Below, one piece after another: positions 1 to 64,000 of a stretch of 64,000 bases of DNA. The DNA lies in the NCBI GenBank assembly GCA_934149515.1, contig CAKPFD010000006.1, positions 3,760-67,759 of the forward strand, in the 5' to 3' direction. The translations under genes and the position numbers were made by a program. The DNA is from an uncultured Bacilli bacterium. Lineage in GTDB: Bacteria > Bacillota_I > Bacilli_A > RF39 > UBA660. Numbering within the stretch: position 1 is the stretch's first letter; each line of letters opens with the position of its first letter. The notes below the pieces were generated by a model. It was not told where the DNA came from and did not search any database. It was given only the letters and a program-made list of their open reading frames with translations.

Positions 1-349
1 TAGTAATTAGTAACCGTTTCACTCTTGCTGTAATAACTAAAGGTTTTTTGACTGGTTCTTTCTTTACTTTTTCATGATAAAGATAAGCATAACATAAATA
101 AGTTAAGATTAAGAAAACGTTAAATATAGAAGAAAGTACTTTTTGCGTTGATAAGAAACTATCAGCTATTGCTACAATAATTAATAAAATTAACTCTGCT
201 GTAAAAAAGTTTTCTTCATGATTCATATACCAACGAAAATAACGATTGTTTTCATTATAAAGATTTTGTTGTAATAAATGTAAACTTTTCTTGGTCTTAA
301 ATGCTAATAAGATAGTAATAGTAAGTAATAATATAATTTTTATAAACAT
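1..349 (-). CDS. membrane protein, N-terminal part (gene runs off window start)
   Basis: Not in the ORF track. ATG at 347-349 (minus) lies 7 nt after GGAGGG. The frame is open to position 1. Translation MFIKIILLLTITILLAFKTKK... has hydrophobic segments. Confidence 0.45.
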   Translation of the reverse strand, partial: MFIKIILLLTITILLAFKTKKSLHLLQQNLYNENNRYFRWYMNHEENFFTAELILLIIVAIADSFLSTQKVLSSIFNVFLILTYLCYAYLYHEKVKKEPVKKPLVITARVKRLLIT

Positions 350-352
350 AAC

Positions 353-1075
353 TTATCCCTCCAAAAAACGAAATAAAATTTGTATCACTTGTGCTAGATT
401 TTCTAAATAAGCATAATGGGTACCAGGAAGTACAATCAAAGCTCCATCTTTTAATAATTTTTCTAATAGTTTTGCTTCTTCGATTGGTGCTTCTGTATCC
501 ATCTGTCCCCAAATAAGTAAAGTTGGTACTTTGATGTTTTTAGCACAGTCACTTAAGTCTTCATTGACAGTATTGACTAAGGTTTGACGCATAATAGGAC
601 TTGCTGCTTTATAATCACGAGATCCAATATAGTTTTTAGCTTTTTCAGCTAAAGCATTCATACCTGGTAATTTTTTGATGGATTTTAGTATTTTTTCTTT
701 TGGTGTTAAGCCTTGTTTGGTTCGAACACAAGGTGCCCCAAATAAAACGACTTTACTAACGTCATAGCAAGAGGCATAACTAATTGCAATTCTTCCTCCA
801 AAAGAGTGTCCAATGACTACGGGTTTTATAATGTGTAGTTTTTCTACTAATTCTCTTAGCATAGAAGTATAGTCTTGTATCGTCCAAGCTTTATCTGGTT
901 CCTTACTTTCTCCAAATCCAGGAAAGTCAATGATCGTCACACGATATTTACTAGAAAGTGGATCACCAAGTGGTGCCATCATGGCAATATTTTGACCCCA
1001 ACCATGTAATAAAATCACATCTTCTCCCTTACCATACTGTATGTAATGAACGGTTGTGTTGTGTACGTTTATCAA
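353..1075 (-). CDS. alpha/beta-fold hydrolase (esterase/lipase-like)
   Basis: HGWGQN oxyanion-type motif and GHSFGG nucleophile elbow; 240 aa. Confidence 0.8.
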   Translation of the reverse strand: MINVHNTTVHYIQYGKGEDVILLHGWGQNIAMMAPLGDPLSSKYRVTIIDFPGFGESKEPDKAWTIQDYTSMLRELVEKLHIIKPVVIGHSFGGRIAISYASCYDVSKVVLFGAPCVRTKQGLTPKEKILKSIKKLPGMNALAEKAKNYIGSRDYKAASPIMRQTLVNTVNEDLSDCAKNIKVPTLLIWGQMDTEAPIEEAKLLEKLLKDGALIVLPGTHYAYLENLAQVIQILFRFLEG

Positions 1076-1163
1076 GATTCATCCTCCTTTTTATCAAGTA
1101 TAGCATAAAAGCAAAAAAAGTGTTACAAACTGTACACTTTTTTATAGAAATTGACAAAATATT

Positions 1164-1928
1164 TTATCGTTTTTTGTAAAAAACTCCAGCGTAATGTCTT
1201 CCTTTTTTAGTTGTATCACCATGATAAGCGGCAAAGTTAGAATAGTAATTTGGATTGGTGATGGTATCGGCTGGATTGTATAAAATTTGATAAAAGTGAT
1301 ATGTCTTTAATTGTGCTTGAATTGCTTTTCTTAAATCGATACGATATTTATTCCCTTCTTGTTGTATGGCAGAAGTTCTTTCCCAAAAGTCATGATCTTG
1401 AATAAATTTTGGATAAGAATTATACACCCAATTATCAGAAGCACAAGCACTAACATAAACAAAAATATTTTCTTCTTTACTATCATAATCTTCTTTTAGT
1501 GCTTCTAATGTCATTTGTGGTAATTTAGAATCGACAAAACTAGCAGAACAATGAGCAGTAGCACTCACTCCATTTTTTAAATCGGACATAATAACAACCG
1601 CACAATCTGCAACTGGGTAACCAACAACAACATTTGGTGTTTTATCTGTCACAATTAAAATATCTGCTGGTATTTCTAAATTCCAGCCATCTTTTTCCTG
1701 GGCGATCATTTCTTTGGATAACTCTTGGTGTGATCCATTTCTTTGCTGTGTTGGCATATAAAACTTATTTTCATCAAAGCCATAAAAAGCAGCAGCTTTC
1801 TTTCTATTTTCTAAAAATAAATGTTCACATTCTTCTTTCGTTAGTTCATATTCTTTCGTAAAAAAATCTTTTTCTGCATTCATATTACCAAATCGTTTAC
1901 CAGTTTCAATGATCTGTAAATGTATCAT
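1164..1928 (-). CDS. hypothetical protein, possibly diverged YfiH/YlmD (DUF152) family
   Basis: VADCAVVIMSD...ATAHCSASF loosely resembles the ADC.PV...D...AHAGWRG core of DUF152. Weak. Confidence 0.35.
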   Translation of the reverse strand: MIHLQIIETGKRFGNMNAEKDFFTKEYELTKEECEHLFLENRKKAAAFYGFDENKFYMPTQQRNGSHQELSKEMIAQEKDGWNLEIPADILIVTDKTPNVVVGYPVADCAVVIMSDLKNGVSATAHCSASFVDSKLPQMTLEALKEDYDSKEENIFVYVSACASDNWVYNSYPKFIQDHDFWERTSAIQQEGNKYRIDLRKAIQAQLKTYHFYQILYNPADTITNPNYYSNFAAYHGDTTKKGRHYAGVFYKKR

Positions 1929-1980
1929 ATTAATTCCCCTTTTTAAAACTTATGAAGAGAAATTAAATACCATACATAAA

Positions 1981-2009
1981 AGTTGTCTAGCAAAACACAC
2001 TAGACAACT
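1981..2009 (-). terminator. hairpin downstream of polC
   Basis: Perfect 10-bp stem agttgtctag/ctagacaact with a 9-nt loop. Only a short T-run follows on the minus strand, so this is not a canonical terminator. Confidence 0.4.
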
Positions 2010-2126
2010 AAATCGTTTTATTTATCTTTTAAATCACATTCCCCCCCCGGGGGGATGAAACTGCTAATTATCACAAAATTCCAGCATTTTCCTACCGTGA
2101 TTTTCACATTTTTCCAGAATATCATT

Positions 2127-5100
2127 CTAAAATAAACTCAATTGGTTAGAATCTGGTAAATGGTTAATAATTCCCATCATGATCATTTTATCAATTAATG
2201 TCTTAGATACTTTGCCACGTTTTTGTAAATCTTCTTTACTAATAAATGGTTGTTTATTACGTTCTTCAATAATCGTTTTTGCAACGGTATCACCAAGACC
2301 ATCAATTGTTGAAAATGGTGGTATCAAAGCATTTTCTTTTTCATCATCAATGATAAAGCGTGTTGCATCACTTTTTTCAAGTGATATTGGACTGAAAGTA
2401 ATACCTCTTGCTGTTGCTTCCATGGCTACATGTAAAGAATCAATAATATTAACCTCTTTATTCGTTGCTTCATATCCTTTTGATAATAAATCATCATATC
2501 TAGCACGAATGGCTTGATATCCTTTGATCATTGTTTCAATATCAAAATCACTAACACGAATAGAAAAATAAGCAGCATAATAATTTTGTGGTTGATAAAC
2601 TTTAAACCAAGCAATTCGAAGTGCACTCATAACATAGGCACACGCATGTGCTTTCGGAAACATGTATTTAATTTTATGACAAGATTCAATATACCACTCT
2701 GGAATAGATGCAGCTTCCATTTTTTCACGCCACATCTTCCAAGTTTCCGGATCTTTACTAGCTTTTCCTTTACGCACAAACTCCATTATTTTAAATGAGT
2801 CTTTGGGAGCCATTCCCCAGTTCATTAAATTAACCATAATATCATCACGACATCCGATAACATCTTTAAAAGGAACGATATTATTTTTGATTAATTCACT
2901 AGCATTTCCAGCCCAGACATCAGTACCATGTGATAAACCTGATATTTTAACAAGTTCTGCAAAGGTACTAGGTTTTGTTTCTACTAACATTTGAATAACA
3001 AAACGCGTACCAAGTTCTGGCAAGCCAAGTGTTCCTGTCGGACATAATATGTCTTCTTCTTTAACGCCTAATGCTAAAGGAGAGGATAAGATAGAAAATA
3101 TTTTTTTATCATCCATTGGTAATGTTGTAATATCAATTCCAGATAAATCTTGTAACATTCTTAATACGGTCGGATCATCATGACCTAGTATATCAAGTTT
3201 TAACACATCTTGATCAATAGCATGGTAGTCAAAGTGAGTCGTTCGCCATAAAGAAGTATTATCATCTGCTGGATATTGGAACGGTGTAAAATCAAAGACA
3301 TCCATATAACCAGGAATAACAACAATACCACCAGGATGTTGACCAGTGGTTCTTTTAACACCTGTACACCCCAAAGCAAGTCGTTCTATTTCAGCATTTC
3401 TCTTACCTTCAATACCATGTTCTTCAAAATAGCCTTTCACAAATCCAAAGGCTGTTTTTTCTGCTACCGTACCAATCGTACCAGCTCGATAAACATTATC
3501 AACACCAAACAATACTTTCGTATATTCATGTGCTTTCCATTGATATTCCCCAGAGAAGTTCAAATCAATATCTGGAACTTTATCAGCATTAAAACCAAGA
3601 AAAGTAGCAAATGGCATATCTTGTCCTTCTTTTCCTAAAGGTTGACCACACTTTGGACAAATTTTATCTGGTAAATCATATCCTGAAGAATAATCTTTTC
3701 CATAGACTTGCCCATCTTCACTAATAAATTCACTATATTTACAATCTTTATTATGACATAAGTAATGTGCTGGTAATGGATTAACCTCTGTAATTCCCAT
3801 CATTGTCGCGACAAAGCTAGAACCAACAGAACCACGTGATCCAACGATATAACCATCATCATTAGAATGTTTAACAAGTTTTTGAGCAATCAGATAAATA
3901 ACATCAAAGCCTCCACCAATGACACCACCTAATTTCTTTGGTAATGTTTTTTCTATTTCTTCATCACTAATAGCACTCTCACTAAGTTTTAAATAGGAAC
4001 GAATCTCATCCTTCACAGCATCAAAACCTTTTAACAATACTTCATGTAAACGATGAAATAATTCTTTCTTGAAAACATCTTCACTTACATTTTCTAACTT
4101 TAATTTTCCTTCTATCGCTTCATAAATACCATCACCATATAATTCTTTACTAATACGTTCTTCAATATTAAAAGGAAGTGGATCACCATACCAATCACTT
4201 GCTCTTGTAAAGACAAGATCGGTAACGGTTTCAATACTATGATCAATTTTTGGTGAAAATGGAATACCACCAGTATCGATAATCACTTCAATATCTTCCG
4301 TCATATCTAAAATTTTATTTGGGTTTTCTACGATGATTTCATTTTGTAAATCTTTATCCAAGAAAAAGAAATCTTGAAACATTTCATTCGTTGTTCGAAA
4401 ATGATTAGAAGGGATCTCCGTAATATTGTTTCTAGCAAGGGGATGTCTTCCTCCACCTGGTACTTTTTGATTAACTATGATTTCTCGATAGATTTTATCT
4501 TCTCTAGTTAGGTGATGAACATCTCCTGTTGCCACAATGATCTTACCGGCTTCTTTGGTAGTTCGAATAATTTTCTCTAAATGGGCATAGAGTTCTTTTT
4601 CGTTTAAGAAATCACCAGTTTGAATCAAATGTTGATAACATTCTGGTGGTTGGACTTCTACATAATCATAAAAGCGAATAATGTTAGATAGTTCTTCTTC
4701 TGATTTGCTTTTTGCTTGTTGAAACACTTCACTTTCATAGCAACCACTACCAATTAATAATCCTTCTCTATATTGGTTAACAACACTTCTTGGAATCCTT
4801 GGCATTTTATATAAATAGGTTGTATTGGCATAACTAATCAATTTAAATAAGTTTTTAAGTCCCTTTTTATTTCGTGCCAAAATATTAATATGATGCGTAT
4901 TACCATATTTATACATTTCATCTGTAGCAACAATTTGAGAAAGTTGTTCCATCGTTTCAATGTTACGATTATCTAATTTTTCTAACATTTTATATAATAC
5001 TAACGCCGTTCCTTCCGCATCATAATCCCCACGATGGTGGGCAGATTCATCCCATGGGACATTATAACGTTTCACAAGGGCAGAAAGACCATGACGAGAA

Positions 5101-6725
5101 TAGTTATTATCAAGCGTTCTGGATAATTCAAGAGTATCAATCACTGGATTTTTAAATTCTCCTAAATGATATTTTTGATAAGCCATTTCCAAAAAAGATA
5201 CATCAAACTTCGCATTATGTGCAACCATTGGTAAATCACCAAACCACTCAATAAAGCGTTTGACAGCATTTTCTTCAGTATCTTTTCCCTCTAACATACT
5301 ATCTGTAATATTCGTAACAGCCGTTATCTTTGCAGGAAGTGGACGGGAAGGATTAATCAATTCATCATAACGCTCTAAAATCTCTCCACGACGCATTTTG
5401 ACAGCACCAATTTCAATAATGGAATCCAAACCACCAGCATTAAATCCAGTCGTTTCAAAGTCAAAAACAACATACGTTTCATCTAATAGTACATGATCAT
5501 TGGGACGAATAACAATATCTACTTCATCATCTACCATCACAAGCTCGGTTCCATAAATTGCTCGAAAAGGTTCTTGCCCTTCTTTTAAAGAACGATTATA
5601 ATCCCGTACAAAATTATAAACATGGGGAAACGCTTGACCACCATTATGATCTGTAATTGCAATACCACGATGTCCAAACGCAATAGCTTGTTTCAATAAG
5701 GAAATTTCATTGACAACCCCATCCATCTGACTCATCATCGTATGCGCATGTAATTCAACTCGTTTTGAGCTAACTGTATCTTCTAAAACATTTTTAGGTT
5801 TCTCTAATGGCATAATATCTCTAGCATTTAATACCAATTCTTTAGAGAAAGTATCATTTTTTACATAACCGCTAATCAAAAACCACTTACCAATTTTTAA
5901 AGCTTTACATAATCGTTGATACTCTTCATCTTCTCTTGCAAATACTTTACAGTAAATACTATCTGTTTCATCTGTTATTTTCAAAGTAATAATTTTAAAG
6001 GAAGTCTTACTAGATTCAAAATAATCAGCCCCAAAAACATATCCTTCAACCACAACATGATTATCTTCTCCTGCTATCATACTCATTTTAATTGGAGTAT
6101 CTTTAATTGTCTTACCAATAATACAATTTTCATCTGGTGCAATAGGTTTCTTTCTTTCATATGGTTTTTTCTCTTCTTTAATAACTTCTTTTGGTTTTGG
6201 TAAAACTGTTTCACTAACTTGTTCTAATTCTAAAGAAATTTCTTTTTGAATCGAATTATCTTCTTCTAAAGTAATCGGAATATAAGCATCATACCCAATC
6301 TTATGATAAAAGTCATTGACTTCTTTTTGAATTTTTTCTAATCTTACCTGCTCTAGTTTATGATTAGCTTTTAAGACAAGTTGATTATCTTTAATTACAA
6401 GGCTATCTTCAAAGACGGTTGTAATATGAATTTTATCTTCTTGTTGCAACTTTTGTAATAAAAATGAATAAAAGGAAAGTAAAGTTTCTAGCGATGGTTG
6501 TAATACATCATAATGAAAAGTTACTTCTTTGGCCAATTGATGTTTATTTTCTTCTATTTCTTGAATCACTTCAGGTGGTAAAAAAGAAGGTATAGAAAGT
6601 AAAACTAACCAATCCCCTTTTACGCGATGAATAATAATTTTTTCTAAATGAGCTTGTTCAAAATAAGGATAGTATTCATCTTGCAAATTAATTTTTTCTA
6701 ACAAACGTTTTACTTTTTCTTCCAT
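2127..6725 (-). CDS. polC: DNA polymerase III alpha subunit, PolC type
   Basis: 1532 aa. N-terminal domain, PHP (HAHTMMS), inserted DEDD exonuclease (FDFETTG, HNAKFD), pol core and C-terminal HhH region, in the typical Gram-positive PolC order. Confidence 0.97.
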   Translation of the reverse strand: MEEKVKRLLEKINLQDEYYPYFEQAHLEKIIIHRVKGDWLVLLSIPSFLPPEVIQEIEENKHQLAKEVTFHYDVLQPSLETLLSFYSFLLQKLQQEDKIHITTVFEDSLVIKDNQLVLKANHKLEQVRLEKIQKEVNDFYHKIGYDAYIPITLEEDNSIQKEISLELEQVSETVLPKPKEVIKEEKKPYERKKPIAPDENCIIGKTIKDTPIKMSMIAGEDNHVVVEGYVFGADYFESSKTSFKIITLKITDETDSIYCKVFAREDEEYQRLCKALKIGKWFLISGYVKNDTFSKELVLNARDIMPLEKPKNVLEDTVSSKRVELHAHTMMSQMDGVVNEISLLKQAIAFGHRGIAITDHNGGQAFPHVYNFVRDYNRSLKEGQEPFRAIYGTELVMVDDEVDIVIRPNDHVLLDETYVVFDFETTGFNAGGLDSIIEIGAVKMRRGEILERYDELINPSRPLPAKITAVTNITDSMLEGKDTEENAVKRFIEWFGDLPMVAHNAKFDVSFLEMAYQKYHLGEFKNPVIDTLELSRTLDNNYSRHGLSALVKRYNVPWDESAHHRGDYDAEGTALVLYKMLEKLDNRNIETMEQLSQIVATDEMYKYGNTHHINILARNKKGLKNLFKLISYANTTYLYKMPRIPRSVVNQYREGLLIGSGCYESEVFQQAKSKSEEELSNIIRFYDYVEVQPPECYQHLIQTGDFLNEKELYAHLEKIIRTTKEAGKIIVATGDVHHLTREDKIYREIIVNQKVPGGGRHPLARNNITEIPSNHFRTTNEMFQDFFFLDKDLQNEIIVENPNKILDMTEDIEVIIDTGGIPFSPKIDHSIETVTDLVFTRASDWYGDPLPFNIEERISKELYGDGIYEAIEGKLKLENVSEDVFKKELFHRLHEVLLKGFDAVKDEIRSYLKLSESAISDEEIEKTLPKKLGGVIGGGFDVIYLIAQKLVKHSNDDGYIVGSRGSVGSSFVATMMGITEVNPLPAHYLCHNKDCKYSEFISEDGQVYGKDYSSGYDLPDKICPKCGQPLGKEGQDMPFATFLGFNADKVPDIDLNFSGEYQWKAHEYTKVLFGVDNVYRAGTIGTVAEKTAFGFVKGYFEEHGIEGKRNAEIERLALGCTGVKRTTGQHPGGIVVIPGYMDVFDFTPFQYPADDNTSLWRTTHFDYHAIDQDVLKLDILGHDDPTVLRMLQDLSGIDITTLPMDDKKIFSILSSPLALGVKEEDILCPTGTLGLPELGTRFVIQMLVETKPSTFAELVKISGLSHGTDVWAGNASELIKNNIVPFKDVIGCRDDIMVNLMNWGMAPKDSFKIMEFVRKGKASKDPETWKMWREKMEAASIPEWYIESCHKIKYMFPKAHACAYVMSALRIAWFKVYQPQNYYAAYFSIRVSDFDIETMIKGYQAIRARYDDLLSKGYEATNKEVNIIDSLHVAMEATARGITFSPISLEKSDATRFIIDDEKENALIPPFSTIDGLGDTVAKTIIEERNKQPFISKEDLQKRGKVSKTLIDKMIMMGIINHLPDSNQLSLF

Positions 6726-6742
6726 GTCTTTACCTCCTAGTA

Positions 6743-7582
6743 TTAAATAATTTCTAATTCACTAATTTTAACAATATGTCGTTGATTCTTCACACAAAAA
6801 TCAATAAAGGAACACAAATCAAGTCCTGCTAATTGCCGTTCATATGTATATTTATCAACATCAAACAAAATCTTATCTCGCTTCATATAAGAAGAAAAAT
6901 CTTCTTTAGCAACACCTAAATACATCAACCAATAAGGGTAAATTTGTCGTTTTAAAAAACGTAAAGATTCATCACCTGTCAAATAAACACTTCTATTAAA
7001 AATACGCGTTGCAAGCTCATTATCAACAGCAAGTTCAATGACTGCTTGAACAATTTCTTGATAGTCTTGTTGATATAAAATCAATTCTTTTTGAACAACA
7101 TGACTTAAAATAGAAATGATCGCTTGTAAATAATTACCAATATCTTCTTGTCTTCCCCAAGTCATTGTATTTACTTTTCTTGTTTTTACAACTTTCATAT
7201 CCATTACTTCAAAATTCGGATTAATAACTAATATATGATATAGTTTAATATCAAAACGTAATATATTCTTAAAATCTTTGATAATTCGTTTTTTATATTC
7301 ATCCCAAGTAGTTAATAAACAACTACGATAAGCTTCTGTTTCTTGATAAATTTTTTGATAGCTAGGAGAAGCTTTTATCATATCAAATATAGTATCATCA
7401 TCTGGAATATAATTTTTTGGATCTTTTAAAATTTTAATTTCTTCTTTTTCTAATCGATGATAACTATGACGATAATTTTTCCACAAATTTTGTTTTAATT
7501 GTTGAATATCTTTTGTAATAGAGGGTAAGAACAAAAGATTCCACATCAATATATAATCATTTAAGACAAAATTTAAATTCAT
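6743..7582 (-). CDS. hypothetical protein
   Basis: Long ORF 18 nt downstream of polC. No motif recognised. Confidence 0.6.
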   Translation of the reverse strand: MNLNFVLNDYILMWNLLFLPSITKDIQQLKQNLWKNYRHSYHRLEKEEIKILKDPKNYIPDDDTIFDMIKASPSYQKIYQETEAYRSCLLTTWDEYKKRIIKDFKNILRFDIKLYHILVINPNFEVMDMKVVKTRKVNTMTWGRQEDIGNYLQAIISILSHVVQKELILYQQDYQEIVQAVIELAVDNELATRIFNRSVYLTGDESLRFLKRQIYPYWLMYLGVAKEDFSSYMKRDKILFDVDKYTYERQLAGLDLCSFIDFCVKNQRHIVKISELEII

Positions 7583-7659
7583 CTATTATCACGCTCCAAA
7601 CTCTTTTTCTATATATAATATATCATAAACCACAACAAGATAGGGGGAAAAAATAAAAT

Positions 7660-7686
7660 TTAAGTGAAAAAGAAAAAATCTAAGCA
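7660..7686 (-). terminator. intrinsic terminator after 7702..8556
   Basis: Stem atctaa/ttagat with loop gcaag, followed on the minus strand by a T-run (plus-strand A-run 7662-7667). Confidence 0.5.
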
Positions 7687-7701
7687 AGTTAGATCTTCTT
7701 T

Positions 7702-8556
7702 TTAAAAATTCATAACAACATAATAAACACCAATTCCTACGGCTACAATTAATAACAAGGAAAAAATAATTCGCAAGAAGATAACATAAAATGGTGTTTT
7801 ACTATCTTCTAGTTCATCTTCATCATCAAAGTCTTGATCACTTAAATCTAAAGATCTAGTATAGAAAGATTCATCAATATTTTTTACTAGATCATGCTTT
7901 TCTTCAGCTGAAGTTCCTTCTTTTGGTTCTATCTTAGAAGTTTCTTTTGTTTCTTGTATTGGTTCTACAGTTTCTTCTTCACTCGTTGTTGCCATTAAGT
8001 CACTTAACAAACTAGATTCCATTTTCTCATCTATTTCATCTTTTAGTTCTTTAGAAGTAATAGTATCAATTAAATCTTGTAATTCTTCTTCATTATCAAC
8101 CACTGGTTTTGCTTTTTTTTCTTTTTCCTCTTTAAATTTTGCTAGTTCTTCTTCGCTACTTTCTAGTATGTTATATTTCTCGTTATGTAATTTTCTTTTT
8201 TGTTCTAATTCGTCTTTATCTCGTGATTTTTTTGCTTCTTCTAAGACACGATTAATATCATACGTTTTCGGATTTTGTCGATATAAAAAATCAAATTCAT
8301 CTAATTCTTTTTGTTCTTGTTTTTTTTCATGAAATAAAGGATAATCTTTCATTTGATGATATCCTTCTCTTGTTCGATAGTTTCTTTTCGCAGTGCTTAA
8401 GTCGATCGCTTCTATTTTAGGAATATCTGTGAAAGTTGTATATTTCTCGAAAGTTCCAGTATCTTGATATAATTCTTGATTACGTTTTGTTCTCGTAATT
8501 GGTCTATTGGTTTCTTCAAAACTTTCATATTTTTGCATCCTACTCATACGCTTCAC
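7702..8556 (-). CDS. hypothetical acidic protein with C-terminal membrane anchor
   Basis: Glu/Asp/Lys-rich low-complexity body and a single C-terminal hydrophobic helix (FYVIFLRIIFSLLLIVAVGIGVYYVV). Confidence 0.6.
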   Translation of the reverse strand: MKRMSRMQKYESFEETNRPITRTKRNQELYQDTGTFEKYTTFTDIPKIEAIDLSTAKRNYRTREGYHQMKDYPLFHEKKQEQKELDEFDFLYRQNPKTYDINRVLEEAKKSRDKDELEQKRKLHNEKYNILESSEEELAKFKEEKEKKAKPVVDNEEELQDLIDTITSKELKDEIDEKMESSLLSDLMATTSEEETVEPIQETKETSKIEPKEGTSAEEKHDLVKNIDESFYTRSLDLSDQDFDDEDELEDSKTPFYVIFLRIIFSLLLIVAVGIGVYYVVMNF

Positions 8557-8651
8557 CTACTTATTATAATCATCATAACATAAAGATGTTAAAATTTAAA
8601 GTGGTCAACCAAAGAAAAATACGTTATAATGTCTAAAGGAGGCAACAAAAG

Positions 8652-8846
8652 ATGAAAGTAAAAGTAAATCAAGATGCTTGCATTGGTTGTGGTGCATGTG
8701 CTGCTATTTGTCCTGACCATTTTGAATTAAATGATGAAGGCTTAAGCGTTGTAACTGAAGAAACCATCACAAAAGAAAAAGAAGACGATGTTCGTGATGC
8801 TGTTGATTCTTGCCCAACTGGTGCTATTGAAATCACTGAAGAGTAA
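8652..8846 (+). CDS. 4Fe-4S ferredoxin
   Basis: 64 aa with CIGCGACAAICP ... CP motif. RBS AAGGAGG upstream. Confidence 0.9.
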   Translation: MKVKVNQDACIGCGACAAICPDHFELNDEGLSVVTEETITKEKEDDVRDAVDSCPTGAIEITEE

Positions 8847-8850
8847 AAAA

Positions 8851-8878
8851 ATGTTATTCAAAACGAATAGCATTTTTT
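8851..8878 (+). terminator. intrinsic terminator (bidirectional, ferredoxin / rluB-like)
   Basis: Stem atgttattc/gaatagcat (one G-U pair), T-run 8873-8878, and an A-run on the other side. Confidence 0.6.
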
Positions 8879-9587
8879 ATTTAAGAGCAAAAACTTTAGC
8901 AACCTCTTTTGGATTTAAAGCCCGGTATTGACCACTTTTTAACCCATCACAAGTAAAGAAAGCCACCCGTTGTCTTGTTAGTTTGCTAACATGGAAACCA
9001 ACTGCTTCAAACATTTTTTTAACTTGATGGTGTTTACCTTCATGAATCGTCATTTCTACAAAACAAGTAGAATGTTTTGGATCGACTTTTCTTAATTTTA
9101 TTCTTGCTGCTTTTACTTTTTGGTTATCAATTATAACACCTTTTTCTAAAGCATGAATAGCATCTGCTTTAATAATACCTTCTAATTTTGCAAGATATAC
9201 TTTTTCTATTTTAGCAGATGGATGCATCAAAATATTAGCAAAATCACCATCATTAGTTAATAACAAAACTCCAGTTGTATCAAAATCAAGACGACCTACC
9301 GGATAAATTCTTTCCGTACAAGGAATCAAATCAACCACTGTTTTACGATTTTTATCATCACTAGCACTCGTAATCACACCACGTGGCTTATTTAATAGAT
9401 AATATACTTTTCTTTCTTTAGCAATAAGAACATTATCGACTTCAATTTTATCATTAGAACTAACTTTATAACCAAGTTCATGAATAACATCACCATTTAC
9501 TTTTACTCTACCATCTAAAATCAGTGCTTCTGCTTTTCTTCTTGAAGTAATACCAGCTTGAGCAATGATCTTTTGTAATCTTTCCAA
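8877..9587 (-). CDS. RsuA/RluB-family pseudouridine synthase
   Basis: N-terminal S4 domain (AGITSRRKAEALILDGRVKVNG) and catalytic GRLDFDTTGVLLLTNDG motif. Confidence 0.88.
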   Translation of the reverse strand: MERLQKIIAQAGITSRRKAEALILDGRVKVNGDVIHELGYKVSSNDKIEVDNVLIAKERKVYYLLNKPRGVITSASDDKNRKTVVDLIPCTERIYPVGRLDFDTTGVLLLTNDGDFANILMHPSAKIEKVYLAKLEGIIKADAIHALEKGVIIDNQKVKAARIKLRKVDPKHSTCFVEMTIHEGKHHQVKKMFEAVGFHVSKLTRQRVAFFTCDGLKSGQYRALNPKEVAKVFALK

Positions 9588-9646
9588 CTAACTTCACCTC
9601 CCGCTTATTTTACCATAAAAAAGTAGCAAGCACAAATGTTTTAATC

Positions 9647-10297
9647 TTAATAGTTTGTAATAGTTACTTTATTGACATAACCATTAGAATCATAACTTAA
9701 TAACACTTCATATTGAGAAGTAGCATCAAATTGTTTTTTTAATGTCATAATTTCTTCTGCTTTAGAAGTAATGGTTGTACCGTAAACAACTGTAATTGAA
9801 TGATCCGTATACTTTTGAATATTTGTTATTACATAATCTAAAAGTTTTACAACATCAGAACCATCTTGCGTTCCAGTATAATCTTCTATATAAAAATTAA
9901 AATTACTAGCTTGTATTTTATTATATCCTTCATTAACACCATCAATGCTTTTATTGATAATATTCGTTGTTGCACCTTTTATATTGTTATCATCAACCTC
10001 TGCCTTTATTTTTAAAAACTGACTAAAAACAAAAATTACACCAACAAGTACCATGATAAAAATAATACCAACAAAAATCAAATAACCAATACCAAGTCCT
10101 TTAGCAATTTTTAACCCTTTTCTTCCCGCATTTTTCATTTTTTCTTGATTATCTTTATCAGATACATAATTTTTTGCACCTTGATAGGCATTATGTAAAT
10201 CGTTTTTGATTTCACCATTTAAAGTATTATCAACATGTTTTTCATCTTCTGGTACATACTTTTCATCAACACCTACGTATTGTCCATTATCTTTCAT
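9647..10297 (-). CDS. hypothetical single-pass membrane protein
   Basis: Central TM segment GIGYLIFVGIIFIMVLVGVIFVF. No recognised domain. Confidence 0.55.
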   Translation of the reverse strand: MKDNGQYVGVDEKYVPEDEKHVDNTLNGEIKNDLHNAYQGAKNYVSDKDNQEKMKNAGRKGLKIAKGLGIGYLIFVGIIFIMVLVGVIFVFSQFLKIKAEVDDNNIKGATTNIINKSIDGVNEGYNKIQASNFNFYIEDYTGTQDGSDVVKLLDYVITNIQKYTDHSITVVYGTTITSKAEEIMTLKKQFDATSQYEVLLSYDSNGYVNKVTITNY

Positions 10298-10309
10298 TTT
10301 GTTTTCCTC

Positions 10310-10642
10310 CTAATTAGTAACAACAGCAGTTCCAGTTGTTACTACCATTATCATTATTTCACTTCTTTCTCCAACCGTAATAGATTCAACATCAACGCTT
10401 ACTCCAACAAGTGCATTTGCACCAATCTTTTTAGCTCGTTCCATCATTTCACGAATAGCATCCGCTCTTGCAGCAACTAATTCTTCTTCATATTCACTTG
10501 CCCTACCACCAATAACATTAGTAATTCCAGCAGTAAAATCTTTCACAAAATCAGTTCCAACAATAACCTCACCAAACACAATTCCTCTATATTCTTTAAT
10601 CGTTATACCATCTAAAGATGATGTAGTAGATAATAGCATCAA
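10310..10642 (-). CDS. YbjQ/UPF0145 family protein
   Basis: 110 aa. Family-typical pattern ...GIVFGEVIVG...ITNVIGGRASEYE...AR..A...M...A...GANA. Confidence 0.8.
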   Translation of the reverse strand: MMLLSTTSSLDGITIKEYRGIVFGEVIVGTDFVKDFTAGITNVIGGRASEYEEELVAARADAIREMMERAKKIGANALVGVSVDVESITVGERSEIMIMVVTTGTAVVTN

Positions 10643-10665
10643 TCCCTCACCTCATTTCATATTAG

Positions 10666-12459
10666 TTAATCTATCGATATATTGACTTCATTTGATTTAG
10701 TACTATAAACATATACAGCATCTTCATCCTTTACAGCTTTTATTGCTGAATAATAATCTTTATCAAACGTTTTTGCATAAATTTTCATATTTTGTTGTAC
10801 TGGAATGTTTACTTTACCACGCGATGAAGAAATAACATCTAACAATGTATCTTCTCCATTATCATTTACTTGATAAATATTAAATTGATATTCCCCACCA
10901 GTAAGATGACTAACTAAATATTGACCTGCATTGGCAATACTAACTTCTACCTGTCCATCTTTTACTTCAGATACTACAATTTCTGGTGTACGAACAAGTG
11001 TTAGAACATCTGATAAACTACTATATATTTTTTTACCAGCCTGATTTGTAGCATAAAACTTTGCAGCATAATATCCAGTACCATCTTCTGGCATAATAGC
11101 AGTAGAATCTGAATGCTCCAACTTTTCAATCAAGAACATATCAGGTGCTAAATCACTCCAAAAAGACATTTGATAAATATCAGCACCGAAATCATTCTGC
11201 ATATAATCATTTTGAACAGCTGAAAAATTATTTATTTTTAAAAGTTCCCCATTCTGTTGATGCCATTCAAACGTTAAACCACTCTGATCACCATTTAAAA
11301 TAGGAGTTGCTAACTCTCTAGTATCAAGAACAAATTTCTGCAATCTTGCTTTAGATCTTTTAAACTCATGAAAAATACCTGTCTCATCATAATAACCTAA
11401 CACTGCCGTTAAAGTATCCACACTTCCTTTTTTGGTCCGATAAATAAATTCATTATCTGTGATTTTTTGTACACCAAGCGCACTATCTTTTGTCTCACCA
11501 TTATAAATAACATAACCAAAACGTTCTGGACTTACTTTTAACACATAAGCTTTCGGCATAGTAACTTTTAATTTGTAGTAAACATAATCCCCTTCTTCTT
11601 TTAAATAATCTGGATTAGAAAGATCATTTTCAATAGAAGTATAAAAGTCATATTTACCAACAAAAAGATTTTTAGAATTATAATAACTATATACTTTTTT
11701 ACCATTACCATCTAAAACATAAGAACGTGCACTAATCATATAAAGATAGTTAGGATTAACCTCAAATGATAATTGTCCCAAATGATACTGCTTACCAATT
11801 TGCAATGAGAATTGTTTGTTTACAGTATCAATAGTAGCATCGGGATAAGATTCTAAAACTGTATAAGTTTTTGATAAACTAGTATCTGCTTTTAAATCAT
11901 ATTTTAACCTTTCCACATCCTGTCCATTATAACTAAGTTGAACCTCCACTTCTACTCCATCCACATGATCCATTGGATTTTCTACATCATCCACAAAAAT
12001 ATTTAAATCATACTTTAATAAACTAGAATTATCAACAATAGCAACCGGACCATTATTTAAAGAGAAAAAAGGCGTTTTAGGGCTAGACACAGTTGTATTA
12101 TCTTCCTCTAATTGCAAATTAGTATAATTGATAGTAAATGAACTAGGAGGTGTAATCTCTTCTCCTGTTAAACCATTGATCCACTTAGAAGATGCACTTT
12201 TATAATAAATAATCATATTACTTAAATCACTTGATTCAATTGTTTTAGAAGCAAGCATAATTAAATTTGTCGTCAATTTGCCTTCATACCCAGTTGCTTT
12301 ATTCACATTTCTTGTAAAAACATGCGAACCAATCACATAAGAAGAAGGCTCAATATTATCTGCTGATACTGTTTTAGCATACACATCATGATAAGAAAAA
12401 CTTACAACAGACAATACAAACAAAAATATTAAAAACTTTATAGTCTGCAACTTTTTCAT
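10666..12459 (-). CDS. secreted protein of unknown function
   Basis: N-terminal signal peptide (MKKLQTIKFLIFLFVLSVVSFSYHDVYA). 597 aa, beta-rich composition. Confidence 0.6.
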   Translation of the reverse strand: MKKLQTIKFLIFLFVLSVVSFSYHDVYAKTVSADNIEPSSYVIGSHVFTRNVNKATGYEGKLTTNLIMLASKTIESSDLSNMIIYYKSASSKWINGLTGEEITPPSSFTINYTNLQLEEDNTTVSSPKTPFFSLNNGPVAIVDNSSLLKYDLNIFVDDVENPMDHVDGVEVEVQLSYNGQDVERLKYDLKADTSLSKTYTVLESYPDATIDTVNKQFSLQIGKQYHLGQLSFEVNPNYLYMISARSYVLDGNGKKVYSYYNSKNLFVGKYDFYTSIENDLSNPDYLKEEGDYVYYKLKVTMPKAYVLKVSPERFGYVIYNGETKDSALGVQKITDNEFIYRTKKGSVDTLTAVLGYYDETGIFHEFKRSKARLQKFVLDTRELATPILNGDQSGLTFEWHQQNGELLKINNFSAVQNDYMQNDFGADIYQMSFWSDLAPDMFLIEKLEHSDSTAIMPEDGTGYYAAKFYATNQAGKKIYSSLSDVLTLVRTPEIVVSEVKDGQVEVSIANAGQYLVSHLTGGEYQFNIYQVNDNGEDTLLDVISSSRGKVNIPVQQNMKIYAKTFDKDYYSAIKAVKDEDAVYVYSTKSNEVNISID

Positions 12460-12475
12460 TTTAAATTCCTTTCTA

Positions 12476-13711
12476 CTACTGAATATTTGCTACAACCGTA
12501 ACACCATTTGTTAATGTAACTGTAACAAATTGTATCCCATCAATTTCAAACTTATTAACAACCATATTATTACCAGTACAAAGTACAACACCATTGAAAG
12601 AAATAGATGTTACAGTAATTGCTACGCCATCTTCATAAACTGTTAATAATCTATCTGGTGAGTACTGATCAACACTGGTCACTTTCACTGTGTAATTTTT
12701 TTGATTCCACTTTGCCACAAGGGTTATGTTATTAGTAACTGGCAAATTAAAATCATAGAGATTTCCATTTAAAAGCCAACCACCAAAAGTATAACCAGCT
12801 CTAACTGGATCACTTGGTCTTGCTATTTTTCCACCTTCACTTACAGTTTGTGAAGAAACATTGGTTCCACCATTTGAATTAAATGAAATAGTATAATTTT
12901 TCTTCGCAATTTCATTCCATTTCGCAACTAATATCATATTACTAGTAACAGGTGAATTAAAATCATATTCACTACTGCCTAACATCCATGAAACAAAAGT
13001 ATAACCAGCTCTTGTTGGTGTAGCAGGTCTTGTTACTTTGCCACCTTCTTGAATGCTCTGATCACTAACTGCTGATCCACCATTTGAACGAAAAGACACC
13101 GTATATTTTTTGATAGTTGAAATAGTAGATGAACTAGTATTAGAAGAGGAATTATTATTCGTTGGTTTTTCTGTCGTTGTATTTTTATCTTCTTCCTTTA
13201 CCTTTTCCCATTTGGCTTTTAGTTGAATATTTTCTAAAATGCTTGTTTCAAAATCAAAAATAGTATTATTCAAAAACCATCCTCCAAAAGTATAACCTTC
13301 TTTCACTGGATACATCGGCATACTAGCTTTACTATTTTTTTTGATAATTTGATTAGAAATTGTCGTTCCACCATCTGAATCAAAAGAAACAACCACCATT
13401 TCATCTTTATTATCTACTTTCACCCATTTTGCTGTTAATGTAAAACTTGACGTAACAGGTGTAGAAAAATTATAAGTTTTTCCCTGGTATGTCCATTCTT
13501 CAAACAAATAACCAGACTTTTTAGGATCCATTGGTTTGCTTACTTTTTCATTCTTTTTAATCGTTTGAGAAGCCACTTTCGTTCCACCGTTTGTAACAAA
13601 AGATACCTCAAACGCTGCTGGTTTTAGTATACAAAAAAACATGATAATCAAAAGTATAACAATCAAAGATACCATTATACTAATAATCATGAGTCTTTTT
13701 TTCTTATCCAT
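12476..13711 (-). CDS. surface protein with four Listeria-Bacteroides (Flg_new / InlB B-repeat) repeats
   Basis: Four ~65-aa repeats of the form (V/I)SF.SNGG..V..Q.....K..RP..P.R.GYTF.GW......YDF..PVT....L.AKW. N-terminal TM anchor and Ser/Thr/Asn linker. Confidence 0.8.
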   Translation of the reverse strand: MDKKKRLMIISIMVSLIVILLIIMFFCILKPAAFEVSFVTNGGTKVASQTIKKNEKVSKPMDPKKSGYLFEEWTYQGKTYNFSTPVTSSFTLTAKWVKVDNKDEMVVVSFDSDGGTTISNQIIKKNSKASMPMYPVKEGYTFGGWFLNNTIFDFETSILENIQLKAKWEKVKEEDKNTTTEKPTNNNSSSNTSSSTISTIKKYTVSFRSNGGSAVSDQSIQEGGKVTRPATPTRAGYTFVSWMLGSSEYDFNSPVTSNMILVAKWNEIAKKNYTISFNSNGGTNVSSQTVSEGGKIARPSDPVRAGYTFGGWLLNGNLYDFNLPVTNNITLVAKWNQKNYTVKVTSVDQYSPDRLLTVYEDGVAITVTSISFNGVVLCTGNNMVVNKFEIDGIQFVTVTLTNGVTVVANIQ

Positions 13712-13816
13712 CTTTTCCTCCTTTTTATTTTTTTAAAACAGAAAGTAACTTCACTTCTATCTACAAAGCCAAAAAAAGATATAAAGCAATATTTTACTCT
13801 CTTATCAAGAGTATAG

Positions 13817-13896
13817 CATAGCTTGTCGAAAAATGACACTATTTGTAGAACATTTTTCTATTATAAATATATAATTAAAATCTATTATAAATGACA
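13817..13896. promoter_or_regulatory. candidate operator repeats in the divergent intergenic region
   Basis: 12-nt direct repeat tctattataaat at 13857-13868 and 13881-13892. aaatgaca occurs twice (13831-13838, 13889-13896). A nearby tactct/agagta inverted repeat. Confidence 0.3.
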
Positions 13897-13921
13897 AAAT
13901 ATATATAGGTGGTGATATTAA

Positions 13922-14209
13922 ATGAATTTTAGCCCGGCTGATGACCGCTATATATATGAATTAGTGAGTAAAAATATTAAATACTATCGCTTACATAATA
14001 ATAGTAAATACAGTAAGTATGGTAAAATAACACAAGAAAAACTAGCAGAACTTTGTGATTTAAGTCATAGTTTAATCAGTAATATTGAATCAGCTAAAGT
14101 CCAACAATCATTTAGTTTAGCCGTTCTTTATAGAATATCAAAAGTATTAGAAATTGATATTAGCAAGTTATTTGAACAACGCGATGAAAACGGACATCTA
14201 TCAAAATAA
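13922..14209 (+). CDS. XRE-family HTH transcriptional regulator
   Basis: HTH_3-like ITQEKLAELCDLSHSLISNIES segment; 95 aa. Confidence 0.8.
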   Translation: MNFSPADDRYIYELVSKNIKYYRLHNNSKYSKYGKITQEKLAELCDLSHSLISNIESAKVQQSFSLAVLYRISKVLEIDISKLFEQRDENGHLSK

Positions 14210-14246
14210 AGGAATCAAACCATTTTAGGTCGATTCCTTTTTATTT
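14209..14246. terminator. hairpin between convergent genes
   Basis: aaggaatc/gattcctt stem followed by a T-rich tract. The loop is rather long. Confidence 0.4.
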
Positions 14247-14257
14247 TATATTAATAA

Positions 14258-14734
14258 TTATTTGTGAATATCTTGAACTTCAGGTTTTATGTCAAGCTTT
14301 TTAGATAATTCATCAGACACATTGCTCATTTTTGTTAAAAATATATATCTTCCAAGTTGTTGTTCATAAGCTAAACCATTCTCACCCATTACATATTTAT
14401 GATATACTCCGTTAGTTTTATCTGTCACAAGTGAATTAAACATATTTACCATAAGTTCTTTGTATTCAGGATCTTGCATTTCCAATTCATAAAATTTATT
14501 AACTGCATCCCTTTGATGATTAACTTGTTCTTGTAAACTAGCTGAATTATTAATAGTGCCATGTTGTTTTAATAAATTGTTTATTTTATCCAAATTAGGC
14601 AATACAAGGTTCATTGTTTTTGAAACTTCCCCTTTCTTAGATAAATCCAAACCATAAATCAAAATGGCATCATGCATAGCAAGCATTTCATCAATTGCAG
14701 AATATTTTATTTCTCTTGTTTCTGAATTACTCAT
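14258..14734 (-). CDS. hypothetical protein
   Basis: The track ORF extends to 14800. ATG at 14734 behind TTAGGAGGAG is the likely start (MSNSETREIK...). Confidence 0.55.
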   Translation of the reverse strand: MSNSETREIKYSAIDEMLAMHDAILIYGLDLSKKGEVSKTMNLVLPNLDKINNLLKQHGTINNSASLQEQVNHQRDAVNKFYELEMQDPEYKELMVNMFNSLVTDKTNGVYHKYVMGENGLAYEQQLGRYIFLTKMSNVSDELSKKLDIKPEVQDIHK

Positions 14735-14772
14735 TTTTTCTCCTCCTAAAATCAAAATATCATAAAATGCAT

Positions 14773-14793
14773 TATATATATATATATATATAT
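14773..14793. repeat. (TA)10 dinucleotide microsatellite
   Basis: 21 nt of strictly alternating T/A read directly. It lies about 40 nt upstream of the likely start at 14734. Confidence 0.95.
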
Positions 14794-14874
14794 TTGACAC
14801 TTTTTTGACATCATTTTACATCTAAATTTTAAGGCAAAAAAAGAACTCTTCTAATGAATAGAGCTCTATTTTTA

Positions 14875-15492
14875 CTATTGCATTTCTACTAAAGACAACT
14901 TTTTATCCTCATGAATAAAGATAAGGGTTGCTTCATTTTGATAATCATTATCTTTTGTATATGTCCACTTGACCTTTACTTGATAAGCAGCATCATCGGT
15001 TTGATTTAATGCTTTAAAACTGGTAGTAGTAACATCTTCTATTGTTACCTTATCAACCGTTGGTAAATCCTGTTTACGACTATGATATATATCATTTTGA
15101 ACATATTTATAAATTGTATCTTCTGCTTTTAATAAGAAATTATCAAGTGCAGCACTATGTACAAACTGTGTTCCACCAACATCTGTATTTGCTACTTTGT
15201 CACTAAGAGAATAAAAGTCTAAAACAAACATCTGTGCAATCTTAGAAACATATTTTTCTTCATCGACTGGTTCTTCTTTTAAAATTTCAGCAAGTTCTTT
15301 AAATTCCTTTTGATAAGCTTTACTTTTATTTGATTTTAAGATATAACCATACCCTTTTATTTCATTAATAACTTTTGCTTTTGTCGTTGTTTTTTTAGGT
15401 GCAAATTGCAAATATAGTAAACTACCAACTCCTAAAACAATCAAAAGGATAGCAACGATTAAAATTCTTTTTACACTTTTTTTAAGTCTCAT
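14875..15492 (-). CDS. hypothetical membrane-anchored protein
   Basis: N-terminal TM segment (ILIVAILLIVLGVGSLLYL). No recognised domain. Confidence 0.55.
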   Translation of the reverse strand: MRLKKSVKRILIVAILLIVLGVGSLLYLQFAPKKTTTKAKVINEIKGYGYILKSNKSKAYQKEFKELAEILKEEPVDEEKYVSKIAQMFVLDFYSLSDKVANTDVGGTQFVHSAALDNFLLKAEDTIYKYVQNDIYHSRKQDLPTVDKVTIEDVTTTSFKALNQTDDAAYQVKVKWTYTKDNDYQNEATLIFIHEDKKLSLVEMQ

Positions 15493-15509
15493 ACAAACAT
15501 TCCTTTCTT

Positions 15510-17588
15510 CTACTTCGTTTGATATGTCATTACTTCACCCTTTTTAGGATTCAATAAATCAAACACAATAATATTATTAGATACATCTAAAAGTTTTTCC
15601 GTATAAGTACTATTTTTTTGAATATAATCATCGCTGATAACTTCATCTTTTAAAGACATGTACTCACCTTTTTGACTATTATAATAAACTTTACTTGTTA
15701 ACCAGTTACCATTTGGGAACACCACAATATTATCATCACCTTGCTCGAAAATATCATGACCTAAAGCGTAACGATCATAAAATCCTAGCATATTTCCAAG
15801 GGTTGGTAATACATCATACATTCCCATAATAGAATCTACTTGTCCTTGTACAACTTGATCTTTAGACCAGATAAGAAGTGGTACTTTTCGATTTAATTCA
15901 TAATGATAATTATTAAATTCTTGATAGGTTGAATTATTTTTATCTTTGACACTATCCGTTGTTGTATCATAGTTGAGCATTTTAACATAGTCACTACGTG
16001 GTAATCTTGCATCATGATCTCCATAAAGAACAACAACCGTGTTATCTAATAAACCTTCTTCATCTAACTTGGTAAAGAATTCTCCTAAAGCAGCATCAGC
16101 ATAATGAACAGATTTAAAATAATTTCCAAGTTTTGTTCCTTCTAGATAAGGATGAGATACTTCTTTGGTTGTGCCACCTTCTAATGTAACAGTTTCTTTA
16201 ATATCAACATCAAATTCACCATATTTATCTGTTTCTGAAAAAGGTGTATGATTGGTAAGACTTATCAACAAACCATAATATTTTTCGTGATCGTTTTTAA
16301 TTGTTTTTAACTTTTCAATTGATTGAGCAAAGAATGATTTATCAGATAAACCAAGACCAATTAAATTATCACTATTGACTTCATATGTTTCTTTACTATA
16401 AAACTTATTGTATCCTAATGATTCATGCATAGTTCGTCTATTCCAGAAATCTGCATTATTAGCATGCATACTAAAGGTATAATAACCTTTTTCTTTCATC
16501 ATTTTTGGAATACTTTGATAATAGCGATCAAAATAACTAACAAATGCAGTACCGTTTTGAGTCGGCATCAAACTAGTTGTAAAAGTAAGTTCTGTATCAC
16601 TACTTGTTCCAACACTAACTTGTGAATAAAAATTAGAAAAGAATAAACCTTCTTTAATTAAACGATTTAAATTTGGTGTTACTTCTTGTCCATTAAAGGT
16701 ACGATTTAATGCAACATCTTGTAAACTTTCTGCATGAATGACAATAACATTTCTACCTTCTAAAATATTGGTATATTTATTGGTATAATCTTGTGTTTCA
16801 GATTTATCTTTAAAATACTCTTCAAACTCTTTTTTTGCTTTATCATATCCAAACATTGCACTAATTTTTGGTTGTACACTTTTTACTAAGTCATTTCCTT
16901 GATATAAATAAATACCAAATCGCATAACGATATATTCACGATTCCATTGCTTTATAAAACGTCCCACTTCTAAACCAGATAAAGAAATGATAAAAGCAAT
17001 CATAATAATGGCACCACCAGCAAACGTATGTGTCCATTTTGTTTTTCTTACTGGTTTTGTATATTTTTGATATTTACCTTTTTTAACCAAGTAATGATAA
17101 TAGAAAATAAAAGCAAATAAAGGAATTAAATAAAACAAATCTTTTAATTGTAAAACATTTTCTACAACAGCATCACCAACTGGTGCTATGAATTGTGTTA
17201 ATGATAACATCGAAAAGCTTGCAAAAGAAGTATAAAATGTATAATAAATAGAATTGATCATACAACAAGCAGTAAAAATAATCGCCCATACTAATAAATA
17301 GGTATAGCGTTTTTTATTTTTAAATAGATAGGAAAATGATCCAATCATCACAACAATAGCAACATCAGACATAATTGGTTTAATTGCTAAGTAATTTTCA
17401 AATGTATGCATGGTAAAAAAACGTAAGCAAGTTGAATTAAGGACACACATACAAACAAATACAACAAACAAACTATTATTTTTAAAATAGTTTTGTATTA
17501 CTTTTTCTTCTTTCATTCGTTTGACTTGTTGAACAAGTTGAGTTTTCTTTTTCTTTATTTTGTCTTTCATATCAGGCACCAACCTCAT
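15510..17588 (-). CDS. ltaS: lipoteichoic acid synthase (LtaS-type sulfatase-family phosphoglycerol transferase)
   Basis: Multi-TM N-terminus followed by an extracellular sulfatase domain (HAESLQ..., GQEVTPNLN, VGTSSDTE, GDHD). Confidence 0.85.
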   Translation of the reverse strand: MRLVPDMKDKIKKKKTQLVQQVKRMKEEKVIQNYFKNNSLFVVFVCMCVLNSTCLRFFTMHTFENYLAIKPIMSDVAIVVMIGSFSYLFKNKKRYTYLLVWAIIFTACCMINSIYYTFYTSFASFSMLSLTQFIAPVGDAVVENVLQLKDLFYLIPLFAFIFYYHYLVKKGKYQKYTKPVRKTKWTHTFAGGAIIMIAFIISLSGLEVGRFIKQWNREYIVMRFGIYLYQGNDLVKSVQPKISAMFGYDKAKKEFEEYFKDKSETQDYTNKYTNILEGRNVIVIHAESLQDVALNRTFNGQEVTPNLNRLIKEGLFFSNFYSQVSVGTSSDTELTFTTSLMPTQNGTAFVSYFDRYYQSIPKMMKEKGYYTFSMHANNADFWNRRTMHESLGYNKFYSKETYEVNSDNLIGLGLSDKSFFAQSIEKLKTIKNDHEKYYGLLISLTNHTPFSETDKYGEFDVDIKETVTLEGGTTKEVSHPYLEGTKLGNYFKSVHYADAALGEFFTKLDEEGLLDNTVVVLYGDHDARLPRSDYVKMLNYDTTTDSVKDKNNSTYQEFNNYHYELNRKVPLLIWSKDQVVQGQVDSIMGMYDVLPTLGNMLGFYDRYALGHDIFEQGDDNIVVFPNGNWLTSKVYYNSQKGEYMSLKDEVISDDYIQKNSTYTEKLLDVSNNIIVFDLLNPKKGEVMTYQTK

Positions 17589-18196
17589 TTCTTTCTTATT
17601 ATAGCACTTGTCTTATCTTTTTTCAAATTAGATAGATGAATGGAATGTTTATGGCAAAAAGAAAGGATTAGTTGCCATACCCAAAAGAAAAGAAATAGAC
17701 ACTGGCTAAGATGTACGATGGAAAATAATGTTTGAGAAGAATAGATAGCTTCTGGTGATGTAAAGGAAATATTTTGTTGATAACAAATCGTGCTAAATAT
17801 AGTAAATAAGAAAATAATAAACAATAAAATGATTAAGTTTCCTCTTTTATGCCAAGTAGTAAGTGGTAATTGAACACTAACAACTAAACTGATAAAGCAA
17901 CAAATAACACTAGCAAAATAGAAAATAATATTTGGAAAATAAAAACACTGCATCGCTACTTTCACAATCTCAAATAATACTTGATGAATATCTTGTTGAA
18001 ATAAAAAATAAATAAAACATAAGATAAATAATAATAAACCACAAATCAAATAAGGTATTTTTTTATTTTGAATAGTTTGATTAAAGTGAAAGAACAAATA
18101 AATAACAAGAAAAACAATCAATAATTCTATTGTTAAAAAGGAAGAAAAAATACATTGCAAAACTGTCATTATCTGTTTTGGAAAAGAAAGTTCCAT
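17585..18196 (-). CDS. polytopic membrane protein, paralog of 56766..57593
   Basis: The track ORF runs to 18259 and overlaps the sortase. Likely starts are ATG 18196 or 18208, after AAGGAG. It shares the YFP.II.Y and (I/L)Y.S...S...FLF..WV motifs with the 275-aa protein of the second sortase locus. Confidence 0.55.
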   Translation of the reverse strand: MELSFPKQIMTVLQCIFSSFLTIELLIVFLVIYLFFHFNQTIQNKKIPYLICGLLLFILCFIYFLFQQDIHQVLFEIVKVAMQCFYFPNIIFYFASVICCFISLVVSVQLPLTTWHKRGNLIILLFIIFLFTIFSTICYQQNISFTSPEAIYSSQTLFSIVHLSQCLFLFFWVWQLILSFCHKHSIHLSNLKKDKTSAIIRKK

Positions 18197-18212
18197 GACT
18201 ACTACCATCTCC

Positions 18213-18851
18213 TTATGCTTTTTGTTCAAATATATAAATACTTTGATGAGAATCATCATTTCTAGTACAAGTAATTAAGGTTAATGTTTTTTTATGATAA
18301 TCTCGATAAATTGCTACCTTCCCTGTTTTTTCAACAGTATAGGTTTTTACTAATTGATAATGATATGTATTCGCTTGATAACTAACGATCGCTTCATCTC
18401 CTAGTTTTAATTGGTATAAAGAATCAAAAAAGGAAATTGCCGCATCACCAGAGTGTGCCATTAAAATAAAGTTACCATCTATAACATCAGGATAATCTGC
18501 TTCTTTAGCAATTTGAATATTATAATTAATATTATTATATATAGAATCTTTTTCGACAAAACCTCGTTTTAAGGAGATTGCTGGAATTTCTAACTGTCCA
18601 ATATATAAAAACGTTGTATCTTCTTTCATAGATGAATCTGTTGAAGAATCGGAAGGAAGTGTTGTAACATCTTGATTCATATAAATATTATCTTGGTTAA
18701 TTTGATAACGATAAATTGCTAAACGCATATCATTAAAAACTTGTTTTTTTACTTTTTCTAGCGGTGGAAAAAGCAAAATAGCAAAACCAATAACGAAAAC
18801 GCAAATACCAGTGACTAGAAGTTTTTTCTTTGTATTATTTCTTTTTTTCAT
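18213..18851 (-). CDS. sortase (cysteine transpeptidase)
   Basis: N-terminal TM, catalytic His context LMAHSG and TLTLITC active-site motif. Confidence 0.85.
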   Translation of the reverse strand: MKKRNNTKKKLLVTGICVFVIGFAILLFPPLEKVKKQVFNDMRLAIYRYQINQDNIYMNQDVTTLPSDSSTDSSMKEDTTFLYIGQLEIPAISLKRGFVEKDSIYNNINYNIQIAKEADYPDVIDGNFILMAHSGDAAISFFDSLYQLKLGDEAIVSYQANTYHYQLVKTYTVEKTGKVAIYRDYHKKTLTLITCTRNDDSHQSIYIFEQKA

Positions 18852-20280
18852 GATGAGGTTTTACCGCCAAAAGAATGAAAATAGCACCAAGTACAACACT
18901 TATTCCACCAATACAATAAATAATAACAGCATTCAAAGAAGTATTTGGAACAGCAATTTCTTTAGTATTCGTTACTTTTACTTCTGTTTTCGTATCTTTT
19001 TCTACTGTAAAAGGATAATCTTGATTTTCAACACTATAATTATCTGGTACAATTGTTTCTTTCAAAGTATAATTACCAGTTGGTAAAACAAGTTCATAAG
19101 GTTGATTCGTTGTCGTAAATTTAGCAACTTGATTCCCTTTAGAATTCATCACTACAAAAGTAGCACCGGCTAATGCTTTATCTGTTTGAGCATCAACCTT
19201 GTAGATAGCAACACTACCAGTTTCAAGATTATAATCAACTTGAATTCTTCCTGTTAATGTTTCTTTATCAACACTTCCTAAAACCAATTGTGAATAAGGA
19301 CCTGGTTCAGAGTAACTAGAGCGATACAAATAACCATTCAAATGACGAATATTAGCAACAACGGTAACATCTAAACTAATCTGATTATTTTTAATTTTAT
19401 CCATTGCAACACGTAAACGAAATGGTTCATTCGCCATAAACGTATCTTTTTTTATTTGACCAGTACTATCTACAATTTCTACATCACTAGAATCAACTTT
19501 TACTTGATAAGTAGCAAACTGATTCAAAGAAGAAACTGTAATATCATTTGTTTCTAAATAATTTCCAATAATATGATATGTAATATCTTCTTCTTTTGGA
19601 AGTGTCACAGTAGCAGTCGCTGGTTCTTGATAAGATAGTGCTTTCGTTACAATGTCTGTAATCATACTACCAAAATCTTCATCATTAGCAATGGTTTGTT
19701 TATCTGAAACAGATAAATTGTTAACAAGATAGCGATCATCTTCAGCAACCTCACTACAAGAAACAATATCACCATCTATTGTATCGCAATAATCTATATC
19801 ATTGCTATAACCATTTTTTAAATCTAAATACCACCATACCGCAAGTTGTGTTAAATAATAATTCAAATTAGCATTATTCGTTTTAAAATCATTATTTTCT
19901 AAAATATATAAAAGTCCAGAATAATTTTCTAAAACAGAATTTTGCTTAGAATAGATATCACTTGAATCAGCCATTAATCGTCTTCTTGAAACACGATAAG
20001 CCTGATCTAAATCACCAGAATCACTAGTTCCTGCATAAATATTGACATCGATATCACCTATTTGTTTCAATGTAGTTCCTGTGTTTTTTAAAGAAAAGGT
20101 CTCTGGTAACGTTTCATTTTGTATTAAAGCATAAGAAGTATTCGTAGAAAAACTAGATTCAAAAGCAACGACAAACAAAATAACAAAACTAGAAATAACA
20201 GCTATTCTTTTCACCATATGAAATGCTTTATCAAATTGTTGAATCATTTCTTGTTGTTCTTTTGATAATTTCTTTTTCAT
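18835..20280 (-). CDS. sortase-anchored surface adhesin (TQxA thioester-like domain + SpaA/CnaB-type domain)
   Basis: Likely start MKKKLSKEQQ at 20280. Contains YYLTQLAVWWY, GSVAIYKVDAQTDKALAGATFVV...GNYTLKETIVPDNY, and a C-terminal VPNTS + hydrophobic + HHEKKK sorting signal. Confidence 0.8.
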   Translation of the reverse strand: MKKKLSKEQQEMIQQFDKAFHMVKRIAVISSFVILFVVAFESSFSTNTSYALIQNETLPETFSLKNTGTTLKQIGDIDVNIYAGTSDSGDLDQAYRVSRRRLMADSSDIYSKQNSVLENYSGLLYILENNDFKTNNANLNYYLTQLAVWWYLDLKNGYSNDIDYCDTIDGDIVSCSEVAEDDRYLVNNLSVSDKQTIANDEDFGSMITDIVTKALSYQEPATATVTLPKEEDITYHIIGNYLETNDITVSSLNQFATYQVKVDSSDVEIVDSTGQIKKDTFMANEPFRLRVAMDKIKNNQISLDVTVVANIRHLNGYLYRSSYSEPGPYSQLVLGSVDKETLTGRIQVDYNLETGSVAIYKVDAQTDKALAGATFVVMNSKGNQVAKFTTTNQPYELVLPTGNYTLKETIVPDNYSVENQDYPFTVEKDTKTEVKVTNTKEIAVPNTSLNAVIIYCIGGISVVLGAIFILLAVKPHHEKKK

Positions 20281-20353
20281 GATTTTCACCCTACTTTCTA
20301 ATACCAAGTATAACAAAAGCAACTTATTTTTTCAATTATTTTGTCAAAAGAAA

Positions 20354-20381
20354 AGGTGCTATTTCCAATGAATAGACACCT
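20354..20381 (-). terminator. intrinsic terminator between the two adhesin paralogs
   Basis: aggtgctatt / aatag(a)cacct stem, followed by a T-run on the minus strand (plus aaagaaaa 20347-20354). Confidence 0.5.
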
Positions 20382-20386
20382 ATTGA

Positions 20387-21862
20387 TTATTTCTTTTTAG
20401 ACTGTGGTTTCAAAGCAACAACAATCAATAAAACTCCAACAGCAATAATGATACCACCAATAGTATAAATCATTGGCATATTAAGAGAAGTATTTGGAAC
20501 AGCTATTTCTTTGGTATTTGTTACTTTTACTTCTGTTTTTGTATCTTTCTCAACGCTGAATTCATAATTAGCTTGTTCGATATTGTAATTATCTGGAACG
20601 ATTGTTTCTGTTAAAGTGTAATTACCCGTTGGTAATGTTATATCATAAGGTTGATTTGTTGTTGTAAACTTAGCAACTTGACTTCCTTTAGAATCAGTAA
20701 TCACAAAAGTAGCTCCTGCTAATGCTTTATCGGTTTGTGCATCTACTTTATGAATGGTAACAGATCCAGTTTCTAACTGATAATCTAGATGTACTGTATC
20801 TGTTATTGTTTGTTTTGTAGCAGAACCCAAAATAAAGTTATTAAATCTTACTGCTGGTTCTGGTGACGTTGGATAATAAAATGCACCATTTAAATGACGA
20901 AATATACCAGTCACCGTAGCAGACAAATTTATTTGTTGATTTTCTAATTTACTCAATAAAATACGTAAACGAAATGGTTCATTCGCTGCAAAAGATTCTT
21001 TTTTGACCTGACCAGTACTATCTACAACTTCAAGATCACTAGAATCAAGCTTTACTTGATAAGAAACTAAACCACTATCATCAGAAGAAACCTTGATATC
21101 ATTCGTTTCTAAATAATCACCAGTAATATGGTAAGTGATATCTTGTGCACTCGGAATATTTAATAGTGTTGCTGATGGCAACTGATACGCTACTGCTTTA
21201 GTAACTAAATCAACAATATCACTACCAAAGGATGTATTCTCTGTAATCATTTTCTTTTCAAGTGCAGATAAACGATTATCAAAACGATATTTACCAGAAT
21301 CATCATATCTTTCATCTACCGTTGCTTCTTGATCAATAACATCTGTTCTTGCACCAGCACCATCATCAGAAACTACTGTTACATAATTTTTATCATTTGC
21401 ATAACCATCAATGATATCTTCATACCACCAAATAGCAAGTTGCGTTAAATAATAATTTACTTTAGCATTATTTGTTTTAAAATCATTCTGATCTAAAATA
21501 TAAAGAATACCAGGATAGCGATTAAAATCAGTGGAAGTTTGTTGATATTTGCTATTATTTATCGCAACAGCTTCTCTATCCATTGCATAAGTGCTATCCA
21601 TATCTCCATTGTCACTAACCGCTTGATATTGTTTGACGAAAATGGTTTCAATTTCTTCTAAATAAGCATCTGACTCCTCCAAAGAAAATGTTTCCGGTAA
21701 TGTTTTTTCCTCTAATAATGCATAAGATGGATTTGGTATCAAAGTACTAATACTAATCACAAGAACAATAATAAAACTACAAATCACACTCATCTTTTTA
21801 ATTTGTTTCATCGCTTCTTCATATTGTACCATCATCTGTTGATCTTTACTTTTCTTCTTCAT
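20387..21862 (-). CDS. sortase-anchored surface adhesin, tandem paralog of 18835..20280
   Basis: Same architecture: YYLTQLAIWWY, GSVTIHKVDAQTDKALAGATFVI..., and VPNTS + TM + KPQSKKK. The C-terminal ~100 aa are nearly identical to the neighbour. Confidence 0.8.
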   Translation of the reverse strand: MKKKSKDQQMMVQYEEAMKQIKKMSVICSFIIVLVISISTLIPNPSYALLEEKTLPETFSLEESDAYLEEIETIFVKQYQAVSDNGDMDSTYAMDREAVAINNSKYQQTSTDFNRYPGILYILDQNDFKTNNAKVNYYLTQLAIWWYEDIIDGYANDKNYVTVVSDDGAGARTDVIDQEATVDERYDDSGKYRFDNRLSALEKKMITENTSFGSDIVDLVTKAVAYQLPSATLLNIPSAQDITYHITGDYLETNDIKVSSDDSGLVSYQVKLDSSDLEVVDSTGQVKKESFAANEPFRLRILLSKLENQQINLSATVTGIFRHLNGAFYYPTSPEPAVRFNNFILGSATKQTITDTVHLDYQLETGSVTIHKVDAQTDKALAGATFVITDSKGSQVAKFTTTNQPYDITLPTGNYTLTETIVPDNYNIEQANYEFSVEKDTKTEVKVTNTKEIAVPNTSLNMPMIYTIGGIIIAVGVLLIVVALKPQSKKK

Positions 21863-21910
21863 AACTATACCCTACCTTTATCTAGAGTATAACAAAGTAA
21901 ATCTTTAAAT

Positions 21911-23143
21911 TCAATCGATTTCAAAAATTTTTAATACATCAATAGCAAAGATAGGACGATTAGTATATAAAATTGCTAACACTTCATCCTTTTCTACTTT
22001 ATCACCAACTTGCTTTTGCAAAACAACACCAGCATCATAATCTATTTCATCATCTTTCTTAACTCTTGCAGCACCAAGTTGTAAAGCAAGTTTTGCAATT
22101 TCTAAAGCATGAATTTGATGGATGGTACCTTTTTTTTGTGATCGTAAATAATAAGCTGATGCCTGAAGTGCTAATTTATCAACCTCACCATGTTGATAAG
22201 ATACAAATTCTAAAAACTTTTGATAAGCTTTCATAGAAGTAACTGCATTAGAAGCCATTTCTTTTGCTTCTTCTAATGAAATGTTTTTAGCTTGATGAAT
22301 CATTGTACTAGCAAGTAAAAGACATTCTTCTAATAAAGGACCTTTTTCTTCATTTTTTAATACAGAAATAGCCTCTAACACTTCCACTTTATTTCCTACT
22401 GCAAATCCTAACGGTGCATCCATAGAAGAAATAATACATTGTACATCTTTTCCATAATGATTTCCAATTTTCTTTAATAAATCACAAAGTTGTAACACTT
22501 GTTTTTTATCTTGTAACAATGCACCTTCTCCTTGTTTGACATCAATTAAAATATGAGAAGAACCACTTGCAATTTTTTTACTCATGATACTAATAGCAAT
22601 TAAGGCAACAGATGACACCGTATCACTAACATCTCTTAAAGCATAAACCTTTTTATCTAATGGTGTTAAATTAGCAGTTTGACTTGTCACCACTAATGCA
22701 ATATCTTTGGCCTGTTGTTTGATAGCATCAAAAGATAAATCTACCTGCATAGAAGGAATGGACAAAAGTTTATCAATCGTACCTCCTGTATATCCAAGAC
22801 CACGTCCACTTGCTTTAATAACACCAACTCCACAACTTGCTACAATGGGACCAACAATTAGCGTAGTTTTATCACCCACACCACCTGTAGAATGTTTATC
22901 AGCAACTGGTAGATTCATAAAGCTAAGATCAATCTCTTCACCACTTTTAATAAAAATATCAACACTATCAAATACCTCTTGATCACTCATTCCTTGAATA
23001 CAAACTGCCATTAAGAAAGCACTCATCTGATAATCAGGTACTTCATCTTTTAAATAACCATTAAAAATAGTAGCTAATTCATCTTTCGTAAGTTCTTTTC
23101 CCAATCGTTTTTTATCTATAATATCTAGTATCATTCTTCCCAC
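21911..23143 (-). CDS. pdp: pyrimidine-nucleoside (thymidine) phosphorylase
   Basis: DIIDKKRLGKELT, PDYQMSAFLMA and DKHSTGGVGDKT motifs. Confidence 0.9.
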   Translation of the reverse strand: MGRMILDIIDKKRLGKELTKDELATIFNGYLKDEVPDYQMSAFLMAVCIQGMSDQEVFDSVDIFIKSGEEIDLSFMNLPVADKHSTGGVGDKTTLIVGPIVASCGVGVIKASGRGLGYTGGTIDKLLSIPSMQVDLSFDAIKQQAKDIALVVTSQTANLTPLDKKVYALRDVSDTVSSVALIAISIMSKKIASGSSHILIDVKQGEGALLQDKKQVLQLCDLLKKIGNHYGKDVQCIISSMDAPLGFAVGNKVEVLEAISVLKNEEKGPLLEECLLLASTMIHQAKNISLEEAKEMASNAVTSMKAYQKFLEFVSYQHGEVDKLALQASAYYLRSQKKGTIHQIHALEIAKLALQLGAARVKKDDEIDYDAGVVLQKQVGDKVEKDEVLAILYTNRPIFAIDVLKIFEID

Positions 23144-23150
23144 TCCCTTA

Positions 23151-23504
23151 TTATTTTATCGTTTCTTTTAATAACTTGAAAAATGCTTCTTGATCTTCTA
23201 ATAACAATGTATATAGTTTTTCATCTTGTCTTATCTTTTTTAATAATGCAACTTCTTCATTACAAACATACATCTTTCTATTTTTATTTTTCTTCACAGC
23301 AACTAACTTATCTTGTCCTAATAATTCATCCAAACCAACTTGAAATACTTCACAAAGATCTAATAAAGTATCGAGTGTCGGTGTTCTATTACCATTTTCA
23401 TAACAACAAATACTTACCTTTGTCACATGAATTCTATCTCCTAATTCTTGTTGCGTCAAATCATGTTGTAATCGTATTTTTTTTAATCTTTTTCCAAATA
23501 ACAT
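23151..23504 (-). CDS. XRE-family HTH regulator
   Basis: Likely start MLFGKRLKKIRLQHDLTQQELG. HTH_3 motif. Confidence 0.75.
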   Translation of the reverse strand: MLFGKRLKKIRLQHDLTQQELGDRIHVTKVSICCYENGNRTPTLDTLLDLCEVFQVGLDELLGQDKLVAVKKNKNRKMYVCNEEVALLKKIRQDEKLYTLLLEDQEAFFKLLKETIK

Positions 23505-23575
23505 ATCTATCACCTCTACTATAATAGTATAAAGGTTGAAATACGTTTTGTCTATAATTAACAAGAAAGTAACTA

Positions 23576-23953
23576 TTAAGAAGTTATTTCTTCATTATCT
23601 TTTTCTTCTACTACTTCTTTTTCTAGTTCTTTTTTCGTATTAGAAGATAAAAACGTCAATCGTTCTGCTACCACTTCTAACACATAACGATTTCCATCTG
23701 GGGTTTCACAAAGCCTAGACTGCAATCTTCCTCTAACGCCAATAACATCCCCTTTATGACAATAACTAGACGCTATTTTTGCTTTTTCTTCCCACAAAAT
23801 ACATGGAATAAAATCTGTTTCATAAACACCTTCCATATTTTTAAAAGATCTTGGAATTGCTAAACAAATCCTTCCCATCTGTCGCCCATTAGCTGTTTGA
23901 TATACTTCAATATCACGAGCAAGTCTTCCTACTAAAATTAAATTATTTAACAT
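23576..23953 (-). CDS. ssb: single-stranded DNA-binding protein, short SsbB-like form
   Basis: OB-fold N-terminus MLNNLILVGRLARDIEVYQTANG. 125 aa. The C-terminus ...EEKDNEEITS lacks the DD(I/F)PF tip. Confidence 0.75.
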   Translation of the reverse strand: MLNNLILVGRLARDIEVYQTANGRQMGRICLAIPRSFKNMEGVYETDFIPCILWEEKAKIASSYCHKGDVIGVRGRLQSRLCETPDGNRYVLEVVAERLTFLSSNTKKELEKEVVEEKDNEEITS

Positions 23954-23991
23954 TACATTTCCTCCTTTGTTTGCCTAAGAATGTAACATAA

Positions 23992-24045
23992 CAAAAAAAA
24001 GAAAGCAAAAGACCGATTTACAAAAATCAGTCAATTTTTGCTTTC
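23992..24045 (-). terminator. intrinsic terminator after sufB
   Basis: aaagcaaaa/ttttgcttt outer stem plus inner pairing, followed on the minus strand by a 9-nt T-run. Confidence 0.65.
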
Positions 24046-24102
24046 AAAATAATAAATTAAAGCTAAGAAAAACTCTCAAAGTGAAAGAAAAAACAATAGA
24101 AT

Positions 24103-25413
24103 TTACAAATTTCTTTTTAACAATTGATTTAATTCAACGGCATATTCCATTGGTAATTCTTCCTTAAAAGCATCAATAAAACCTAAAATAATAAGTTCTT
24201 CTGCTTTTTCTTTAGAAATTCCCTTACTCATTAAATAAAATAAATTTTCATCACTAATCTTAGAAACTGTTGCTTCATGTTCAATAACACCATTATCCAC
24301 TTCACAAATATTAGTAGGAATCGTATCACTTTTACTTTTTTCATCTAAGATAAGGCTATCACATTTCACCATGCTAGAAGCAAAACTAGCACTAGGAGCA
24401 ATTCGTACTTTTCCACGATAAGTAGCATTACCACCACTTCTTGCAATACTTTTAGAAATAATTTTACTCGTTGTATGAGGACCCAAATGAATCATTCTAG
24501 CACCTGTATCTTGTTGTTGATCATGTGTTGCAACACTAATCGTAATACAAGTTCCAGAAGATCTAGCACCTTTTAATATACAGCTAGGATACTTCATCGT
24601 TACACAACTACCAATATTACCATCTATCCATTCCATGGTACCATCTTCTTCAACAAGTGCACGTTTGGTAACAAGGTTATACACATTCGTCGCCCAGTTT
24701 TGAATCGTTGTATAGCGACATTTACTTCCCTTTCCAACATAAATTTCTACAACCGCAGCATGCAAAGAAGCATCACTATAACTAGGAGCAGTACAACCTT
24801 CTATATAATGTAATTCACTATCATCATCTACAATGATTAACGTTCTTTCAAACTGCCCCATACTTTTACTATTAATACGGAAATAACTCTGTAAAGGTCT
24901 ATCTAATTTTGTATGAGGTGGAATATAAATAAAACTACCACCACTAAATACACTACTATTTAATGCTGCATAACGATTTTCCTGAAAAGAGACAATTTTA
25001 CCAAAATATTTCCTAGCAATAGAAGGATATTTCTTCAAAGCTATTTCAATCGATGTAAAAATAACATGTTTCTTCTCTAATTCTTCCAACATGTTATGAT
25101 AAATAACTTCACTCTCATACTGAATTCCCATTCCACCAAGATGTTGTTCTGCTTCTTTGACACCAAGAGATTCTAGTTCATTTCGAACTGGTTTTAACAT
25201 CTGATTCCAATCATCTACCATCTTTTCATCTTGAGATTTATAATAAGTAATCGTATTTAAATCAAGAGAAAAACTAGGTCCAAATGGTAGTTGCTCCCTC
25301 ATACTAGTAAAAGCCTCAAAAGCTTTCGTTCGATAATCTAAAACCCAATCATCTTCTTTTTTATATTGAGAAATCTTTACAATATTTTCTTTTGATAATC
25401 CTTTTATATCCAT
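24103..25413 (-). CDS. sufB: Fe-S cluster assembly protein SufB
   Basis: Family-typical GGMGIQYESEV and HLGPHTTSKIISKSIARSGG.ATYRGKV. Last gene of the suf operon. Confidence 0.9.
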   Translation of the reverse strand: MDIKGLSKENIVKISQYKKEDDWVLDYRTKAFEAFTSMREQLPFGPSFSLDLNTITYYKSQDEKMVDDWNQMLKPVRNELESLGVKEAEQHLGGMGIQYESEVIYHNMLEELEKKHVIFTSIEIALKKYPSIARKYFGKIVSFQENRYAALNSSVFSGGSFIYIPPHTKLDRPLQSYFRINSKSMGQFERTLIIVDDDSELHYIEGCTAPSYSDASLHAAVVEIYVGKGSKCRYTTIQNWATNVYNLVTKRALVEEDGTMEWIDGNIGSCVTMKYPSCILKGARSSGTCITISVATHDQQQDTGARMIHLGPHTTSKIISKSIARSGGNATYRGKVRIAPSASFASSMVKCDSLILDEKSKSDTIPTNICEVDNGVIEHEATVSKISDENLFYLMSKGISKEKAEELIILGFIDAFKEELPMEYAVELNQLLKRNL

Positions 25414-25853
25414 TAAGACACCTCTTTTAAAGAAGTTAATTGACTAAAAATTTTATCAATTGTATCTTTTGGTAACAAAGCACATTTTTTACGATTGGGT
25501 TGTAGATAAATTTGATCATACGCAAGTAATTCTTCTAATATATTTTTATCATAAGGTTCTTCATTGATCATAGCTGTATAGTTTTCTAATATTTTTTTCA
25601 CTTCATCGATTGTTTTACCAATTAATTTTCGCATAAAAATAGAGGTTGCAGAAGTAGAAATAGCACAAGCTTCTCCATCAAAATTAGCATCTATTATTTT
25701 TCCATTTTCTATTTTTAGTTGAATATCAATATTATCAATACAAGATTCATTGTTGGTATTTGCCATGTAATAGGTATCATCTTCTTTTAAACCTTTATGA
25801 TATGGGTGTTGATAATTATCAATAATAATTTCTCTACTTAATTCTTTGTCCAT
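25413..25853 (-). CDS. sufU: Fe-S scaffold / sulfur acceptor SufU (IscU-like)
   Basis: NYQHPYHKG, C.DNI...GEACAISTSATS motifs. 1-nt overlap with the sufB start. Confidence 0.88.
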   Translation of the reverse strand: MDKELSREIIIDNYQHPYHKGLKEDDTYYMANTNNESCIDNIDIQLKIENGKIIDANFDGEACAISTSATSIFMRKLIGKTIDEVKKILENYTAMINEEPYDKNILEELLAYDQIYLQPNRKKCALLPKDTIDKIFSQLTSLKEVS

Positions 25854-25867
25854 TTCTTTCTCATCCC

Positions 25868-27067
25868 CTACAATACTATTTTATATAATTCATCACTTTT
25901 CTTTAGTACTTTAATCAATTCATCAATTTCTTCTTTTGTATTATAAAAGTAAAAACTAATACGACAAGTATTTTTTATATTAATTTCATCTTTTAATACT
26001 TTTGCACAGTGATTACCAGCTCGAACACAAATATGATAATGATCAAGATAAATTGCACTATCTTGACTGAAAACGCCTTGAATGTTAAACGCTAAGATAC
26101 CGCTTTTGCTTGTTTTGTTATATAGGATAATATGATCAAGTGTTTCTAATTGTTCTAACAAATATGTCTTTAATTCTTTTTCATAAGCTGCTATTTTTTC
26201 CATTCCTATTTTTTCTAAATATAAAACAGCATGCTTCAAACCAATAACTTCTGCAATCGGTGGTGTTCCGGCTTCTAATCTTGTCGGAATACTTTTATAC
26301 TCTACTTCTCCTGTTTCTTCAAAGGATTGATTCATTCCCCCACCAAAACTAAGTGGTCGCATCGCTTCTAAATATTTTTCTTTCGCATATAGCACTCCAA
26401 CACCAGTTGGTCCTAGCATTTTATGAGATGAAAAAGCAAGAAAATCGATATTGTCTTTTTGAACATCAGTTACATCATGAGCAACACTTTGTGCACCATC
26501 TACTACAAATAATATATTATTTTCTTGACACAACTTACCAATCTCATGAATCGGACGAATATCACCGACGACATTTGTAATCGCAGCAATGGAAATAACT
26601 TTTGTATTATCATGAATACAAGCAGAAACTGTATCAATAGATAATTCATGATTTTCATCAAGTGGTATAAAATGTACTTGAATATTTTTTCTTTTAGCAA
26701 GTTCCAACCAAGGAATAACATTAGAAGCATGTTCAGCTTTTGTTAATAACACTTCATCCCCATCATTTAAATAATCTTCCATAAAACCAAAAACAATTTT
26801 ATTTAATCCATCCGTTGCTCCTGCTGTAAAAACAATTTCTTTGGCACTTTTGGCATGAATAAATCTTGCAACCACATCTCTTGTTTGTTCATATTCATCA
26901 CTTGCTTTTAAAGAAATTTGATAATCTCCTCGATGAATATTTGCACCATATTGATAATAATATTCATTCATCGCTTCAACGACTTGTTTTGGTTTTAAAG
27001 ATGTTGCACCATTATCAAAATAAATAACTCCTGTATCTAAAATAGGAAAATCATCTCTATTCACCAT
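25868..27067 (-). CDS. sufS: cysteine desulfurase SufS
   Basis: Class-V aminotransferase. SSHKMLGPTGVGVLY (PLP lysine) and RAGNHCA active-site Cys loop. Confidence 0.92.
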   Translation of the reverse strand: MVNRDDFPILDTGVIYFDNGATSLKPKQVVEAMNEYYYQYGANIHRGDYQISLKASDEYEQTRDVVARFIHAKSAKEIVFTAGATDGLNKIVFGFMEDYLNDGDEVLLTKAEHASNVIPWLELAKRKNIQVHFIPLDENHELSIDTVSACIHDNTKVISIAAITNVVGDIRPIHEIGKLCQENNILFVVDGAQSVAHDVTDVQKDNIDFLAFSSHKMLGPTGVGVLYAKEKYLEAMRPLSFGGGMNQSFEETGEVEYKSIPTRLEAGTPPIAEVIGLKHAVLYLEKIGMEKIAAYEKELKTYLLEQLETLDHIILYNKTSKSGILAFNIQGVFSQDSAIYLDHYHICVRAGNHCAKVLKDEINIKNTCRISFYFYNTKEEIDELIKVLKKSDELYKIVL

Positions 27068-27077
27068 TATTCACCTC

Positions 27078-27743
27078 CTAATTAAAAATCTTAAACATCA
27101 ATGCCTGTATTTTCTCTTGATAAGCCTTATGATTACTCTTTTGATAGAAAAAGTATGTTAATAACAATCGCTCTATCACATCAATGGATAAACCTTTTGT
27201 TTGTAAATAAAAGATAAGTTCATCTTTAAAAGGTCCAATATATGCTGCATGATTTGCAATAACATCATATTCTTCTATAAATAAATTAGGTTCTATTTTA
27301 CCTTTTGCTTGACCAAGTGTCACAATTTGACTAACTTGATTACAAGTACAAGAAGAAATTCCTTTCGGTACAACACCATTCACTTGAAATTCTAAATTAC
27401 CATTTTGATAACTAATCCCATGACAACTAACCATACTTTGACTATGTTTTCCATCATGATAAACATTAATCTTGCAAGTAGTATTAGTATCTGTCATCGT
27501 ATTAAAATAGGCTTCTAGGTTTGCTTTTTCACTCAAATGAACACAACAATTAAATTCCTGATTAAAACTAATCACATGTAAAATCAAAGATGCAGAACAT
27601 TCTATATCAAGACAAATGTTTTTCTCAATAGAAAGATAAATTTCACTAGCACTTGCAATAGATAAAAATGTATCTTCCTTTAAAGATAGAAATGTATCTT
27701 TTGTATCTTGTTGTAATGGATTATCTATTACTAGTTTATTCAT
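27078..27743 (-). CDS. sufD: SufD-like Fe-S assembly protein (short form, 221 aa)
   Basis: Sits between sufC and sufS. C-terminal SufB/D-type segment ANHAAYIGPFKDELIFYLQTKGLS. About half the length I expect for SufD. Confidence 0.65.
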   Translation of the reverse strand: MNKLVIDNPLQQDTKDTFLSLKEDTFLSIASASEIYLSIEKNICLDIECSASLILHVISFNQEFNCCVHLSEKANLEAYFNTMTDTNTTCKINVYHDGKHSQSMVSCHGISYQNGNLEFQVNGVVPKGISSCTCNQVSQIVTLGQAKGKIEPNLFIEEYDVIANHAAYIGPFKDELIFYLQTKGLSIDVIERLLLTYFFYQKSNHKAYQEKIQALMFKIFN

Positions 27744-28510
27744 GCTTGCCCCTTCTCACTTACTTCATTTACCCCATGATAGCCTTCTTTTTCAATCTCT
27801 TTTGCTAAAGTCATATCACCAGTTTTAACAATTGTACCATTCATCATTTGATGAACATAATCAGGATGAATCAAATCTAAAATACGACTATAATGAGTAA
27901 TAATCAACACACTAGTATCAGGATAAGTTTGTAAATAATCATTCAAATTTTGACAAACAACTTTCAAACTATCTACATCAAGACCACTATCTAACTCATC
28001 TAAAAGAATAAATGATGGTTTTAACATTTTTAATTGCAACACTTCATTTTTCTTTTTCTCACCACCAGAAAAACCTTGATTAACAAAACGATGCATCATA
28101 TCAGCAGGCATTTTCAAATTGGTCATTTCTTGCTTCATTTCTTGAATAAATTGATATAAATTAACTGGTTCTTCTTTTCTTGCATTTAATGCCATCTTAA
28201 TGCATTCACTATTTCTAACTCCATCTATAACAACAGGATCTTGCATTAATAAAAAAATACCCAATCTTGCTATTTCATCTGTTGATAATTTTTCTAAATC
28301 AGTCCCTTGATAAGTCATACTACCAGATAACACTTCATAATCTTTATGATGTAATAATACTTTTGATAAGGTACTTTTCCCAACACCATTTGGACCCATA
28401 ATGGCATGAATCTCTCCAGGTTTGATCGTCAAAGAAAAATGATTCAATACCACTTTTTTAGAAGCTTTAATACTAGCTGTTATATCTTTTATTTCTAACA
28501 TATTTATCAC
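27740..28510 (-). CDS. sufC: Fe-S assembly ATPase SufC
   Basis: Walker A GPNGVGKST, signature FSGGEKKK, Walker B ILLDELDSGLD. Confidence 0.92.
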   Translation of the reverse strand: MINMLEIKDITASIKASKKVVLNHFSLTIKPGEIHAIMGPNGVGKSTLSKVLLHHKDYEVLSGSMTYQGTDLEKLSTDEIARLGIFLLMQDPVVIDGVRNSECIKMALNARKEEPVNLYQFIQEMKQEMTNLKMPADMMHRFVNQGFSGGEKKKNEVLQLKMLKPSFILLDELDSGLDVDSLKVVCQNLNDYLQTYPDTSVLIITHYSRILDLIHPDYVHQMMNGTIVKTGDMTLAKEIEKEGYHGVNEVSEKGQA

Positions 28511-28636
28511 CTTTTTCTAACTATACATGATTCTTTGTAATTTTTTTGTCAAATAATCAACGAAAAATCACTCATAGTATAACACACAATTGCTTTATCG
28601 ACAATGATTAGATTATAATAAGGTTGGTGAAGCAAT

Positions 28637-29203
28637 ATGATAAATCATAAAAAATTAATGTTAGAACAAGCCTTACTTATCATGGTAAGTGTTTTATCTT
28701 TTTATATCATCATAACAAACAAATTAGGAAATATATTTTTCTATCCTTCTGTTAAAGGAAAAATGAATACTTACTATCAACAAAACTATCAAGAATTAAC
28801 AAAAGGAAATATTATTTATCACGCCAAAGACAGAATGTACACTATGAATGTATCTGATCCTAAAAATGAAAATCACGCCTTTCAAATTATCTATCATAAA
28901 AAAAAGATAACAGATACCTATCAACAAGACTATATAGAAGGAAATTCTTTTTTAAAATCACTAGAAAAGAAAATAAAGAAAGAATGGGATAACGTCTTCC
29001 AAGATACAGAATTAACTTCTTGTAAAATAACTTTTCAAAAATTAAATACCTACCAAAAACAAGAACAAAATTTATTATTAACCACCAAAAATCCCAAAGA
29101 AACAAAACTCTATCAAGTAACTTGTCCAAATCAAAATCAAAGCATGGTAAGAAAATTAGCAGAAGAAAATCATTTCTATTATCAAAATGTATCAAATCAA
29201 TGA
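28637..29203 (+). CDS. hypothetical membrane-anchored protein
   Basis: N-terminal TM. No recognised domain. Confidence 0.5.
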   Translation: MINHKKLMLEQALLIMVSVLSFYIIITNKLGNIFFYPSVKGKMNTYYQQNYQELTKGNIIYHAKDRMYTMNVSDPKNENHAFQIIYHKKKITDTYQQDYIEGNSFLKSLEKKIKKEWDNVFQDTELTSCKITFQKLNTYQKQEQNLLLTTKNPKETKLYQVTCPNQNQSMVRKLAEENHFYYQNVSNQ

Positions 29204-29229
29204 TATAATGAAAACTAGGAGGAAAGAAT

Positions 29230-29622
29230 ATGGAAGAATGCTTATTTTGTAAAATTATTAACAAGCAAATACCAGCAAAAACAGTTTATGAAGATGAAAA
29301 AGTATTAGTATTTTTAGATATCAATCCTGTCTCAGATGGTCATTTGTTAATCATCCCTAAAAAGCATGTAAAAAATGTATTAGAATTACCAAAAGATCTT
29401 GCTGCTGATATGGTAGAAATTATTCAAACAAAGATTTATCCATTATTAAAAGATAAATTACAAATAGATGGAATGACAGTAATTCAAAATAATGAATATG
29501 GCCAAGAAGTTCCACATTACCACATTCATATCATTCCACGTTATCAAGAAGATGGTATCAAAACAGTAAGAAAACAACAGCTACTATCAATTGATGAAAT
29601 TGAAAAAAAACTAACATCGTAA
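29230..29622 (+). CDS. HIT-family (histidine triad) nucleotide hydrolase
   Basis: CLFCKII N-terminus and HYHIHIIP histidine triad. RBS AGGAGG. Confidence 0.92.
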   Translation: MEECLFCKIINKQIPAKTVYEDEKVLVFLDINPVSDGHLLIIPKKHVKNVLELPKDLAADMVEIIQTKIYPLLKDKLQIDGMTVIQNNEYGQEVPHYHIHIIPRYQEDGIKTVRKQQLLSIDEIEKKLTS

Positions 29623-29653
29623 AACAAAGAAAGCCTCTATTCGTTGAGACTTT

Positions 29654-30265
29654 TTATGTTTTTAGTAAATGATAGGTTATCATTCGTTCTAATTCACCTT
29701 TTAAAATAGCAACAGCTCTTTGATTTTGATACCAACTGTTCTTTGGTAATAAGGTTGCATAACTAACAACCGGAAAAACTTCATATGCAAGCTGATGTTT
29801 TTTCATATAAGAAGAACAAGTTAAAATTGCTCGTGGCATATGATTGGCACTTGTTACTAACACAATAGAAGAATAAGAAGTCGTTTTTAAAATATGAAAT
29901 GTTTCTTCAAAGTTTTGATAAGTGTTATGGGATTTTTGCTCTAACAAAATATCTTCTTCTCTAACTCCATGTGTAACCGCATAAATATAATATTTTTCAG
30001 CTTCCATCAACTGATCTTTTTCTAAATAATTATTACCACTAATCAAAATAGGAACTCGTTTTTGCTGATATAATTCAATGGCTTTTTGTATTCTATTAAT
30101 AGAACTACTACAAAGGACAACAATCACATCAAAAGAAGCTGGTACAATATTATCATAAGAAAAGAAAATAGCTTGCAATCGATCAATTGTTGATTGTTCT
30201 AATGGATACTGACATTTTTCTATTAATTGTAACACTTCATCTTTTTCTAACTTCAAATATATCAC
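29654..30265 (-). CDS. DUF218 (YdcF/ElyC/SanA-like) protein
   Basis: Pattern VVLCSSS...ISGNN...E...Y...GV....I..E..S.NT.EN...LVTSANHMPRA is typical of DUF218. Confidence 0.7.
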   Translation of the reverse strand: MIYLKLEKDEVLQLIEKCQYPLEQSTIDRLQAIFFSYDNIVPASFDVIVVLCSSSINRIQKAIELYQQKRVPILISGNNYLEKDQLMEAEKYYIYAVTHGVREEDILLEQKSHNTYQNFEETFHILKTTSYSSIVLVTSANHMPRAILTCSSYMKKHQLAYEVFPVVSYATLLPKNSWYQNQRAVAILKGELERMITYHLLKT

Positions 30266-30279
30266 CTATGATTATCATA

Positions 30280-30792
30280 TCACTTTAAGAAAAAAGAATA
30301 AATAAAATCGCACAGAAAAATAACGATGAGTACCAAACTAACAAATTTTGGAACTTTTTTTAACAACTGATCCGTCCTTGGTTTTACAAGATATAAATAA
30401 ATCATGCAAAACACACCCCACAATAGACTAACTTCTAAACAAATATATTTTCCAATATGAAATTTCATCTTAGAATAATCCCAATAACTCTTATGGAAAA
30501 AGGCTTCTATAATCATCCCACCAAGTTGTTCTAAAAGTGTTAAAACAACGACACAAGAAAGAAATAAACAAATAATTTTCACCCATCTTGGTTGTTTCAA
30601 ACGATTAAAAATAAGTCTTGTCAACAACATAACAATAACAACACCAAAACCATAGATTGGCATCCACCAAAAGAAAAAAGGATTATGAGATAATCTTTGA
30701 TGAAAAATAAGCTGTAAAATATTTTCATAACAATAACCTAAAATAGAAAACAAAAAGAAATTATTAATATATTCATACATGCAGTTCACCAT
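30280..30792 (-). CDS. polytopic membrane protein (possibly DUF1113 / CmpB-like)
   Basis: 4-5 TM segments. The real start may be MYEYINN at 30780. Weak family guess. Confidence 0.45.
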   Translation of the reverse strand: MVNCMYEYINNFFLFSILGYCYENILQLIFHQRLSHNPFFFWWMPIYGFGVVIVMLLTRLIFNRLKQPRWVKIICLFLSCVVVLTLLEQLGGMIIEAFFHKSYWDYSKMKFHIGKYICLEVSLLWGVFCMIYLYLVKPRTDQLLKKVPKFVSLVLIVIFLCDFIYSFFLK

Positions 30793-30823
30793 TTTTAATA
30801 TGTACTAAACAAATGTTTCTATA

Positions 30824-30847
30824 CAAAAAAAGAACCAAACGGTTCTT
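30824..30847 (-). terminator. intrinsic terminator after tiny ORF 30848..30976
   Basis: agaacc-aaac-ggttct hairpin, followed on the minus strand by a 7-nt T-run. Confidence 0.65.
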
Positions 30848-30976
30848 TTACCAAGTAAGTGCTGATCCTAAAATAATAGCTAATAATATATATAATACAA
30901 TAATGATGATATAGCTATTTCTAGGACGACATGAGCAACTAGAAGTCGTCACTGTTGAATTATTAGAACAAGACAT
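30848..30976 (-). CDS. tiny YjcZ-like (tiny_TM_bacill) sporulation-type peptide, 42 aa
   Basis: Not in the track (below the size cutoff). AAGGAGGTG RBS 7 nt before ATG. MSCSNNSTVTTSSCSCRPRNSYIIIIVLYILLAIILGSALTW has a Cys/Ser-rich head and a hydrophobic tail. Confidence 0.55.
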   Translation of the reverse strand: MSCSNNSTVTTSSCSCRPRNSYIIIIVLYILLAIILGSALTW

Positions 30977-30998
30977 AAAAACACCTCCTTTTATTTTT

Positions 30999-31079
30999 TT
31001 AGATATAGGCACCTATAATAATGACTAATAGAATAAATAATACTAATACAATAGCACTTGATGAATTACAATTACCCAT
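30999..31079 (-). CDS. tiny YjcZ-like peptide, 26 aa
   Basis: Not in the track. AAAGGAGG RBS. MGNCNSSSAIVLVLFILLVIIIGAYI closely matches the YjcZ pattern (small polar/Cys head, then ..LIVVLFILLIIVGA.). Confidence 0.55.
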   Translation of the reverse strand: MGNCNSSSAIVLVLFILLVIIIGAYI

Positions 31080-31245
31080 AACTTAAATCCTCCTTTTTTC
31101 TAGTGTTCATCATATTTTATGGCAAAAGTAGAAATTGTGTGCCTGTTCTATGACAAAGTTCATAAATTTTAAAGCAATCAATTGCTTATTTTTTTAGATA
31201 ATGGTATGATAAATATGCATTTCATAATAGGAGGAGGTAAAAAAA

Positions 31246-32256
31246 GTGCATAATAAAAAATTACTAGCAACAGTATCTGTACTAGTTCTTGGCTGTGCAG
31301 TACTAACAGGATGTGGAAAAACTTCTAAGGTGAAGGACAATAGTACCGTTATTAAATATGATGGTGGAAAGATCAGTGCTGACACCCTTTACCAAACATT
31401 AAAAGAAAAATATGGTATTAGTATTTTAGTAGATTTACTAGATCATGAGTTATTAGACAAAAAATACAAAGCAAATGATGAAGAGAAAACAACAATTGAT
31501 AGTCAAATCAAACAAATGAAAGCACAATACAACAACAACGAAGAAACTTTTAAAGCAGCAATCAGTCAGTATTTAGGAGTAAAAGACGAACAAGAATTAA
31601 GAGACATGTTATCTTTAGAGTACAAAAGAAATCTTGCAGTTGAAGACTATATCAAAGATAATATTAAAGATGATGAAATCAACAAATATTATGATGAAGA
31701 AGTTGTTGGTGATATGAAAGTACGCCACATCTTAATTAAACCTGATACAACAAGTGATATGAGCCAAAGTGAAAAAGAAGAAGCTGAAAAGAAAGCGAAA
31801 AAAGAAGCTGAAGATATTATCAAACAACTAGATGAAGGTGCTGATTTTGAAACATTAGCAAAAGAAAAATCAGATGATACCGGTACTGCTAGTGATGGTG
31901 GATTAATTGATTATTTTAACAAAGATAGTAATATGGATGAAAACTTCACGGAAGCATCTATCGCTCTTAAAAAGGGAGAATATACAAAAGAACCTGTAAA
32001 ATCAACTTATGGATACCATATTATTTTAAAAGTTGATCAAAAAGACAAAGCAAAATTAAAAGATATTAAATCAACCATTTTAGAAAAATTAACAGAAGAA
32101 AAACTAAATAATGATGCTACACTTCGCTATGAAACATTAATTGCCATAAGAGAAAAAGAAGGCGTAACATTTAAAGACGACGCTTTGAAAAAAGATTATG
32201 ACAACTTGATGGATAAACTAATTGAAAATGCTAAAAACTCAAGTAGCAGTTCATAA
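31246..32256 (+). CDS. prsA: foldase lipoprotein PrsA (parvulin-type PPIase)
   Basis: GTG start after AGGAGGAGG. Lipobox LTGC. Parvulin core VRHILIK...GG.I.......M...F......L..GE....PV.S.YGYHII. Confidence 0.88.
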   Translation: MHNKKLLATVSVLVLGCAVLTGCGKTSKVKDNSTVIKYDGGKISADTLYQTLKEKYGISILVDLLDHELLDKKYKANDEEKTTIDSQIKQMKAQYNNNEETFKAAISQYLGVKDEQELRDMLSLEYKRNLAVEDYIKDNIKDDEINKYYDEEVVGDMKVRHILIKPDTTSDMSQSEKEEAEKKAKKEAEDIIKQLDEGADFETLAKEKSDDTGTASDGGLIDYFNKDSNMDENFTEASIALKKGEYTKEPVKSTYGYHIILKVDQKDKAKLKDIKSTILEKLTEEKLNNDATLRYETLIAIREKEGVTFKDDALKKDYDNLMDKLIENAKNSSSSS

Positions 32257-32281
32257 GATCTGATTCAATCAGATCTTTTTT
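32256..32281. terminator. bidirectional terminator prsA / recX
   Basis: agatctga-ttcaa-tcagatct hairpin followed by a T-run. Confidence 0.7.
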
Positions 32282-33029
32282 AATACTTATCATTAGTAAA
32301 ACCTAATTGATACATCTTTTGCTGTAAACGATATTCTAATTCTTTCCCATCATACTTTTTAGAAAACTTTCGATAAAGCTTCTCATACTCTCGTTTAGCA
32401 ACAGCACTTTCATTTTGAATTTCTAAATTTTTTAATGCCTTATTTACAACATTTTTATCAAATCCATCCTTCAATAATTCATATTGTAATTTTTGTACAA
32501 GATAACGCTTACTTTTAGATTGATTCGATAAACTTTTTCTCTTTACAATTTTTTCTACCTTTTCTTGTTGTTTTTCAAGATCATATAACTGCAAAGCCTG
32601 TTCGATAAGGAAACTATCAATTCTTTTCTGTTGTAAGTTAGTCTGAATCGAAAAAGGTCCATGTGAAGTCGTCAACATCTGAAAATGGACATAGCTCTTA
32701 GCATATTGTAAATCATCTAAATACCCTTGATGCAAAAGCTTAGATACCGCAAAAGAACAAAGCTCCTCATCATAACCCTTATTTTTTAATAAACATGTAA
32801 GTTCATACGTTGTCTTCATTTTCTTTTTCAATAAGGATAAAGCCTCATGATAGCACTGCCATTTTTTATTTTTTTCAAGACATTTATTTAAAAATTCACT
32901 AGATAAAGAAGACTTTAACAACAATTCATTTTCCAAAATAACTTCTTCATATAAACAAACTACCCTATCATCATCAAAAAAAATTGCATAACTACCATCT
33001 TTTTTTCTAACATATCGAATTACCTTCAT
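32280..33029 (-). CDS. recX: RecX-like regulatory protein
   Basis: Likely start MKVIRYV after AAAGGAGG. Repeated three-helix units with GYLDDLQYAKSYV-type motifs. Confidence 0.6.
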   Translation of the reverse strand: MKVIRYVRKKDGSYAIFFDDDRVVCLYEEVILENELLLKSSLSSEFLNKCLEKNKKWQCYHEALSLLKKKMKTTYELTCLLKNKGYDEELCSFAVSKLLHQGYLDDLQYAKSYVHFQMLTTSHGPFSIQTNLQQKRIDSFLIEQALQLYDLEKQQEKVEKIVKRKSLSNQSKSKRYLVQKLQYELLKDGFDKNVVNKALKNLEIQNESAVAKREYEKLYRKFSKKYDGKELEYRLQQKMYQLGFTNDKY

Positions 33030-33139
33030 AACTTTTCCTCCTTTAATATACCATTGCATTTTATTATAATTATCAAACTAATGTTCGTCAAGACTTTTTT
33101 AAAAAAGATATAACAGAATAAAACTATTATATCCTTTTA

Positions 33140-33340
33140 TTATTTTTCAATAACTTTTAACTTACCCTCTAAAGTTTCCTCTAAAGCACGACCAATATTC
33201 TTCTGACATTTATATTCATTTTCTCTCATTTGAAATTGTTCTGTCTTTGCCATTTCCTTACTACGACGTGCAGCAATATGAACAAGCTCATACTTTGATT
33301 TTACAATATTTAAAAGTTTATCTATTGATGGATAAATCAC
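33140..33340 (-). CDS. rpoZ: DNA-directed RNA polymerase omega subunit
   Basis: MIYPSIDKLLNIVKSKYELVHIAARRSKEM is typical RpoZ; 66 aa. Confidence 0.9.
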   Translation of the reverse strand: MIYPSIDKLLNIVKSKYELVHIAARRSKEMAKTEQFQMRENEYKCQKNIGRALEETLEGKLKVIEK

Positions 33341-33414
33341 ACTATCACTCTCCTATTATTAGGATACAATTCTATAATCACAATTGCAAGCAATTAGACA
33401 TGATTAGACAATTT

Positions 33415-33549
33415 TTATGAACGAAATTGACAGCAAGAACCTTGATCAACATTACTAACAACATTTTCTTCACAGCAAGAATACTCTGGACGATAGCAAT
33501 GTTTATAAATATGATGATTAATAACTCTAGTACGAATTGGACAAACATG
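33415..33549 (-). CDS. 3' segment of split CotD-like spore coat gene
   Basis: Not in the track. The frame reads (H)VCPIRTRVINHHIYKHCYRPEYSCCEENVVSNVDQGSCCQFRS-stop (TAA 33415-33417). No convincing own RBS or start. It continues the motif that is cut at 38161. Confidence 0.6.
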   Translation of the reverse strand, partial: HVCPIRTRVINHHIYKHCYRPEYSCCEENVVSNVDQGSCCQFRS

Positions 33550-33565
33550 TCCTTGCACTTTTTTG

Positions 33566-34099
33566 TTATACCTTTTTATCAACAACTGTTTCTTGTATCA
33601 TTTGCACTAATTTATAAATATAATCTGCTTTATTTTTTTTCTTATAAATATAAATATAGGATGGATGTTCTACTTTTTTAAATACAACAGGATAATTAAC
33701 TGGATATTTCTTATAATATTTTTCTACAAAAGTAGCTACTTTTTCTCCCAATAGAAAAACAATTTTAGGGTGAAGATATTCAACTTCTTTTACCAAATTA
33801 GAAATACAAGCATTCATCTCTTCTGTTGTTGGATATCGTAATTTCTGCTTGTCATCTAATGGTAAGCATTTTACTAAATTTGTTTTATAATAAGAAACAT
33901 TTGGTAACATTTGTTCTACTTCTTTAATGATTTTTCCACTATTTGTATTTTCTTCAAGTGGATAATTTTTATCTAGGTTTTCTACTTTTTTAGAAGACAA
34001 ACCAACCCACATAACATCACATTTTTCTTTTTTATCTAATAATGGTAATTGATTGAGACATAATGGACATTTCCTACAACTTGCTATTTCCTTTAACAT
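33566..34099 (-). CDS. uracil-DNA glycosylase superfamily protein (family 4/5-like, divergent motif A)
   Basis: N-terminal CRKCPLC, TNLVKCLP motif and C-terminal HPSY motif. GLSSKK replaces the GE(A/G)PG motif. 26-nt overlap with the radical SAM ORF. Confidence 0.65.
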   Translation of the reverse strand: MLKEIASCRKCPLCLNQLPLLDKKEKCDVMWVGLSSKKVENLDKNYPLEENTNSGKIIKEVEQMLPNVSYYKTNLVKCLPLDDKQKLRYPTTEEMNACISNLVKEVEYLHPKIVFLLGEKVATFVEKYYKKYPVNYPVVFKKVEHPSYIYIYKKKNKADYIYKLVQMIQETVVDKKV

Positions 34100-35414
34100 C
34101 TTCCTTCTCCCAACTTAATTGATTCGTTTTTATAACAAACATATTAATCACATCATCTAAACATTGACTAAAATTACCAGCCATAAAATTAAATTGTTTT
34201 CTTCCTTTAAGATTATCTAATTTATCATTATGAACATAAGAAATTTTTTGATGTAGCGACTGATAAAGTTCTGTCCCATGATATGGTCTAAATTGAAAAG
34301 CACTAGCTCTAAAATTACCAGTAGATGACAAAGAATAAGTATACAACTTTGAAGCTAAGGAATATGTATCTTGACACTGTTCAAAAGACTCTTCTGGAAA
34401 TCCATACATGAAATATCCCTTAACATCAATACCACTATCTAAAAGTTTTGTTACAACCTGATATACTTCTTCTATCGTTCCCATTTTATGTATCCGATCT
34501 CTCATCTGTTCATTACCAGATTCTATTCCTATTTCTAATTCTTTACAGCCAGATGTTTTTAACACTTCAAATAAATCTTCAGCACCTTGCAATGATTTTA
34601 CATGAGCCATCGCTCTCCATTCAAAAGGAAAAGAAGAAAAGATAGATACAGCTTTCAAAATACTATTTCTATTTTTTAAAAATAAATCATCTAAAATCCT
34701 TATGCTTTCTGTTGCAGGAAACATTTGTTAGATTTGTAATAATTCTTTTCTAATCGATGCTTCATCTCTTTCTCTTACCGGAACATCTTTATTTAAAGAA
34801 CGAGCACCTCCGCAAAAAGCACAATTATACAAACACTCCCTAGAAGTCACAATTGCTTGTTCATTTTTTTGATATTTATTGATAATAAATCTGTCTTTAA
34901 AAAAGTTCCTATCTAATTCTAAAATAGAAATATCACGTGGTAGATAAACAGATTGAGAAGATACATCATACACTTTTTTATTAGCAATAGATAACACTGG
35001 TTGTTCTTTCATTTGATGATGAACAATATCACTTGTAATATATTCACCTTCTCCAATAACAATAGATAAATTATTAGTGGTTTGAAAATCAAGAATATCT
35101 TCTTTTAAAAATTTGGTACTTTTCCCTCCAATAATAAAATCTGTTTTTGTAGAGCAATTCTCAACAATTTTCTTTACCAATTCAAAATTGACAAAAAAAA
35201 TATTAATTCCAACCGCATCAGGTTTTTCTTTTTGAATAATCTGTAATACTTCTTCAACCGTCAAATTATGATAAACACAATCGATCAATTGGACATCAAT
35301 AGAATCTTTTTCTAACTGTGTAGCAATATATCCAAGACCCAAAGGAGGTAAAAAGTCTTCTTTATCTGCCACTTTTTTATTATAAATTGGAGAATTAAAT
35401 AAGATTACTTTCAT
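34074..35414 (-). pseudogene. B12-binding (class B) radical SAM enzyme interrupted by one in-frame TAA
   Basis: Track ORFs 34728..35441 and 34074..34724 are in the same frame, separated by TAA (34728-34730), CAA, then ATG. The N-part has a B12-binding-like domain (KVILFNSP...PPLGLGYIA) and CLYNCAFC (CxxxCxxC). The C-part has ELEIGIESGN and the rest of the TIM barrel. Confidence 0.75.
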
Positions 35415-35507
35415 AAAAGTAAGCCTCCTTTTGATGAGCAAAATTATAACATATATATCTTATATTGTAAATCAACATGGAAAACGCGAAAAAATCATAA
35501 GTTTTTA

Positions 35508-37037
35508 TTAAAAATGAAGTTTTAACAAAATTTTTTTATCCATAGTAATTTCAAGCCTTTCTATTAATATAACAAGTAATTTTCGAGAAAAAGAAGAAAA
35601 TAACAGCATAGCATCTAATCTTTTTTTGATTTGCTCTTTCTTTTGTTGTATAGATAATTCTAAAGAAGTATTCATTTGATCATATTGTATTTTTTTCTCT
35701 TCTAATTCACTTAAAAGGTTAGTACGGAACTTCAAAAATTGTTCTAAAGACAAAAGACCATCTAATTTATCCATATAAATCATATCTAACTTTTCTTGTA
35801 AACGCTTTATTTTTTCTTGTAATAATAACAACTTATCCTGTTGATCATCTAATTTATCCAAAACCTCATCCATCACACGTTGAACTACCATTTCACTATT
35901 AAAAGAAGAAAAAAACACTTGTCGCAAACAAGAAAGAACATTCTTTTCTAACACATCATAATTATTAGAATGCATCTTACAACTTTTATCTTTTCTATAC
36001 TGACTACAGATTGTATAACAACGTCCATCTTTTTTTCTTCTTGGTAAAACCATAATTCGTCCTTTACAATCACCACAATACAAAAGTCCATCGAGTAAAT
36101 GATTCTCTTTCTTTTCCCATCTACCTTTATTTTTAGGAATTCTATCTTGTACTTTTTGATAAATATCTTTACGAATGATTGCTTCATGAGTATTTTCTAC
36201 AATGATATAATCACAAGGGTTGGTAGCAACCACTTTTTTTATCTTGTAATTAATTTTTTTTCTTTTACTTTGTACCATATTTCCAATATATACTTGATTC
36301 GTTAAAATATCTTTAATCGTTTTTGGATACCATTGATGATAGCAAATAGTATAATGCTGTTTCCATTCAAAAGGATAATAACTAGCAGGTGTTTTCATAT
36401 TTTTTTCGGTTAAATAAGAAGCAATTTGGTAAAAGGTAAAGCCTTGTAAACACAATTGATAAATTTTTTTTACCACAAGCGCTTGATCTTGCTGAATAAT
36501 TAAATGGTTTTTATCCTTTGGATCTTTTTGATAACCAAACGGTGCCCTACTACCAACAAATTTTCCTTCCTTCATTTTTGCTTGTAAACTAGAACGTATC
36601 TTTTTAGAAATATCTTTAGCATACATATCATTCATAATCGCCTTAAAAGGTGCAATATCATTATTTGTTGAATCTAAATAAGTATCAACATTATCCGTAA
36701 TAGCAATATAGCGAATTTGATGTTCTGGAAAATATTTTTCAAGTAAATGACCAATTCCAATATAATCTCTACCAAGTCTTGACATATCTTTAGTAAGAAC
36801 TAAATTAATTTTTTTACTTTCTATATCAGCAAGTAATCGTTGAAAAGCCGGTCGATTAAAATTTGTTCCAGAATACCCATCATCAATATAAAAATCATAA
36901 AGTAATAATTGATTTTCTTTAATATATTGTAACAATAAACTCTTCTGATTGATAATACTTTCACTTTCATAGTTCTTATCGTCATCTTCTCTTGATAAAC
37001 GAATATAAGCACCAACCAAATAAGAGGTATTAAGCAT
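35508..37037 (-). CDS. large serine recombinase
   Basis: Resolvase catalytic domain (AYIRLSREDDD, ...SRLGRD), recombinase domain, Cys zinc ribbon (CGDCKGRI...C...C), and C-terminal coiled coil. 509 aa. Confidence 0.9.
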   Translation of the reverse strand: MLNTSYLVGAYIRLSREDDDKNYESESIINQKSLLLQYIKENQLLLYDFYIDDGYSGTNFNRPAFQRLLADIESKKINLVLTKDMSRLGRDYIGIGHLLEKYFPEHQIRYIAITDNVDTYLDSTNNDIAPFKAIMNDMYAKDISKKIRSSLQAKMKEGKFVGSRAPFGYQKDPKDKNHLIIQQDQALVVKKIYQLCLQGFTFYQIASYLTEKNMKTPASYYPFEWKQHYTICYHQWYPKTIKDILTNQVYIGNMVQSKRKKINYKIKKVVATNPCDYIIVENTHEAIIRKDIYQKVQDRIPKNKGRWEKKENHLLDGLLYCGDCKGRIMVLPRRKKDGRCYTICSQYRKDKSCKMHSNNYDVLEKNVLSCLRQVFFSSFNSEMVVQRVMDEVLDKLDDQQDKLLLLQEKIKRLQEKLDMIYMDKLDGLLSLEQFLKFRTNLLSELEEKKIQYDQMNTSLELSIQQKKEQIKKRLDAMLLFSSFSRKLLVILIERLEITMDKKILLKLHF

Positions 37038-37140
37038 TCAAATACCCCAATTCATCTAACAATTGTTGAACTAAAAAATCTACAAGTAATGCTTCTAATG
37101 ATTGTTTTCCTCTTTCAATTGTAATTTGATATTCTTGCAT
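37030..37140 (-). CDS. 36-aa ORF overlapping the recombinase start
   Basis: Not in the track. MQEYQITIERGKQSLEALLVDFLVQQLLDELGYLNA. Its stop overlaps the recombinase ATG by 8 nt. No clear RBS. Confidence 0.3.
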   Translation of the reverse strand: MQEYQITIERGKQSLEALLVDFLVQQLLDELGYLNA

Positions 37141-37188
37141 AAAAAAACACATCCCATTACAAATTATGCAATGAAAATGGTTTTTTTC

Positions 37189-38046
37189 TTAGTTTTCCTC
37201 AAAAGTTTTACTATTTTCAAAATTAGTAATAATAACTTCTTCTACTTTACCACGCTTCGAACCATTAGAATTAATATTTCTTTTAGCATGAATAACATGA
37301 ATAAAATAATCTTGATAAAGTTCTTTTACTAAATTAGTATGATGATTGGAAAGCATAACATAACAACCTCTTTTATCTAGTTCTTTAAAAACTTTTGCTA
37401 AACGTTTTTGCTCATCTTTTGAAAAACCTTCCTCGGTATAACTATTAAATGTTGCTGTATCAGAATCATAAGGTGGATCAAAGTAAATGAAATCACCCTT
37501 CTTAGCAGTTGATACAGCTTGTTCAAAATCAGTATTTAAAATTTTAATATCATTCATCGTCAAATAATTACTAACGGTAATTAAGTTATTACCATCATAT
37601 GTATTTACTTTTGTTTTCTTTCCAAAAGGAACATTAAATTCATTTTTTCGATTAACACGATACAATCCATTAAAACAAGCTTTATTTAAATAAATTGTTC
37701 TAGCAGCTTTGGTATAATCAGATAAGCGTTGATAAGCTGCTTTATTTTTATCTTTTGCTCGTATTTCATAAAAGAAAGTCTCCGAATGTTTCATTTCATA
37801 TTGATTTAATACATGACACATTTTCTTAAATTTATCTTCATCACATAAACAACGATAAACATTCATAAGTTCCCAATTAGAATCATTAATAACAGCTTTT
37901 TTAGGAGAAAGTTCAAATAATAATGCTCCACCACCTACAAATGGTTCATAATAAGTATCAAATGTATCAGGAACATATTTCTTTAATTGATCAAGAATCT
38001 GTCTTTTTCCCCCTGCCCACTTTACAAACGGTTTACCTTTAAACAT
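37189..38046 (-). CDS. dam: Dam-family N6-adenine DNA methyltransferase (orphan, no adjacent endonuclease)
   Basis: Likely start MFKGKPFVKWAGGKRQIL after GGGGGA. YYEPFVGGGA (SAM motif I) and FIYFDPPY (motif IV). Confidence 0.88.
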   Translation of the reverse strand: MFKGKPFVKWAGGKRQILDQLKKYVPDTFDTYYEPFVGGGALLFELSPKKAVINDSNWELMNVYRCLCDEDKFKKMCHVLNQYEMKHSETFFYEIRAKDKNKAAYQRLSDYTKAARTIYLNKACFNGLYRVNRKNEFNVPFGKKTKVNTYDGNNLITVSNYLTMNDIKILNTDFEQAVSTAKKGDFIYFDPPYDSDTATFNSYTEEGFSKDEQKRLAKVFKELDKRGCYVMLSNHHTNLVKELYQDYFIHVIHAKRNINSNGSKRGKVEEVIITNFENSKTFEEN

Positions 38047-38154
38047 AGTTTCCCCCACACTTTCTATACAATATATAAATTTTATCATAAAATGCGAAAG
38101 AATTGTTGTAATTATTTAAAAAACTTTTAAGTATAAATAGTATCACATAAATAC

Positions 38155-38370
38155 TCAAGCATGTGGTACTTGATGTATGATCGTTTTATGAATACATCTT
38201 TCTTGTACTGGTTCCATAATAGGTGCTGTCATTTCTTGTGCTTCCATCATCGTTGGTCCTTGATTCATACCAACATTAATATCAACATTCATATCTTGAT
38301 CAATAAAATTACCATCACCCATGATAGTAGCATTTTGATCCATTGTAAAATCTTGATTATTATAAAACAT
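38155..38370 (-). CDS. 5' segment of split CotD-like spore coat gene
   Basis: Likely start ATG 38370 after GAGGAGG. ...APIMEPVQERCIHKTIIHQVPH, then Ala-stop read from element DNA. The His/Pro/Cys pattern is like CotD-family coat proteins. Confidence 0.6.
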   Translation of the reverse strand: MFYNNQDFTMDQNATIMGDGNFIDQDMNVDINVGMNQGPTMMEAQEMTAPIMEPVQERCIHKTIIHQVPHA

Positions 38371-38390
38371 ACTTATTTCCTCCTCTACCA

Positions 38391-38418
38391 TAAAATATGT
38401 ACCAATGATAAAAGTTGT
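38391..38418 (-). promoter_or_regulatory. candidate sigma-K-type promoter of the cotD-like gene
   Basis: Minus strand: AC (38418-38417), 17 nt, then CATATTTTA (38399-38391) fits AC-N16/17-CATAnnnTA. It lies only about 20 nt before the ATG, so it is marginal. Confidence 0.3.
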
Positions 38419-38474
38419 ATCTATTATTAGCCTAAAACTTGTGCTATACTAACCAACAAAAAGGAAATAAGAAA

Positions 38475-39233
38475 ATGAATTATAAAGAAATTATAACTAA
38501 AATTGAAAACGAAAAGGTAGAAAATATTCTTCTTCTGTTAGATGAATTAAAATTATCCGATAAGCAAGTAGCAAGAATTTTTCATTATTTAGAAATGCAA
38601 CAAATTGATATCACGAAAGCTTACAGGAAAGACTATTCACTTCTTTACGAATTTTTATATCATACATCCAAAAAAGATAAAGCATACTTTCACCAACACT
38701 TAATTTATCCATTAGCTAAATTAAATATTGATAAAAACCTGCAAGAAATAATCAAGCACTTACAAATAAATACCAAGCACTTATCTTATCTTGAATCTGG
38801 TTCTTCTAATTTTGCTTTTGCTACAGAAAAATATGTTATAAAATTAGGAAATCGTCGTAAAACATTTGATTTTCCTACATTTTATCGTCTAAATCCTCTT
38901 ATTGTTCAAAAACGATTTTTCTACCATGAACAACCACTATATTTTGAAATTAGTCCAAAGTGTCAAAAAATAACATTAACAGAGGAAGATATACACGCTA
39001 TTAATGAAGATTTTCAACAAGCAAAGCTTATCTTAGGAGATCCAAATTATCAGCATAACTTCATGCTAGCTACCACAGATACATTACCTGATTTTCAAGA
39101 AATTGATGGAATCCATGAACCACTTTATCAAGAAGAAAGCAAAGCATACCAAAAAAAGAAGATCAAACTAGTTGATCTTGATTACATTTATCACCAAAAT
39201 GATAAAGAAATTACCTATGCTCCAAGAATCTAA
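38475..39233 (+). CDS. hypothetical protein (faint protein-kinase/APH-like motifs)
   Basis: Likely start MNYKEIITK after AAAGGAAA. GSSNFAFATEKYVIKLG, LGDPNYQHN and VDLDY vaguely resemble the Gly-loop, Lys, catalytic loop and DxD of CotS/APH-like kinases. Very tentative. Confidence 0.4.
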   Translation: MNYKEIITKIENEKVENILLLLDELKLSDKQVARIFHYLEMQQIDITKAYRKDYSLLYEFLYHTSKKDKAYFHQHLIYPLAKLNIDKNLQEIIKHLQINTKHLSYLESGSSNFAFATEKYVIKLGNRRKTFDFPTFYRLNPLIVQKRFFYHEQPLYFEISPKCQKITLTEEDIHAINEDFQQAKLILGDPNYQHNFMLATTDTLPDFQEIDGIHEPLYQEESKAYQKKKIKLVDLDYIYHQNDKEITYAPRI

Positions 39234-40537
39234 AAAGGCATTTTCATATTCCCATTTTGCATTTGTTTCATCATTTTTTTCATCTGTTCAAACTGGTTTA
39301 ATAATTGATTTACCTCCTGAACAGATAACCCACAGCCTTTAGCTATTCTTGTTTTTCTTGATGCTTTAATAATCGCAGGGTTTTGTCTTTCTTCCACTGT
39401 CATCGACAAGATGATCGCTTCAATATGTGCCATTTGTTTAGGTGGGATTTTAACATTTGTTAAACCCATTTTTTTTGCCCCTGGAATTAGTTTTAATAAA
39501 TTTTCAAGAGGTCCTAACTTTTTCATCTGTTTTAATGTTGATAGAAAGTCTTCCAAATCAAACTTTCCTTCTTGCATTCTCTTTGCTGTTTTTTCAGCTT
39601 CTTTTTCATCAATAGCAGCTTGTGCTTGTTCCACTAATGAAACAATATCACCCATTCCTAAAATTCTACCAGCCATTCGTTCTGGATCAAAAGTATCAAT
39701 TCCATCCATCTTTTCACTAGTACCAATAAATTTAATTGGAACATTAGTCAAATGACGAACAGATAAAGCAACACCACCTCTCGTATCACCATCTAATTTT
39801 GTTAAAACAACACCAGTTAATGGTAATCTATCATGAAAACCTTGAATGACATGAATTGCATCTTGACCCATCATAGCATCAATAACTAATAAAGTTTCAA
39901 GCGGATGAACAGTCTTTTCAATATTTTCTAATTCTTCCATTAATGGTTCATCAATTTGCAAACGTCCGGCCGTATCAATTAATACATAATCATATTGATG
40001 TTCTTTCGCATAAGCAATGGCATGTTCACTAATAGAAACAGGATCTTCTTTTCCTTCACTATAAACTTCAATATTTAGTTGTTTTCCCAACTGTTGTAAT
40101 TGAGAAATCGCAGCAGGGCGATAAACATCACAAGCAACCAACAATGGTTTTTTATGATATTTTTTTCGTAAATAATTAGCAAGTTTTGCAATCGTTGTTG
40201 TTTTACCAGATCCTTGCAATCCAACTAACATTAATACACAAGGAGCACCATCAAGTGCTAATGGAACTTGTTCGCCACCCAATAAAGAAACCAATTCATC
40301 TTTTACAATTTTAACAAATAAATCTCCTGGTTTAATACTTTTTTGAACTTCTTCCCCTAAAGCTTTCTGTTGCACATTAGCGGTAAATTCCTTAACAACC
40401 TTATAATTAACATCTGCTTCCAATAAAGCAAGACGAATTTCCTTCATCATATCAGAAATATTATCTTCTGTTATTTTTCCATAACCTTTCATTTTATGGA
40501 TAGCATTTTGTAATCTATCTCCTAAGTTTTCAAACAT
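39230..40537 (-). CDS. ffh: signal recognition particle protein Ffh
   Basis: N/G domains (GLQGSGKTTT, DTAGR, TKLDGD) and Met-rich M domain. Confidence 0.96.
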   Translation of the reverse strand: MFENLGDRLQNAIHKMKGYGKITEDNISDMMKEIRLALLEADVNYKVVKEFTANVQQKALGEEVQKSIKPGDLFVKIVKDELVSLLGGEQVPLALDGAPCVLMLVGLQGSGKTTTIAKLANYLRKKYHKKPLLVACDVYRPAAISQLQQLGKQLNIEVYSEGKEDPVSISEHAIAYAKEHQYDYVLIDTAGRLQIDEPLMEELENIEKTVHPLETLLVIDAMMGQDAIHVIQGFHDRLPLTGVVLTKLDGDTRGGVALSVRHLTNVPIKFIGTSEKMDGIDTFDPERMAGRILGMGDIVSLVEQAQAAIDEKEAEKTAKRMQEGKFDLEDFLSTLKQMKKLGPLENLLKLIPGAKKMGLTNVKIPPKQMAHIEAIILSMTVEERQNPAIIKASRKTRIAKGCGLSVQEVNQLLNQFEQMKKMMKQMQNGNMKMPF

Positions 40538-40578
40538 TTTATCACCTTTTCTATATATCTATTATAACGAACAACCAA

Positions 40579-40610
40579 AGAAAAAAAAAGAATTTTTACG
40601 GTATTCTTTT
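40579..40610 (-). terminator. intrinsic terminator after 40609..41358
   Basis: aagaat/attctt stem, followed on the minus strand by a 9-10 nt T-run. Confidence 0.55.
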
Positions 40611-41358
40611 ATTTTGATGTTGGTATTTCTAAATTTTCCACTTTACCATAATCATAAAAGGTAAGTTGAATCTGACAAGTAACTGGTTGTTTATAAACAA
40701 AACTAGCATAAGGACTAATATCATAAATGATGGATGCAACATCTTGATTTGAATCTACTTCTACCTCAATTTGATTAGGTGTATCAGCAATGTCAATCAC
40801 TTCTCCATCTAAGATTTTTGTAAGTGTTGGTGTACTGATTTGATAATGATAAATCGTATTAGCTTCACTATAGACCGTTTTTGAAATAAGCGTTGCTTGA
40901 TTAAGGATAGATTGCATATATTTATAAATAGATAAATTAGCAAATAAATAAGGTTGTGTTGCCACTTGATATTTTCCTTGTTCTACCTCTTGTATGACAA
41001 TACTACCATATAAAAAGTAATGAATTAATTGCTGATTATCACGAACAATCAAATCCGTCCTGGAAGAATTAGTCTTCCCTTCAAAAAGTTTTTCTTGACC
41101 ATTCCATACTTCTTTTCGTGAAAAATAATAATTTCCCTGTTTAATTTTATCTAATTTATATTGAACAGAAACATTTTTAGAAGTGGTTGTTGCAGCATCT
41201 GTTTGTTTTTTAGAAACATTAGAACGTAAACTTACAATTAATAAAGCAAAGAAAATAGCATATGCACCTAAAAACAAAATAGATCGACTCTGTTGATTGT
41301 GAAATAAACTCTTTATAACTTTTAATATAGATCTCTTTTTTGGTTCTTCTTTTTTCAT
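40609..41358 (-). CDS. hypothetical membrane-anchored protein
   Basis: N-terminal TM (ILFLGAYAIFFALLIVSL). No recognised domain. Confidence 0.55.
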   Translation of the reverse strand: MKKEEPKKRSILKVIKSLFHNQQSRSILFLGAYAIFFALLIVSLRSNVSKKQTDAATTTSKNVSVQYKLDKIKQGNYYFSRKEVWNGQEKLFEGKTNSSRTDLIVRDNQQLIHYFLYGSIVIQEVEQGKYQVATQPYLFANLSIYKYMQSILNQATLISKTVYSEANTIYHYQISTPTLTKILDGEVIDIADTPNQIEVEVDSNQDVASIIYDISPYASFVYKQPVTCQIQLTFYDYGKVENLEIPTSK

Positions 41359-41365
41359 ATTCCAC

Positions 41366-42310
41366 CTATTTTAATACTTTTCCTAATAAGTCCTCTTTGT
41401 TAACACCATTTAAAAAATCTTTTACCAAGCATCTTTTCTTTCCAGCCAAAGCAATTTCTGTTAAAATAATCTCACCTTGATCTGCTACGACACAAATTCC
41501 ATCTTTTTCAAAACCAACAATTGTACCAGCTTCTGTTTGAAAGTAATTACGATGACCGATTCTTACATCATATACTTTCATAATCGTACCATCTAATGTT
41601 GTATACGCACATGGAACAGGATATAGTCCTCTTACTAAGCGATCAATTTCCTCTTTAGAACGATGAAAATTAATTTTTTCTTCTTCTCTTGTAATATTAT
41701 AACCATACGTTACTTCATCAACATTTTGTGGTATAGCTTTTATAGTTTGAGAAAACACATCAGGCAAAGTAGATAGTAACAATTCTTTCCCCATTTCACT
41801 CAAACGATGCTGTAAACTCTCTAGTGTATCAGAAGAAGTAATCGTCGTTTTAGCTTGTGTTAAAATATCTCCAGCATCCATCTTTTCACTCATATACATA
41901 ATGGTAATACCAGTTTCTTGATAACCATCTATAATGGCATGATGAATAGGTGCTCCCCCTCTTAGTTTTGGTAAAAGAGAAGCATGAACATTAATACAAC
42001 CATATCTTGGATATTCTAAAAGCTCTTTTGGAAGTATTTGTCCATAAGCACAAGTAACAATCATATCTGGTTTTAAATCTAAAATAGCTTGATAACTATC
42101 TTTTATATTGGTTGGTTGAAAAATAGGTATATTAAAAAATGCACTACAAGCTTTCACTGGTGTTGGTGTTAAAATTTGTTTTCTTCCAATTTTTTTATCC
42201 GGCTGACTAACCACTAAAATAACATGATACTTCTCAATTAATCCTTTTAATATTGGAACTGCAAATGAAGGCGTTCCCATAAATACAATTTTTTTCTCTT
42301 GATGATTCAT
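41366..42310 (-). CDS. fmt: methionyl-tRNA formyltransferase
   Basis: FMGTPSFAVP, HASLLPKLRGGAPIHHAI and the C-terminal Fmt domain. Confidence 0.93.
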   Translation of the reverse strand: MNHQEKKIVFMGTPSFAVPILKGLIEKYHVILVVSQPDKKIGRKQILTPTPVKACSAFFNIPIFQPTNIKDSYQAILDLKPDMIVTCAYGQILPKELLEYPRYGCINVHASLLPKLRGGAPIHHAIIDGYQETGITIMYMSEKMDAGDILTQAKTTITSSDTLESLQHRLSEMGKELLLSTLPDVFSQTIKAIPQNVDEVTYGYNITREEEKINFHRSKEEIDRLVRGLYPVPCAYTTLDGTIMKVYDVRIGHRNYFQTEAGTIVGFEKDGICVVADQGEIILTEIALAGKKRCLVKDFLNGVNKEDLLGKVLK

Positions 42311-42313
42311 CTT

Positions 42314-43519
42314 TTACCTCCCAAAATATTGTAACAAAATAAGTAATGTCATTCCAAGACTAATATTCAACAATCCAAACAAAGCAACAATAGAAGCATA
42401 ACCATAACTAAAAGAAAAACGATATGGTAATATTTCTTCTTGCTCTTCTTCTACAATTTTTATTGATTGCTTTGGTACAATAAGTTTTACTTTCTTTTCC
42501 TTTTTCTTAATAAAAACATAATCAGGTAAGGCTGCAATTGTAAAGTCTTGGTTTGAAATCAATTGATAACAACGAATAACAGAATAACGACTATCAATAA
42601 TTCTAGCAATAGAAATAGATAAAGCTTCTTTTTCTGATAAAGTATAAATTTCATCGATTTCTTTTAAATGATTCTTTTTTAATGAACTTCTTTTAATCAT
42701 AGCAATACAAGGTGTTAAATTAGAAGCATCTGCCATATCCCATTGGCGTTGAAAAGCAGCTAAAACTTGTTGTTTTTCTCTAGGACTACAATGAATATGA
42801 TCACAAATCTTCTCTAAGTTTTCAAAACACAACTCTTTATCCTTCAAATAATAAGCATCTTGGTAATATCCTTTTTTTTGATAGTATTTACTACTAGAAC
42901 TAAGCATTGCTAAATAAGAAGGACAAGAAATAGCTGCATAATAACTAAGTGCCGGAGAATCTGTTAATGGAATATAAGATTTATTTTCTAAAGATTCATC
43001 TGGTATAAAATCTTGATATTGATGGTTTGAAAAAATATAATCTATCTTTTTCATATCCATAATAGGTGGTTGTAAGTAAGAAGGATGAATTCCTTTTTCT
43101 TGCAATTGTTCTTTTATTGAAGAAGGAAAGCTATAAAAGAAATAACCATTAACAATATAATTCTCATAAATATAGTGTAATATTTGTTTTTTATTTTCAG
43201 TACTTGTATCATTTTCTAAACCTAGTTGATAACAAACATGTTTTCCTAATAATTCATGCAAATAAATGACAAATTCCTGTAAAGAAGTTGTAGAAAATAC
43301 TTTTCTTTTAATATCAGAAACTGCCTCTAGTAAAAAATCATCACTAGGAATAATCAGATCATATTTGATAAAAAAGTCAATCAAAGTAACCATTACGTAT
43401 TGATTATACGCATATTTTTGTTCTTTTGTAGAAATATTTGAGACTTGATAGAATGTATGTTTATTTTCTAGTACTTGATGTAAAAGTTGTTTTAATTCTG
43501 GTAGTTGAAAAATATCCAC
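42314..43519 (-). CDS. hypothetical protein with C-terminal TM anchor
   Basis: 401 aa, Tyr-rich, no recognised motif. C-terminal hydrophobic helix. Confidence 0.55.
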   Translation of the reverse strand: MDIFQLPELKQLLHQVLENKHTFYQVSNISTKEQKYAYNQYVMVTLIDFFIKYDLIIPSDDFLLEAVSDIKRKVFSTTSLQEFVIYLHELLGKHVCYQLGLENDTSTENKKQILHYIYENYIVNGYFFYSFPSSIKEQLQEKGIHPSYLQPPIMDMKKIDYIFSNHQYQDFIPDESLENKSYIPLTDSPALSYYAAISCPSYLAMLSSSSKYYQKKGYYQDAYYLKDKELCFENLEKICDHIHCSPREKQQVLAAFQRQWDMADASNLTPCIAMIKRSSLKKNHLKEIDEIYTLSEKEALSISIARIIDSRYSVIRCYQLISNQDFTIAALPDYVFIKKKEKKVKLIVPKQSIKIVEEEQEEILPYRFSFSYGYASIVALFGLLNISLGMTLLILLQYFGR

Positions 43520-43552
43520 TCCATCTCACCACCTTACTTTTCTTCATTATAG

Positions 43553-43582
43553 CAAAAAAAAAGAGCAATGACAAACTCTTTT
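43553..43582 (-). terminator. intrinsic terminator after the HerA-like ATPase
   Basis: aaagag/ctcttt stem, then a 9-nt T-run on the minus strand. Confidence 0.5.
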
Positions 43583-43667
43583 CTTCTAGCAACAATAAAC
43601 TTTTAAACAAACCCAATCTTCATACATTATCTCTATTAAAGAACAGTCTTCATTTTCTTAGATAAGA

Positions 43668-45530
43668 TTATAATAATGTTGGCGTTTGCTCCTGATTAAA
43701 ACTGAAATTTGGCATTGTTGCTGGTGCTGGTGGTGTTGTTTGTGTATTTGGCATAACAGTTGGTTGTTCGGTGGTATTTCCATTCCATTTTGTAACCACA
43801 TCACAGTTACCACTACTAGGTTCTGGTGATGGCATTTCTAATCGTATAATCAATGGGATTTTAAATGCTCTACCAAACGCAAGACAAGTACCAGATTGTA
43901 AGCTTTTTTGTTTTTCCACAATTTCTACAGAAATATTTGGTACCATCTTTTTAATATAATCAACATCTGTTGGATGGTTAATTTTAAAGATTAAAAAGTT
44001 TGAACATTGAGAAATAACAGTATCAGATAATTCCACAGGTCGTTGAGAAATAAGTCCTAATAACAATCCATATTTTCTACCCTCTTTGGCAATTCTTTCA
44101 AAAATATTATAACCAAATAAGAATCTATCTGTATCATTTTGAATATAACGATGTGCTTCTTCTACAAAAATATGGAAAGGAATACTTGCCTTTTGTTTTA
44201 AACTTTTTGTAAATTCAAATAATAAACGTGAATAAATTTTTGTAATAGATTTAGCAAGTTCATCATCAATATCATCTAAGTTGATATTAACAATCTGATA
44301 CTTAATTCCCCTTTGAACAAATAAAGATGACAAATAATTATCTAAAGAAATATATTGCCCAGTTGGAGATTGAAAATATTTTGCATTATCAGAAGTAATT
44401 AAAGAATGTAAACGCACTTTTAAAGTAATGGCATCGCCGTAAGTATTTTCATTTCGCAACCAACCTTCACTAATCAAAGTAAAATTCAACGCTTTTTCCA
44501 AGTCTTCTAACGTATAAAAACAATCTTTTTTAGGTTCATATCGATCATATTCTTCATGAATAAAACTAGATACATATTCTGTCAATAAAACACTTTCTGA
44601 AAATTGACCATGGGAATCAATCAAAAAACATTCTCTAAATTTGCGTGTATATCCAATTCCTTGTACTGGTGATTCTAATTGAAATTCATCTGTAGAACAA
44701 CTAGCTAAAATAGAAAATATTTCATCTCGTTTATTAGGTGCTGTTTGATTGGTATAAAGAATCGTCATAATCGCTTTAGCAATCAAATGATTTTTATACT
44801 TTTTAACAGCATCTCCTGTTTCTGAAAACATTCTAGCTAATTTAATCATTCTCTCAATAATTGGTAATTGAGAATGTGTATTAACTTGCAATAATAATGC
44901 TAAATCAACTTCATTTAATAGATGAATTGGCAATTTTAACAACTCATTTCCATCCATTTCATTTGTTGTAATAAAACGATAATGATAATTCGGATCGATT
45001 TGATTTAAATCTTTAAAAGCATGATAATATTCTCCAGAAGAATCAAATAACAAAAAATTAGCTCGATAAGGAAATAACTGTTTATCCAAAAACATATTTT
45101 GAATAATTCTAGAAACTCCACAAGATTTACCACTGCCACTATTACCAAAAATAGCAAAATGATTACTAAAAAATGAACCAACATCAAAATAAACCTTTGT
45201 ATCATTATAAAATGGACTCATTCCCATTAAGACGTAACCCGGTTGATGTTGTCCAACAATCATTGGAATTTCATTTTGTTCAATCACACGAATACTAGCA
45301 CTCATCATTGGTTTTCTAAGAACACCACCAACTAATCTTCCATTGACAATCTCTCCTAAAAAACGAACCTTCAAAACACCATCTTTTATATCATCTACTT
45401 CTGCCAACACTTTTTTATCAGGATCTTCAAAAACAAGATGTAAATTCATAAAGTTATAACTTTCTAAGGCAGTAGTTGCTAATTTTACCTCTGCGCTTTG
45501 ATCACTCATACAAATAATTTTTTCAAACAT
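43668..45530 (-). CDS. HerA/FtsK-superfamily (DUF87-like) P-loop ATPase
   Basis: N-terminal beta-barrel-like region, Walker A FGNSGSGKS, Walker B IFVEEAHRY, and a Pro/Thr-rich C-terminal tail. The ATG overlaps the ylxM stop (TAATG). Confidence 0.7.
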   Translation of the reverse strand: MFEKIICMSDQSAEVKLATTALESYNFMNLHLVFEDPDKKVLAEVDDIKDGVLKVRFLGEIVNGRLVGGVLRKPMMSASIRVIEQNEIPMIVGQHQPGYVLMGMSPFYNDTKVYFDVGSFFSNHFAIFGNSGSGKSCGVSRIIQNMFLDKQLFPYRANFLLFDSSGEYYHAFKDLNQIDPNYHYRFITTNEMDGNELLKLPIHLLNEVDLALLLQVNTHSQLPIIERMIKLARMFSETGDAVKKYKNHLIAKAIMTILYTNQTAPNKRDEIFSILASCSTDEFQLESPVQGIGYTRKFRECFLIDSHGQFSESVLLTEYVSSFIHEEYDRYEPKKDCFYTLEDLEKALNFTLISEGWLRNENTYGDAITLKVRLHSLITSDNAKYFQSPTGQYISLDNYLSSLFVQRGIKYQIVNINLDDIDDELAKSITKIYSRLLFEFTKSLKQKASIPFHIFVEEAHRYIQNDTDRFLFGYNIFERIAKEGRKYGLLLGLISQRPVELSDTVISQCSNFLIFKINHPTDVDYIKKMVPNISVEIVEKQKSLQSGTCLAFGRAFKIPLIIRLEMPSPEPSSGNCDVVTKWNGNTTEQPTVMPNTQTTPPAPATMPNFSFNQEQTPTLL

Positions 45531-45844
45531 TATTCTTCTCCTATTTCTTCATCTAATATTTTTTGAATTTTTTCTTTAATAACATCATTATCTATTTGCT
45601 GTAGCAACTGTTCTAATTTTTTCATCTTCCTAGCAACATGCAAAATGGCTTCATAATGTTCTAATTTAGAAACAGCCATTTTAATTTGCTTATGAACAGC
45701 ATTCCTACTGACATTTGCTTGCTGTGCAATTTCTGCTAATGATAAATTTAAAAAATAATAATCTTGAAAATAACGTTGTTGCTGTTCTGTTAACAATTTA
45801 CCATATAAATCAAATAAAACCGTATAATAAACAACTTCTTCCAT
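45530..45844 (-). CDS. ylxM: YlxM/UPF0122 SRP-associated HTH protein
   Basis: LLTEQQQRYFQDYYFLNLSLAEIAQQANVSRNAVHKQIK is typical YlxM. Confidence 0.88.
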   Translation of the reverse strand: MEEVVYYTVLFDLYGKLLTEQQQRYFQDYYFLNLSLAEIAQQANVSRNAVHKQIKMAVSKLEHYEAILHVARKMKKLEQLLQQIDNDVIKEKIQKILDEEIGEE

Positions 45845-46141
45845 TTACATCACCAACTTTAAAATATAAAGAATCAAAATAAAAATTCCAATGCCTAAAT
45901 AAAGAAGTGTCACGTTTTTTCGTTTGAAAACAAAAATATTATTTATACCCATAACAATAAGTGTCACTCCTAAAAGAAGTTGAAAATAAGATAATAATTG
46001 AAATTGAAAAAGTGTAACAACACCCAAAACAAGAAGTGCTATTGTTAAAAGAAATTGTAACCAAAGGAATAATGTAAGAAAGGAAAATCCTCCTTTCTTT
46101 TGGTTAATTGATACCTGCTTTACCTGCTTTTTATTCTTCAT
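45845..46141 (-). CDS. small membrane protein
   Basis: The track ORF extends into ftsY. The likely start is MKNKKQ (ATG 46141) after GGAGG. Three TM segments. Confidence 0.5.
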   Translation of the reverse strand: MKNKKQVKQVSINQKKGGFSFLTLFLWLQFLLTIALLVLGVVTLFQFQLLSYFQLLLGVTLIVMGINNIFVFKRKNVTLLYLGIGIFILILYILKLVM

Positions 46142-47138
46142 TTTCATCCTCCAAAAATCCTTTAAATAATCCATAAATATATTTTTCAATATCAAATTCT
46201 TGCAAATCTTCTGCACGTTCTCCAAAACCAACAAACTTTACAGGTACATGAACACTTTCTTTAATAGCAAGAACAATACCACCCTTTGCTGTTCCATCAA
46301 GTTTTGTTAACACAATGCCAGTTAGTGGTGTTATTTCTTTAAAAGCTTTCGCTTGAGCAATACCATTTTGACCAGTTGATGCATCAATCACAAGTAATGT
46401 TTCATGTGGTGCCCCTGGTAAAATCTTACCAATAACACGATTCATTTTTTCTAACTCTCTCATCAAATAATCTTTATTCTGTAAACGACCTGCTGTATCA
46501 ATCAAAATAATATCAACATTTTCCTCTAATCCTTTTTCAATTCCTTCATAAATGACACTAGAAGGATCTGCTCCTTCTTCTTTTCCATAGAAAGAAACAC
46601 CAACTTTTTCACTCCATTGATGAAGTTGTTCACAAGCACCAGCTCTAAATGTATCTCCTGCAATTAACAAAACTTTTTTGCCCATTTTTTTATATTTAAA
46701 AGCTAATTTAGCAATTGTCGTTGTCTTCCCAACGCCATTCACACCAACAAATAAATACACAGATGGTCCATTTTCATTTACAGCAAGACGACAAGATAGA
46801 ACTTCCCCATGAACATAAATCACAAATAACTCATCAATAATATATTCTTTTAATTCCTTAGGATCTTCTATTTTTTCTTCTTTTACTCTAACACGCAATT
46901 TATCCATAAAATCCATGACTGTAGCAACACCAATATCCGCCATAATTAAAATCTCTTCTAACTCTTCAAAATAAGCTTCATCGATCTTATGATGACGTTT
47001 CGTTAAATCAGTTAAAAAAGAAGAAAACTGCTTTCTACTTTTCTGCAAGCCTTTTTCATAAATTTCAATACTCTCTTTTTCCGTTTGTTCTTGTTCTTTT
47101 CCTTTAAATTTTGATTTTAATTTATCTAAAAATCCCAT
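46131..47138 (-). CDS. ftsY: SRP receptor FtsY
   Basis: GVNGVGKTTT, DTAGR and TKLDGTAKGG motifs. Confidence 0.95.
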   Translation of the reverse strand: MGFLDKLKSKFKGKEQEQTEKESIEIYEKGLQKSRKQFSSFLTDLTKRHHKIDEAYFEELEEILIMADIGVATVMDFMDKLRVRVKEEKIEDPKELKEYIIDELFVIYVHGEVLSCRLAVNENGPSVYLFVGVNGVGKTTTIAKLAFKYKKMGKKVLLIAGDTFRAGACEQLHQWSEKVGVSFYGKEEGADPSSVIYEGIEKGLEENVDIILIDTAGRLQNKDYLMRELEKMNRVIGKILPGAPHETLLVIDASTGQNGIAQAKAFKEITPLTGIVLTKLDGTAKGGIVLAIKESVHVPVKFVGFGERAEDLQEFDIEKYIYGLFKGFLEDENEE

Positions 47139-47189
47139 AATATTATCACCATTTATAGTGTATCATAGATAGATTGCTTTTTCCAAGGA

Positions 47190-47222
47190 AAACAAAAGGA
47201 AAAAGCGCTAATAAACGCTTTT
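47190..47222 (-). terminator. intrinsic terminator after the ABC importer operon
   Basis: aaaagcg/cgctttt stem, followed on the minus strand by a T-rich tract. Confidence 0.55.
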
Positions 47223-48009
47223 AATAAAATCTTTTTTCGAATAAACAAACAAGATAATAGAAAGAAAATGACAAAGTACCTAAAATAAAAATAGCAGCAA
47301 TAACTAAATTGATATTAAATACTTGTGTTCCATACATAATAAGATATCCTAAACCTTTTTTAGAAACCAATAACTCTCCCATAATAACACCAATGAAAAC
47401 CATACTGATATTAATTTTTAAATGATTGATAATATTTTTAATATTAGATGGCAAGACCACTTTAAAAAAGATTTCTCTTTTACTAGCATGAAAACTTTCT
47501 AAAAGTAAAATATAACTCTTATCCGTCTTTTTAAAATCATGATAAATATTGATAATACATACAAAAAGAGAGATCAATAAAGCCATAAAAATAATAGAAT
47601 TTATATCTGCTCCAACCCAAATAATAATAAGTGGTCCAAGTGCAACTTTTGGTAATGAATTTAAAACAGTTAAATAAGGATCTAGTACTTTAGCTAAAAA
47701 TGGATGCCACCATAATAAAATAGAAATTAAAAATCCTAATGCCGAAACAAAGACAAAGCTAATAATCGTTTCATATAAAGTAACGGCAACATGTAAAAAT
47801 AAATGATAGTTTTTTACTAAAGAATAAAATGTTTTGATAACTAAACTAGGACTAGAAGCTAAAAATGTATTGATAAGATGAAAAGAAGCTGCTACTTCCC
47901 ATAAACATAAGAAGAAACAAAGAAGAAAAACTTGCCAAAAAAGGATCCATCTTTTACGCCTTTTTTTCTTTTTTAAATATGCTAAATGCTCTTTACTATA
48001 TGTGGACAT
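47221..48009 (-). CDS. ABC transporter permease (NitT/TauT-type)
   Basis: Six TM segments; BPD-type permease positioned after the ATPase. Confidence 0.8.
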   Translation of the reverse strand: MSTYSKEHLAYLKKKKRRKRWILFWQVFLLCFFLCLWEVAASFHLINTFLASSPSLVIKTFYSLVKNYHLFLHVAVTLYETIISFVFVSALGFLISILLWWHPFLAKVLDPYLTVLNSLPKVALGPLIIIWVGADINSIIFMALLISLFVCIINIYHDFKKTDKSYILLLESFHASKREIFFKVVLPSNIKNIINHLKINISMVFIGVIMGELLVSKKGLGYLIMYGTQVFNINLVIAAIFILGTLSFSFYYLVCLFEKRFY

Positions 48010-48748
48010 CTAAATCCCTCCAAATCTTATCATAATACACATTAAACTGACTATTCTTTCGATTTTCCATTGGTGTAGATGAGATTGGAAATTCAATAGA
48101 GTAAATTTTTTTAATCGTACAAGGTCTTTTCGTTAAAACAACAACTTCATCCGATAAACTAACCGCTTCTCCTAAATCATGAGTTACCATCAAAACAGTC
48201 TTACCAGATTGCTTAATCATTTTATATACATCTTCTGCTAACGCTAACCTAGTCATGGCATCAAGTGCAGAAAATGGTTCATCTAAAAGTAAGATATCAG
48301 GGCGAATAGCTAACGTACGAATCAACGCAGCCCTTTGTCGCATTCCACCTGATAAACTATCTGGATACTTATCCATAAACTCTCCTAAACCATACATTTT
48401 AAGTAAAGAAATAACATAATTTTTATTTTCTTCTGTCACTTCATGATATAATTCTAAACCAAGTAAACAATTATCTAAGATCGTTCGCCATGGAAATAAA
48501 CTATCGTTTTGTAACATATACCCAATACGAATATTTGGATCAGCAAAAGAAATGCTACCAGAAGATGCTTGCTCTAAAGAAGCTAAAATAGATAGTAATG
48601 TACTTTTGCCGCAACCAGATGGTCCAACAATAGAGATAAATTTTCCCTTTTCTACAGTAAAAGAAATATCATCAATTGCTTTTATTTCTAAAGTGTTATC
48701 TTGATAGTTTTTTTGAAGATGTGATATAGATACAATATTTTTTATCAT
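47996..48748 (-). CDS. ABC transporter ATP-binding protein (NitT/TauT-type)
   Basis: GPSGCGKST, LSGGMRQR and LLLDEPFSALD. Confidence 0.9.
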   Translation of the reverse strand: MIKNIVSISHLQKNYQDNTLEIKAIDDISFTVEKGKFISIVGPSGCGKSTLLSILASLEQASSGSISFADPNIRIGYMLQNDSLFPWRTILDNCLLGLELYHEVTEENKNYVISLLKMYGLGEFMDKYPDSLSGGMRQRAALIRTLAIRPDILLLDEPFSALDAMTRLALAEDVYKMIKQSGKTVLMVTHDLGEAVSLSDEVVVLTKRPCTIKKIYSIEFPISSTPMENRKNSQFNVYYDKIWRDLDVHI

Positions 48749-49728
48749 GGTAAATAGATAAGTTCTTGATAAGGAACTTTTGTATCCAACTCTTTTGCTG
48801 CTTGCATAATTTCCTGTAAGTGGTTAAATGATTCTTCTTTAAATTCTGTTGTTGTTGGCCATGCTTCAATTTGACGATAACGACTGACAACTTTTGTTAC
48901 ATCTTTTAAAGAAGTATCTGGAAATTGATTTAAAATAGCTTTTGCTACTTCTTCATCACTATGTTGATGTACAAAGTCTAGTCCTTTTTGAATGGCATTA
49001 GTAAATTGTTGGATTAAGTCTTTATGATTTTTTAAATAACTATCTCTTGCAAAATAAGCTGTATAAGGAACAACTCCACCTAATTCTCCAATACTAGCAA
49101 CAACATAACCATATCCTTGTTTTTCAAGTTGTAAAGCATTTGGTTCAAACAAACTAACAAAATCTCCTTGCCCTCCAATAAAAGCACTACTCATTGCAGA
49201 AAAAGCAACAGAAGTATCAATTGTAACATCATAATTTGGATCAATTCCATTTTCTCTTAATCCCCATTCAAGTGTCATTTCAGGCATTCCACCTTTTCTA
49301 CCTCCAATAATAGTCTTACCTTTTAAGTCTTCTAGGGTGAAAGAATCAATTGGTTTTCTAGAAACTAAAAATGATCCATCTTTTTGTGTTAATTGAGCAA
49401 ATGTTTTTAAATAATCCTTTTCTCCACCATTATAAACGTAAATGGTTGTTTCACTTCCAGCAAAACCAATATCAGCATCACCTGATAAAACAGCAGCACT
49501 AACTTTATCTGCTCCTGAAGCTAAAATTAGATCAATATCAATATTTTCATCAGTAAAATAACCTTTTTCAATGGCTACATACATCGGTGCATAAAAAATA
49601 GTGTGAGCAACTTCTGCTAATTTTACGATTTTACGTGTAGTATCACGGTGTCGAAAGCTAAATAAGGTAGCACAAGCAATGATAAAAATAATGATAATAG
49701 CCAAAAGATAGGTAATCTTCTTTTTCAA
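48745..49728 (-). CDS. NMT1/THI5-like substrate-binding protein
   Basis: N-terminal anchor and the FYAPMYVAIEKGYF motif typical of NMT1/THI5-like SBPs. Confidence 0.75.
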   Translation of the reverse strand: MKKKITYLLAIIIIFIIACATLFSFRHRDTTRKIVKLAEVAHTIFYAPMYVAIEKGYFTDENIDIDLILASGADKVSAAVLSGDADIGFAGSETTIYVYNGGEKDYLKTFAQLTQKDGSFLVSRKPIDSFTLEDLKGKTIIGGRKGGMPEMTLEWGLRENGIDPNYDVTIDTSVAFSAMSSAFIGGQGDFVSLFEPNALQLEKQGYGYVVASIGELGGVVPYTAYFARDSYLKNHKDLIQQFTNAIQKGLDFVHQHSDEEVAKAILNQFPDTSLKDVTKVVSRYRQIEAWPTTTEFKEESFNHLQEIMQAAKELDTKVPYQELIYLP

Positions 49729-49830
49729 ACTGTATCCTCCTTTCAGTTCAAAGTATTATATGTCAAAAAAAAGTAAGCGTGCTTATTTTGTGGAAAAGCC
49801 ATACGAAAAATACAAAACTTTTTAAACCTA

Positions 49831-49860
49831 TTGCTTTTTTTAGATATTGTTTTTTATAAT
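49831..49860 (+). promoter_or_regulatory. sigma-A-type promoter for 49885..50190
   Basis: TTGCTT (49831-49836), 18 nt, then TATAAT (49855-49860). Confidence 0.5.
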
Positions 49861-49884
49861 GGCACTAACAAAGGAGGAAAATAA

Positions 49885-50190
49885 ATGAATACAGAAATTT
49901 TAGAATTATTGATGAAGGAAAAAAAGATTAAAAGTTATTATCAGTTGGCTAAGGAGATGAATATTCCTTATACTAGTTTGTTAGATATTGTTCATGGCAA
50001 AGGTTTAAAGATCACAAATATGAAAATGATTGCAAATTTTTTTGATATCAGTATTGACTGCCTAACCAGCAAAACCACTTATTATTATGTGATAAAAGAA
50101 GATAATACTCTACAAAAATACTTGCCATTAACCAAAGATGAACAAGCTAAAAGATTTTTATTACCGTTATTTCAAGAAAATGTACTTTAA
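49885..50190 (+). CDS. XRE-like HTH protein
   Basis: KSYYQLAKEMNIPYTSLLDIVHGK HTH-like segment; 101 aa. Confidence 0.65.
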   Translation: MNTEILELLMKEKKIKSYYQLAKEMNIPYTSLLDIVHGKGLKITNMKMIANFFDISIDCLTSKTTYYYVIKEDNTLQKYLPLTKDEQAKRFLLPLFQENVL

Positions 50191-50229
50191 AAAACTGCTT
50201 TGCTATCCTAAAGATAACAAAACAGTTTT
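50190..50229. terminator. bidirectional terminator (long hairpin)
   Basis: aaaactgctttg / caaaacagtttt 12-bp stem with one mismatch, plus inner tatc/gata pairing. Confidence 0.6.
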
Positions 50230-51253
50230 ACTTTGATGAAATAGATTCCAAAGGCATACTAGAATAACTATTACTATCATAATTTGCAAATACACCATTT
50301 TGATAAAGATAATATCCAGCACTTGCAATCATCGCAGCATTATCCGTACAAAATAGCATTGGTGGAATCGATAAAGAAACATGTAATTCTTCACACAGTT
50401 GGCTTGCTTGCTTCCGTAACTCTTGATTAGCAGCAACTCCACCTGCAATAATAAGATGGGAAATATGTTCTTGTTCCAAAGCCATCTTTGTTTTAGAAAT
50501 AACACTAGAAATTGCTACATTTTGAAAAGAAGCAGCTAAATCCGCTTGGCGTATTTCATGATGTAATTGTTTTTCATGATGAGCCAAATTAATAACAGCA
50601 CTTTTTAAACCACTAAAAGAAAAATTATAACTATGATCTTGCAATGGTCTTGGTAAAGAATACGTCGTTTTACCTGTTGTTGCTAATTGATCAAGTTTTG
50701 GGCCACCAGGATAAGGTAAGCCAATCACTCTAGCAACTTTATCATAACATTCCCCAATAGCATCATCCAAAGTACCACCTAATTTTTCAAAATGTAAATG
50801 ACTAGTCATTTTGACAAGTTCAGTATGACCACCACTAACAACTAAAGCTAGCAAAGGAAATTGTAATGGTTGAACCAAATTATTTGCATAAATATGTCCT
50901 GCAATATGGTGAACGGGAATCAACGGTTTTTGATAAACATAAGCCAAAGTCTTAGCAGCTTCCAATCCGATTAATAGAGAACCAATTAAACCAGGACCTT
51001 GTGTAAAAGCAATAGCATCAATCTGTTCAAAAGACATGTTGGCTTTCTTTAAGCAGGCCTCTAAAACAAACGTAATATTCTTTACATGCTCCCTACTAGC
51101 AATTTCTGGAACAACCCCACCAAAAAGTTCATGAATATCAATTTGAGAAGAAATAACCGTTGCAATCTCATCCGTACCATTTTTGACAATAGAACAACTT
51201 GTTTCATCACAACTACTCTCAATCCCCAAAATATAAATATCTTTATCTTTCAT
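50228..51253 (-). CDS. tsaD: tRNA N6-adenosine threonylcarbamoyltransferase TsaD
   Basis: ILGIESSCDETS, HHIAGHI and GGVAAN motifs. Confidence 0.95.
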   Translation of the reverse strand: MKDKDIYILGIESSCDETSCSIVKNGTDEIATVISSQIDIHELFGGVVPEIASREHVKNITFVLEACLKKANMSFEQIDAIAFTQGPGLIGSLLIGLEAAKTLAYVYQKPLIPVHHIAGHIYANNLVQPLQFPLLALVVSGGHTELVKMTSHLHFEKLGGTLDDAIGECYDKVARVIGLPYPGGPKLDQLATTGKTTYSLPRPLQDHSYNFSFSGLKSAVINLAHHEKQLHHEIRQADLAASFQNVAISSVISKTKMALEQEHISHLIIAGGVAANQELRKQASQLCEELHVSLSIPPMLFCTDNAAMIASAGYYLYQNGVFANYDSNSYSSMPLESISSK

Positions 51254-51324
51254 TCTATCATCTCATTTCGCTACTTATTTTATCATGACTTGTTCATAAT
51301 GTAAATGAAAAAGCTTGTAGGTAA

Positions 51325-51705
51325 CTACAAACTCTCTATCATGGCAGTAAGTTTTTCAGATAAGTGATTTTTATCATACCCGATTTGAATCAACTCTTCC
51401 ATACTTTCCTTTATCTTTTCAAACTCCTGTGAAACTCTATTTTCTCTTACTTTACTTATTTCATGAGAGACAAAGCATCCTTTCGTAGAAACACTTACAA
51501 TAAACCCCTTACTTTCTAATTCATCATAAGCCTTTTTAACCGTATTAGGATTAATCCCTAAATGATTTGCTAACTCTCGAATAGAAGGTAAAGAATCACC
51601 TTCTTTTAATAAACCAAGAGAAATATATCGTTCTATTTGAGCAATAACTTGTTGATAAATTGGATAACGATTTTGATAATCCAAAATAATCATATCACAA
51701 TTCAT
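51325..51705 (-). CDS. GntR-family (YtrA-like, short) transcriptional regulator
   Basis: LPSIRELANHLGINPNTVKKAY winged-HTH; about 125 aa with no effector domain. Confidence 0.85.
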   Translation of the reverse strand: MNCDMIILDYQNRYPIYQQVIAQIERYISLGLLKEGDSLPSIRELANHLGINPNTVKKAYDELESKGFIVSVSTKGCFVSHEISKVRENRVSQEFEKIKESMEELIQIGYDKNHLSEKLTAMIESL

Positions 51706-53660
51706 GATTCCATCTCCTGATCCATTATATCATCAAAATAAGAAAGAAGATCTGTCTGATTCGTAATATAGTAAAATTCATTTTTATTTGTATAAAATTT
51801 TAAAATAAGATGATCCTTTGTACAATCAACTTTGGTATTTGCTGTTTTTAAGGTATTAATAACATTAGTAATTTTATCCATATCATGAATCGTTTGATTA
51901 TTTTTGGTATTTTCAATAGTAAATATACTAGAAGAACGTAATAAAGAAAAATTCAAATCATTATTCTGCGTTGCAAGTATTGTTGCAAGTTGTTGATTTT
52001 GTTGGAAAGGAATAGATAATACTTGTAACTTATGTTTATAATAAACCACTACATCAATAGATTCATTCCAATTGATATCCGTTAATGGGCTAGATAATGT
52101 CTGCATTACTAAAGGCTTAATATTTTCTAAATCCTGATGCAAATAATGATGATCCAAGAAAGAAACACCAAGTAGTTTTTGCGAAGACACCTTAAATTCA
52201 TTTTGAACAGTTTTATCTTGCTTTAATAAGGCCATAAATTGTTCATATTGTTCATTCGTCAAACTTAAATATCCAGTATAAGAAAAATGGTTTTTTAATG
52301 CTAAAGTAAATGATATATAATGTAAATCATCTTTTGATGGTTGTACTTGATAAGCATATTGTAGTAAAGTCTGAATTTGATCTTTTGCTGAAAATTCTAA
52401 AGTATCAAATAGTGAAGAAGAAGCATAACCAAGTTCTACTGAATCAATACCAGAAAGTTTAAAAGATAAAATATCATCAATACTCATCTGCTCTTTTATA
52501 AAAGAAAAACCTTTCATCTGCTTTCCTTGTAAATAAGCTTCCATTCCATAATAGTAACCATAACACAATAAAATACAGAATAAATAGCAAAAGAAAGTCT
52601 TCAAAGGATGCGTTAAAGAACGTCTTGTAATAAAATCATAGATATAATAATACGCTAACAAAACTAATAATAAAATAAATGTACTTTCAAAAGAAGTCTT
52701 TAAAAGAACAACTATTAAAATAAATGGTAATACACTAAGTGATTTTACTAATATATGAATTTTAAAATGAACAAATGAAGTTTCACATTCCTCCATTTTT
52801 CTACGACGGAAAGTAAAATAACCAATCACAGCAAAAATAATACTCATCAAAAATGTTTGAAATAAAATCACAGGTTGATAAAGTGGAACAGATACATCAA
52901 GAAAAGAAAAAACATTTAGCACTGGAATACTATAAGATGGTGTATAAATTCTATCTAAAGTTGTATAGTAATAACCATTTTTAGCTTGTTCATTACAATT
53001 TTTAACACCCACTGCATCTTCACAATCTTCATAATAAATTTGAGAACACCACTTATCATTCTTATTACATTTTAATTCTACTAAACGTGTTTGATCATTT
53101 AATAAAACTTGATGAACAGAAAATACAAAAGGAACAAAAAACAACAACACAAAAGTAACAACAATCTGAGTAATTAAATTACCAGCAATACTCATTGCAA
53201 TATTACTAAGTGTAAAAACATATATATATCCTAAAGTATACAATAAAAAATAATCCCAAACCATTGATAAGCTCAATGTAACTTGTGGATAAAATGCCGT
53301 TAACAAGAATAAGAAAAATATATTCATAGCAAACATAAAGATAATAAGAAAAATTCCACATACTGTGCTACTAACAAAGATCTGTCTTCTAGATAATGGC
53401 ATACTAAGCATAAAATCAACTTTTTTCTTTTTGTAAACAAAGGAAAAGAAGATGAATGACAATAAAATGGGAATTACATACATAAATCCAGTAACAAAAA
53501 TATTATTATCTAATAAGTTAATAACACCAAAACTAGTCTGAGAAATTTGCATAAGACTAACAATTAATGGAAATAAAAATAATAAAATTGCAAGTAATGC
53601 TCTAGATTTTTTTAAAACTTGATGAATATAATCAACGTGCAACCATTTCTTCAAATTCAT
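51702..53660 (-). CDS. large polytopic membrane protein, putative ABC-2-like permease
   Basis: Many TM segments in the N-terminal 370 aa plus a soluble C-terminal region. Overlaps both the ATPase and the GntR genes. Confidence 0.6.
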   Translation of the reverse strand: MNLKKWLHVDYIHQVLKKSRALLAILLFLFPLIVSLMQISQTSFGVINLLDNNIFVTGFMYVIPILLSFIFFSFVYKKKKVDFMLSMPLSRRQIFVSSTVCGIFLIIFMFAMNIFFLFLLTAFYPQVTLSLSMVWDYFLLYTLGYIYVFTLSNIAMSIAGNLITQIVVTFVLLFFVPFVFSVHQVLLNDQTRLVELKCNKNDKWCSQIYYEDCEDAVGVKNCNEQAKNGYYYTTLDRIYTPSYSIPVLNVFSFLDVSVPLYQPVILFQTFLMSIIFAVIGYFTFRRRKMEECETSFVHFKIHILVKSLSVLPFILIVVLLKTSFESTFILLLVLLAYYYIYDFITRRSLTHPLKTFFCYLFCILLCYGYYYGMEAYLQGKQMKGFSFIKEQMSIDDILSFKLSGIDSVELGYASSSLFDTLEFSAKDQIQTLLQYAYQVQPSKDDLHYISFTLALKNHFSYTGYLSLTNEQYEQFMALLKQDKTVQNEFKVSSQKLLGVSFLDHHYLHQDLENIKPLVMQTLSSPLTDINWNESIDVVVYYKHKLQVLSIPFQQNQQLATILATQNNDLNFSLLRSSSIFTIENTKNNQTIHDMDKITNVINTLKTANTKVDCTKDHLILKFYTNKNEFYYITNQTDLLSYFDDIMDQEMES

Positions 53661-54534
53661 ATCCTAATACCTCCATTTCATAAATAAATATTTCTTCTAA
53701 AGTAAGTGGTAAAAAGTCAAGTAATAAAGGCTTCATCTTTTCTAGTTCTGCCTTTAAAGATTTTTCATTCCCTTTTAAAATTAAAGTTGCAACACTACCA
53801 TTCTTTTTATAATTTAAAACATCAAATTTTGCAAATTTTTGTTCATCAAAAGCAGTAGAAAAACCAATTTGAACTTTATACATATTTGTCTTCAACGTAT
53901 CAATTTCACTTTCAAATAAAATTCCACCTTGATAAAGCAATCCTAAATGATCACAAATATCTTCAAGTTCTCTTAAATTATGGCTTGTCATAATAATGGT
54001 AGTATCTTGTTTTGTCATCTGCTCCATTAGTTTCTTTTTCATGAAGTTTCTAACAACCGGATCAAGACCATCAAAAGTTTCATCAAAAAACAAATATTTA
54101 GCATTGGTAGCAATCGCACAAATTAAAGCACATTGACGTTTCATACCTTTTGAAAAAGTATCAATTGAGCGATGTAAATCTAAATGTAATACTGCTGCTA
54201 GCTCTTTCACCTGACTCATATCAAATTTAGGATATAAGCTTTGATAAATCTTTGCATAATCTACTAACGTATAACCAGTATAAAAAAATAAATCATCTGG
54301 AACAAAAACAATATTTTTCTTTACTACTGGTTGATCAAATGGATCTACTCCATCAATCATAATCTCTCCTGATTCTCTTTGATAAATCCCTGTCAATAGT
54401 CGTAGTAACGTTGATTTGCCAGCACCATTTGCACCGACAAGTCCATAAATACTATTATCTTCTATTTTACAAGATAAGTTATCAATAATTTTCTGTTGAG
54501 AAAACGATTTGGATATTTTTTGAACTTGTATCAT
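53632..54534 (-). CDS. ABC transporter ATP-binding protein
   Basis: GANGAGKST, FSKGMKRQ and LFFDETFDGLD. Confidence 0.9.
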   Translation of the reverse strand: MIQVQKISKSFSQQKIIDNLSCKIEDNSIYGLVGANGAGKSTLLRLLTGIYQRESGEIMIDGVDPFDQPVVKKNIVFVPDDLFFYTGYTLVDYAKIYQSLYPKFDMSQVKELAAVLHLDLHRSIDTFSKGMKRQCALICAIATNAKYLFFDETFDGLDPVVRNFMKKKLMEQMTKQDTTIIMTSHNLRELEDICDHLGLLYQGGILFESEIDTLKTNMYKVQIGFSTAFDEQKFAKFDVLNYKKNGSVATLILKGNEKSLKAELEKMKPLLLDFLPLTLEEIFIYEMEVLGYEFEEMVAR

Positions 54535-54632
54535 ATTTCCTCCTTTGTACTATTTGTGCTAGTACAGTTATATTGTAACATGTAACAATAATATGTCAAG
54601 TTTTTTAGCAAAAGAAAAAGTATCAAACGATA

Positions 54633-55040
54633 CTAAAATTCTCTCATCATTAAAATTCCATCAACACCATGATAGTAATTAGGTCGAATTGCTACTTTTT
54701 GAAATTGAAACTGACAATACAAAGAAATAGCAGCAGTATTATTACTAGATACTTCCAAACTAATATTTTTGACCTTTTTACTAAAAGCAATTTGTTCTAA
54801 GTATTGTAATAGTTTCGTTGCAATATGTTGCCGGCGATAACCAACATATACTTGTAACTGTTCAATTTCTATTCGATCATAAAGTAAACTATAAAGAAGA
54901 TAAGCACAAACTCTATTTTCCCGTTCAAAAACAATTATTTTTGCAAATGGATTAAATTGTAACGAAGTGTCTAATTCATTCACATCATCTAGAAAAAACG
55001 CCATTTTTTCGCTAGGAAGTTGATCATATTCTAATATCAT
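54633..55040 (-). CDS. rimI: ribosomal-protein-alanine N-acetyltransferase RimI-like (GNAT)
   Basis: GNAT motif VGYRRQHIATKLL, located between tsaB and tsaD. Confidence 0.75.
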   Translation of the reverse strand: MILEYDQLPSEKMAFFLDDVNELDTSLQFNPFAKIIVFERENRVCAYLLYSLLYDRIEIEQLQVYVGYRRQHIATKLLQYLEQIAFSKKVKNISLEVSSNNTAAISLYCQFQFQKVAIRPNYYHGVDGILMMREF

Positions 55041-55660
55041 AAATTACATTTCTCTTCTGCTTCTGTTTTCTTTAAATAATCTGGATTAACAAGATGAGGA
55101 TCTACACTATCCCAAGATTCAACATGCTGAACAATTTTTAAAATATCTGGATGATAAGGTACAACAGATAAATCATCAAAAGAATCATTGCTAATGATTG
55201 TGAAAGGGCCAACTTCCTTTGCTAGTTCTAATAATTTAGCAAGTGGAATATATTGTTTTTCCACAATTGATTTCATATTCTTATCATATATCGCACCATA
55301 TACATATCCACGTCTAGCATCAATTAATGGCAAACGATAATCACAATTAGAAACAGAAAGCGCCATTGCTTCTAAAGAAGAAACAGGAACAATTGGTTTC
55401 TGCAAAGACCACGCCATTACCTTAGCAATTGTAATACCAATACGAACCCCAGTAAAAGAACCAGGACCATTGACAACAACAATTCGATCGATATCACTTG
55501 GTTGCAATTGCACTTTTTCAAAGTTTTGAACAATAATAGGTAACGCATCTATCGATAAATTTTGATTCAAGCAGACTTGTGCTTCAACAAGCAATTGATC
55601 ATCTTGAACTAAACCAGTATATAAATAGTTAGACGATGTATCAATATAAAGACTAATCAT
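55037..55660 (-). CDS. tsaB: t6A biosynthesis protein TsaB
   Basis: LYIDTSS..., NGPGSFTGVRIGITIAK. Confidence 0.88.
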   Translation of the reverse strand: MISLYIDTSSNYLYTGLVQDDQLLVEAQVCLNQNLSIDALPIIVQNFEKVQLQPSDIDRIVVVNGPGSFTGVRIGITIAKVMAWSLQKPIVPVSSLEAMALSVSNCDYRLPLIDARRGYVYGAIYDKNMKSIVEKQYIPLAKLLELAKEVGPFTIISNDSFDDLSVVPYHPDILKIVQHVESWDSVDPHLVNPDYLKKTEAEEKCNL

Positions 55661-56115
55661 AAAATAGCCTCTACTATATCTTCGTATACTTGTCCATGTG
55701 GTGTAATTGTAATGATACGCATATCCTCATCTTCATCAGAGACTCTAAACTTAATATCTAATCTTTCTTCTGGTAAAGAATCTGCAATCATATCAGCCCA
55801 CTCGATAATCGTAATACCACCTTTTGCATAGTATTCTTCTATACCTATATCATCTACATTACCGTCCAAACGATAAACATCCATATGATATAAAGGTAAT
55901 TCACCACTAGTATACTCTTTAATAATATTAAATGTAGGAGAAGTAATTTCTTCCTCCACCTCTAAAGCAGAAGCAAATCCCTTAGCAAAAATAGTTTTAC
56001 CAGATCCTAAATCTCCATTTAAACAGATCACCATATTAGGAAACTTTTCAGATTCGATATTCTGTGCTAATTCAATTGTGTCTTTTTCACTATAAGACGT
56101 TATTTTATAATTCAT
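55657..56115 (-). CDS. tsaE: t6A biosynthesis ATPase TsaE
   Basis: LNGDLGSGKTIFAKG, SPTFNI and HMDVYRL. Confidence 0.9.
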   Translation of the reverse strand: MNYKITSYSEKDTIELAQNIESEKFPNMVICLNGDLGSGKTIFAKGFASALEVEEEITSPTFNIIKEYTSGELPLYHMDVYRLDGNVDDIGIEEYYAKGGITIIEWADMIADSLPEERLDIKFRVSDEDEDMRIITITPHGQVYEDIVEAIL

Positions 56116-56236
56116 TTTTTCACCTCTATCAACTACCAGATCATTATATCAAAGTATGAATTATCTTTTCAAGCTATTTTGCAAATCTATTTTTAATAAT
56201 AAAAAACCGACATATCATATGCCGATTATTATTCAT

Positions 56237-56737
56237 TTATTTTTTCTTAGGAATTACATTTTTGCTATGTTGTAAACTTCTTACTGACTCTTGAAAATTG
56301 AATACCTTATTCGCTAAATCACTTAAACTAGATTCATCCTGATGATCTGCCATCAATTTACCATCTATAAAAAATGAATCAAGATATTGCATTTTCCTTT
56401 TACACATTTCATCTTCTATTTCTAATTGCGAATAATCATTTTTCAAGCCATCAAAAACATAGCTAAGGACATATTCAAGATTACCATATCTAATAACCTT
56501 ACCCTCTACGCTTGAAGGAAATTCTTGCTTTAATCTTTCCAATTCTACAGTAGAAATCAAATCTACTTCTCCTTCATAACAAGGACGATTAAATTGAACT
56601 AATTCTCCTTTTGAATTCATCTCAGTACTAGAAACTGGTTTAAGATAAATAACATAAGCATAATTTGAATCCTTATTAGCCACTTCTTGACTCAATTCTT
56701 CCATTCCTAAAAAATTATCTAAATTTGACATTTTCAT
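56237..56737 (-). CDS. hypothetical protein
   Basis: 166 aa. No motif recognised. Confidence 0.5.
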   Translation of the reverse strand: MKMSNLDNFLGMEELSQEVANKDSNYAYVIYLKPVSSTEMNSKGELVQFNRPCYEGEVDLISTVELERLKQEFPSSVEGKVIRYGNLEYVLSYVFDGLKNDYSQLEIEDEMCKRKMQYLDSFFIDGKLMADHQDESSLSDLANKVFNFQESVRSLQHSKNVIPKKK

Positions 56738-56765
56738 TCCCCCTAATTTTATACTTCAAATAATT

Positions 56766-57593
56766 TTATAAAGTCTTATATAAATGATTAAATTCTTCTA
56801 ATGATGACTGTTGCTCTTTTTCCTTTTCATTTTTTAAAATTTGAGCCATCATTTTATATTCTTCTAATGTAAATTCTGGTTGAAATGTTGTTTCTTTTTT
56901 AATTGGTTCAACATCTTTTAAAATCATATCATTATCATTTTTTATGGATTTTTCTACGAAAGTTTTATGATTAAAATCACCGGTTAAACAATAGTTTATA
57001 GGTTCTTCTTCAGTATTTTTACGATGACGATTTAAATACTTAGAAATTAAACTATAAAAAATCAAAAATAAAACCCATATGACAAAAAGGAACATACTGC
57101 ATTCAAATAAGCTACGTACTTGATTGCTACGATATAATTCTTCGACATTAAAGACATTCAATTTTAATTCGTTAATTAAGGCTAAAACCAAAATAAACAA
57201 ATAAAGCAAAACACCAAATACAACAGAATTAAGTAATTTTAACATTGGTGCAATTTTCTTCTGAAACATTGTTTTCCATAAAATGATATTACTGATAATA
57301 AACATCAATAAATAAACAATAATTGTTGGAAAATAATAACTAATGAACATTTGATTAATTGCATAATCTAATAAACTTGCAAAACTTTTACCATATTGAA
57401 TGGCAAAAAAGATAAATGCTGCAACATAAATTAGAATATAAGCTTTTTTACTTTCTTTTTGATTAGAACGATTCGTTGTTGCAAATAAATATACTAAAAA
57501 GCAAATAATAATGAAAGCAATAGCATACAAAGGAGATGACGTTATCAACTCCCAAATAAATTTTAATTGTTCAATAATTGATAATGGATTCAA
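56766..57593 (-). CDS. polytopic membrane protein, paralog of 17585..18196
   Basis: Shares the YYFPTIIVY and LYRSNQ..S.FLF.IWV motifs with the membrane protein of the first sortase locus. Confidence 0.55.
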   Translation of the reverse strand: MNPLSIIEQLKFIWELITSSPLYAIAFIIICFLVYLFATTNRSNQKESKKAYILIYVAAFIFFAIQYGKSFASLLDYAINQMFISYYFPTIIVYLLMFIISNIILWKTMFQKKIAPMLKLLNSVVFGVLLYLFILVLALINELKLNVFNVEELYRSNQVRSLFECSMFLFVIWVLFLIFYSLISKYLNRHRKNTEEEPINYCLTGDFNHKTFVEKSIKNDNDMILKDVEPIKKETTFQPEFTLEEYKMMAQILKNEKEKEQQSSLEEFNHLYKTL

Positions 57594-57609
57594 CCTTCAT
57601 CACCCCTTT

Positions 57610-58275
57610 TTATGATACGTGAACCAAATTTGCTATATAAACGGTCTGTGTTGTATTATCATAGTTTGTACAAGTTACCAAAGTAAGAGACGTCTTGCTA
57701 TAATCTCTTTTAATAGCAATAGTACCAGTCTTTGATTCCTTATAAATACTTGTTATTTGATATGTATACCGTTTACTTTGATAAGTAACAATTGCCTGAT
57801 CACCAACAGATAATTGATATAAATCATTAAAGAATGCTTTCCATCCAGTACCTGAATGTCCTGCAATAATCAGATTACCTTTAGAGACATTAGGCATCGT
57901 ACTACCAGAAATAACTTGAATATTTTTTTCCACTGTATTTTCAGGACTTTCTATAGAATAAAATCCCCTATTAAAATTAATCTTAGGAATCTCCAAATAA
58001 CCTATATAGCCACTTGTTACTTCCTGTGTTACCTGTTCTTGTTGTTCTTGTGTTTGCTGACTTTCAGTTTCTTCCTGTTCATCAGTTTGAACAACAACTT
58101 CATTTTGAAATAGCTTTGTATTCATATAATTAAAAGCCATGGAACGTTTCTGTTCAATAAGATGATAAAAAGATAAGAATCCCCCTAGGACAATCATAAT
58201 TGCTCCTAAAAGAGCGGTTGTACTAGATGGGACTCTTCTTTTTTTATTGTTCTTTTTTGCCATTGTAGTAAACAA
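57610..58275 (-). CDS. sortase
   Basis: IAGHSG and SLTLVTC motifs, N-terminal TM. Paralog of 18213..18851. Confidence 0.85.
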   Translation of the reverse strand: MFTTMAKKNNKKRRVPSSTTALLGAIMIVLGGFLSFYHLIEQKRSMAFNYMNTKLFQNEVVVQTDEQEETESQQTQEQQEQVTQEVTSGYIGYLEIPKINFNRGFYSIESPENTVEKNIQVISGSTMPNVSKGNLIIAGHSGTGWKAFFNDLYQLSVGDQAIVTYQSKRYTYQITSIYKESKTGTIAIKRDYSKTSLTLVTCTNYDNTTQTVYIANLVHVS

Positions 58276-59791
58276 ATCCTACACTAGAAATCAATATGAT
58301 CGTTCCAAATAAAGTCGGTAACATAGAACTATAACTATTAGTTGAAGGTACAGCAACTTCAGGATAATTTTCTACAATCACTTCAGCAGTTGGTGATTCA
58401 TCACTAATTGTAAATTTATAAACTTCATCCGTTTTCTTATAACCATTTGGCGCACTAACTTCTTCGACAGTATAAGTACCATCTTCAAGTTGTGTCAACG
58501 TATATTGTTCTTCTGTAGTTGTAAACTCAGCTACTGTTTCCCCTTTTTCATTCTTCACTACTAATTTAGCACCAGCCAATGCATGTCCAGTTGACTTGTC
58601 TATTTTAATAATATTAACTAATTTATCAATCGCTTCATTTTCTACTTTAACAGTAACATCACGATTTTTATCATTGATAGTAATTTTTGTACTTTCAGTT
58701 TTAATCTTATAACCATTTGGAGCTTTTGTTTCTTTTAATGTATATGTTCCATTTGGTAAGTTTTTAATAACATGAGCATTTGTAGTAGATACCCAATTCG
58801 TAATTTCTTTTCCTTCACTATCTAATAATACAAAGTTAGCTCCAGCAAGTGTTGTTCCAGTTTTAGAATCAACTTTTGCTATTGTTACTTTACTAGTAGA
58901 TATTGAAACTTCTGTTGTAGCAGTTAATGATGTTGTCGTTGGATATAAAAGACCTTGATATACATTTTGATATTCACTACTAGCAGCTTTATACTCATAA
59001 GCCTTTTCTACTACACCGTTTGCTGTAACTGTAATTTTAATTGTTGTCTTCATTTGATCTACATTAGAAGCTGGAACACGTAATTTAAAAGATTCATTTG
59101 TAGCAAATGATGTTTTTACAGCACCACTTGAAGCATCTGTTACAATAGTTCCTTCTGGTGCTCCGCTAATGCTAACAGTATAATTACCACTAACATTAGT
59201 ACCATTTACACTAATTGTTTTAGATTCATAATATTTTTTATCAGATGTTAATTGCATAGTACTATCTGAATTATTAATTGATAATGTTGGTGTTGCATAA
59301 GAAGTTACTTTCTTTGCATTTGTTACTAAATTAATAATATGCGGACGTAATCCATAAGGATCAGCACCAGTTTGCTTAAAAGCAGCATTTAAGTTTTTAG
59401 ATCCTGTTGTTTCATCCAAATACCACCAAATAGCAGCACGTGTAATATAAGAATCATAATCATCATTACCAGTAATTTTCTTATTAGGAAAACCATTAGC
59501 AAAGATATAAGTAATTCCTGGAGATGCTTCTCCAACTAATGTCATTGTTTGACCAACTGGATCTTTTTTAAAGATATCATTACAGAACGCATATCCACCG
59601 TTACTTGTCGTAAATTGTGATGGTGCAATATCTGTAATATAGTTTGGTAATTTTGTCATTTTAGAAATAACAAAAGAACTAGGAGCTGATCCTTGTGCCT
59701 GTGTTGATGGCATAAAGACAGCTGAACAAATGATAGTAAGGATAATAGCTAAAGCTATCATACCATTTTTTTTCTTTGTGAATCTCTTCAT
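58244..59791 (-). CDS. sortase-anchored surface adhesin (thioester-like domain + two SpaA/CnaB-type domains)
   Basis: Likely start MKRFTKKK at 59791. Signal peptide; GGYAFCND ... ITRAAIWWY; two repeats of (V/I).K.D..TG..LAGA.F.L/V...G...; C-terminal VPSTN + TM + NGKKEQ. Confidence 0.8.
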   Translation of the reverse strand: MKRFTKKKNGMIALAIILTIICSAVFMPSTQAQGSAPSSFVISKMTKLPNYITDIAPSQFTTSNGGYAFCNDIFKKDPVGQTMTLVGEASPGITYIFANGFPNKKITGNDDYDSYITRAAIWWYLDETTGSKNLNAAFKQTGADPYGLRPHIINLVTNAKKVTSYATPTLSINNSDSTMQLTSDKKYYESKTISVNGTNVSGNYTVSISGAPEGTIVTDASSGAVKTSFATNESFKLRVPASNVDQMKTTIKITVTANGVVEKAYEYKAASSEYQNVYQGLLYPTTTSLTATTEVSISTSKVTIAKVDSKTGTTLAGANFVLLDSEGKEITNWVSTTNAHVIKNLPNGTYTLKETKAPNGYKIKTESTKITINDKNRDVTVKVENEAIDKLVNIIKIDKSTGHALAGAKLVVKNEKGETVAEFTTTEEQYTLTQLEDGTYTVEEVSAPNGYKKTDEVYKFTISDESPTAEVIVENYPEVAVPSTNSYSSMLPTLFGTIILISSVGFVYYNGKKEQ

Positions 59792-59890
59792 TTTTTTATT
59801 CCCCCCAAATCTCAATTTGTGTCCATATTATACCACATTAATTTCTATTTGGCAAGGACTTTCACAAAAAATCATCAAATAAGAGCCCAC

Positions 59891-59919
59891 TTTACAAATG
59901 AGTACACATGTAGTATAAT
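59891..59919 (+). promoter_or_regulatory. sigma-A-type promoter for rnj
   Basis: TTTACA (59891-59896), 17 nt, then TATAAT (59914-59919). Confidence 0.5.
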
Positions 59920-59972
59920 GTAGTACGGTTAGTTCTTTCACATTATTAACTAAAAAGGAAGGAGAAAAATAA

Positions 59973-61649
59973 ATGAATCATAAGTCAAATGAAACAAAAA
60001 TAATTGTTTTAGGCGGCTTAGGTGAAGTAGGAAAAAATATGTATTGCATCATGCACGAAAATGAAATTATCGTCATCGATGCTGGAGTATCCTTTGCTGA
60101 AGGAGAATTATTAGGAATTGATTACGTTTTACCTGATTATTCATTTTTAAAATTAAACGAATCTAAAATTAAAGCGTTATTTATTACGCATGGACACGAA
60201 GATCATATTGGTGCTATACCATTTTTATTACAAAGTGTCAACATTCCAGCAATCTATGCTCCAAAACAAGCTAAAGAATTAATTTCTTTAAAATTACAAG
60301 ATAGAAATATACGTTATGACAATTTATATGCCTACGATGAAAATACAATTGTGACATTTAAAAATATAAAAGTGGAATTCATAAGAACCACTCATTCCAT
60401 TCCAGATTCACATGGTATTTGTTTTACAACACCAAATGGAAAAATTGTAACAACCGGAGACTTTAAATTTGATCTAACACCTATTGGACCTATGGCCGAT
60501 CTATATAAATTAGCAACATTAGGACACGAAGGTGTCGATTTACTAATTAGTGATAGCACTAATGCTTTAAATGAAGGAATGTCTATCAGCGAATCAAGAG
60601 TAGATGATACTCTAGCTGAAATTTTCGATACTTATAAATACAATAGAATTATTATTGCTACATTTGCTTCTAATATCTATCGCTTAAAACACATTTTTGA
60701 ATCATGTTATAAACATAATCGAAAAATTTGTGTATTTGGTAGAAGCATGGAAAATAATATTGATATTTCTATTCGTGGTGGTTATATTAATCACAAAGAA
60801 TTACTAGTAAGTGCTGAAGTTGCTAATACTTTAAAACCAGGAGAGGTAACAATTTTATGTACCGGCTCTCAAGGAGAACCTTTAGCGGCTTTATCAAGAA
60901 TTGCTGAAGGAACACACAAACAAATAAAATTAAGACCAGATGATATTGTGGTTTTCTCATCAAGTGCTATCCCAGGTAATGCATTAAGCATTTCTAAAAC
61001 CATTAATAAATTATATTTAAAAGGGGTAAAAGTATTTACAAACATGACAATTAATTCTCTTCACACCTCTGGTCATGCTAATCAAGAAGAATTAAAATTA
61101 ATGATAAGATTATTGAATCCAAAATATTTAATGCCATTCCATGGTGATTATCGAATGTTAAAACAACATGCCGAACTCGGAATAGATTGTGGTATACCAA
61201 AAGAAAATACATTTGTATTAAAAAATGGAGATAGTCTTATTCTTAAAAACCATGTAATCACCAAAGGGGAAAGTTATCCAAATAGTGATATTTATGTAGA
61301 TGGTAGTCGTATTGGTGAAGTTGGCAGTGCTGTTTTGAAAGATAGAAAAATAATGGCTGGCGATGGAATTTTAGTCGTAATTGCTAATATTGATGTAGAA
61401 CACAGAAAATTGCTAATCAAACCAAACATCACAACAAGAGGTTTCGTTCTAGTCAATGAAAATGAAGAATTATTAAAGAAAATTGAAGGATTAGCAACTA
61501 AAATTATCAATCAAAAATTGGCTGATAAAAATTGTAGTTTCAATGATATTAAAGGACAATTAATGATAGAACTAACACCTTATATCATGGAATTAACTGG
61601 TAGAAGACCACTTATTTTACCCGTCATATTAAACATAAAAAGAAACTAA
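59973..61649 (+). CDS. rnj: ribonuclease J
   Basis: Metallo-beta-lactamase HGHEDHIGA, beta-CASP and C-terminal domain; 558 aa. Confidence 0.95.
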   Translation: MNHKSNETKIIVLGGLGEVGKNMYCIMHENEIIVIDAGVSFAEGELLGIDYVLPDYSFLKLNESKIKALFITHGHEDHIGAIPFLLQSVNIPAIYAPKQAKELISLKLQDRNIRYDNLYAYDENTIVTFKNIKVEFIRTTHSIPDSHGICFTTPNGKIVTTGDFKFDLTPIGPMADLYKLATLGHEGVDLLISDSTNALNEGMSISESRVDDTLAEIFDTYKYNRIIIATFASNIYRLKHIFESCYKHNRKICVFGRSMENNIDISIRGGYINHKELLVSAEVANTLKPGEVTILCTGSQGEPLAALSRIAEGTHKQIKLRPDDIVVFSSSAIPGNALSISKTINKLYLKGVKVFTNMTINSLHTSGHANQEELKLMIRLLNPKYLMPFHGDYRMLKQHAELGIDCGIPKENTFVLKNGDSLILKNHVITKGESYPNSDIYVDGSRIGEVGSAVLKDRKIMAGDGILVVIANIDVEHRKLLIKPNITTRGFVLVNENEELLKKIEGLATKIINQKLADKNCSFNDIKGQLMIELTPYIMELTGRRPLILPVILNIKRN

Positions 61650-61664
61650 ATCAATAGCTTCTTT

Positions 61665-63230
61665 TTATTTTGCTTCTTCTTGTGCCCTAACCTCGCGAAC
61701 AACTGTTATCTTAATTGTACCAGGATATTTTAAAGTTTCTTCTATTTTTTCTTTAATATCTCTAGCTATTTTATGAGCTTGTAAATCATCAATTTTTGTT
61801 GGCTCTACAATAACTCGTAACTCTCTACCAGCTTGCATCGCATATGCTTTATCAACACCATCAATATCATTAGCAACATTTTCCAACTGATCAAGTCTTT
61901 TAATATAATTTTCAAGAGAATCATTTCTAGCACCAGGTCTAGATGCAGAAAGAGCATCAGCTACGGCAACTAATGTAGAAATAACACTTGTTGCATCTAC
62001 ATCACCATGATGAGAAGCAATAGCATTCAAAACAATTTTACCTTCCCCATATTTTTTAGCAAGTTCTTCACCAATTGTTACATGACTACCTTCCAATTCA
62101 TGATCAACTGCCTTACCAATATCATGCAACAAACCAGCACGTTTCGCAAGAGCAACATTTTCATGAATTTCTCCAGCCATCAATCCAGCAAGTTGAGCAA
62201 CTTCTAAAGAATGTTGTAAAGCATTCTGCCCATAACTGGTTCTAAAATGCAATTTACCAACCAATTCAATTAACTCTGGAACCATTTTTGTAATACCAAG
62301 TTCAAATAAAGCCTCATTTCCATATTCCATAATTTGTTCTTTGGTCTCTTTACAGACCTTATCATATACTTCTTCAATACGTGTTGGATGAATACGACCA
62401 TCTTTAATTAATGTTTCCAAAGTGACTCTTGCCATCTCACGACGTAATGGATCAAAACTTGATAAAACAACCGCCTCTGGAGTATCATCAATAATTAAAT
62501 CAACACCAGTAACAGCTTCAATCGTTCGAATATTGCGCCCTTCACGTCCAATAATTCTTCCTTTCATTTCTTCATTTGGTAAACTAACAACAGTTACCGT
62601 CTGATCACTAGCAATATCAGCAGCATATTTCTGCATAGAACTAACGATGTATTCTTTTGCTTTTTTCTCAGATGTCAACTTAGCTTCCACTTCTTGCTCA
62701 CTAATATAAACAGCAATTTCTCTACTCATCGCATCTTTTACATGCTCCATGATCATCTTTTTAGCTTTTTCCCTATCAAATCCAGATATTTGTTCTAATA
62801 AGGATAACTGTTCTTTTTTTATTTCTTCTACCTTTTGTTGTTGTTCTTGAATTTCTTTTTGTCTTTGGGTTAATTTTTCTTCCCGGTCATCCAATGTTGC
62901 TTCTCTTTTTTGACAAATTTCATCACGTTTATCCAAACTACTTTCTCTTTGTAGTAAACGTGTTTCATTTTCTTTTAACTCACTTTTCTTTTCTTTTACT
63001 TCTTTATCAAACTCACTCTTAAGTTGATAATTTTTTTCTTTTGCTTCCATAATAGAATCGCGTTTTAATTTTTCAGCATTTTTTTGTGCATCATCTAACA
63101 TTTTCGCAATTTTTTTACTAGCAGCACTTTCTTTCAAAACACTAACAAGCATTGTTAACCCAAAACCAATGATTAATCCAACAAACAAAAGTAAAATGGC
63201 AAACATAATACGTTCCATTTCTACCTCCAT
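61665..63230 (-). CDS. rny: ribonuclease Y
   Basis: N-terminal TM, coiled coil, KH domain ([12 protein letters not shown]), HD domain (LLHDIGK). Confidence 0.96.
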
Positions 63231-63325
63231 CTAGATATATATTCAAACTCTACTAGTTCAATCATAATCTAATTCTATTGTACGGTTGAAATGAAACATT
63301 GTCAAGTGACTTATAAATAGGAAAA

Positions 63326-64000
63326 TCACTTAGCTTCTGGAAGTGAAATTCCATAATATTCACGCACTTTTTGTTCGATTTCGTTACGCAAATCAACATT
63401 ATCACGTAATAATAATTTTACATTTTCTTTTCCTTGTCCTAGTTTTTCTCCATGATAAGAAAACCAAGCACCAGACTTATCAATAATATTTGCTTCACTT
63501 GCTAAATCAATCAATTCTCCTTCTTTAGAAACGCCTTCTCCATACATAATATCAACCACTGCTGTTTTAAAAGGAGGAGCAACTTTATTTTTAACAACTT
63601 TTATTGTCGTCTTATTCCCTAAAACTTTATCACCAACTTTAATTTGTTCATTACGCCTAATATCAAGTCGAATACTAGAGTAAAACTTCAAAGCTCTACC
63701 ACCAGGAGTTGTTTCAGGATTTCCAAACATGACACCAACTTTTTCACGTAATTGGTTAATAAAAATGGCAATGGTATTTGTTTTATTAATTGTACCAGAT
63801 AACTTACGAAGTGCTTGACTCATCAACCGAGCTTGTAAACCAACATGAGTATCTCCCATTTCTCCATCAATTTCAGCCTGCGGCACCAAAGCAGCAACAG
63901 AATCAATGACAACAATACTAACCGCTTCACTTCTGACTAGAGCTTCACAAATTTCAAGTGCTTGTTCACCAGTATCTGGTTGTGACAATAACAACTCATC
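63326..64000 (-). CDS. recA: recombinase RecA, C-terminal two-thirds (5' end beyond the window)
   Basis: ...[12 protein letters not shown]..., [25 protein letters not shown]. The frame is open to the window edge. Confidence 0.95.

What the first reader, a model, noticed from the sequence alone, without database searches (positions are those of the whole stretch)
33415..38418. CotD-like spore-coat gene split by a 4.6-kb serine-recombinase element (skin-like intervening element)
Seen in the sequence:
- The ORF ending at 38155 (real start probably ATG 38370) encodes ...APIMEPVQERCIHKTIIHQVPH followed by Ala-stop.
- 4.6 kb downstream on the same strand, an unannotated frame (33415..33549) reads (H)VCPIRTRVINHHIYKHCYRPEYSCCEENVVSNVDQGSCCQFRS-stop. 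It has no convincing start or RBS of its own.
- Both breakpoints carry the same pentamer: minus-strand ACATG, plus-strand CATGT at 33546-33550 and 38160-38164, with 8/9 identity over CAANCATGT.
- In both copies the CAT (His) codon sits in the reading frame. A conservative crossover within the repeat would therefore remove 4,614 bp and give one uninterrupted 113-aa ORF, ...IIHQVPH|VCPIRTRVINHH....

Family resemblance: the joined His/Cys/Pro-rich product resembles CotD-family inner coat proteins. From memory, B. subtilis CotD contains ...VPHIHPQHTTNVNHQH..., and the junction would fall inside that motif.

Interpretation: the insert encodes a 509-aa large serine recombinase. This matches the design of sporulation-specific intervening elements: skin/SpoIVCA in sigK, SPbeta/SprA in spsM, and elements in spoVFB, spoVR and gerE. 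I am not aware of a described element in cotD. This one is unusually small and carries non-phage-looking cargo. Two YjcZ-like tiny genes nearby also suggest a spore former.
Basis: partly seen in the sequence, partly recalled or inferred. Interest (0 to 1): 0.85.

Follow-up and report, generated by a model that had tools for sequence, protein, structure and literature searches.

The report
Spore-coat gene split by recombinase element
A small CotD-like spore-coat gene of an uncultured gut bacterium is cut in two by a 4.6-kb mobile element that carries its own serine recombinase, and this element belongs to a large, apparently undescribed family that always sits at the same codon of this gene, most likely leaving it during sporulation as the known 'skin' element does.

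Summary
Joining 38370..38162 to 33549..33415 (minus strand) removes 4,614 bp. The result is a 113-aa ORF that matches more than 200 uninterrupted 105-117-aa homologues, up to 79% identity over 99% of its length. These read ...HQVPHVCPIRTR... straight across the junction.

The insert encodes a large serine recombinase, a small ORF overlapping the recombinase start, a Dam methylase, a decaying B12/radical-SAM gene and a UDG-like gene.

The window is not a one-off. Eight of 80 related species representatives carry a homologous element (recombinase 55-57% identical) at the same His codon. Hundreds of further recombinase clusters exist, and the three I sampled also sit in this gene.

Comparing the elements places the crossover at a CA dinucleotide, which is also the centre of attP dyad symmetry. 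For one sister element, an empty site that is 99.6-100% identical in its flanks exists in nature.

The coat gene and a nearby YjcZ-like pair both carry a conserved sigma-K-type -10 box (CATAnnnTA), so the host clade probably sporulates.

Mother-cell-specific excision is inferred, not shown. No cotD-intervening element appears in the searchable literature. Verdict: new member of a known kind.

The parts
38391..38435 (-). Promoter region of the cotD-like gene. It holds a sigma-K-type -10 box CATATTTTA (38399..38391), an AC 17 nt upstream (38418..38417), and a conserved TTAGGC (TRGGY) box (38435..38430).
   Evidence: CATAnnnTA lies 28-33 nt before the ATG in 45/76 orthologous upstream regions and in 74/76 with at most 1 mismatch; shuffles give 1.9. 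TRGGY lies 33-35 nt upstream of the box in 40 of the 43 regions that carry both motifs. The motif alone is not enriched in the window; the positional conservation is what counts.
38162..38370 (-). 5' segment of the split cotD-like gene: codons 1-69 plus the first two bases (CA) of His70. As it stands, the ORF runs on into the element and stops at 38155 (…VPHA-stop).
   Evidence: Aligns to residues 1-70 of intact homologues. Strong RBS GGAGG before the ATG at 38370.
38162..38163 (-). attL crossover dinucleotide 5'-CA-3' (minus strand), inferred.
   Evidence: Within the junction core, CA and a TG seven bases downstream are the only dinucleotides shared by attL and attR in all 7 elements compared. 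Only CA restores the invariant HVC, and CA is the best centre of attP dyad symmetry in 6/7 elements.
33550..38163 (-). Intervening element, 4,614 bp. All genes point the same way as the split gene. The ends carry imperfect inverted arms (15/24 symmetric positions around CA).
   Evidence: The element is 100% identical in four other contigs that I aligned and 99.3% in a fifth. It is integrated in all 22 contigs that were read for this species' Ffh.
37189..38088 (-). Dam-family N6-adenine DNA methyltransferase (cargo). The true start is probably the ATG at 38046, giving 285 aa.
   Evidence: PF02086 E = 1e-60. TIGR00571 282 bits. PADLOC type II / orphan MTase.
37030..37140 (-). Small ORF of 36 aa (MQEYQITIERGK…). 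An alternative ATG at 37152 gives 40 aa. It overlaps the recombinase start by 8 nt. Candidate recombination directionality factor.
   Evidence: A small ORF (33-62 aa) with the same pattern M-[DNQG]-[KE]-Y-[KNQ]-I… lies directly before the recombinase in all 10 elements examined, overlapping its start in the six where both coordinates were listed. No Pfam or NCBIfam hit. The function is inferred.
35508..37037 (-). Large serine recombinase, 509 aa.
   Evidence: Resolvase, Recombinase and Zn_ribbon_recom domains. PDB: TnpX catalytic domain E = 3e-26; SPbeta SprA/YokA full length E = 5e-18. 55-57% identical to the recombinases of six sister elements.
35443..35471 (-). Sigma-70-like promoter (TTTACA-17-TATAAT with TG) in front of the radical-SAM/UDG cargo.
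   Evidence: 11/12 consensus match. This is a consensus match only.
34074..35414 (-). B12-binding radical SAM gene (cargo), inactivated here by an in-frame TAA at 34730..34728.
   Evidence: PF02310 and PF04055. Strain L089 has CAA at that codon but carries a 141-bp in-frame deletion instead. Only weak, below-cut-off matches to named families.
33566..34099 (-). Uracil-DNA-glycosylase-superfamily protein (family-4-like), cargo. It overlaps the radical SAM gene's end by 26 nt.
   Evidence: PF03167 E = 7e-13. TIGR00758 and NF040953, both below cut-off.
33548..33549 (-). attR crossover dinucleotide 5'-CA-3' (minus strand), inferred.
33415..33549 (-). 3' segment of the split cotD-like gene: His70 to Ser113 plus stop. 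It has no start codon or RBS of its own.
   Evidence: 65-93% identical to the C-terminal 43 residues of intact homologues.

Best explanation
The window holds one 342-bp gene for a CotD-like spore-coat protein, interrupted inside its invariant VPH|VCP motif by a 4,614-bp integrative element.

The element's large serine recombinase binds the imperfect inverted arms at the two ends (attL, attR). It cuts at the central CA dinucleotide (38163-38162 and 33549-33548, minus strand), exchanges strands and releases the element as a circle. This leaves an intact 113-codon gene behind the gene's own sigma-K-type promoter.

I propose that this happens in the terminally differentiating mother cell during sporulation. 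The germ line (forespore) would then keep the element, while the mother cell gets a working coat gene, as with skin/sigK, SPbeta/spsM and gin/gerE.

The conserved small ORF that overlaps the recombinase start is the best candidate for the directionality factor. Timing could come from read-through from the coat gene's late mother-cell promoter, because no terminator separates it from the recombinase.

Shown:
- the split gene and the element's anatomy;
- the family-wide site specificity;
- the position of the crossover;
- the existence of precise empty sites for a sister element.

Inferred:
- that excision occurs at all in this species;
- that it is sporulation-specific;
- the roles of the small ORF and of read-through.
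For: (1) The two halves form one gene. The joined ORF matches more than 200 intact homologues end to end. In the species representatives the intact gene mostly lies downstream of ffh and upstream of rpoZ and recX, though some loci have extra genes in between. Pfam CotD is hit only by the joined protein, across the junction.

(2) Site-specific family.
- Six GTDB species representatives have both halves plus a homologous recombinase at the same codon. Two more (L079, L080) end inside the element; for L079 I read the junction and cargo directly, while for L080 only the N-half match ending at residue 69 was seen.
- All three other recombinase clusters that I sampled, out of hundreds at 56-59% identity, also lie next to a cotD-like 3' half.

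(3) Crossover.
- Within the junction core, only CA and a TG seven bases downstream are shared by attL and attR in all 7 elements. Only CA restores the invariant HVC.
- In L070, L072, L091 and L097, attL reads CAA (Gln), so His70 is restored only by recombination at CA.
- CA is the best dyad-symmetry centre of the reconstructed attP in 6/7 elements, scoring 14-16 of 24 against 10-12 elsewhere.

(4) Precision in nature. For the L070 species, the exact predicted joined protein exists in the protein collection. Contig L100 is 100% and 99.6% identical to the two flanks of L070, with a 3-nt overlap at the junction.

(5) Maintenance.
- All 9 reconstructed genes are intact, with the conserved core. 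pN/pS is about 0.27 in the 3' half.
- In the window species the element is integrated in all 22 contigs read, and no intact allele exists among about 15 billion proteins.
- The radical-SAM cargo has been broken twice independently, by a TAA codon or by a 141-bp deletion. The recombinase, the small ORF and both coat-gene halves stay intact.

(6) Late mother-cell context.
- There is a conserved CATAnnnTA box at a fixed distance before the coat gene: 45/76 exact, 74/76 with at most 1 mismatch, against 1.9 expected.
- The same promoter type, AC-N17-CATA(A/G/C)AATA, is found in 20/20 upstream regions of the neighbouring YjcZ-like genes.
- The order RF39, to which a distant relative is assigned, is predicted to form spores (PMC10868615).

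(7) Design. The recombinase points the same way as the split gene, and no terminator lies between the gene's promoter and the recombinase. This matches skin and yin (PMC10747680).
Against: - No excision product (attB or attP) of the window species is on record anywhere. The sister family's attP junction was found 0 times in metagenome contigs, against 15 attL junctions.
- The window copy has no exact CATAnnnTA on the coding strand inside the element. The CATA box conserved before the small ORF in 8/10 sister elements is degenerate here, reading CATAATTTG.
- Gene co-orientation may simply reflect the strong strand bias of this genome.
- The host is uncultured. Its sporulation is inferred from two small gene families, promoter footprints and a published genomic prediction for a related order.
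- The elements are horizontally mobile. Their recombinases are 80-86% identical between hosts whose Ffh is 79-83% identical, and each interrupted host has a closer relative with an intact gene. They therefore behave as ordinary integrative elements too, and purifying selection on the halves may largely predate insertion.
- The nearest solved and curated relatives include TnpX and Ccr recombinases, which need no directionality factor. The small ORF's role is therefore uncertain.
Confidence: 0.6

Rival explanations
1. Plain insertional inactivation. A small integrative element uses the highly conserved VPHVCP-coding stretch as its attachment site simply because it is conserved across species. 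The coat gene is knocked out in carriers, the loss is tolerated, and there is no programmed excision.
For: - The elements move horizontally, and occupied and empty sites coexist within one species.
- No circle or attB junction was found for the window species, and no attP was found in metagenome contigs.
- There is no clear sporulation promoter before the window's recombinase.
- Many coat proteins are individually dispensable in Bacillus subtilis (established knowledge).
Against: - All 9 interrupted alleles reconstructed keep both halves intact, with every conserved residue.
- In the window species the element is present in all 22 contigs read, and its recombinase has no relative above 59% identity elsewhere. 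This suggests long residence, yet the halves have not decayed, while a cargo gene has decayed twice.
- The promoterless 3' half shows pN/pS of about 0.27.
Confidence: 0.2
2. Excision happens but is not tied to the mother cell. It could be a stochastic or stress-induced on/off switch (active-lysogeny-like) that creates heterogeneity in coat composition. Alternatively, excision could serve only the element's own transfer.
For: - The yin element of C. botulinum is found excised at all growth stages, with population heterogeneity (PMC10747680).
- The recombinase resembles TnpX and Ccr-type enzymes, which excise without a developmental signal.
- Sigma-70-like promoters lie just inside attL.
Against: - Frequent vegetative excision of a non-replicating 4.6-kb circle would lead to loss. 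Yet all 22 contigs read for the species carry the element, and no empty allele is on record.
- 0 attP junctions against 15 attL junctions in metagenome contigs.
Confidence: 0.17
3. Artefact, or two unrelated small genes. Either a chimeric assembly produced the arrangement, or the two ORFs are independent complete proteins.
For: None beyond the fact that the window derives from a metagenome-type organism.
Against: - The same arrangement occurs in 22 contigs, and the five loci I aligned come from separate assemblies.
- Eight related species representatives show the same split.
- The halves have no Pfam hit alone, and the 3' half has no start codon.
- Intact homologues span both halves.
Confidence: 0.01

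Closest known systems
skin element / SpoIVCA in sigK (Bacillus subtilis, Clostridioides difficile and about 15 other Firmicutes)
   Same: - A large serine recombinase element interrupts the coding sequence of a late mother-cell gene.
[quoted passage not shown]
- Cargo differs between hosts, and only the recombinase is shared.
- Published sizes go down to 2.6 kb.
   Different: - The target is a structural coat-protein gene, not a sigma factor, so excision would not gate the whole late programme.
- Similarity of the recombinase to SpoIVCA was not tested.
- The host is an uncultured small-genome gut Bacilli lineage.
- Excision was not demonstrated here.
gin element / GirC + GirX in gerE (Bacillus cereus ATCC 10987; PMC5595907)
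   Same: - A non-phage intervening element sits in a very small (225-bp) late sporulation gene.
- It uses a serine recombinase plus a small accessory factor.
- There is a short shared core inside an imperfect inverted repeat.
- Horizontal spread between strains is inferred.
   Different: - gin is 28.6 kb with three recombinases; this element is 4.6 kb with one.
- GirX is experimentally proven, whereas the small ORF here is only a conserved candidate.
- The core is 9 bp there. Here the comparisons leave CA, plus a TG seven bases away that would not restore the protein.
SPbeta prophage / SprA + SprB in spsM (Bacillus subtilis; PMC4191935, PMC5499854)
   Same: - A serine integrase splits a gene for spore-surface maturation that is expressed in the mother cell.
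- SprA is the closest full-length solved structure (E = 5e-18).
- Directionality comes from a small RDF under sporulation control.
   Different: SPbeta is a 134-kb active phage (size from my own knowledge). The element here has no phage genes at all, and the closest phage-encoded recombinases are at most about 40% identical.
Tn4451/Tn4453 TnpX and SCCmec Ccr recombinases
   Same: - TnpX gives the best PDB hit for the catalytic domain (E = 3e-26). CcrB and CcrC give the best NCBIfam hits, below cut-off.
- These are small non-phage elements that excise as circles.
   Different: - Those enzymes act in both directions without an RDF, and they are not tied to development or to a sporulation gene.
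- Membership is not met: the scores are far below the curated cut-offs (124 bits against 900).
Bacillus subtilis CotD (Pfam PF11122, inner spore coat protein D)
   Same: - His/Cys/Pro-rich small protein.
- The shared core is …T-I-x-x-VPH-x-x-P-x-x-T-x-x-x-N-H-x-H….
- B. subtilis cotD is sigma-K dependent (established knowledge).
   Different: - The window protein scores just under the Pfam threshold.
- It has an Asn/Asp/Met-rich N-terminal extension and a C-terminal CC…CC motif.
- The comparison with B. subtilis CotD itself used a sequence recalled from memory.

Membership tests
Sporulation-gene intervening element (skin / SPbeta / vfbin / vrin / gin / yin type) | Interrupts the coding sequence of a gene expressed in the sporulating mother cell | tested here: met
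   The split is inside a CotD-like ORF. There is a conserved sigma-K-type -10 box before the gene across 76 orthologues. Mother-cell expression itself is inferred from the promoter type.
Sporulation-gene intervening element (skin / SPbeta / vfbin / vrin / gin / yin type) | Carries its own site-specific (serine) recombinase | tested here: met
   A 509-aa protein with all three large-serine-recombinase Pfam domains.
Sporulation-gene intervening element (skin / SPbeta / vfbin / vrin / gin / yin type) | Precise excision between short repeats restores an intact, conserved ORF | tested here: met
   In silico, the joined ORF equals the intact homologues. In nature, for sister element L070, an empty site is identical in its flanks. 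This was not observed for the window species itself.
Sporulation-gene intervening element (skin / SPbeta / vfbin / vrin / gin / yin type) | Excision is developmentally regulated (sporulation or mother-cell specific) | not testable with these tools
   Needs time-resolved DNA or RNA from sporulating cells. Only indirect hints are available: no terminator between the host promoter and the recombinase, fixation in the species, and 0 attP against 15 attL junctions in metagenome contigs.
Sporulation-gene intervening element (skin / SPbeta / vfbin / vrin / gin / yin type) | A recombination directionality factor is encoded in the element | tested here: inconclusive
   A conserved small ORF lies directly before the recombinase in 10/10 elements. 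It matches no known family, and no functional or structural test was possible.
Sporulation-gene intervening element (skin / SPbeta / vfbin / vrin / gin / yin type) | The host is an endospore former | tested here: inconclusive
   Support comes from CotD-like and YjcZ-like genes with conserved sigma-K-type promoters, and from the prediction that RF39 sporulates (PMC10868615). No core spo genes lie in the 64-kb window. The rest of the genome could not be reached.
Pfam PF11122 Spore-coat_CotD | Scores at or above the Pfam gathering threshold (22 bits) | tested here: inconclusive
   The window's joined protein scores 20.1 bits, E = 9e-4. Ten of the 17 aligned sequences hit at E < 0.01, best 2e-5. 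Two homologues carry a precomputed PF11122 hit. hhalign against B. subtilis CotD recalled from memory gives E = 7e-4, probability 27%, 42% identity over 43 columns.
Large serine recombinase (serine integrase) | Resolvase catalytic domain + Recombinase domain + zinc-ribbon domain, about 450-700 aa | tested here: met
   PF00239 E = 7e-22, PF07508 E = 1e-21, PF13408 E = 5e-8. Full-length match to SprA.
Large serine recombinase (serine integrase) | attP has imperfect dyad symmetry around a central crossover dinucleotide | tested here: met
   The symmetry centre falls on CA in 6/7 elements; the window scores 15/24.
Prophage or defective prophage | Carries phage structural, lysis or replication genes | tested here: not met
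   The cargo is Dam, B12-radical SAM and UDG-like. Sister elements carry Fic, MazEF, NERD and ABC genes. The phage database has no close relative.
YjcZ family sporulation protein (TIGR01732) | Scores at or above the NCBIfam cut-off (21.35 bits) | tested here: inconclusive
   20.2 bits (E = 3.5e-4) and 15.6 bits (E = 0.01), both just under the cut-off. Strongly conserved in 20 relatives.

The most novel reading that the evidence does not exclude
These may be self-timed miniature elements. They would have no developmental promoter of their own. Instead they would be transcribed by read-through from the late mother-cell promoter of the very gene they interrupt, so the coat gene's promoter would trigger its own repair. 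The excised circles would be released when the mother cell lyses, and this would be the family's route of horizontal spread among the uncultured small-genome gut Bacilli in which it is so common. Under this reading, attB and attP junction reads would be a culture-independent DNA marker of ongoing sporulation in bacteria that nobody has grown.
Probability: 0.2. Interest if true: 0.8.

Novelty: new member of a known kind. Interest (0 to 1): 0.62.

Why it matters
Programmed removal of DNA from sporulation genes has been reported for sigK, spsM, spoVFB, spoVR, gerE and yabG. Nearly all cases are from cultured Bacillus and Clostridium species.

This finding adds a seventh target, a structural coat-protein gene. 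It also adds a whole family of very small (3.4-6 kb), non-phage elements:
- 8 of the 80 related species representatives carry one;
- hundreds of recombinase clusters exist in gut metagenomes;
- the hosts are uncultured, small-genome Bacilli, possibly the order RF39, whose ability to sporulate is so far only a genomic prediction.

If excision is mother-cell specific, three things follow:
- The junction sequences give a direct, sequence-based read-out of sporulation in situ for organisms that cannot be cultured.
- The compact recombinase, small ORF and roughly 50-bp sites form a natural set of diverged large-serine-recombinase / att / putative-RDF units that could be mined as genome-engineering tools.
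- The family would show that such elements can persist with almost no cargo, which bears on why sporulation genes attract them.

If excision does not occur, the finding is still a clean example of a mobile element family with a single, protein-motif-encoded attachment site.

Tried and rejected
- A sporulation-type promoter before the window's recombinase or small ORF. There is no exact CATAnnnTA on the coding strand inside the element. The CATA box present in 8/10 sister elements is degenerate in the window. SigE-like matches were unconvincing.
- CATAnnnTA enrichment in the window as a whole. There is none: 59 found against 69 expected. Only cross-species positional conservation is used as evidence.
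- Excised circles. The attP-junction pattern for the main family gave 0 hits in metagenome contigs. The attL control gave 15.
- An intact allele of the window species. It is absent from the protein collection.
- Core sporulation genes in the window. None were seen in the Pfam annotations of the flanks or in Pfam/NCBIfam scans of unannotated ORFs.
- Rfam scan of 30.5-39.5 kb: nothing.
- Generic repeat finder: only chance AT-rich repeats. The core is too short to be picked up.
- Phage origin: rejected.
- Defence-system identity of the cargo: only generic MTase hits and one weak candidate-family hit, PDC-M51A.
- Exact GTDB placement of the host: could not be settled from the literature held.
- Co-folding the small ORF with the recombinase: not possible with the structure tool's input rules, so not attempted.

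Full report
**Observation**

On the minus strand, the ORF starting at ATG 38370 (good RBS) runs …APIMEPVQERCIHKTIIHQVPH and then reads Ala-stop at 38155. The frame 33549..33415 reads HVCPIRTRVINHHIYKHCYRPEYSCCEENVVSNVDQGSCCQFRS-stop and has no start or RBS of its own. ACATG occurs at 38164..38160 and 33550..33546, with the CAT codon in frame at both places. The spacing is 4,614 bp.

Between the two sites all genes are on the minus strand:
- a Dam-family methyltransferase (37189..38088);
- a 36/40-aa ORF (37030..37140/37152) that overlaps by 8 nt the start of the recombinase;
- a 509-aa large serine recombinase (35508..37037; Resolvase + Recombinase + Zn_ribbon_recom);
- a B12-binding radical SAM gene broken by an in-frame TAA (34074..35414);
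- a UDG-superfamily gene (33566..34099).

There is no jump in GC content and no Rfam family.

**Are the two pieces one gene?**

Yes. The conceptually joined 113-aa protein finds 209 homologues. Nearly all are 105-117 aa long. The best has 79% identity over 99% of the query (E = 1e-57). The only truncated one near the top is the window's own 71-aa N-half.

In an alignment of 17 sequences the intact proteins read …H-x-VPH-[VI]-CPIRT[RK]… straight through the junction. P69 and H70 are invariant, and C72, P73 and I74 are nearly so.

Pfam's CotD model (PF11122) is hit by the joined protein across the junction (residues 50-98, E = 9e-4, 20.1 bits against a cut-off of 22) and by neither half alone. 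Ten of the 17 aligned sequences hit at E < 0.01, best 2e-5. I call the gene CotD-like; strict Pfam membership of the window protein is borderline.

**Relatives**

A scan of one genome per species (GTDB) returned 80 loci, all from uncultured gut Bacilli MAGs. They include Clostridium sp. CAG:451, Candidatus Onthousia and Candidatus Faecenecus. About 70 have the intact gene, mostly downstream of ffh and upstream of rpoZ and recX, though several have extra genes in between.

Six loci (L069, L070, L071, L072, L074, L075) have the gene split at the same codon. The inserts are 3.4-6.1 kb and encode a recombinase 55-57% identical to the window's. Two more (L079, L080) match only the N-half and lack a recombinase hit. 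For L079 I read the junction and cargo directly and the contig ends inside the element; L080 I infer from the same N-half-only pattern. That makes 8 of 80 species representatives.

A protein search with the recombinase found its own cluster at 100%, nothing between 59% and 100%, and then hundreds of clusters at 56-59% identity. The three clusters I sampled (P0137, P0191, P0124) all sit next to a cotD-like 3' half. Two of them also have the 5' half in view.

Cargo differs from element to element: Fic, MazEF, NERD, an ABC transporter, a rubrerythrin-like gene and others. Only the recombinase and a small ORF just before it are shared. No phage genes occur, and the closest phage recombinases are at most about 40% identical.

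**The crossover point**

I aligned attL and attR of the seven elements in register. Within the junction core, only two dinucleotides are identical in every pair:
- CA, the first two bases of the His70 codon;
- a TG seven bases downstream.

Only CA restores the invariant H-V-C. A crossover at TG would give HAC, HDC, QVC or QEC.

In L070, L072, L091 and L097 the His codon reads CAA (Gln) in attL. It becomes CAC or CAT only after exchange at CA.

Independently, the reconstructed attP (right end + CA + left end) has its best dyad-symmetry centre exactly on CA in 6 of 7 elements. The score is 14-16 of 24 positions, against 10-12 for the next best centre; the window scores 15/24. attB shows little symmetry.

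This is the expected anatomy of a large-serine-recombinase site. The window's arms (…GGTATAACAAAAAAGTGCAAGGA-CA-TGCTTGAGTATTTATGTGATACT…) are recognisably related to those of the sister elements (…GTCTATCAAAAAAGGGCAAGGA-CA-TGTGTGATAATTTATGATAGAC…).

**Does precise presence/absence occur in nature?**

An exact-sequence look-up of nine conceptually joined proteins found one in the collection, that of the L070 species. Its 1,877-bp contig (L100) is 100% identical to L070 up to the junction and 99.6% identical after it. The two matches overlap by 3 nt. So the 4.4-kb element is precisely absent at the predicted core in an otherwise near-identical strain. The integrated form occurs on nine other contigs.

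For the window species the picture is different:
- All 22 contigs that were read for its Ffh protein have the element integrated.
- No intact allele exists in the collection.
- The element is 100% identical in the four other contigs that I aligned and 99.3% in a fifth.

An attP-junction pattern for the main family gave 0 hits in metagenome contigs, against 15 for the attL control.

**Selection**

All nine reconstructed genes are intact ORFs of 98-116 codons with the conserved core. Among interrupted alleles, pN/pS is about 0.27 in the promoterless 3' half. Much of that divergence may predate the insertions, however.

Within the window element the radical SAM cargo has been damaged twice independently: by CAA to TAA in most strains and by a 141-bp in-frame deletion in strain L089. 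The recombinase, the small ORF and both coat-gene halves are untouched.

Host and element histories disagree. Recombinases of L070, L071, L074 and L075 are 80-86% identical, while their hosts' Ffh proteins are 79-83% identical. Each interrupted host also has a closer relative with an intact gene. The family is therefore horizontally mobile.

**Is the host a spore former, and is the gene a late mother-cell gene?**

Upstream of the coat gene a box CATAnnnTA lies 28-33 nt before the ATG in 45 of 76 orthologous regions, and in 74 of 76 with one mismatch allowed. Shuffles give 1.9. A TRGGY box (TTAGGC) is present in 73 of 76 regions; in the 43 regions that carry both motifs it lies 33-35 nt upstream of the CATA box in 40. 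In the window these are at 38399..38391 and 38435..38430, with AC 17 nt before the -10 box.

CATAnnnTA with an upstream AC is the Bacillus subtilis sigma-K consensus, and TRGGY is the core of the GerE site (both from established knowledge). The GerE reading is speculative.

The two tiny ORFs at 30999..31079 and 30848..30976 score just under the NCBIfam cut-off for YjcZ-family sporulation proteins (20.2 and 15.6 bits against 21.35). They are extremely conserved: the 26-aa peptide is identical in eight relatives, including L001 and L002, whose Ffh is 82-87% identical to the window's. They are preceded by AC-N17-CATA(A/G/C)AATA in 20 of 20 loci.

The motif by itself is not enriched in the window, so the positional conservation carries the argument.

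A published genomic survey predicts that the uncultured order RF39 forms spores (PMC10868615). Candidatus Faecenecus, a distant relative here, is assigned to RF39 (PMC8035907). I could not fix the window's own order. No core sporulation gene lies in the 64 kb.

**Control of excision**

No intrinsic terminator lies on the minus strand between the coat gene's promoter and the recombinase. Every gene in every element examined points the same way as the split gene. Read-through from the late promoter is therefore possible, although the genome's general strand bias could explain the orientation.

The small ORF before the recombinase is conserved in pattern in all ten elements (M-[DNQG]-[KE]-Y-[KNQ]-I…, then an amphipathic stretch). 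It matches no known family.

Eight of the ten elements have a CATAnnnT[TA] box 20-29 nt before this ORF (shuffles give 0.4). The window reads CATAATTTG instead.

The nearest solved relatives are the TnpX catalytic domain and full-length SPbeta SprA. The best curated families, all far below cut-off, are CcrB, CcrC and XisF. Whether a directionality factor is needed therefore cannot be decided.

**Comparison with what is known**

The literature held describes intervening elements in:
- sigK (skin);
- spsM (SPbeta);
- spoVFB (vfbin);
- spoVR (vrin);
- gerE (gin);
- yabG (yin).

Their directionality factors are Skr, CD1234, SprB and GirX. [quoted passage not shown] Four full-text searches that included cotD, spore coat or intervening-element terms found no element in cotD.

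The window element matches this class in four tested respects: its target type, its recombinase, in-silico precise restoration of the ORF, and att anatomy. It differs in its target gene, host lineage and recombinase lineage. The defining behaviour, sporulation-specific excision, could not be tested.

**Verdict**

| Claim | Probability |
|---|---|
| Site-specific serine-recombinase element splitting a CotD-like gene at a CA core | about 0.97 |
| Also excised in the mother cell to rebuild the gene | about 0.6 |
| Main rival: tolerated knock-out by an ordinary integrative element | about 0.2 |
| Main rival: excision that is not developmentally timed | about 0.17 |

It is a new member of a known kind. 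The added interest is that it represents a large, compact family in uncultured gut bacteria.

Noticed in passing
window 30848..31121 (minus strand): Two tandem tiny membrane-peptide genes (26 and 42 aa) score just under the YjcZ-family cut-off. The 26-aa peptide is 100% identical in eight relatives, including two whose Ffh is only 82-87% identical to the window's. An AC-N17-CATA(A/G/C)AATA promoter-like box is conserved in 20/20 loci.
   Followed up: yes
window 34728..34730 (minus strand); L089 about 14229: The element's B12/radical-SAM gene carries a CAA-to-TAA nonsense codon in the window and in four identical contigs. Another strain keeps CAA but has a 141-bp in-frame deletion further on. 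That makes two independent inactivations of the same cargo gene.
   Followed up: yes
window 37189..38088; L052 8055..8897; L072 2161..3042; also L044, L047, L049: Dam methyltransferases 74-81% identical to the one inside the window's element lie next to the cotD-like gene in other species, but outside any element. In L072 it sits between ffh and the gene; in L052 it is downstream of an intact gene. Either the methylase gene is mobile on its own, or the window's element captured a neighbouring host gene.
   Followed up: partly
window 38430..38435 and the equivalent position in 73/76 orthologous loci: A TRGGY box (usually TTAGGC) is conserved upstream of the coat gene's -10 box, 33-35 nt before it in 40 of the 43 regions that carry both motifs. 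It resembles the core of the B. subtilis GerE binding site (from memory). No gerE gene was looked for.
   Followed up: partly
window 38439..39233 (plus strand): A 264-aa ORF of unknown function lies divergent from the coat gene, and its end overlaps the end of ffh by 4 nt. It has no Pfam or NCBIfam family. It is found only in the closest relatives (40-47% identity) and is absent from most other loci.
   Followed up: partly
window 42314..45530 (minus strand): A DUF87/HerA-like ATPase (620 aa; weak, below-cut-off similarity to 'anti-phage-associated HerA') is followed by a 401-aa protein with no family. They are wedged between ylxM and fmt, and could be a defence or DNA-translocation module.
   Followed up: no
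window 18213..21862 and 57610..59815 (minus strand): There are two separate sortase + SpaA-type pilin clusters and an LtaS-type lipoteichoic acid synthase. The organism therefore has a Gram-positive wall, although several related MAGs are labelled 'Tenericutes'.
   Followed up: no
L070, L075, L097/L098 (MazE/MazF); L070, L071, L074, L075, L079, L091 (Fic); L072, L074, L091 (NERD): Sister elements carry toxin-antitoxin, Fic and NERD-nuclease genes as their only cargo. These are addiction or defence-type functions, which may help such tiny elements persist.
   Followed up: partly
L094-L096: In this branch the recombinase lies directly against the 3' half, but the 5' half is not within 6 kb upstream. 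Radical SAM/SPASM genes lie there instead. The element may be much larger, or the locus may be rearranged.
   Followed up: no
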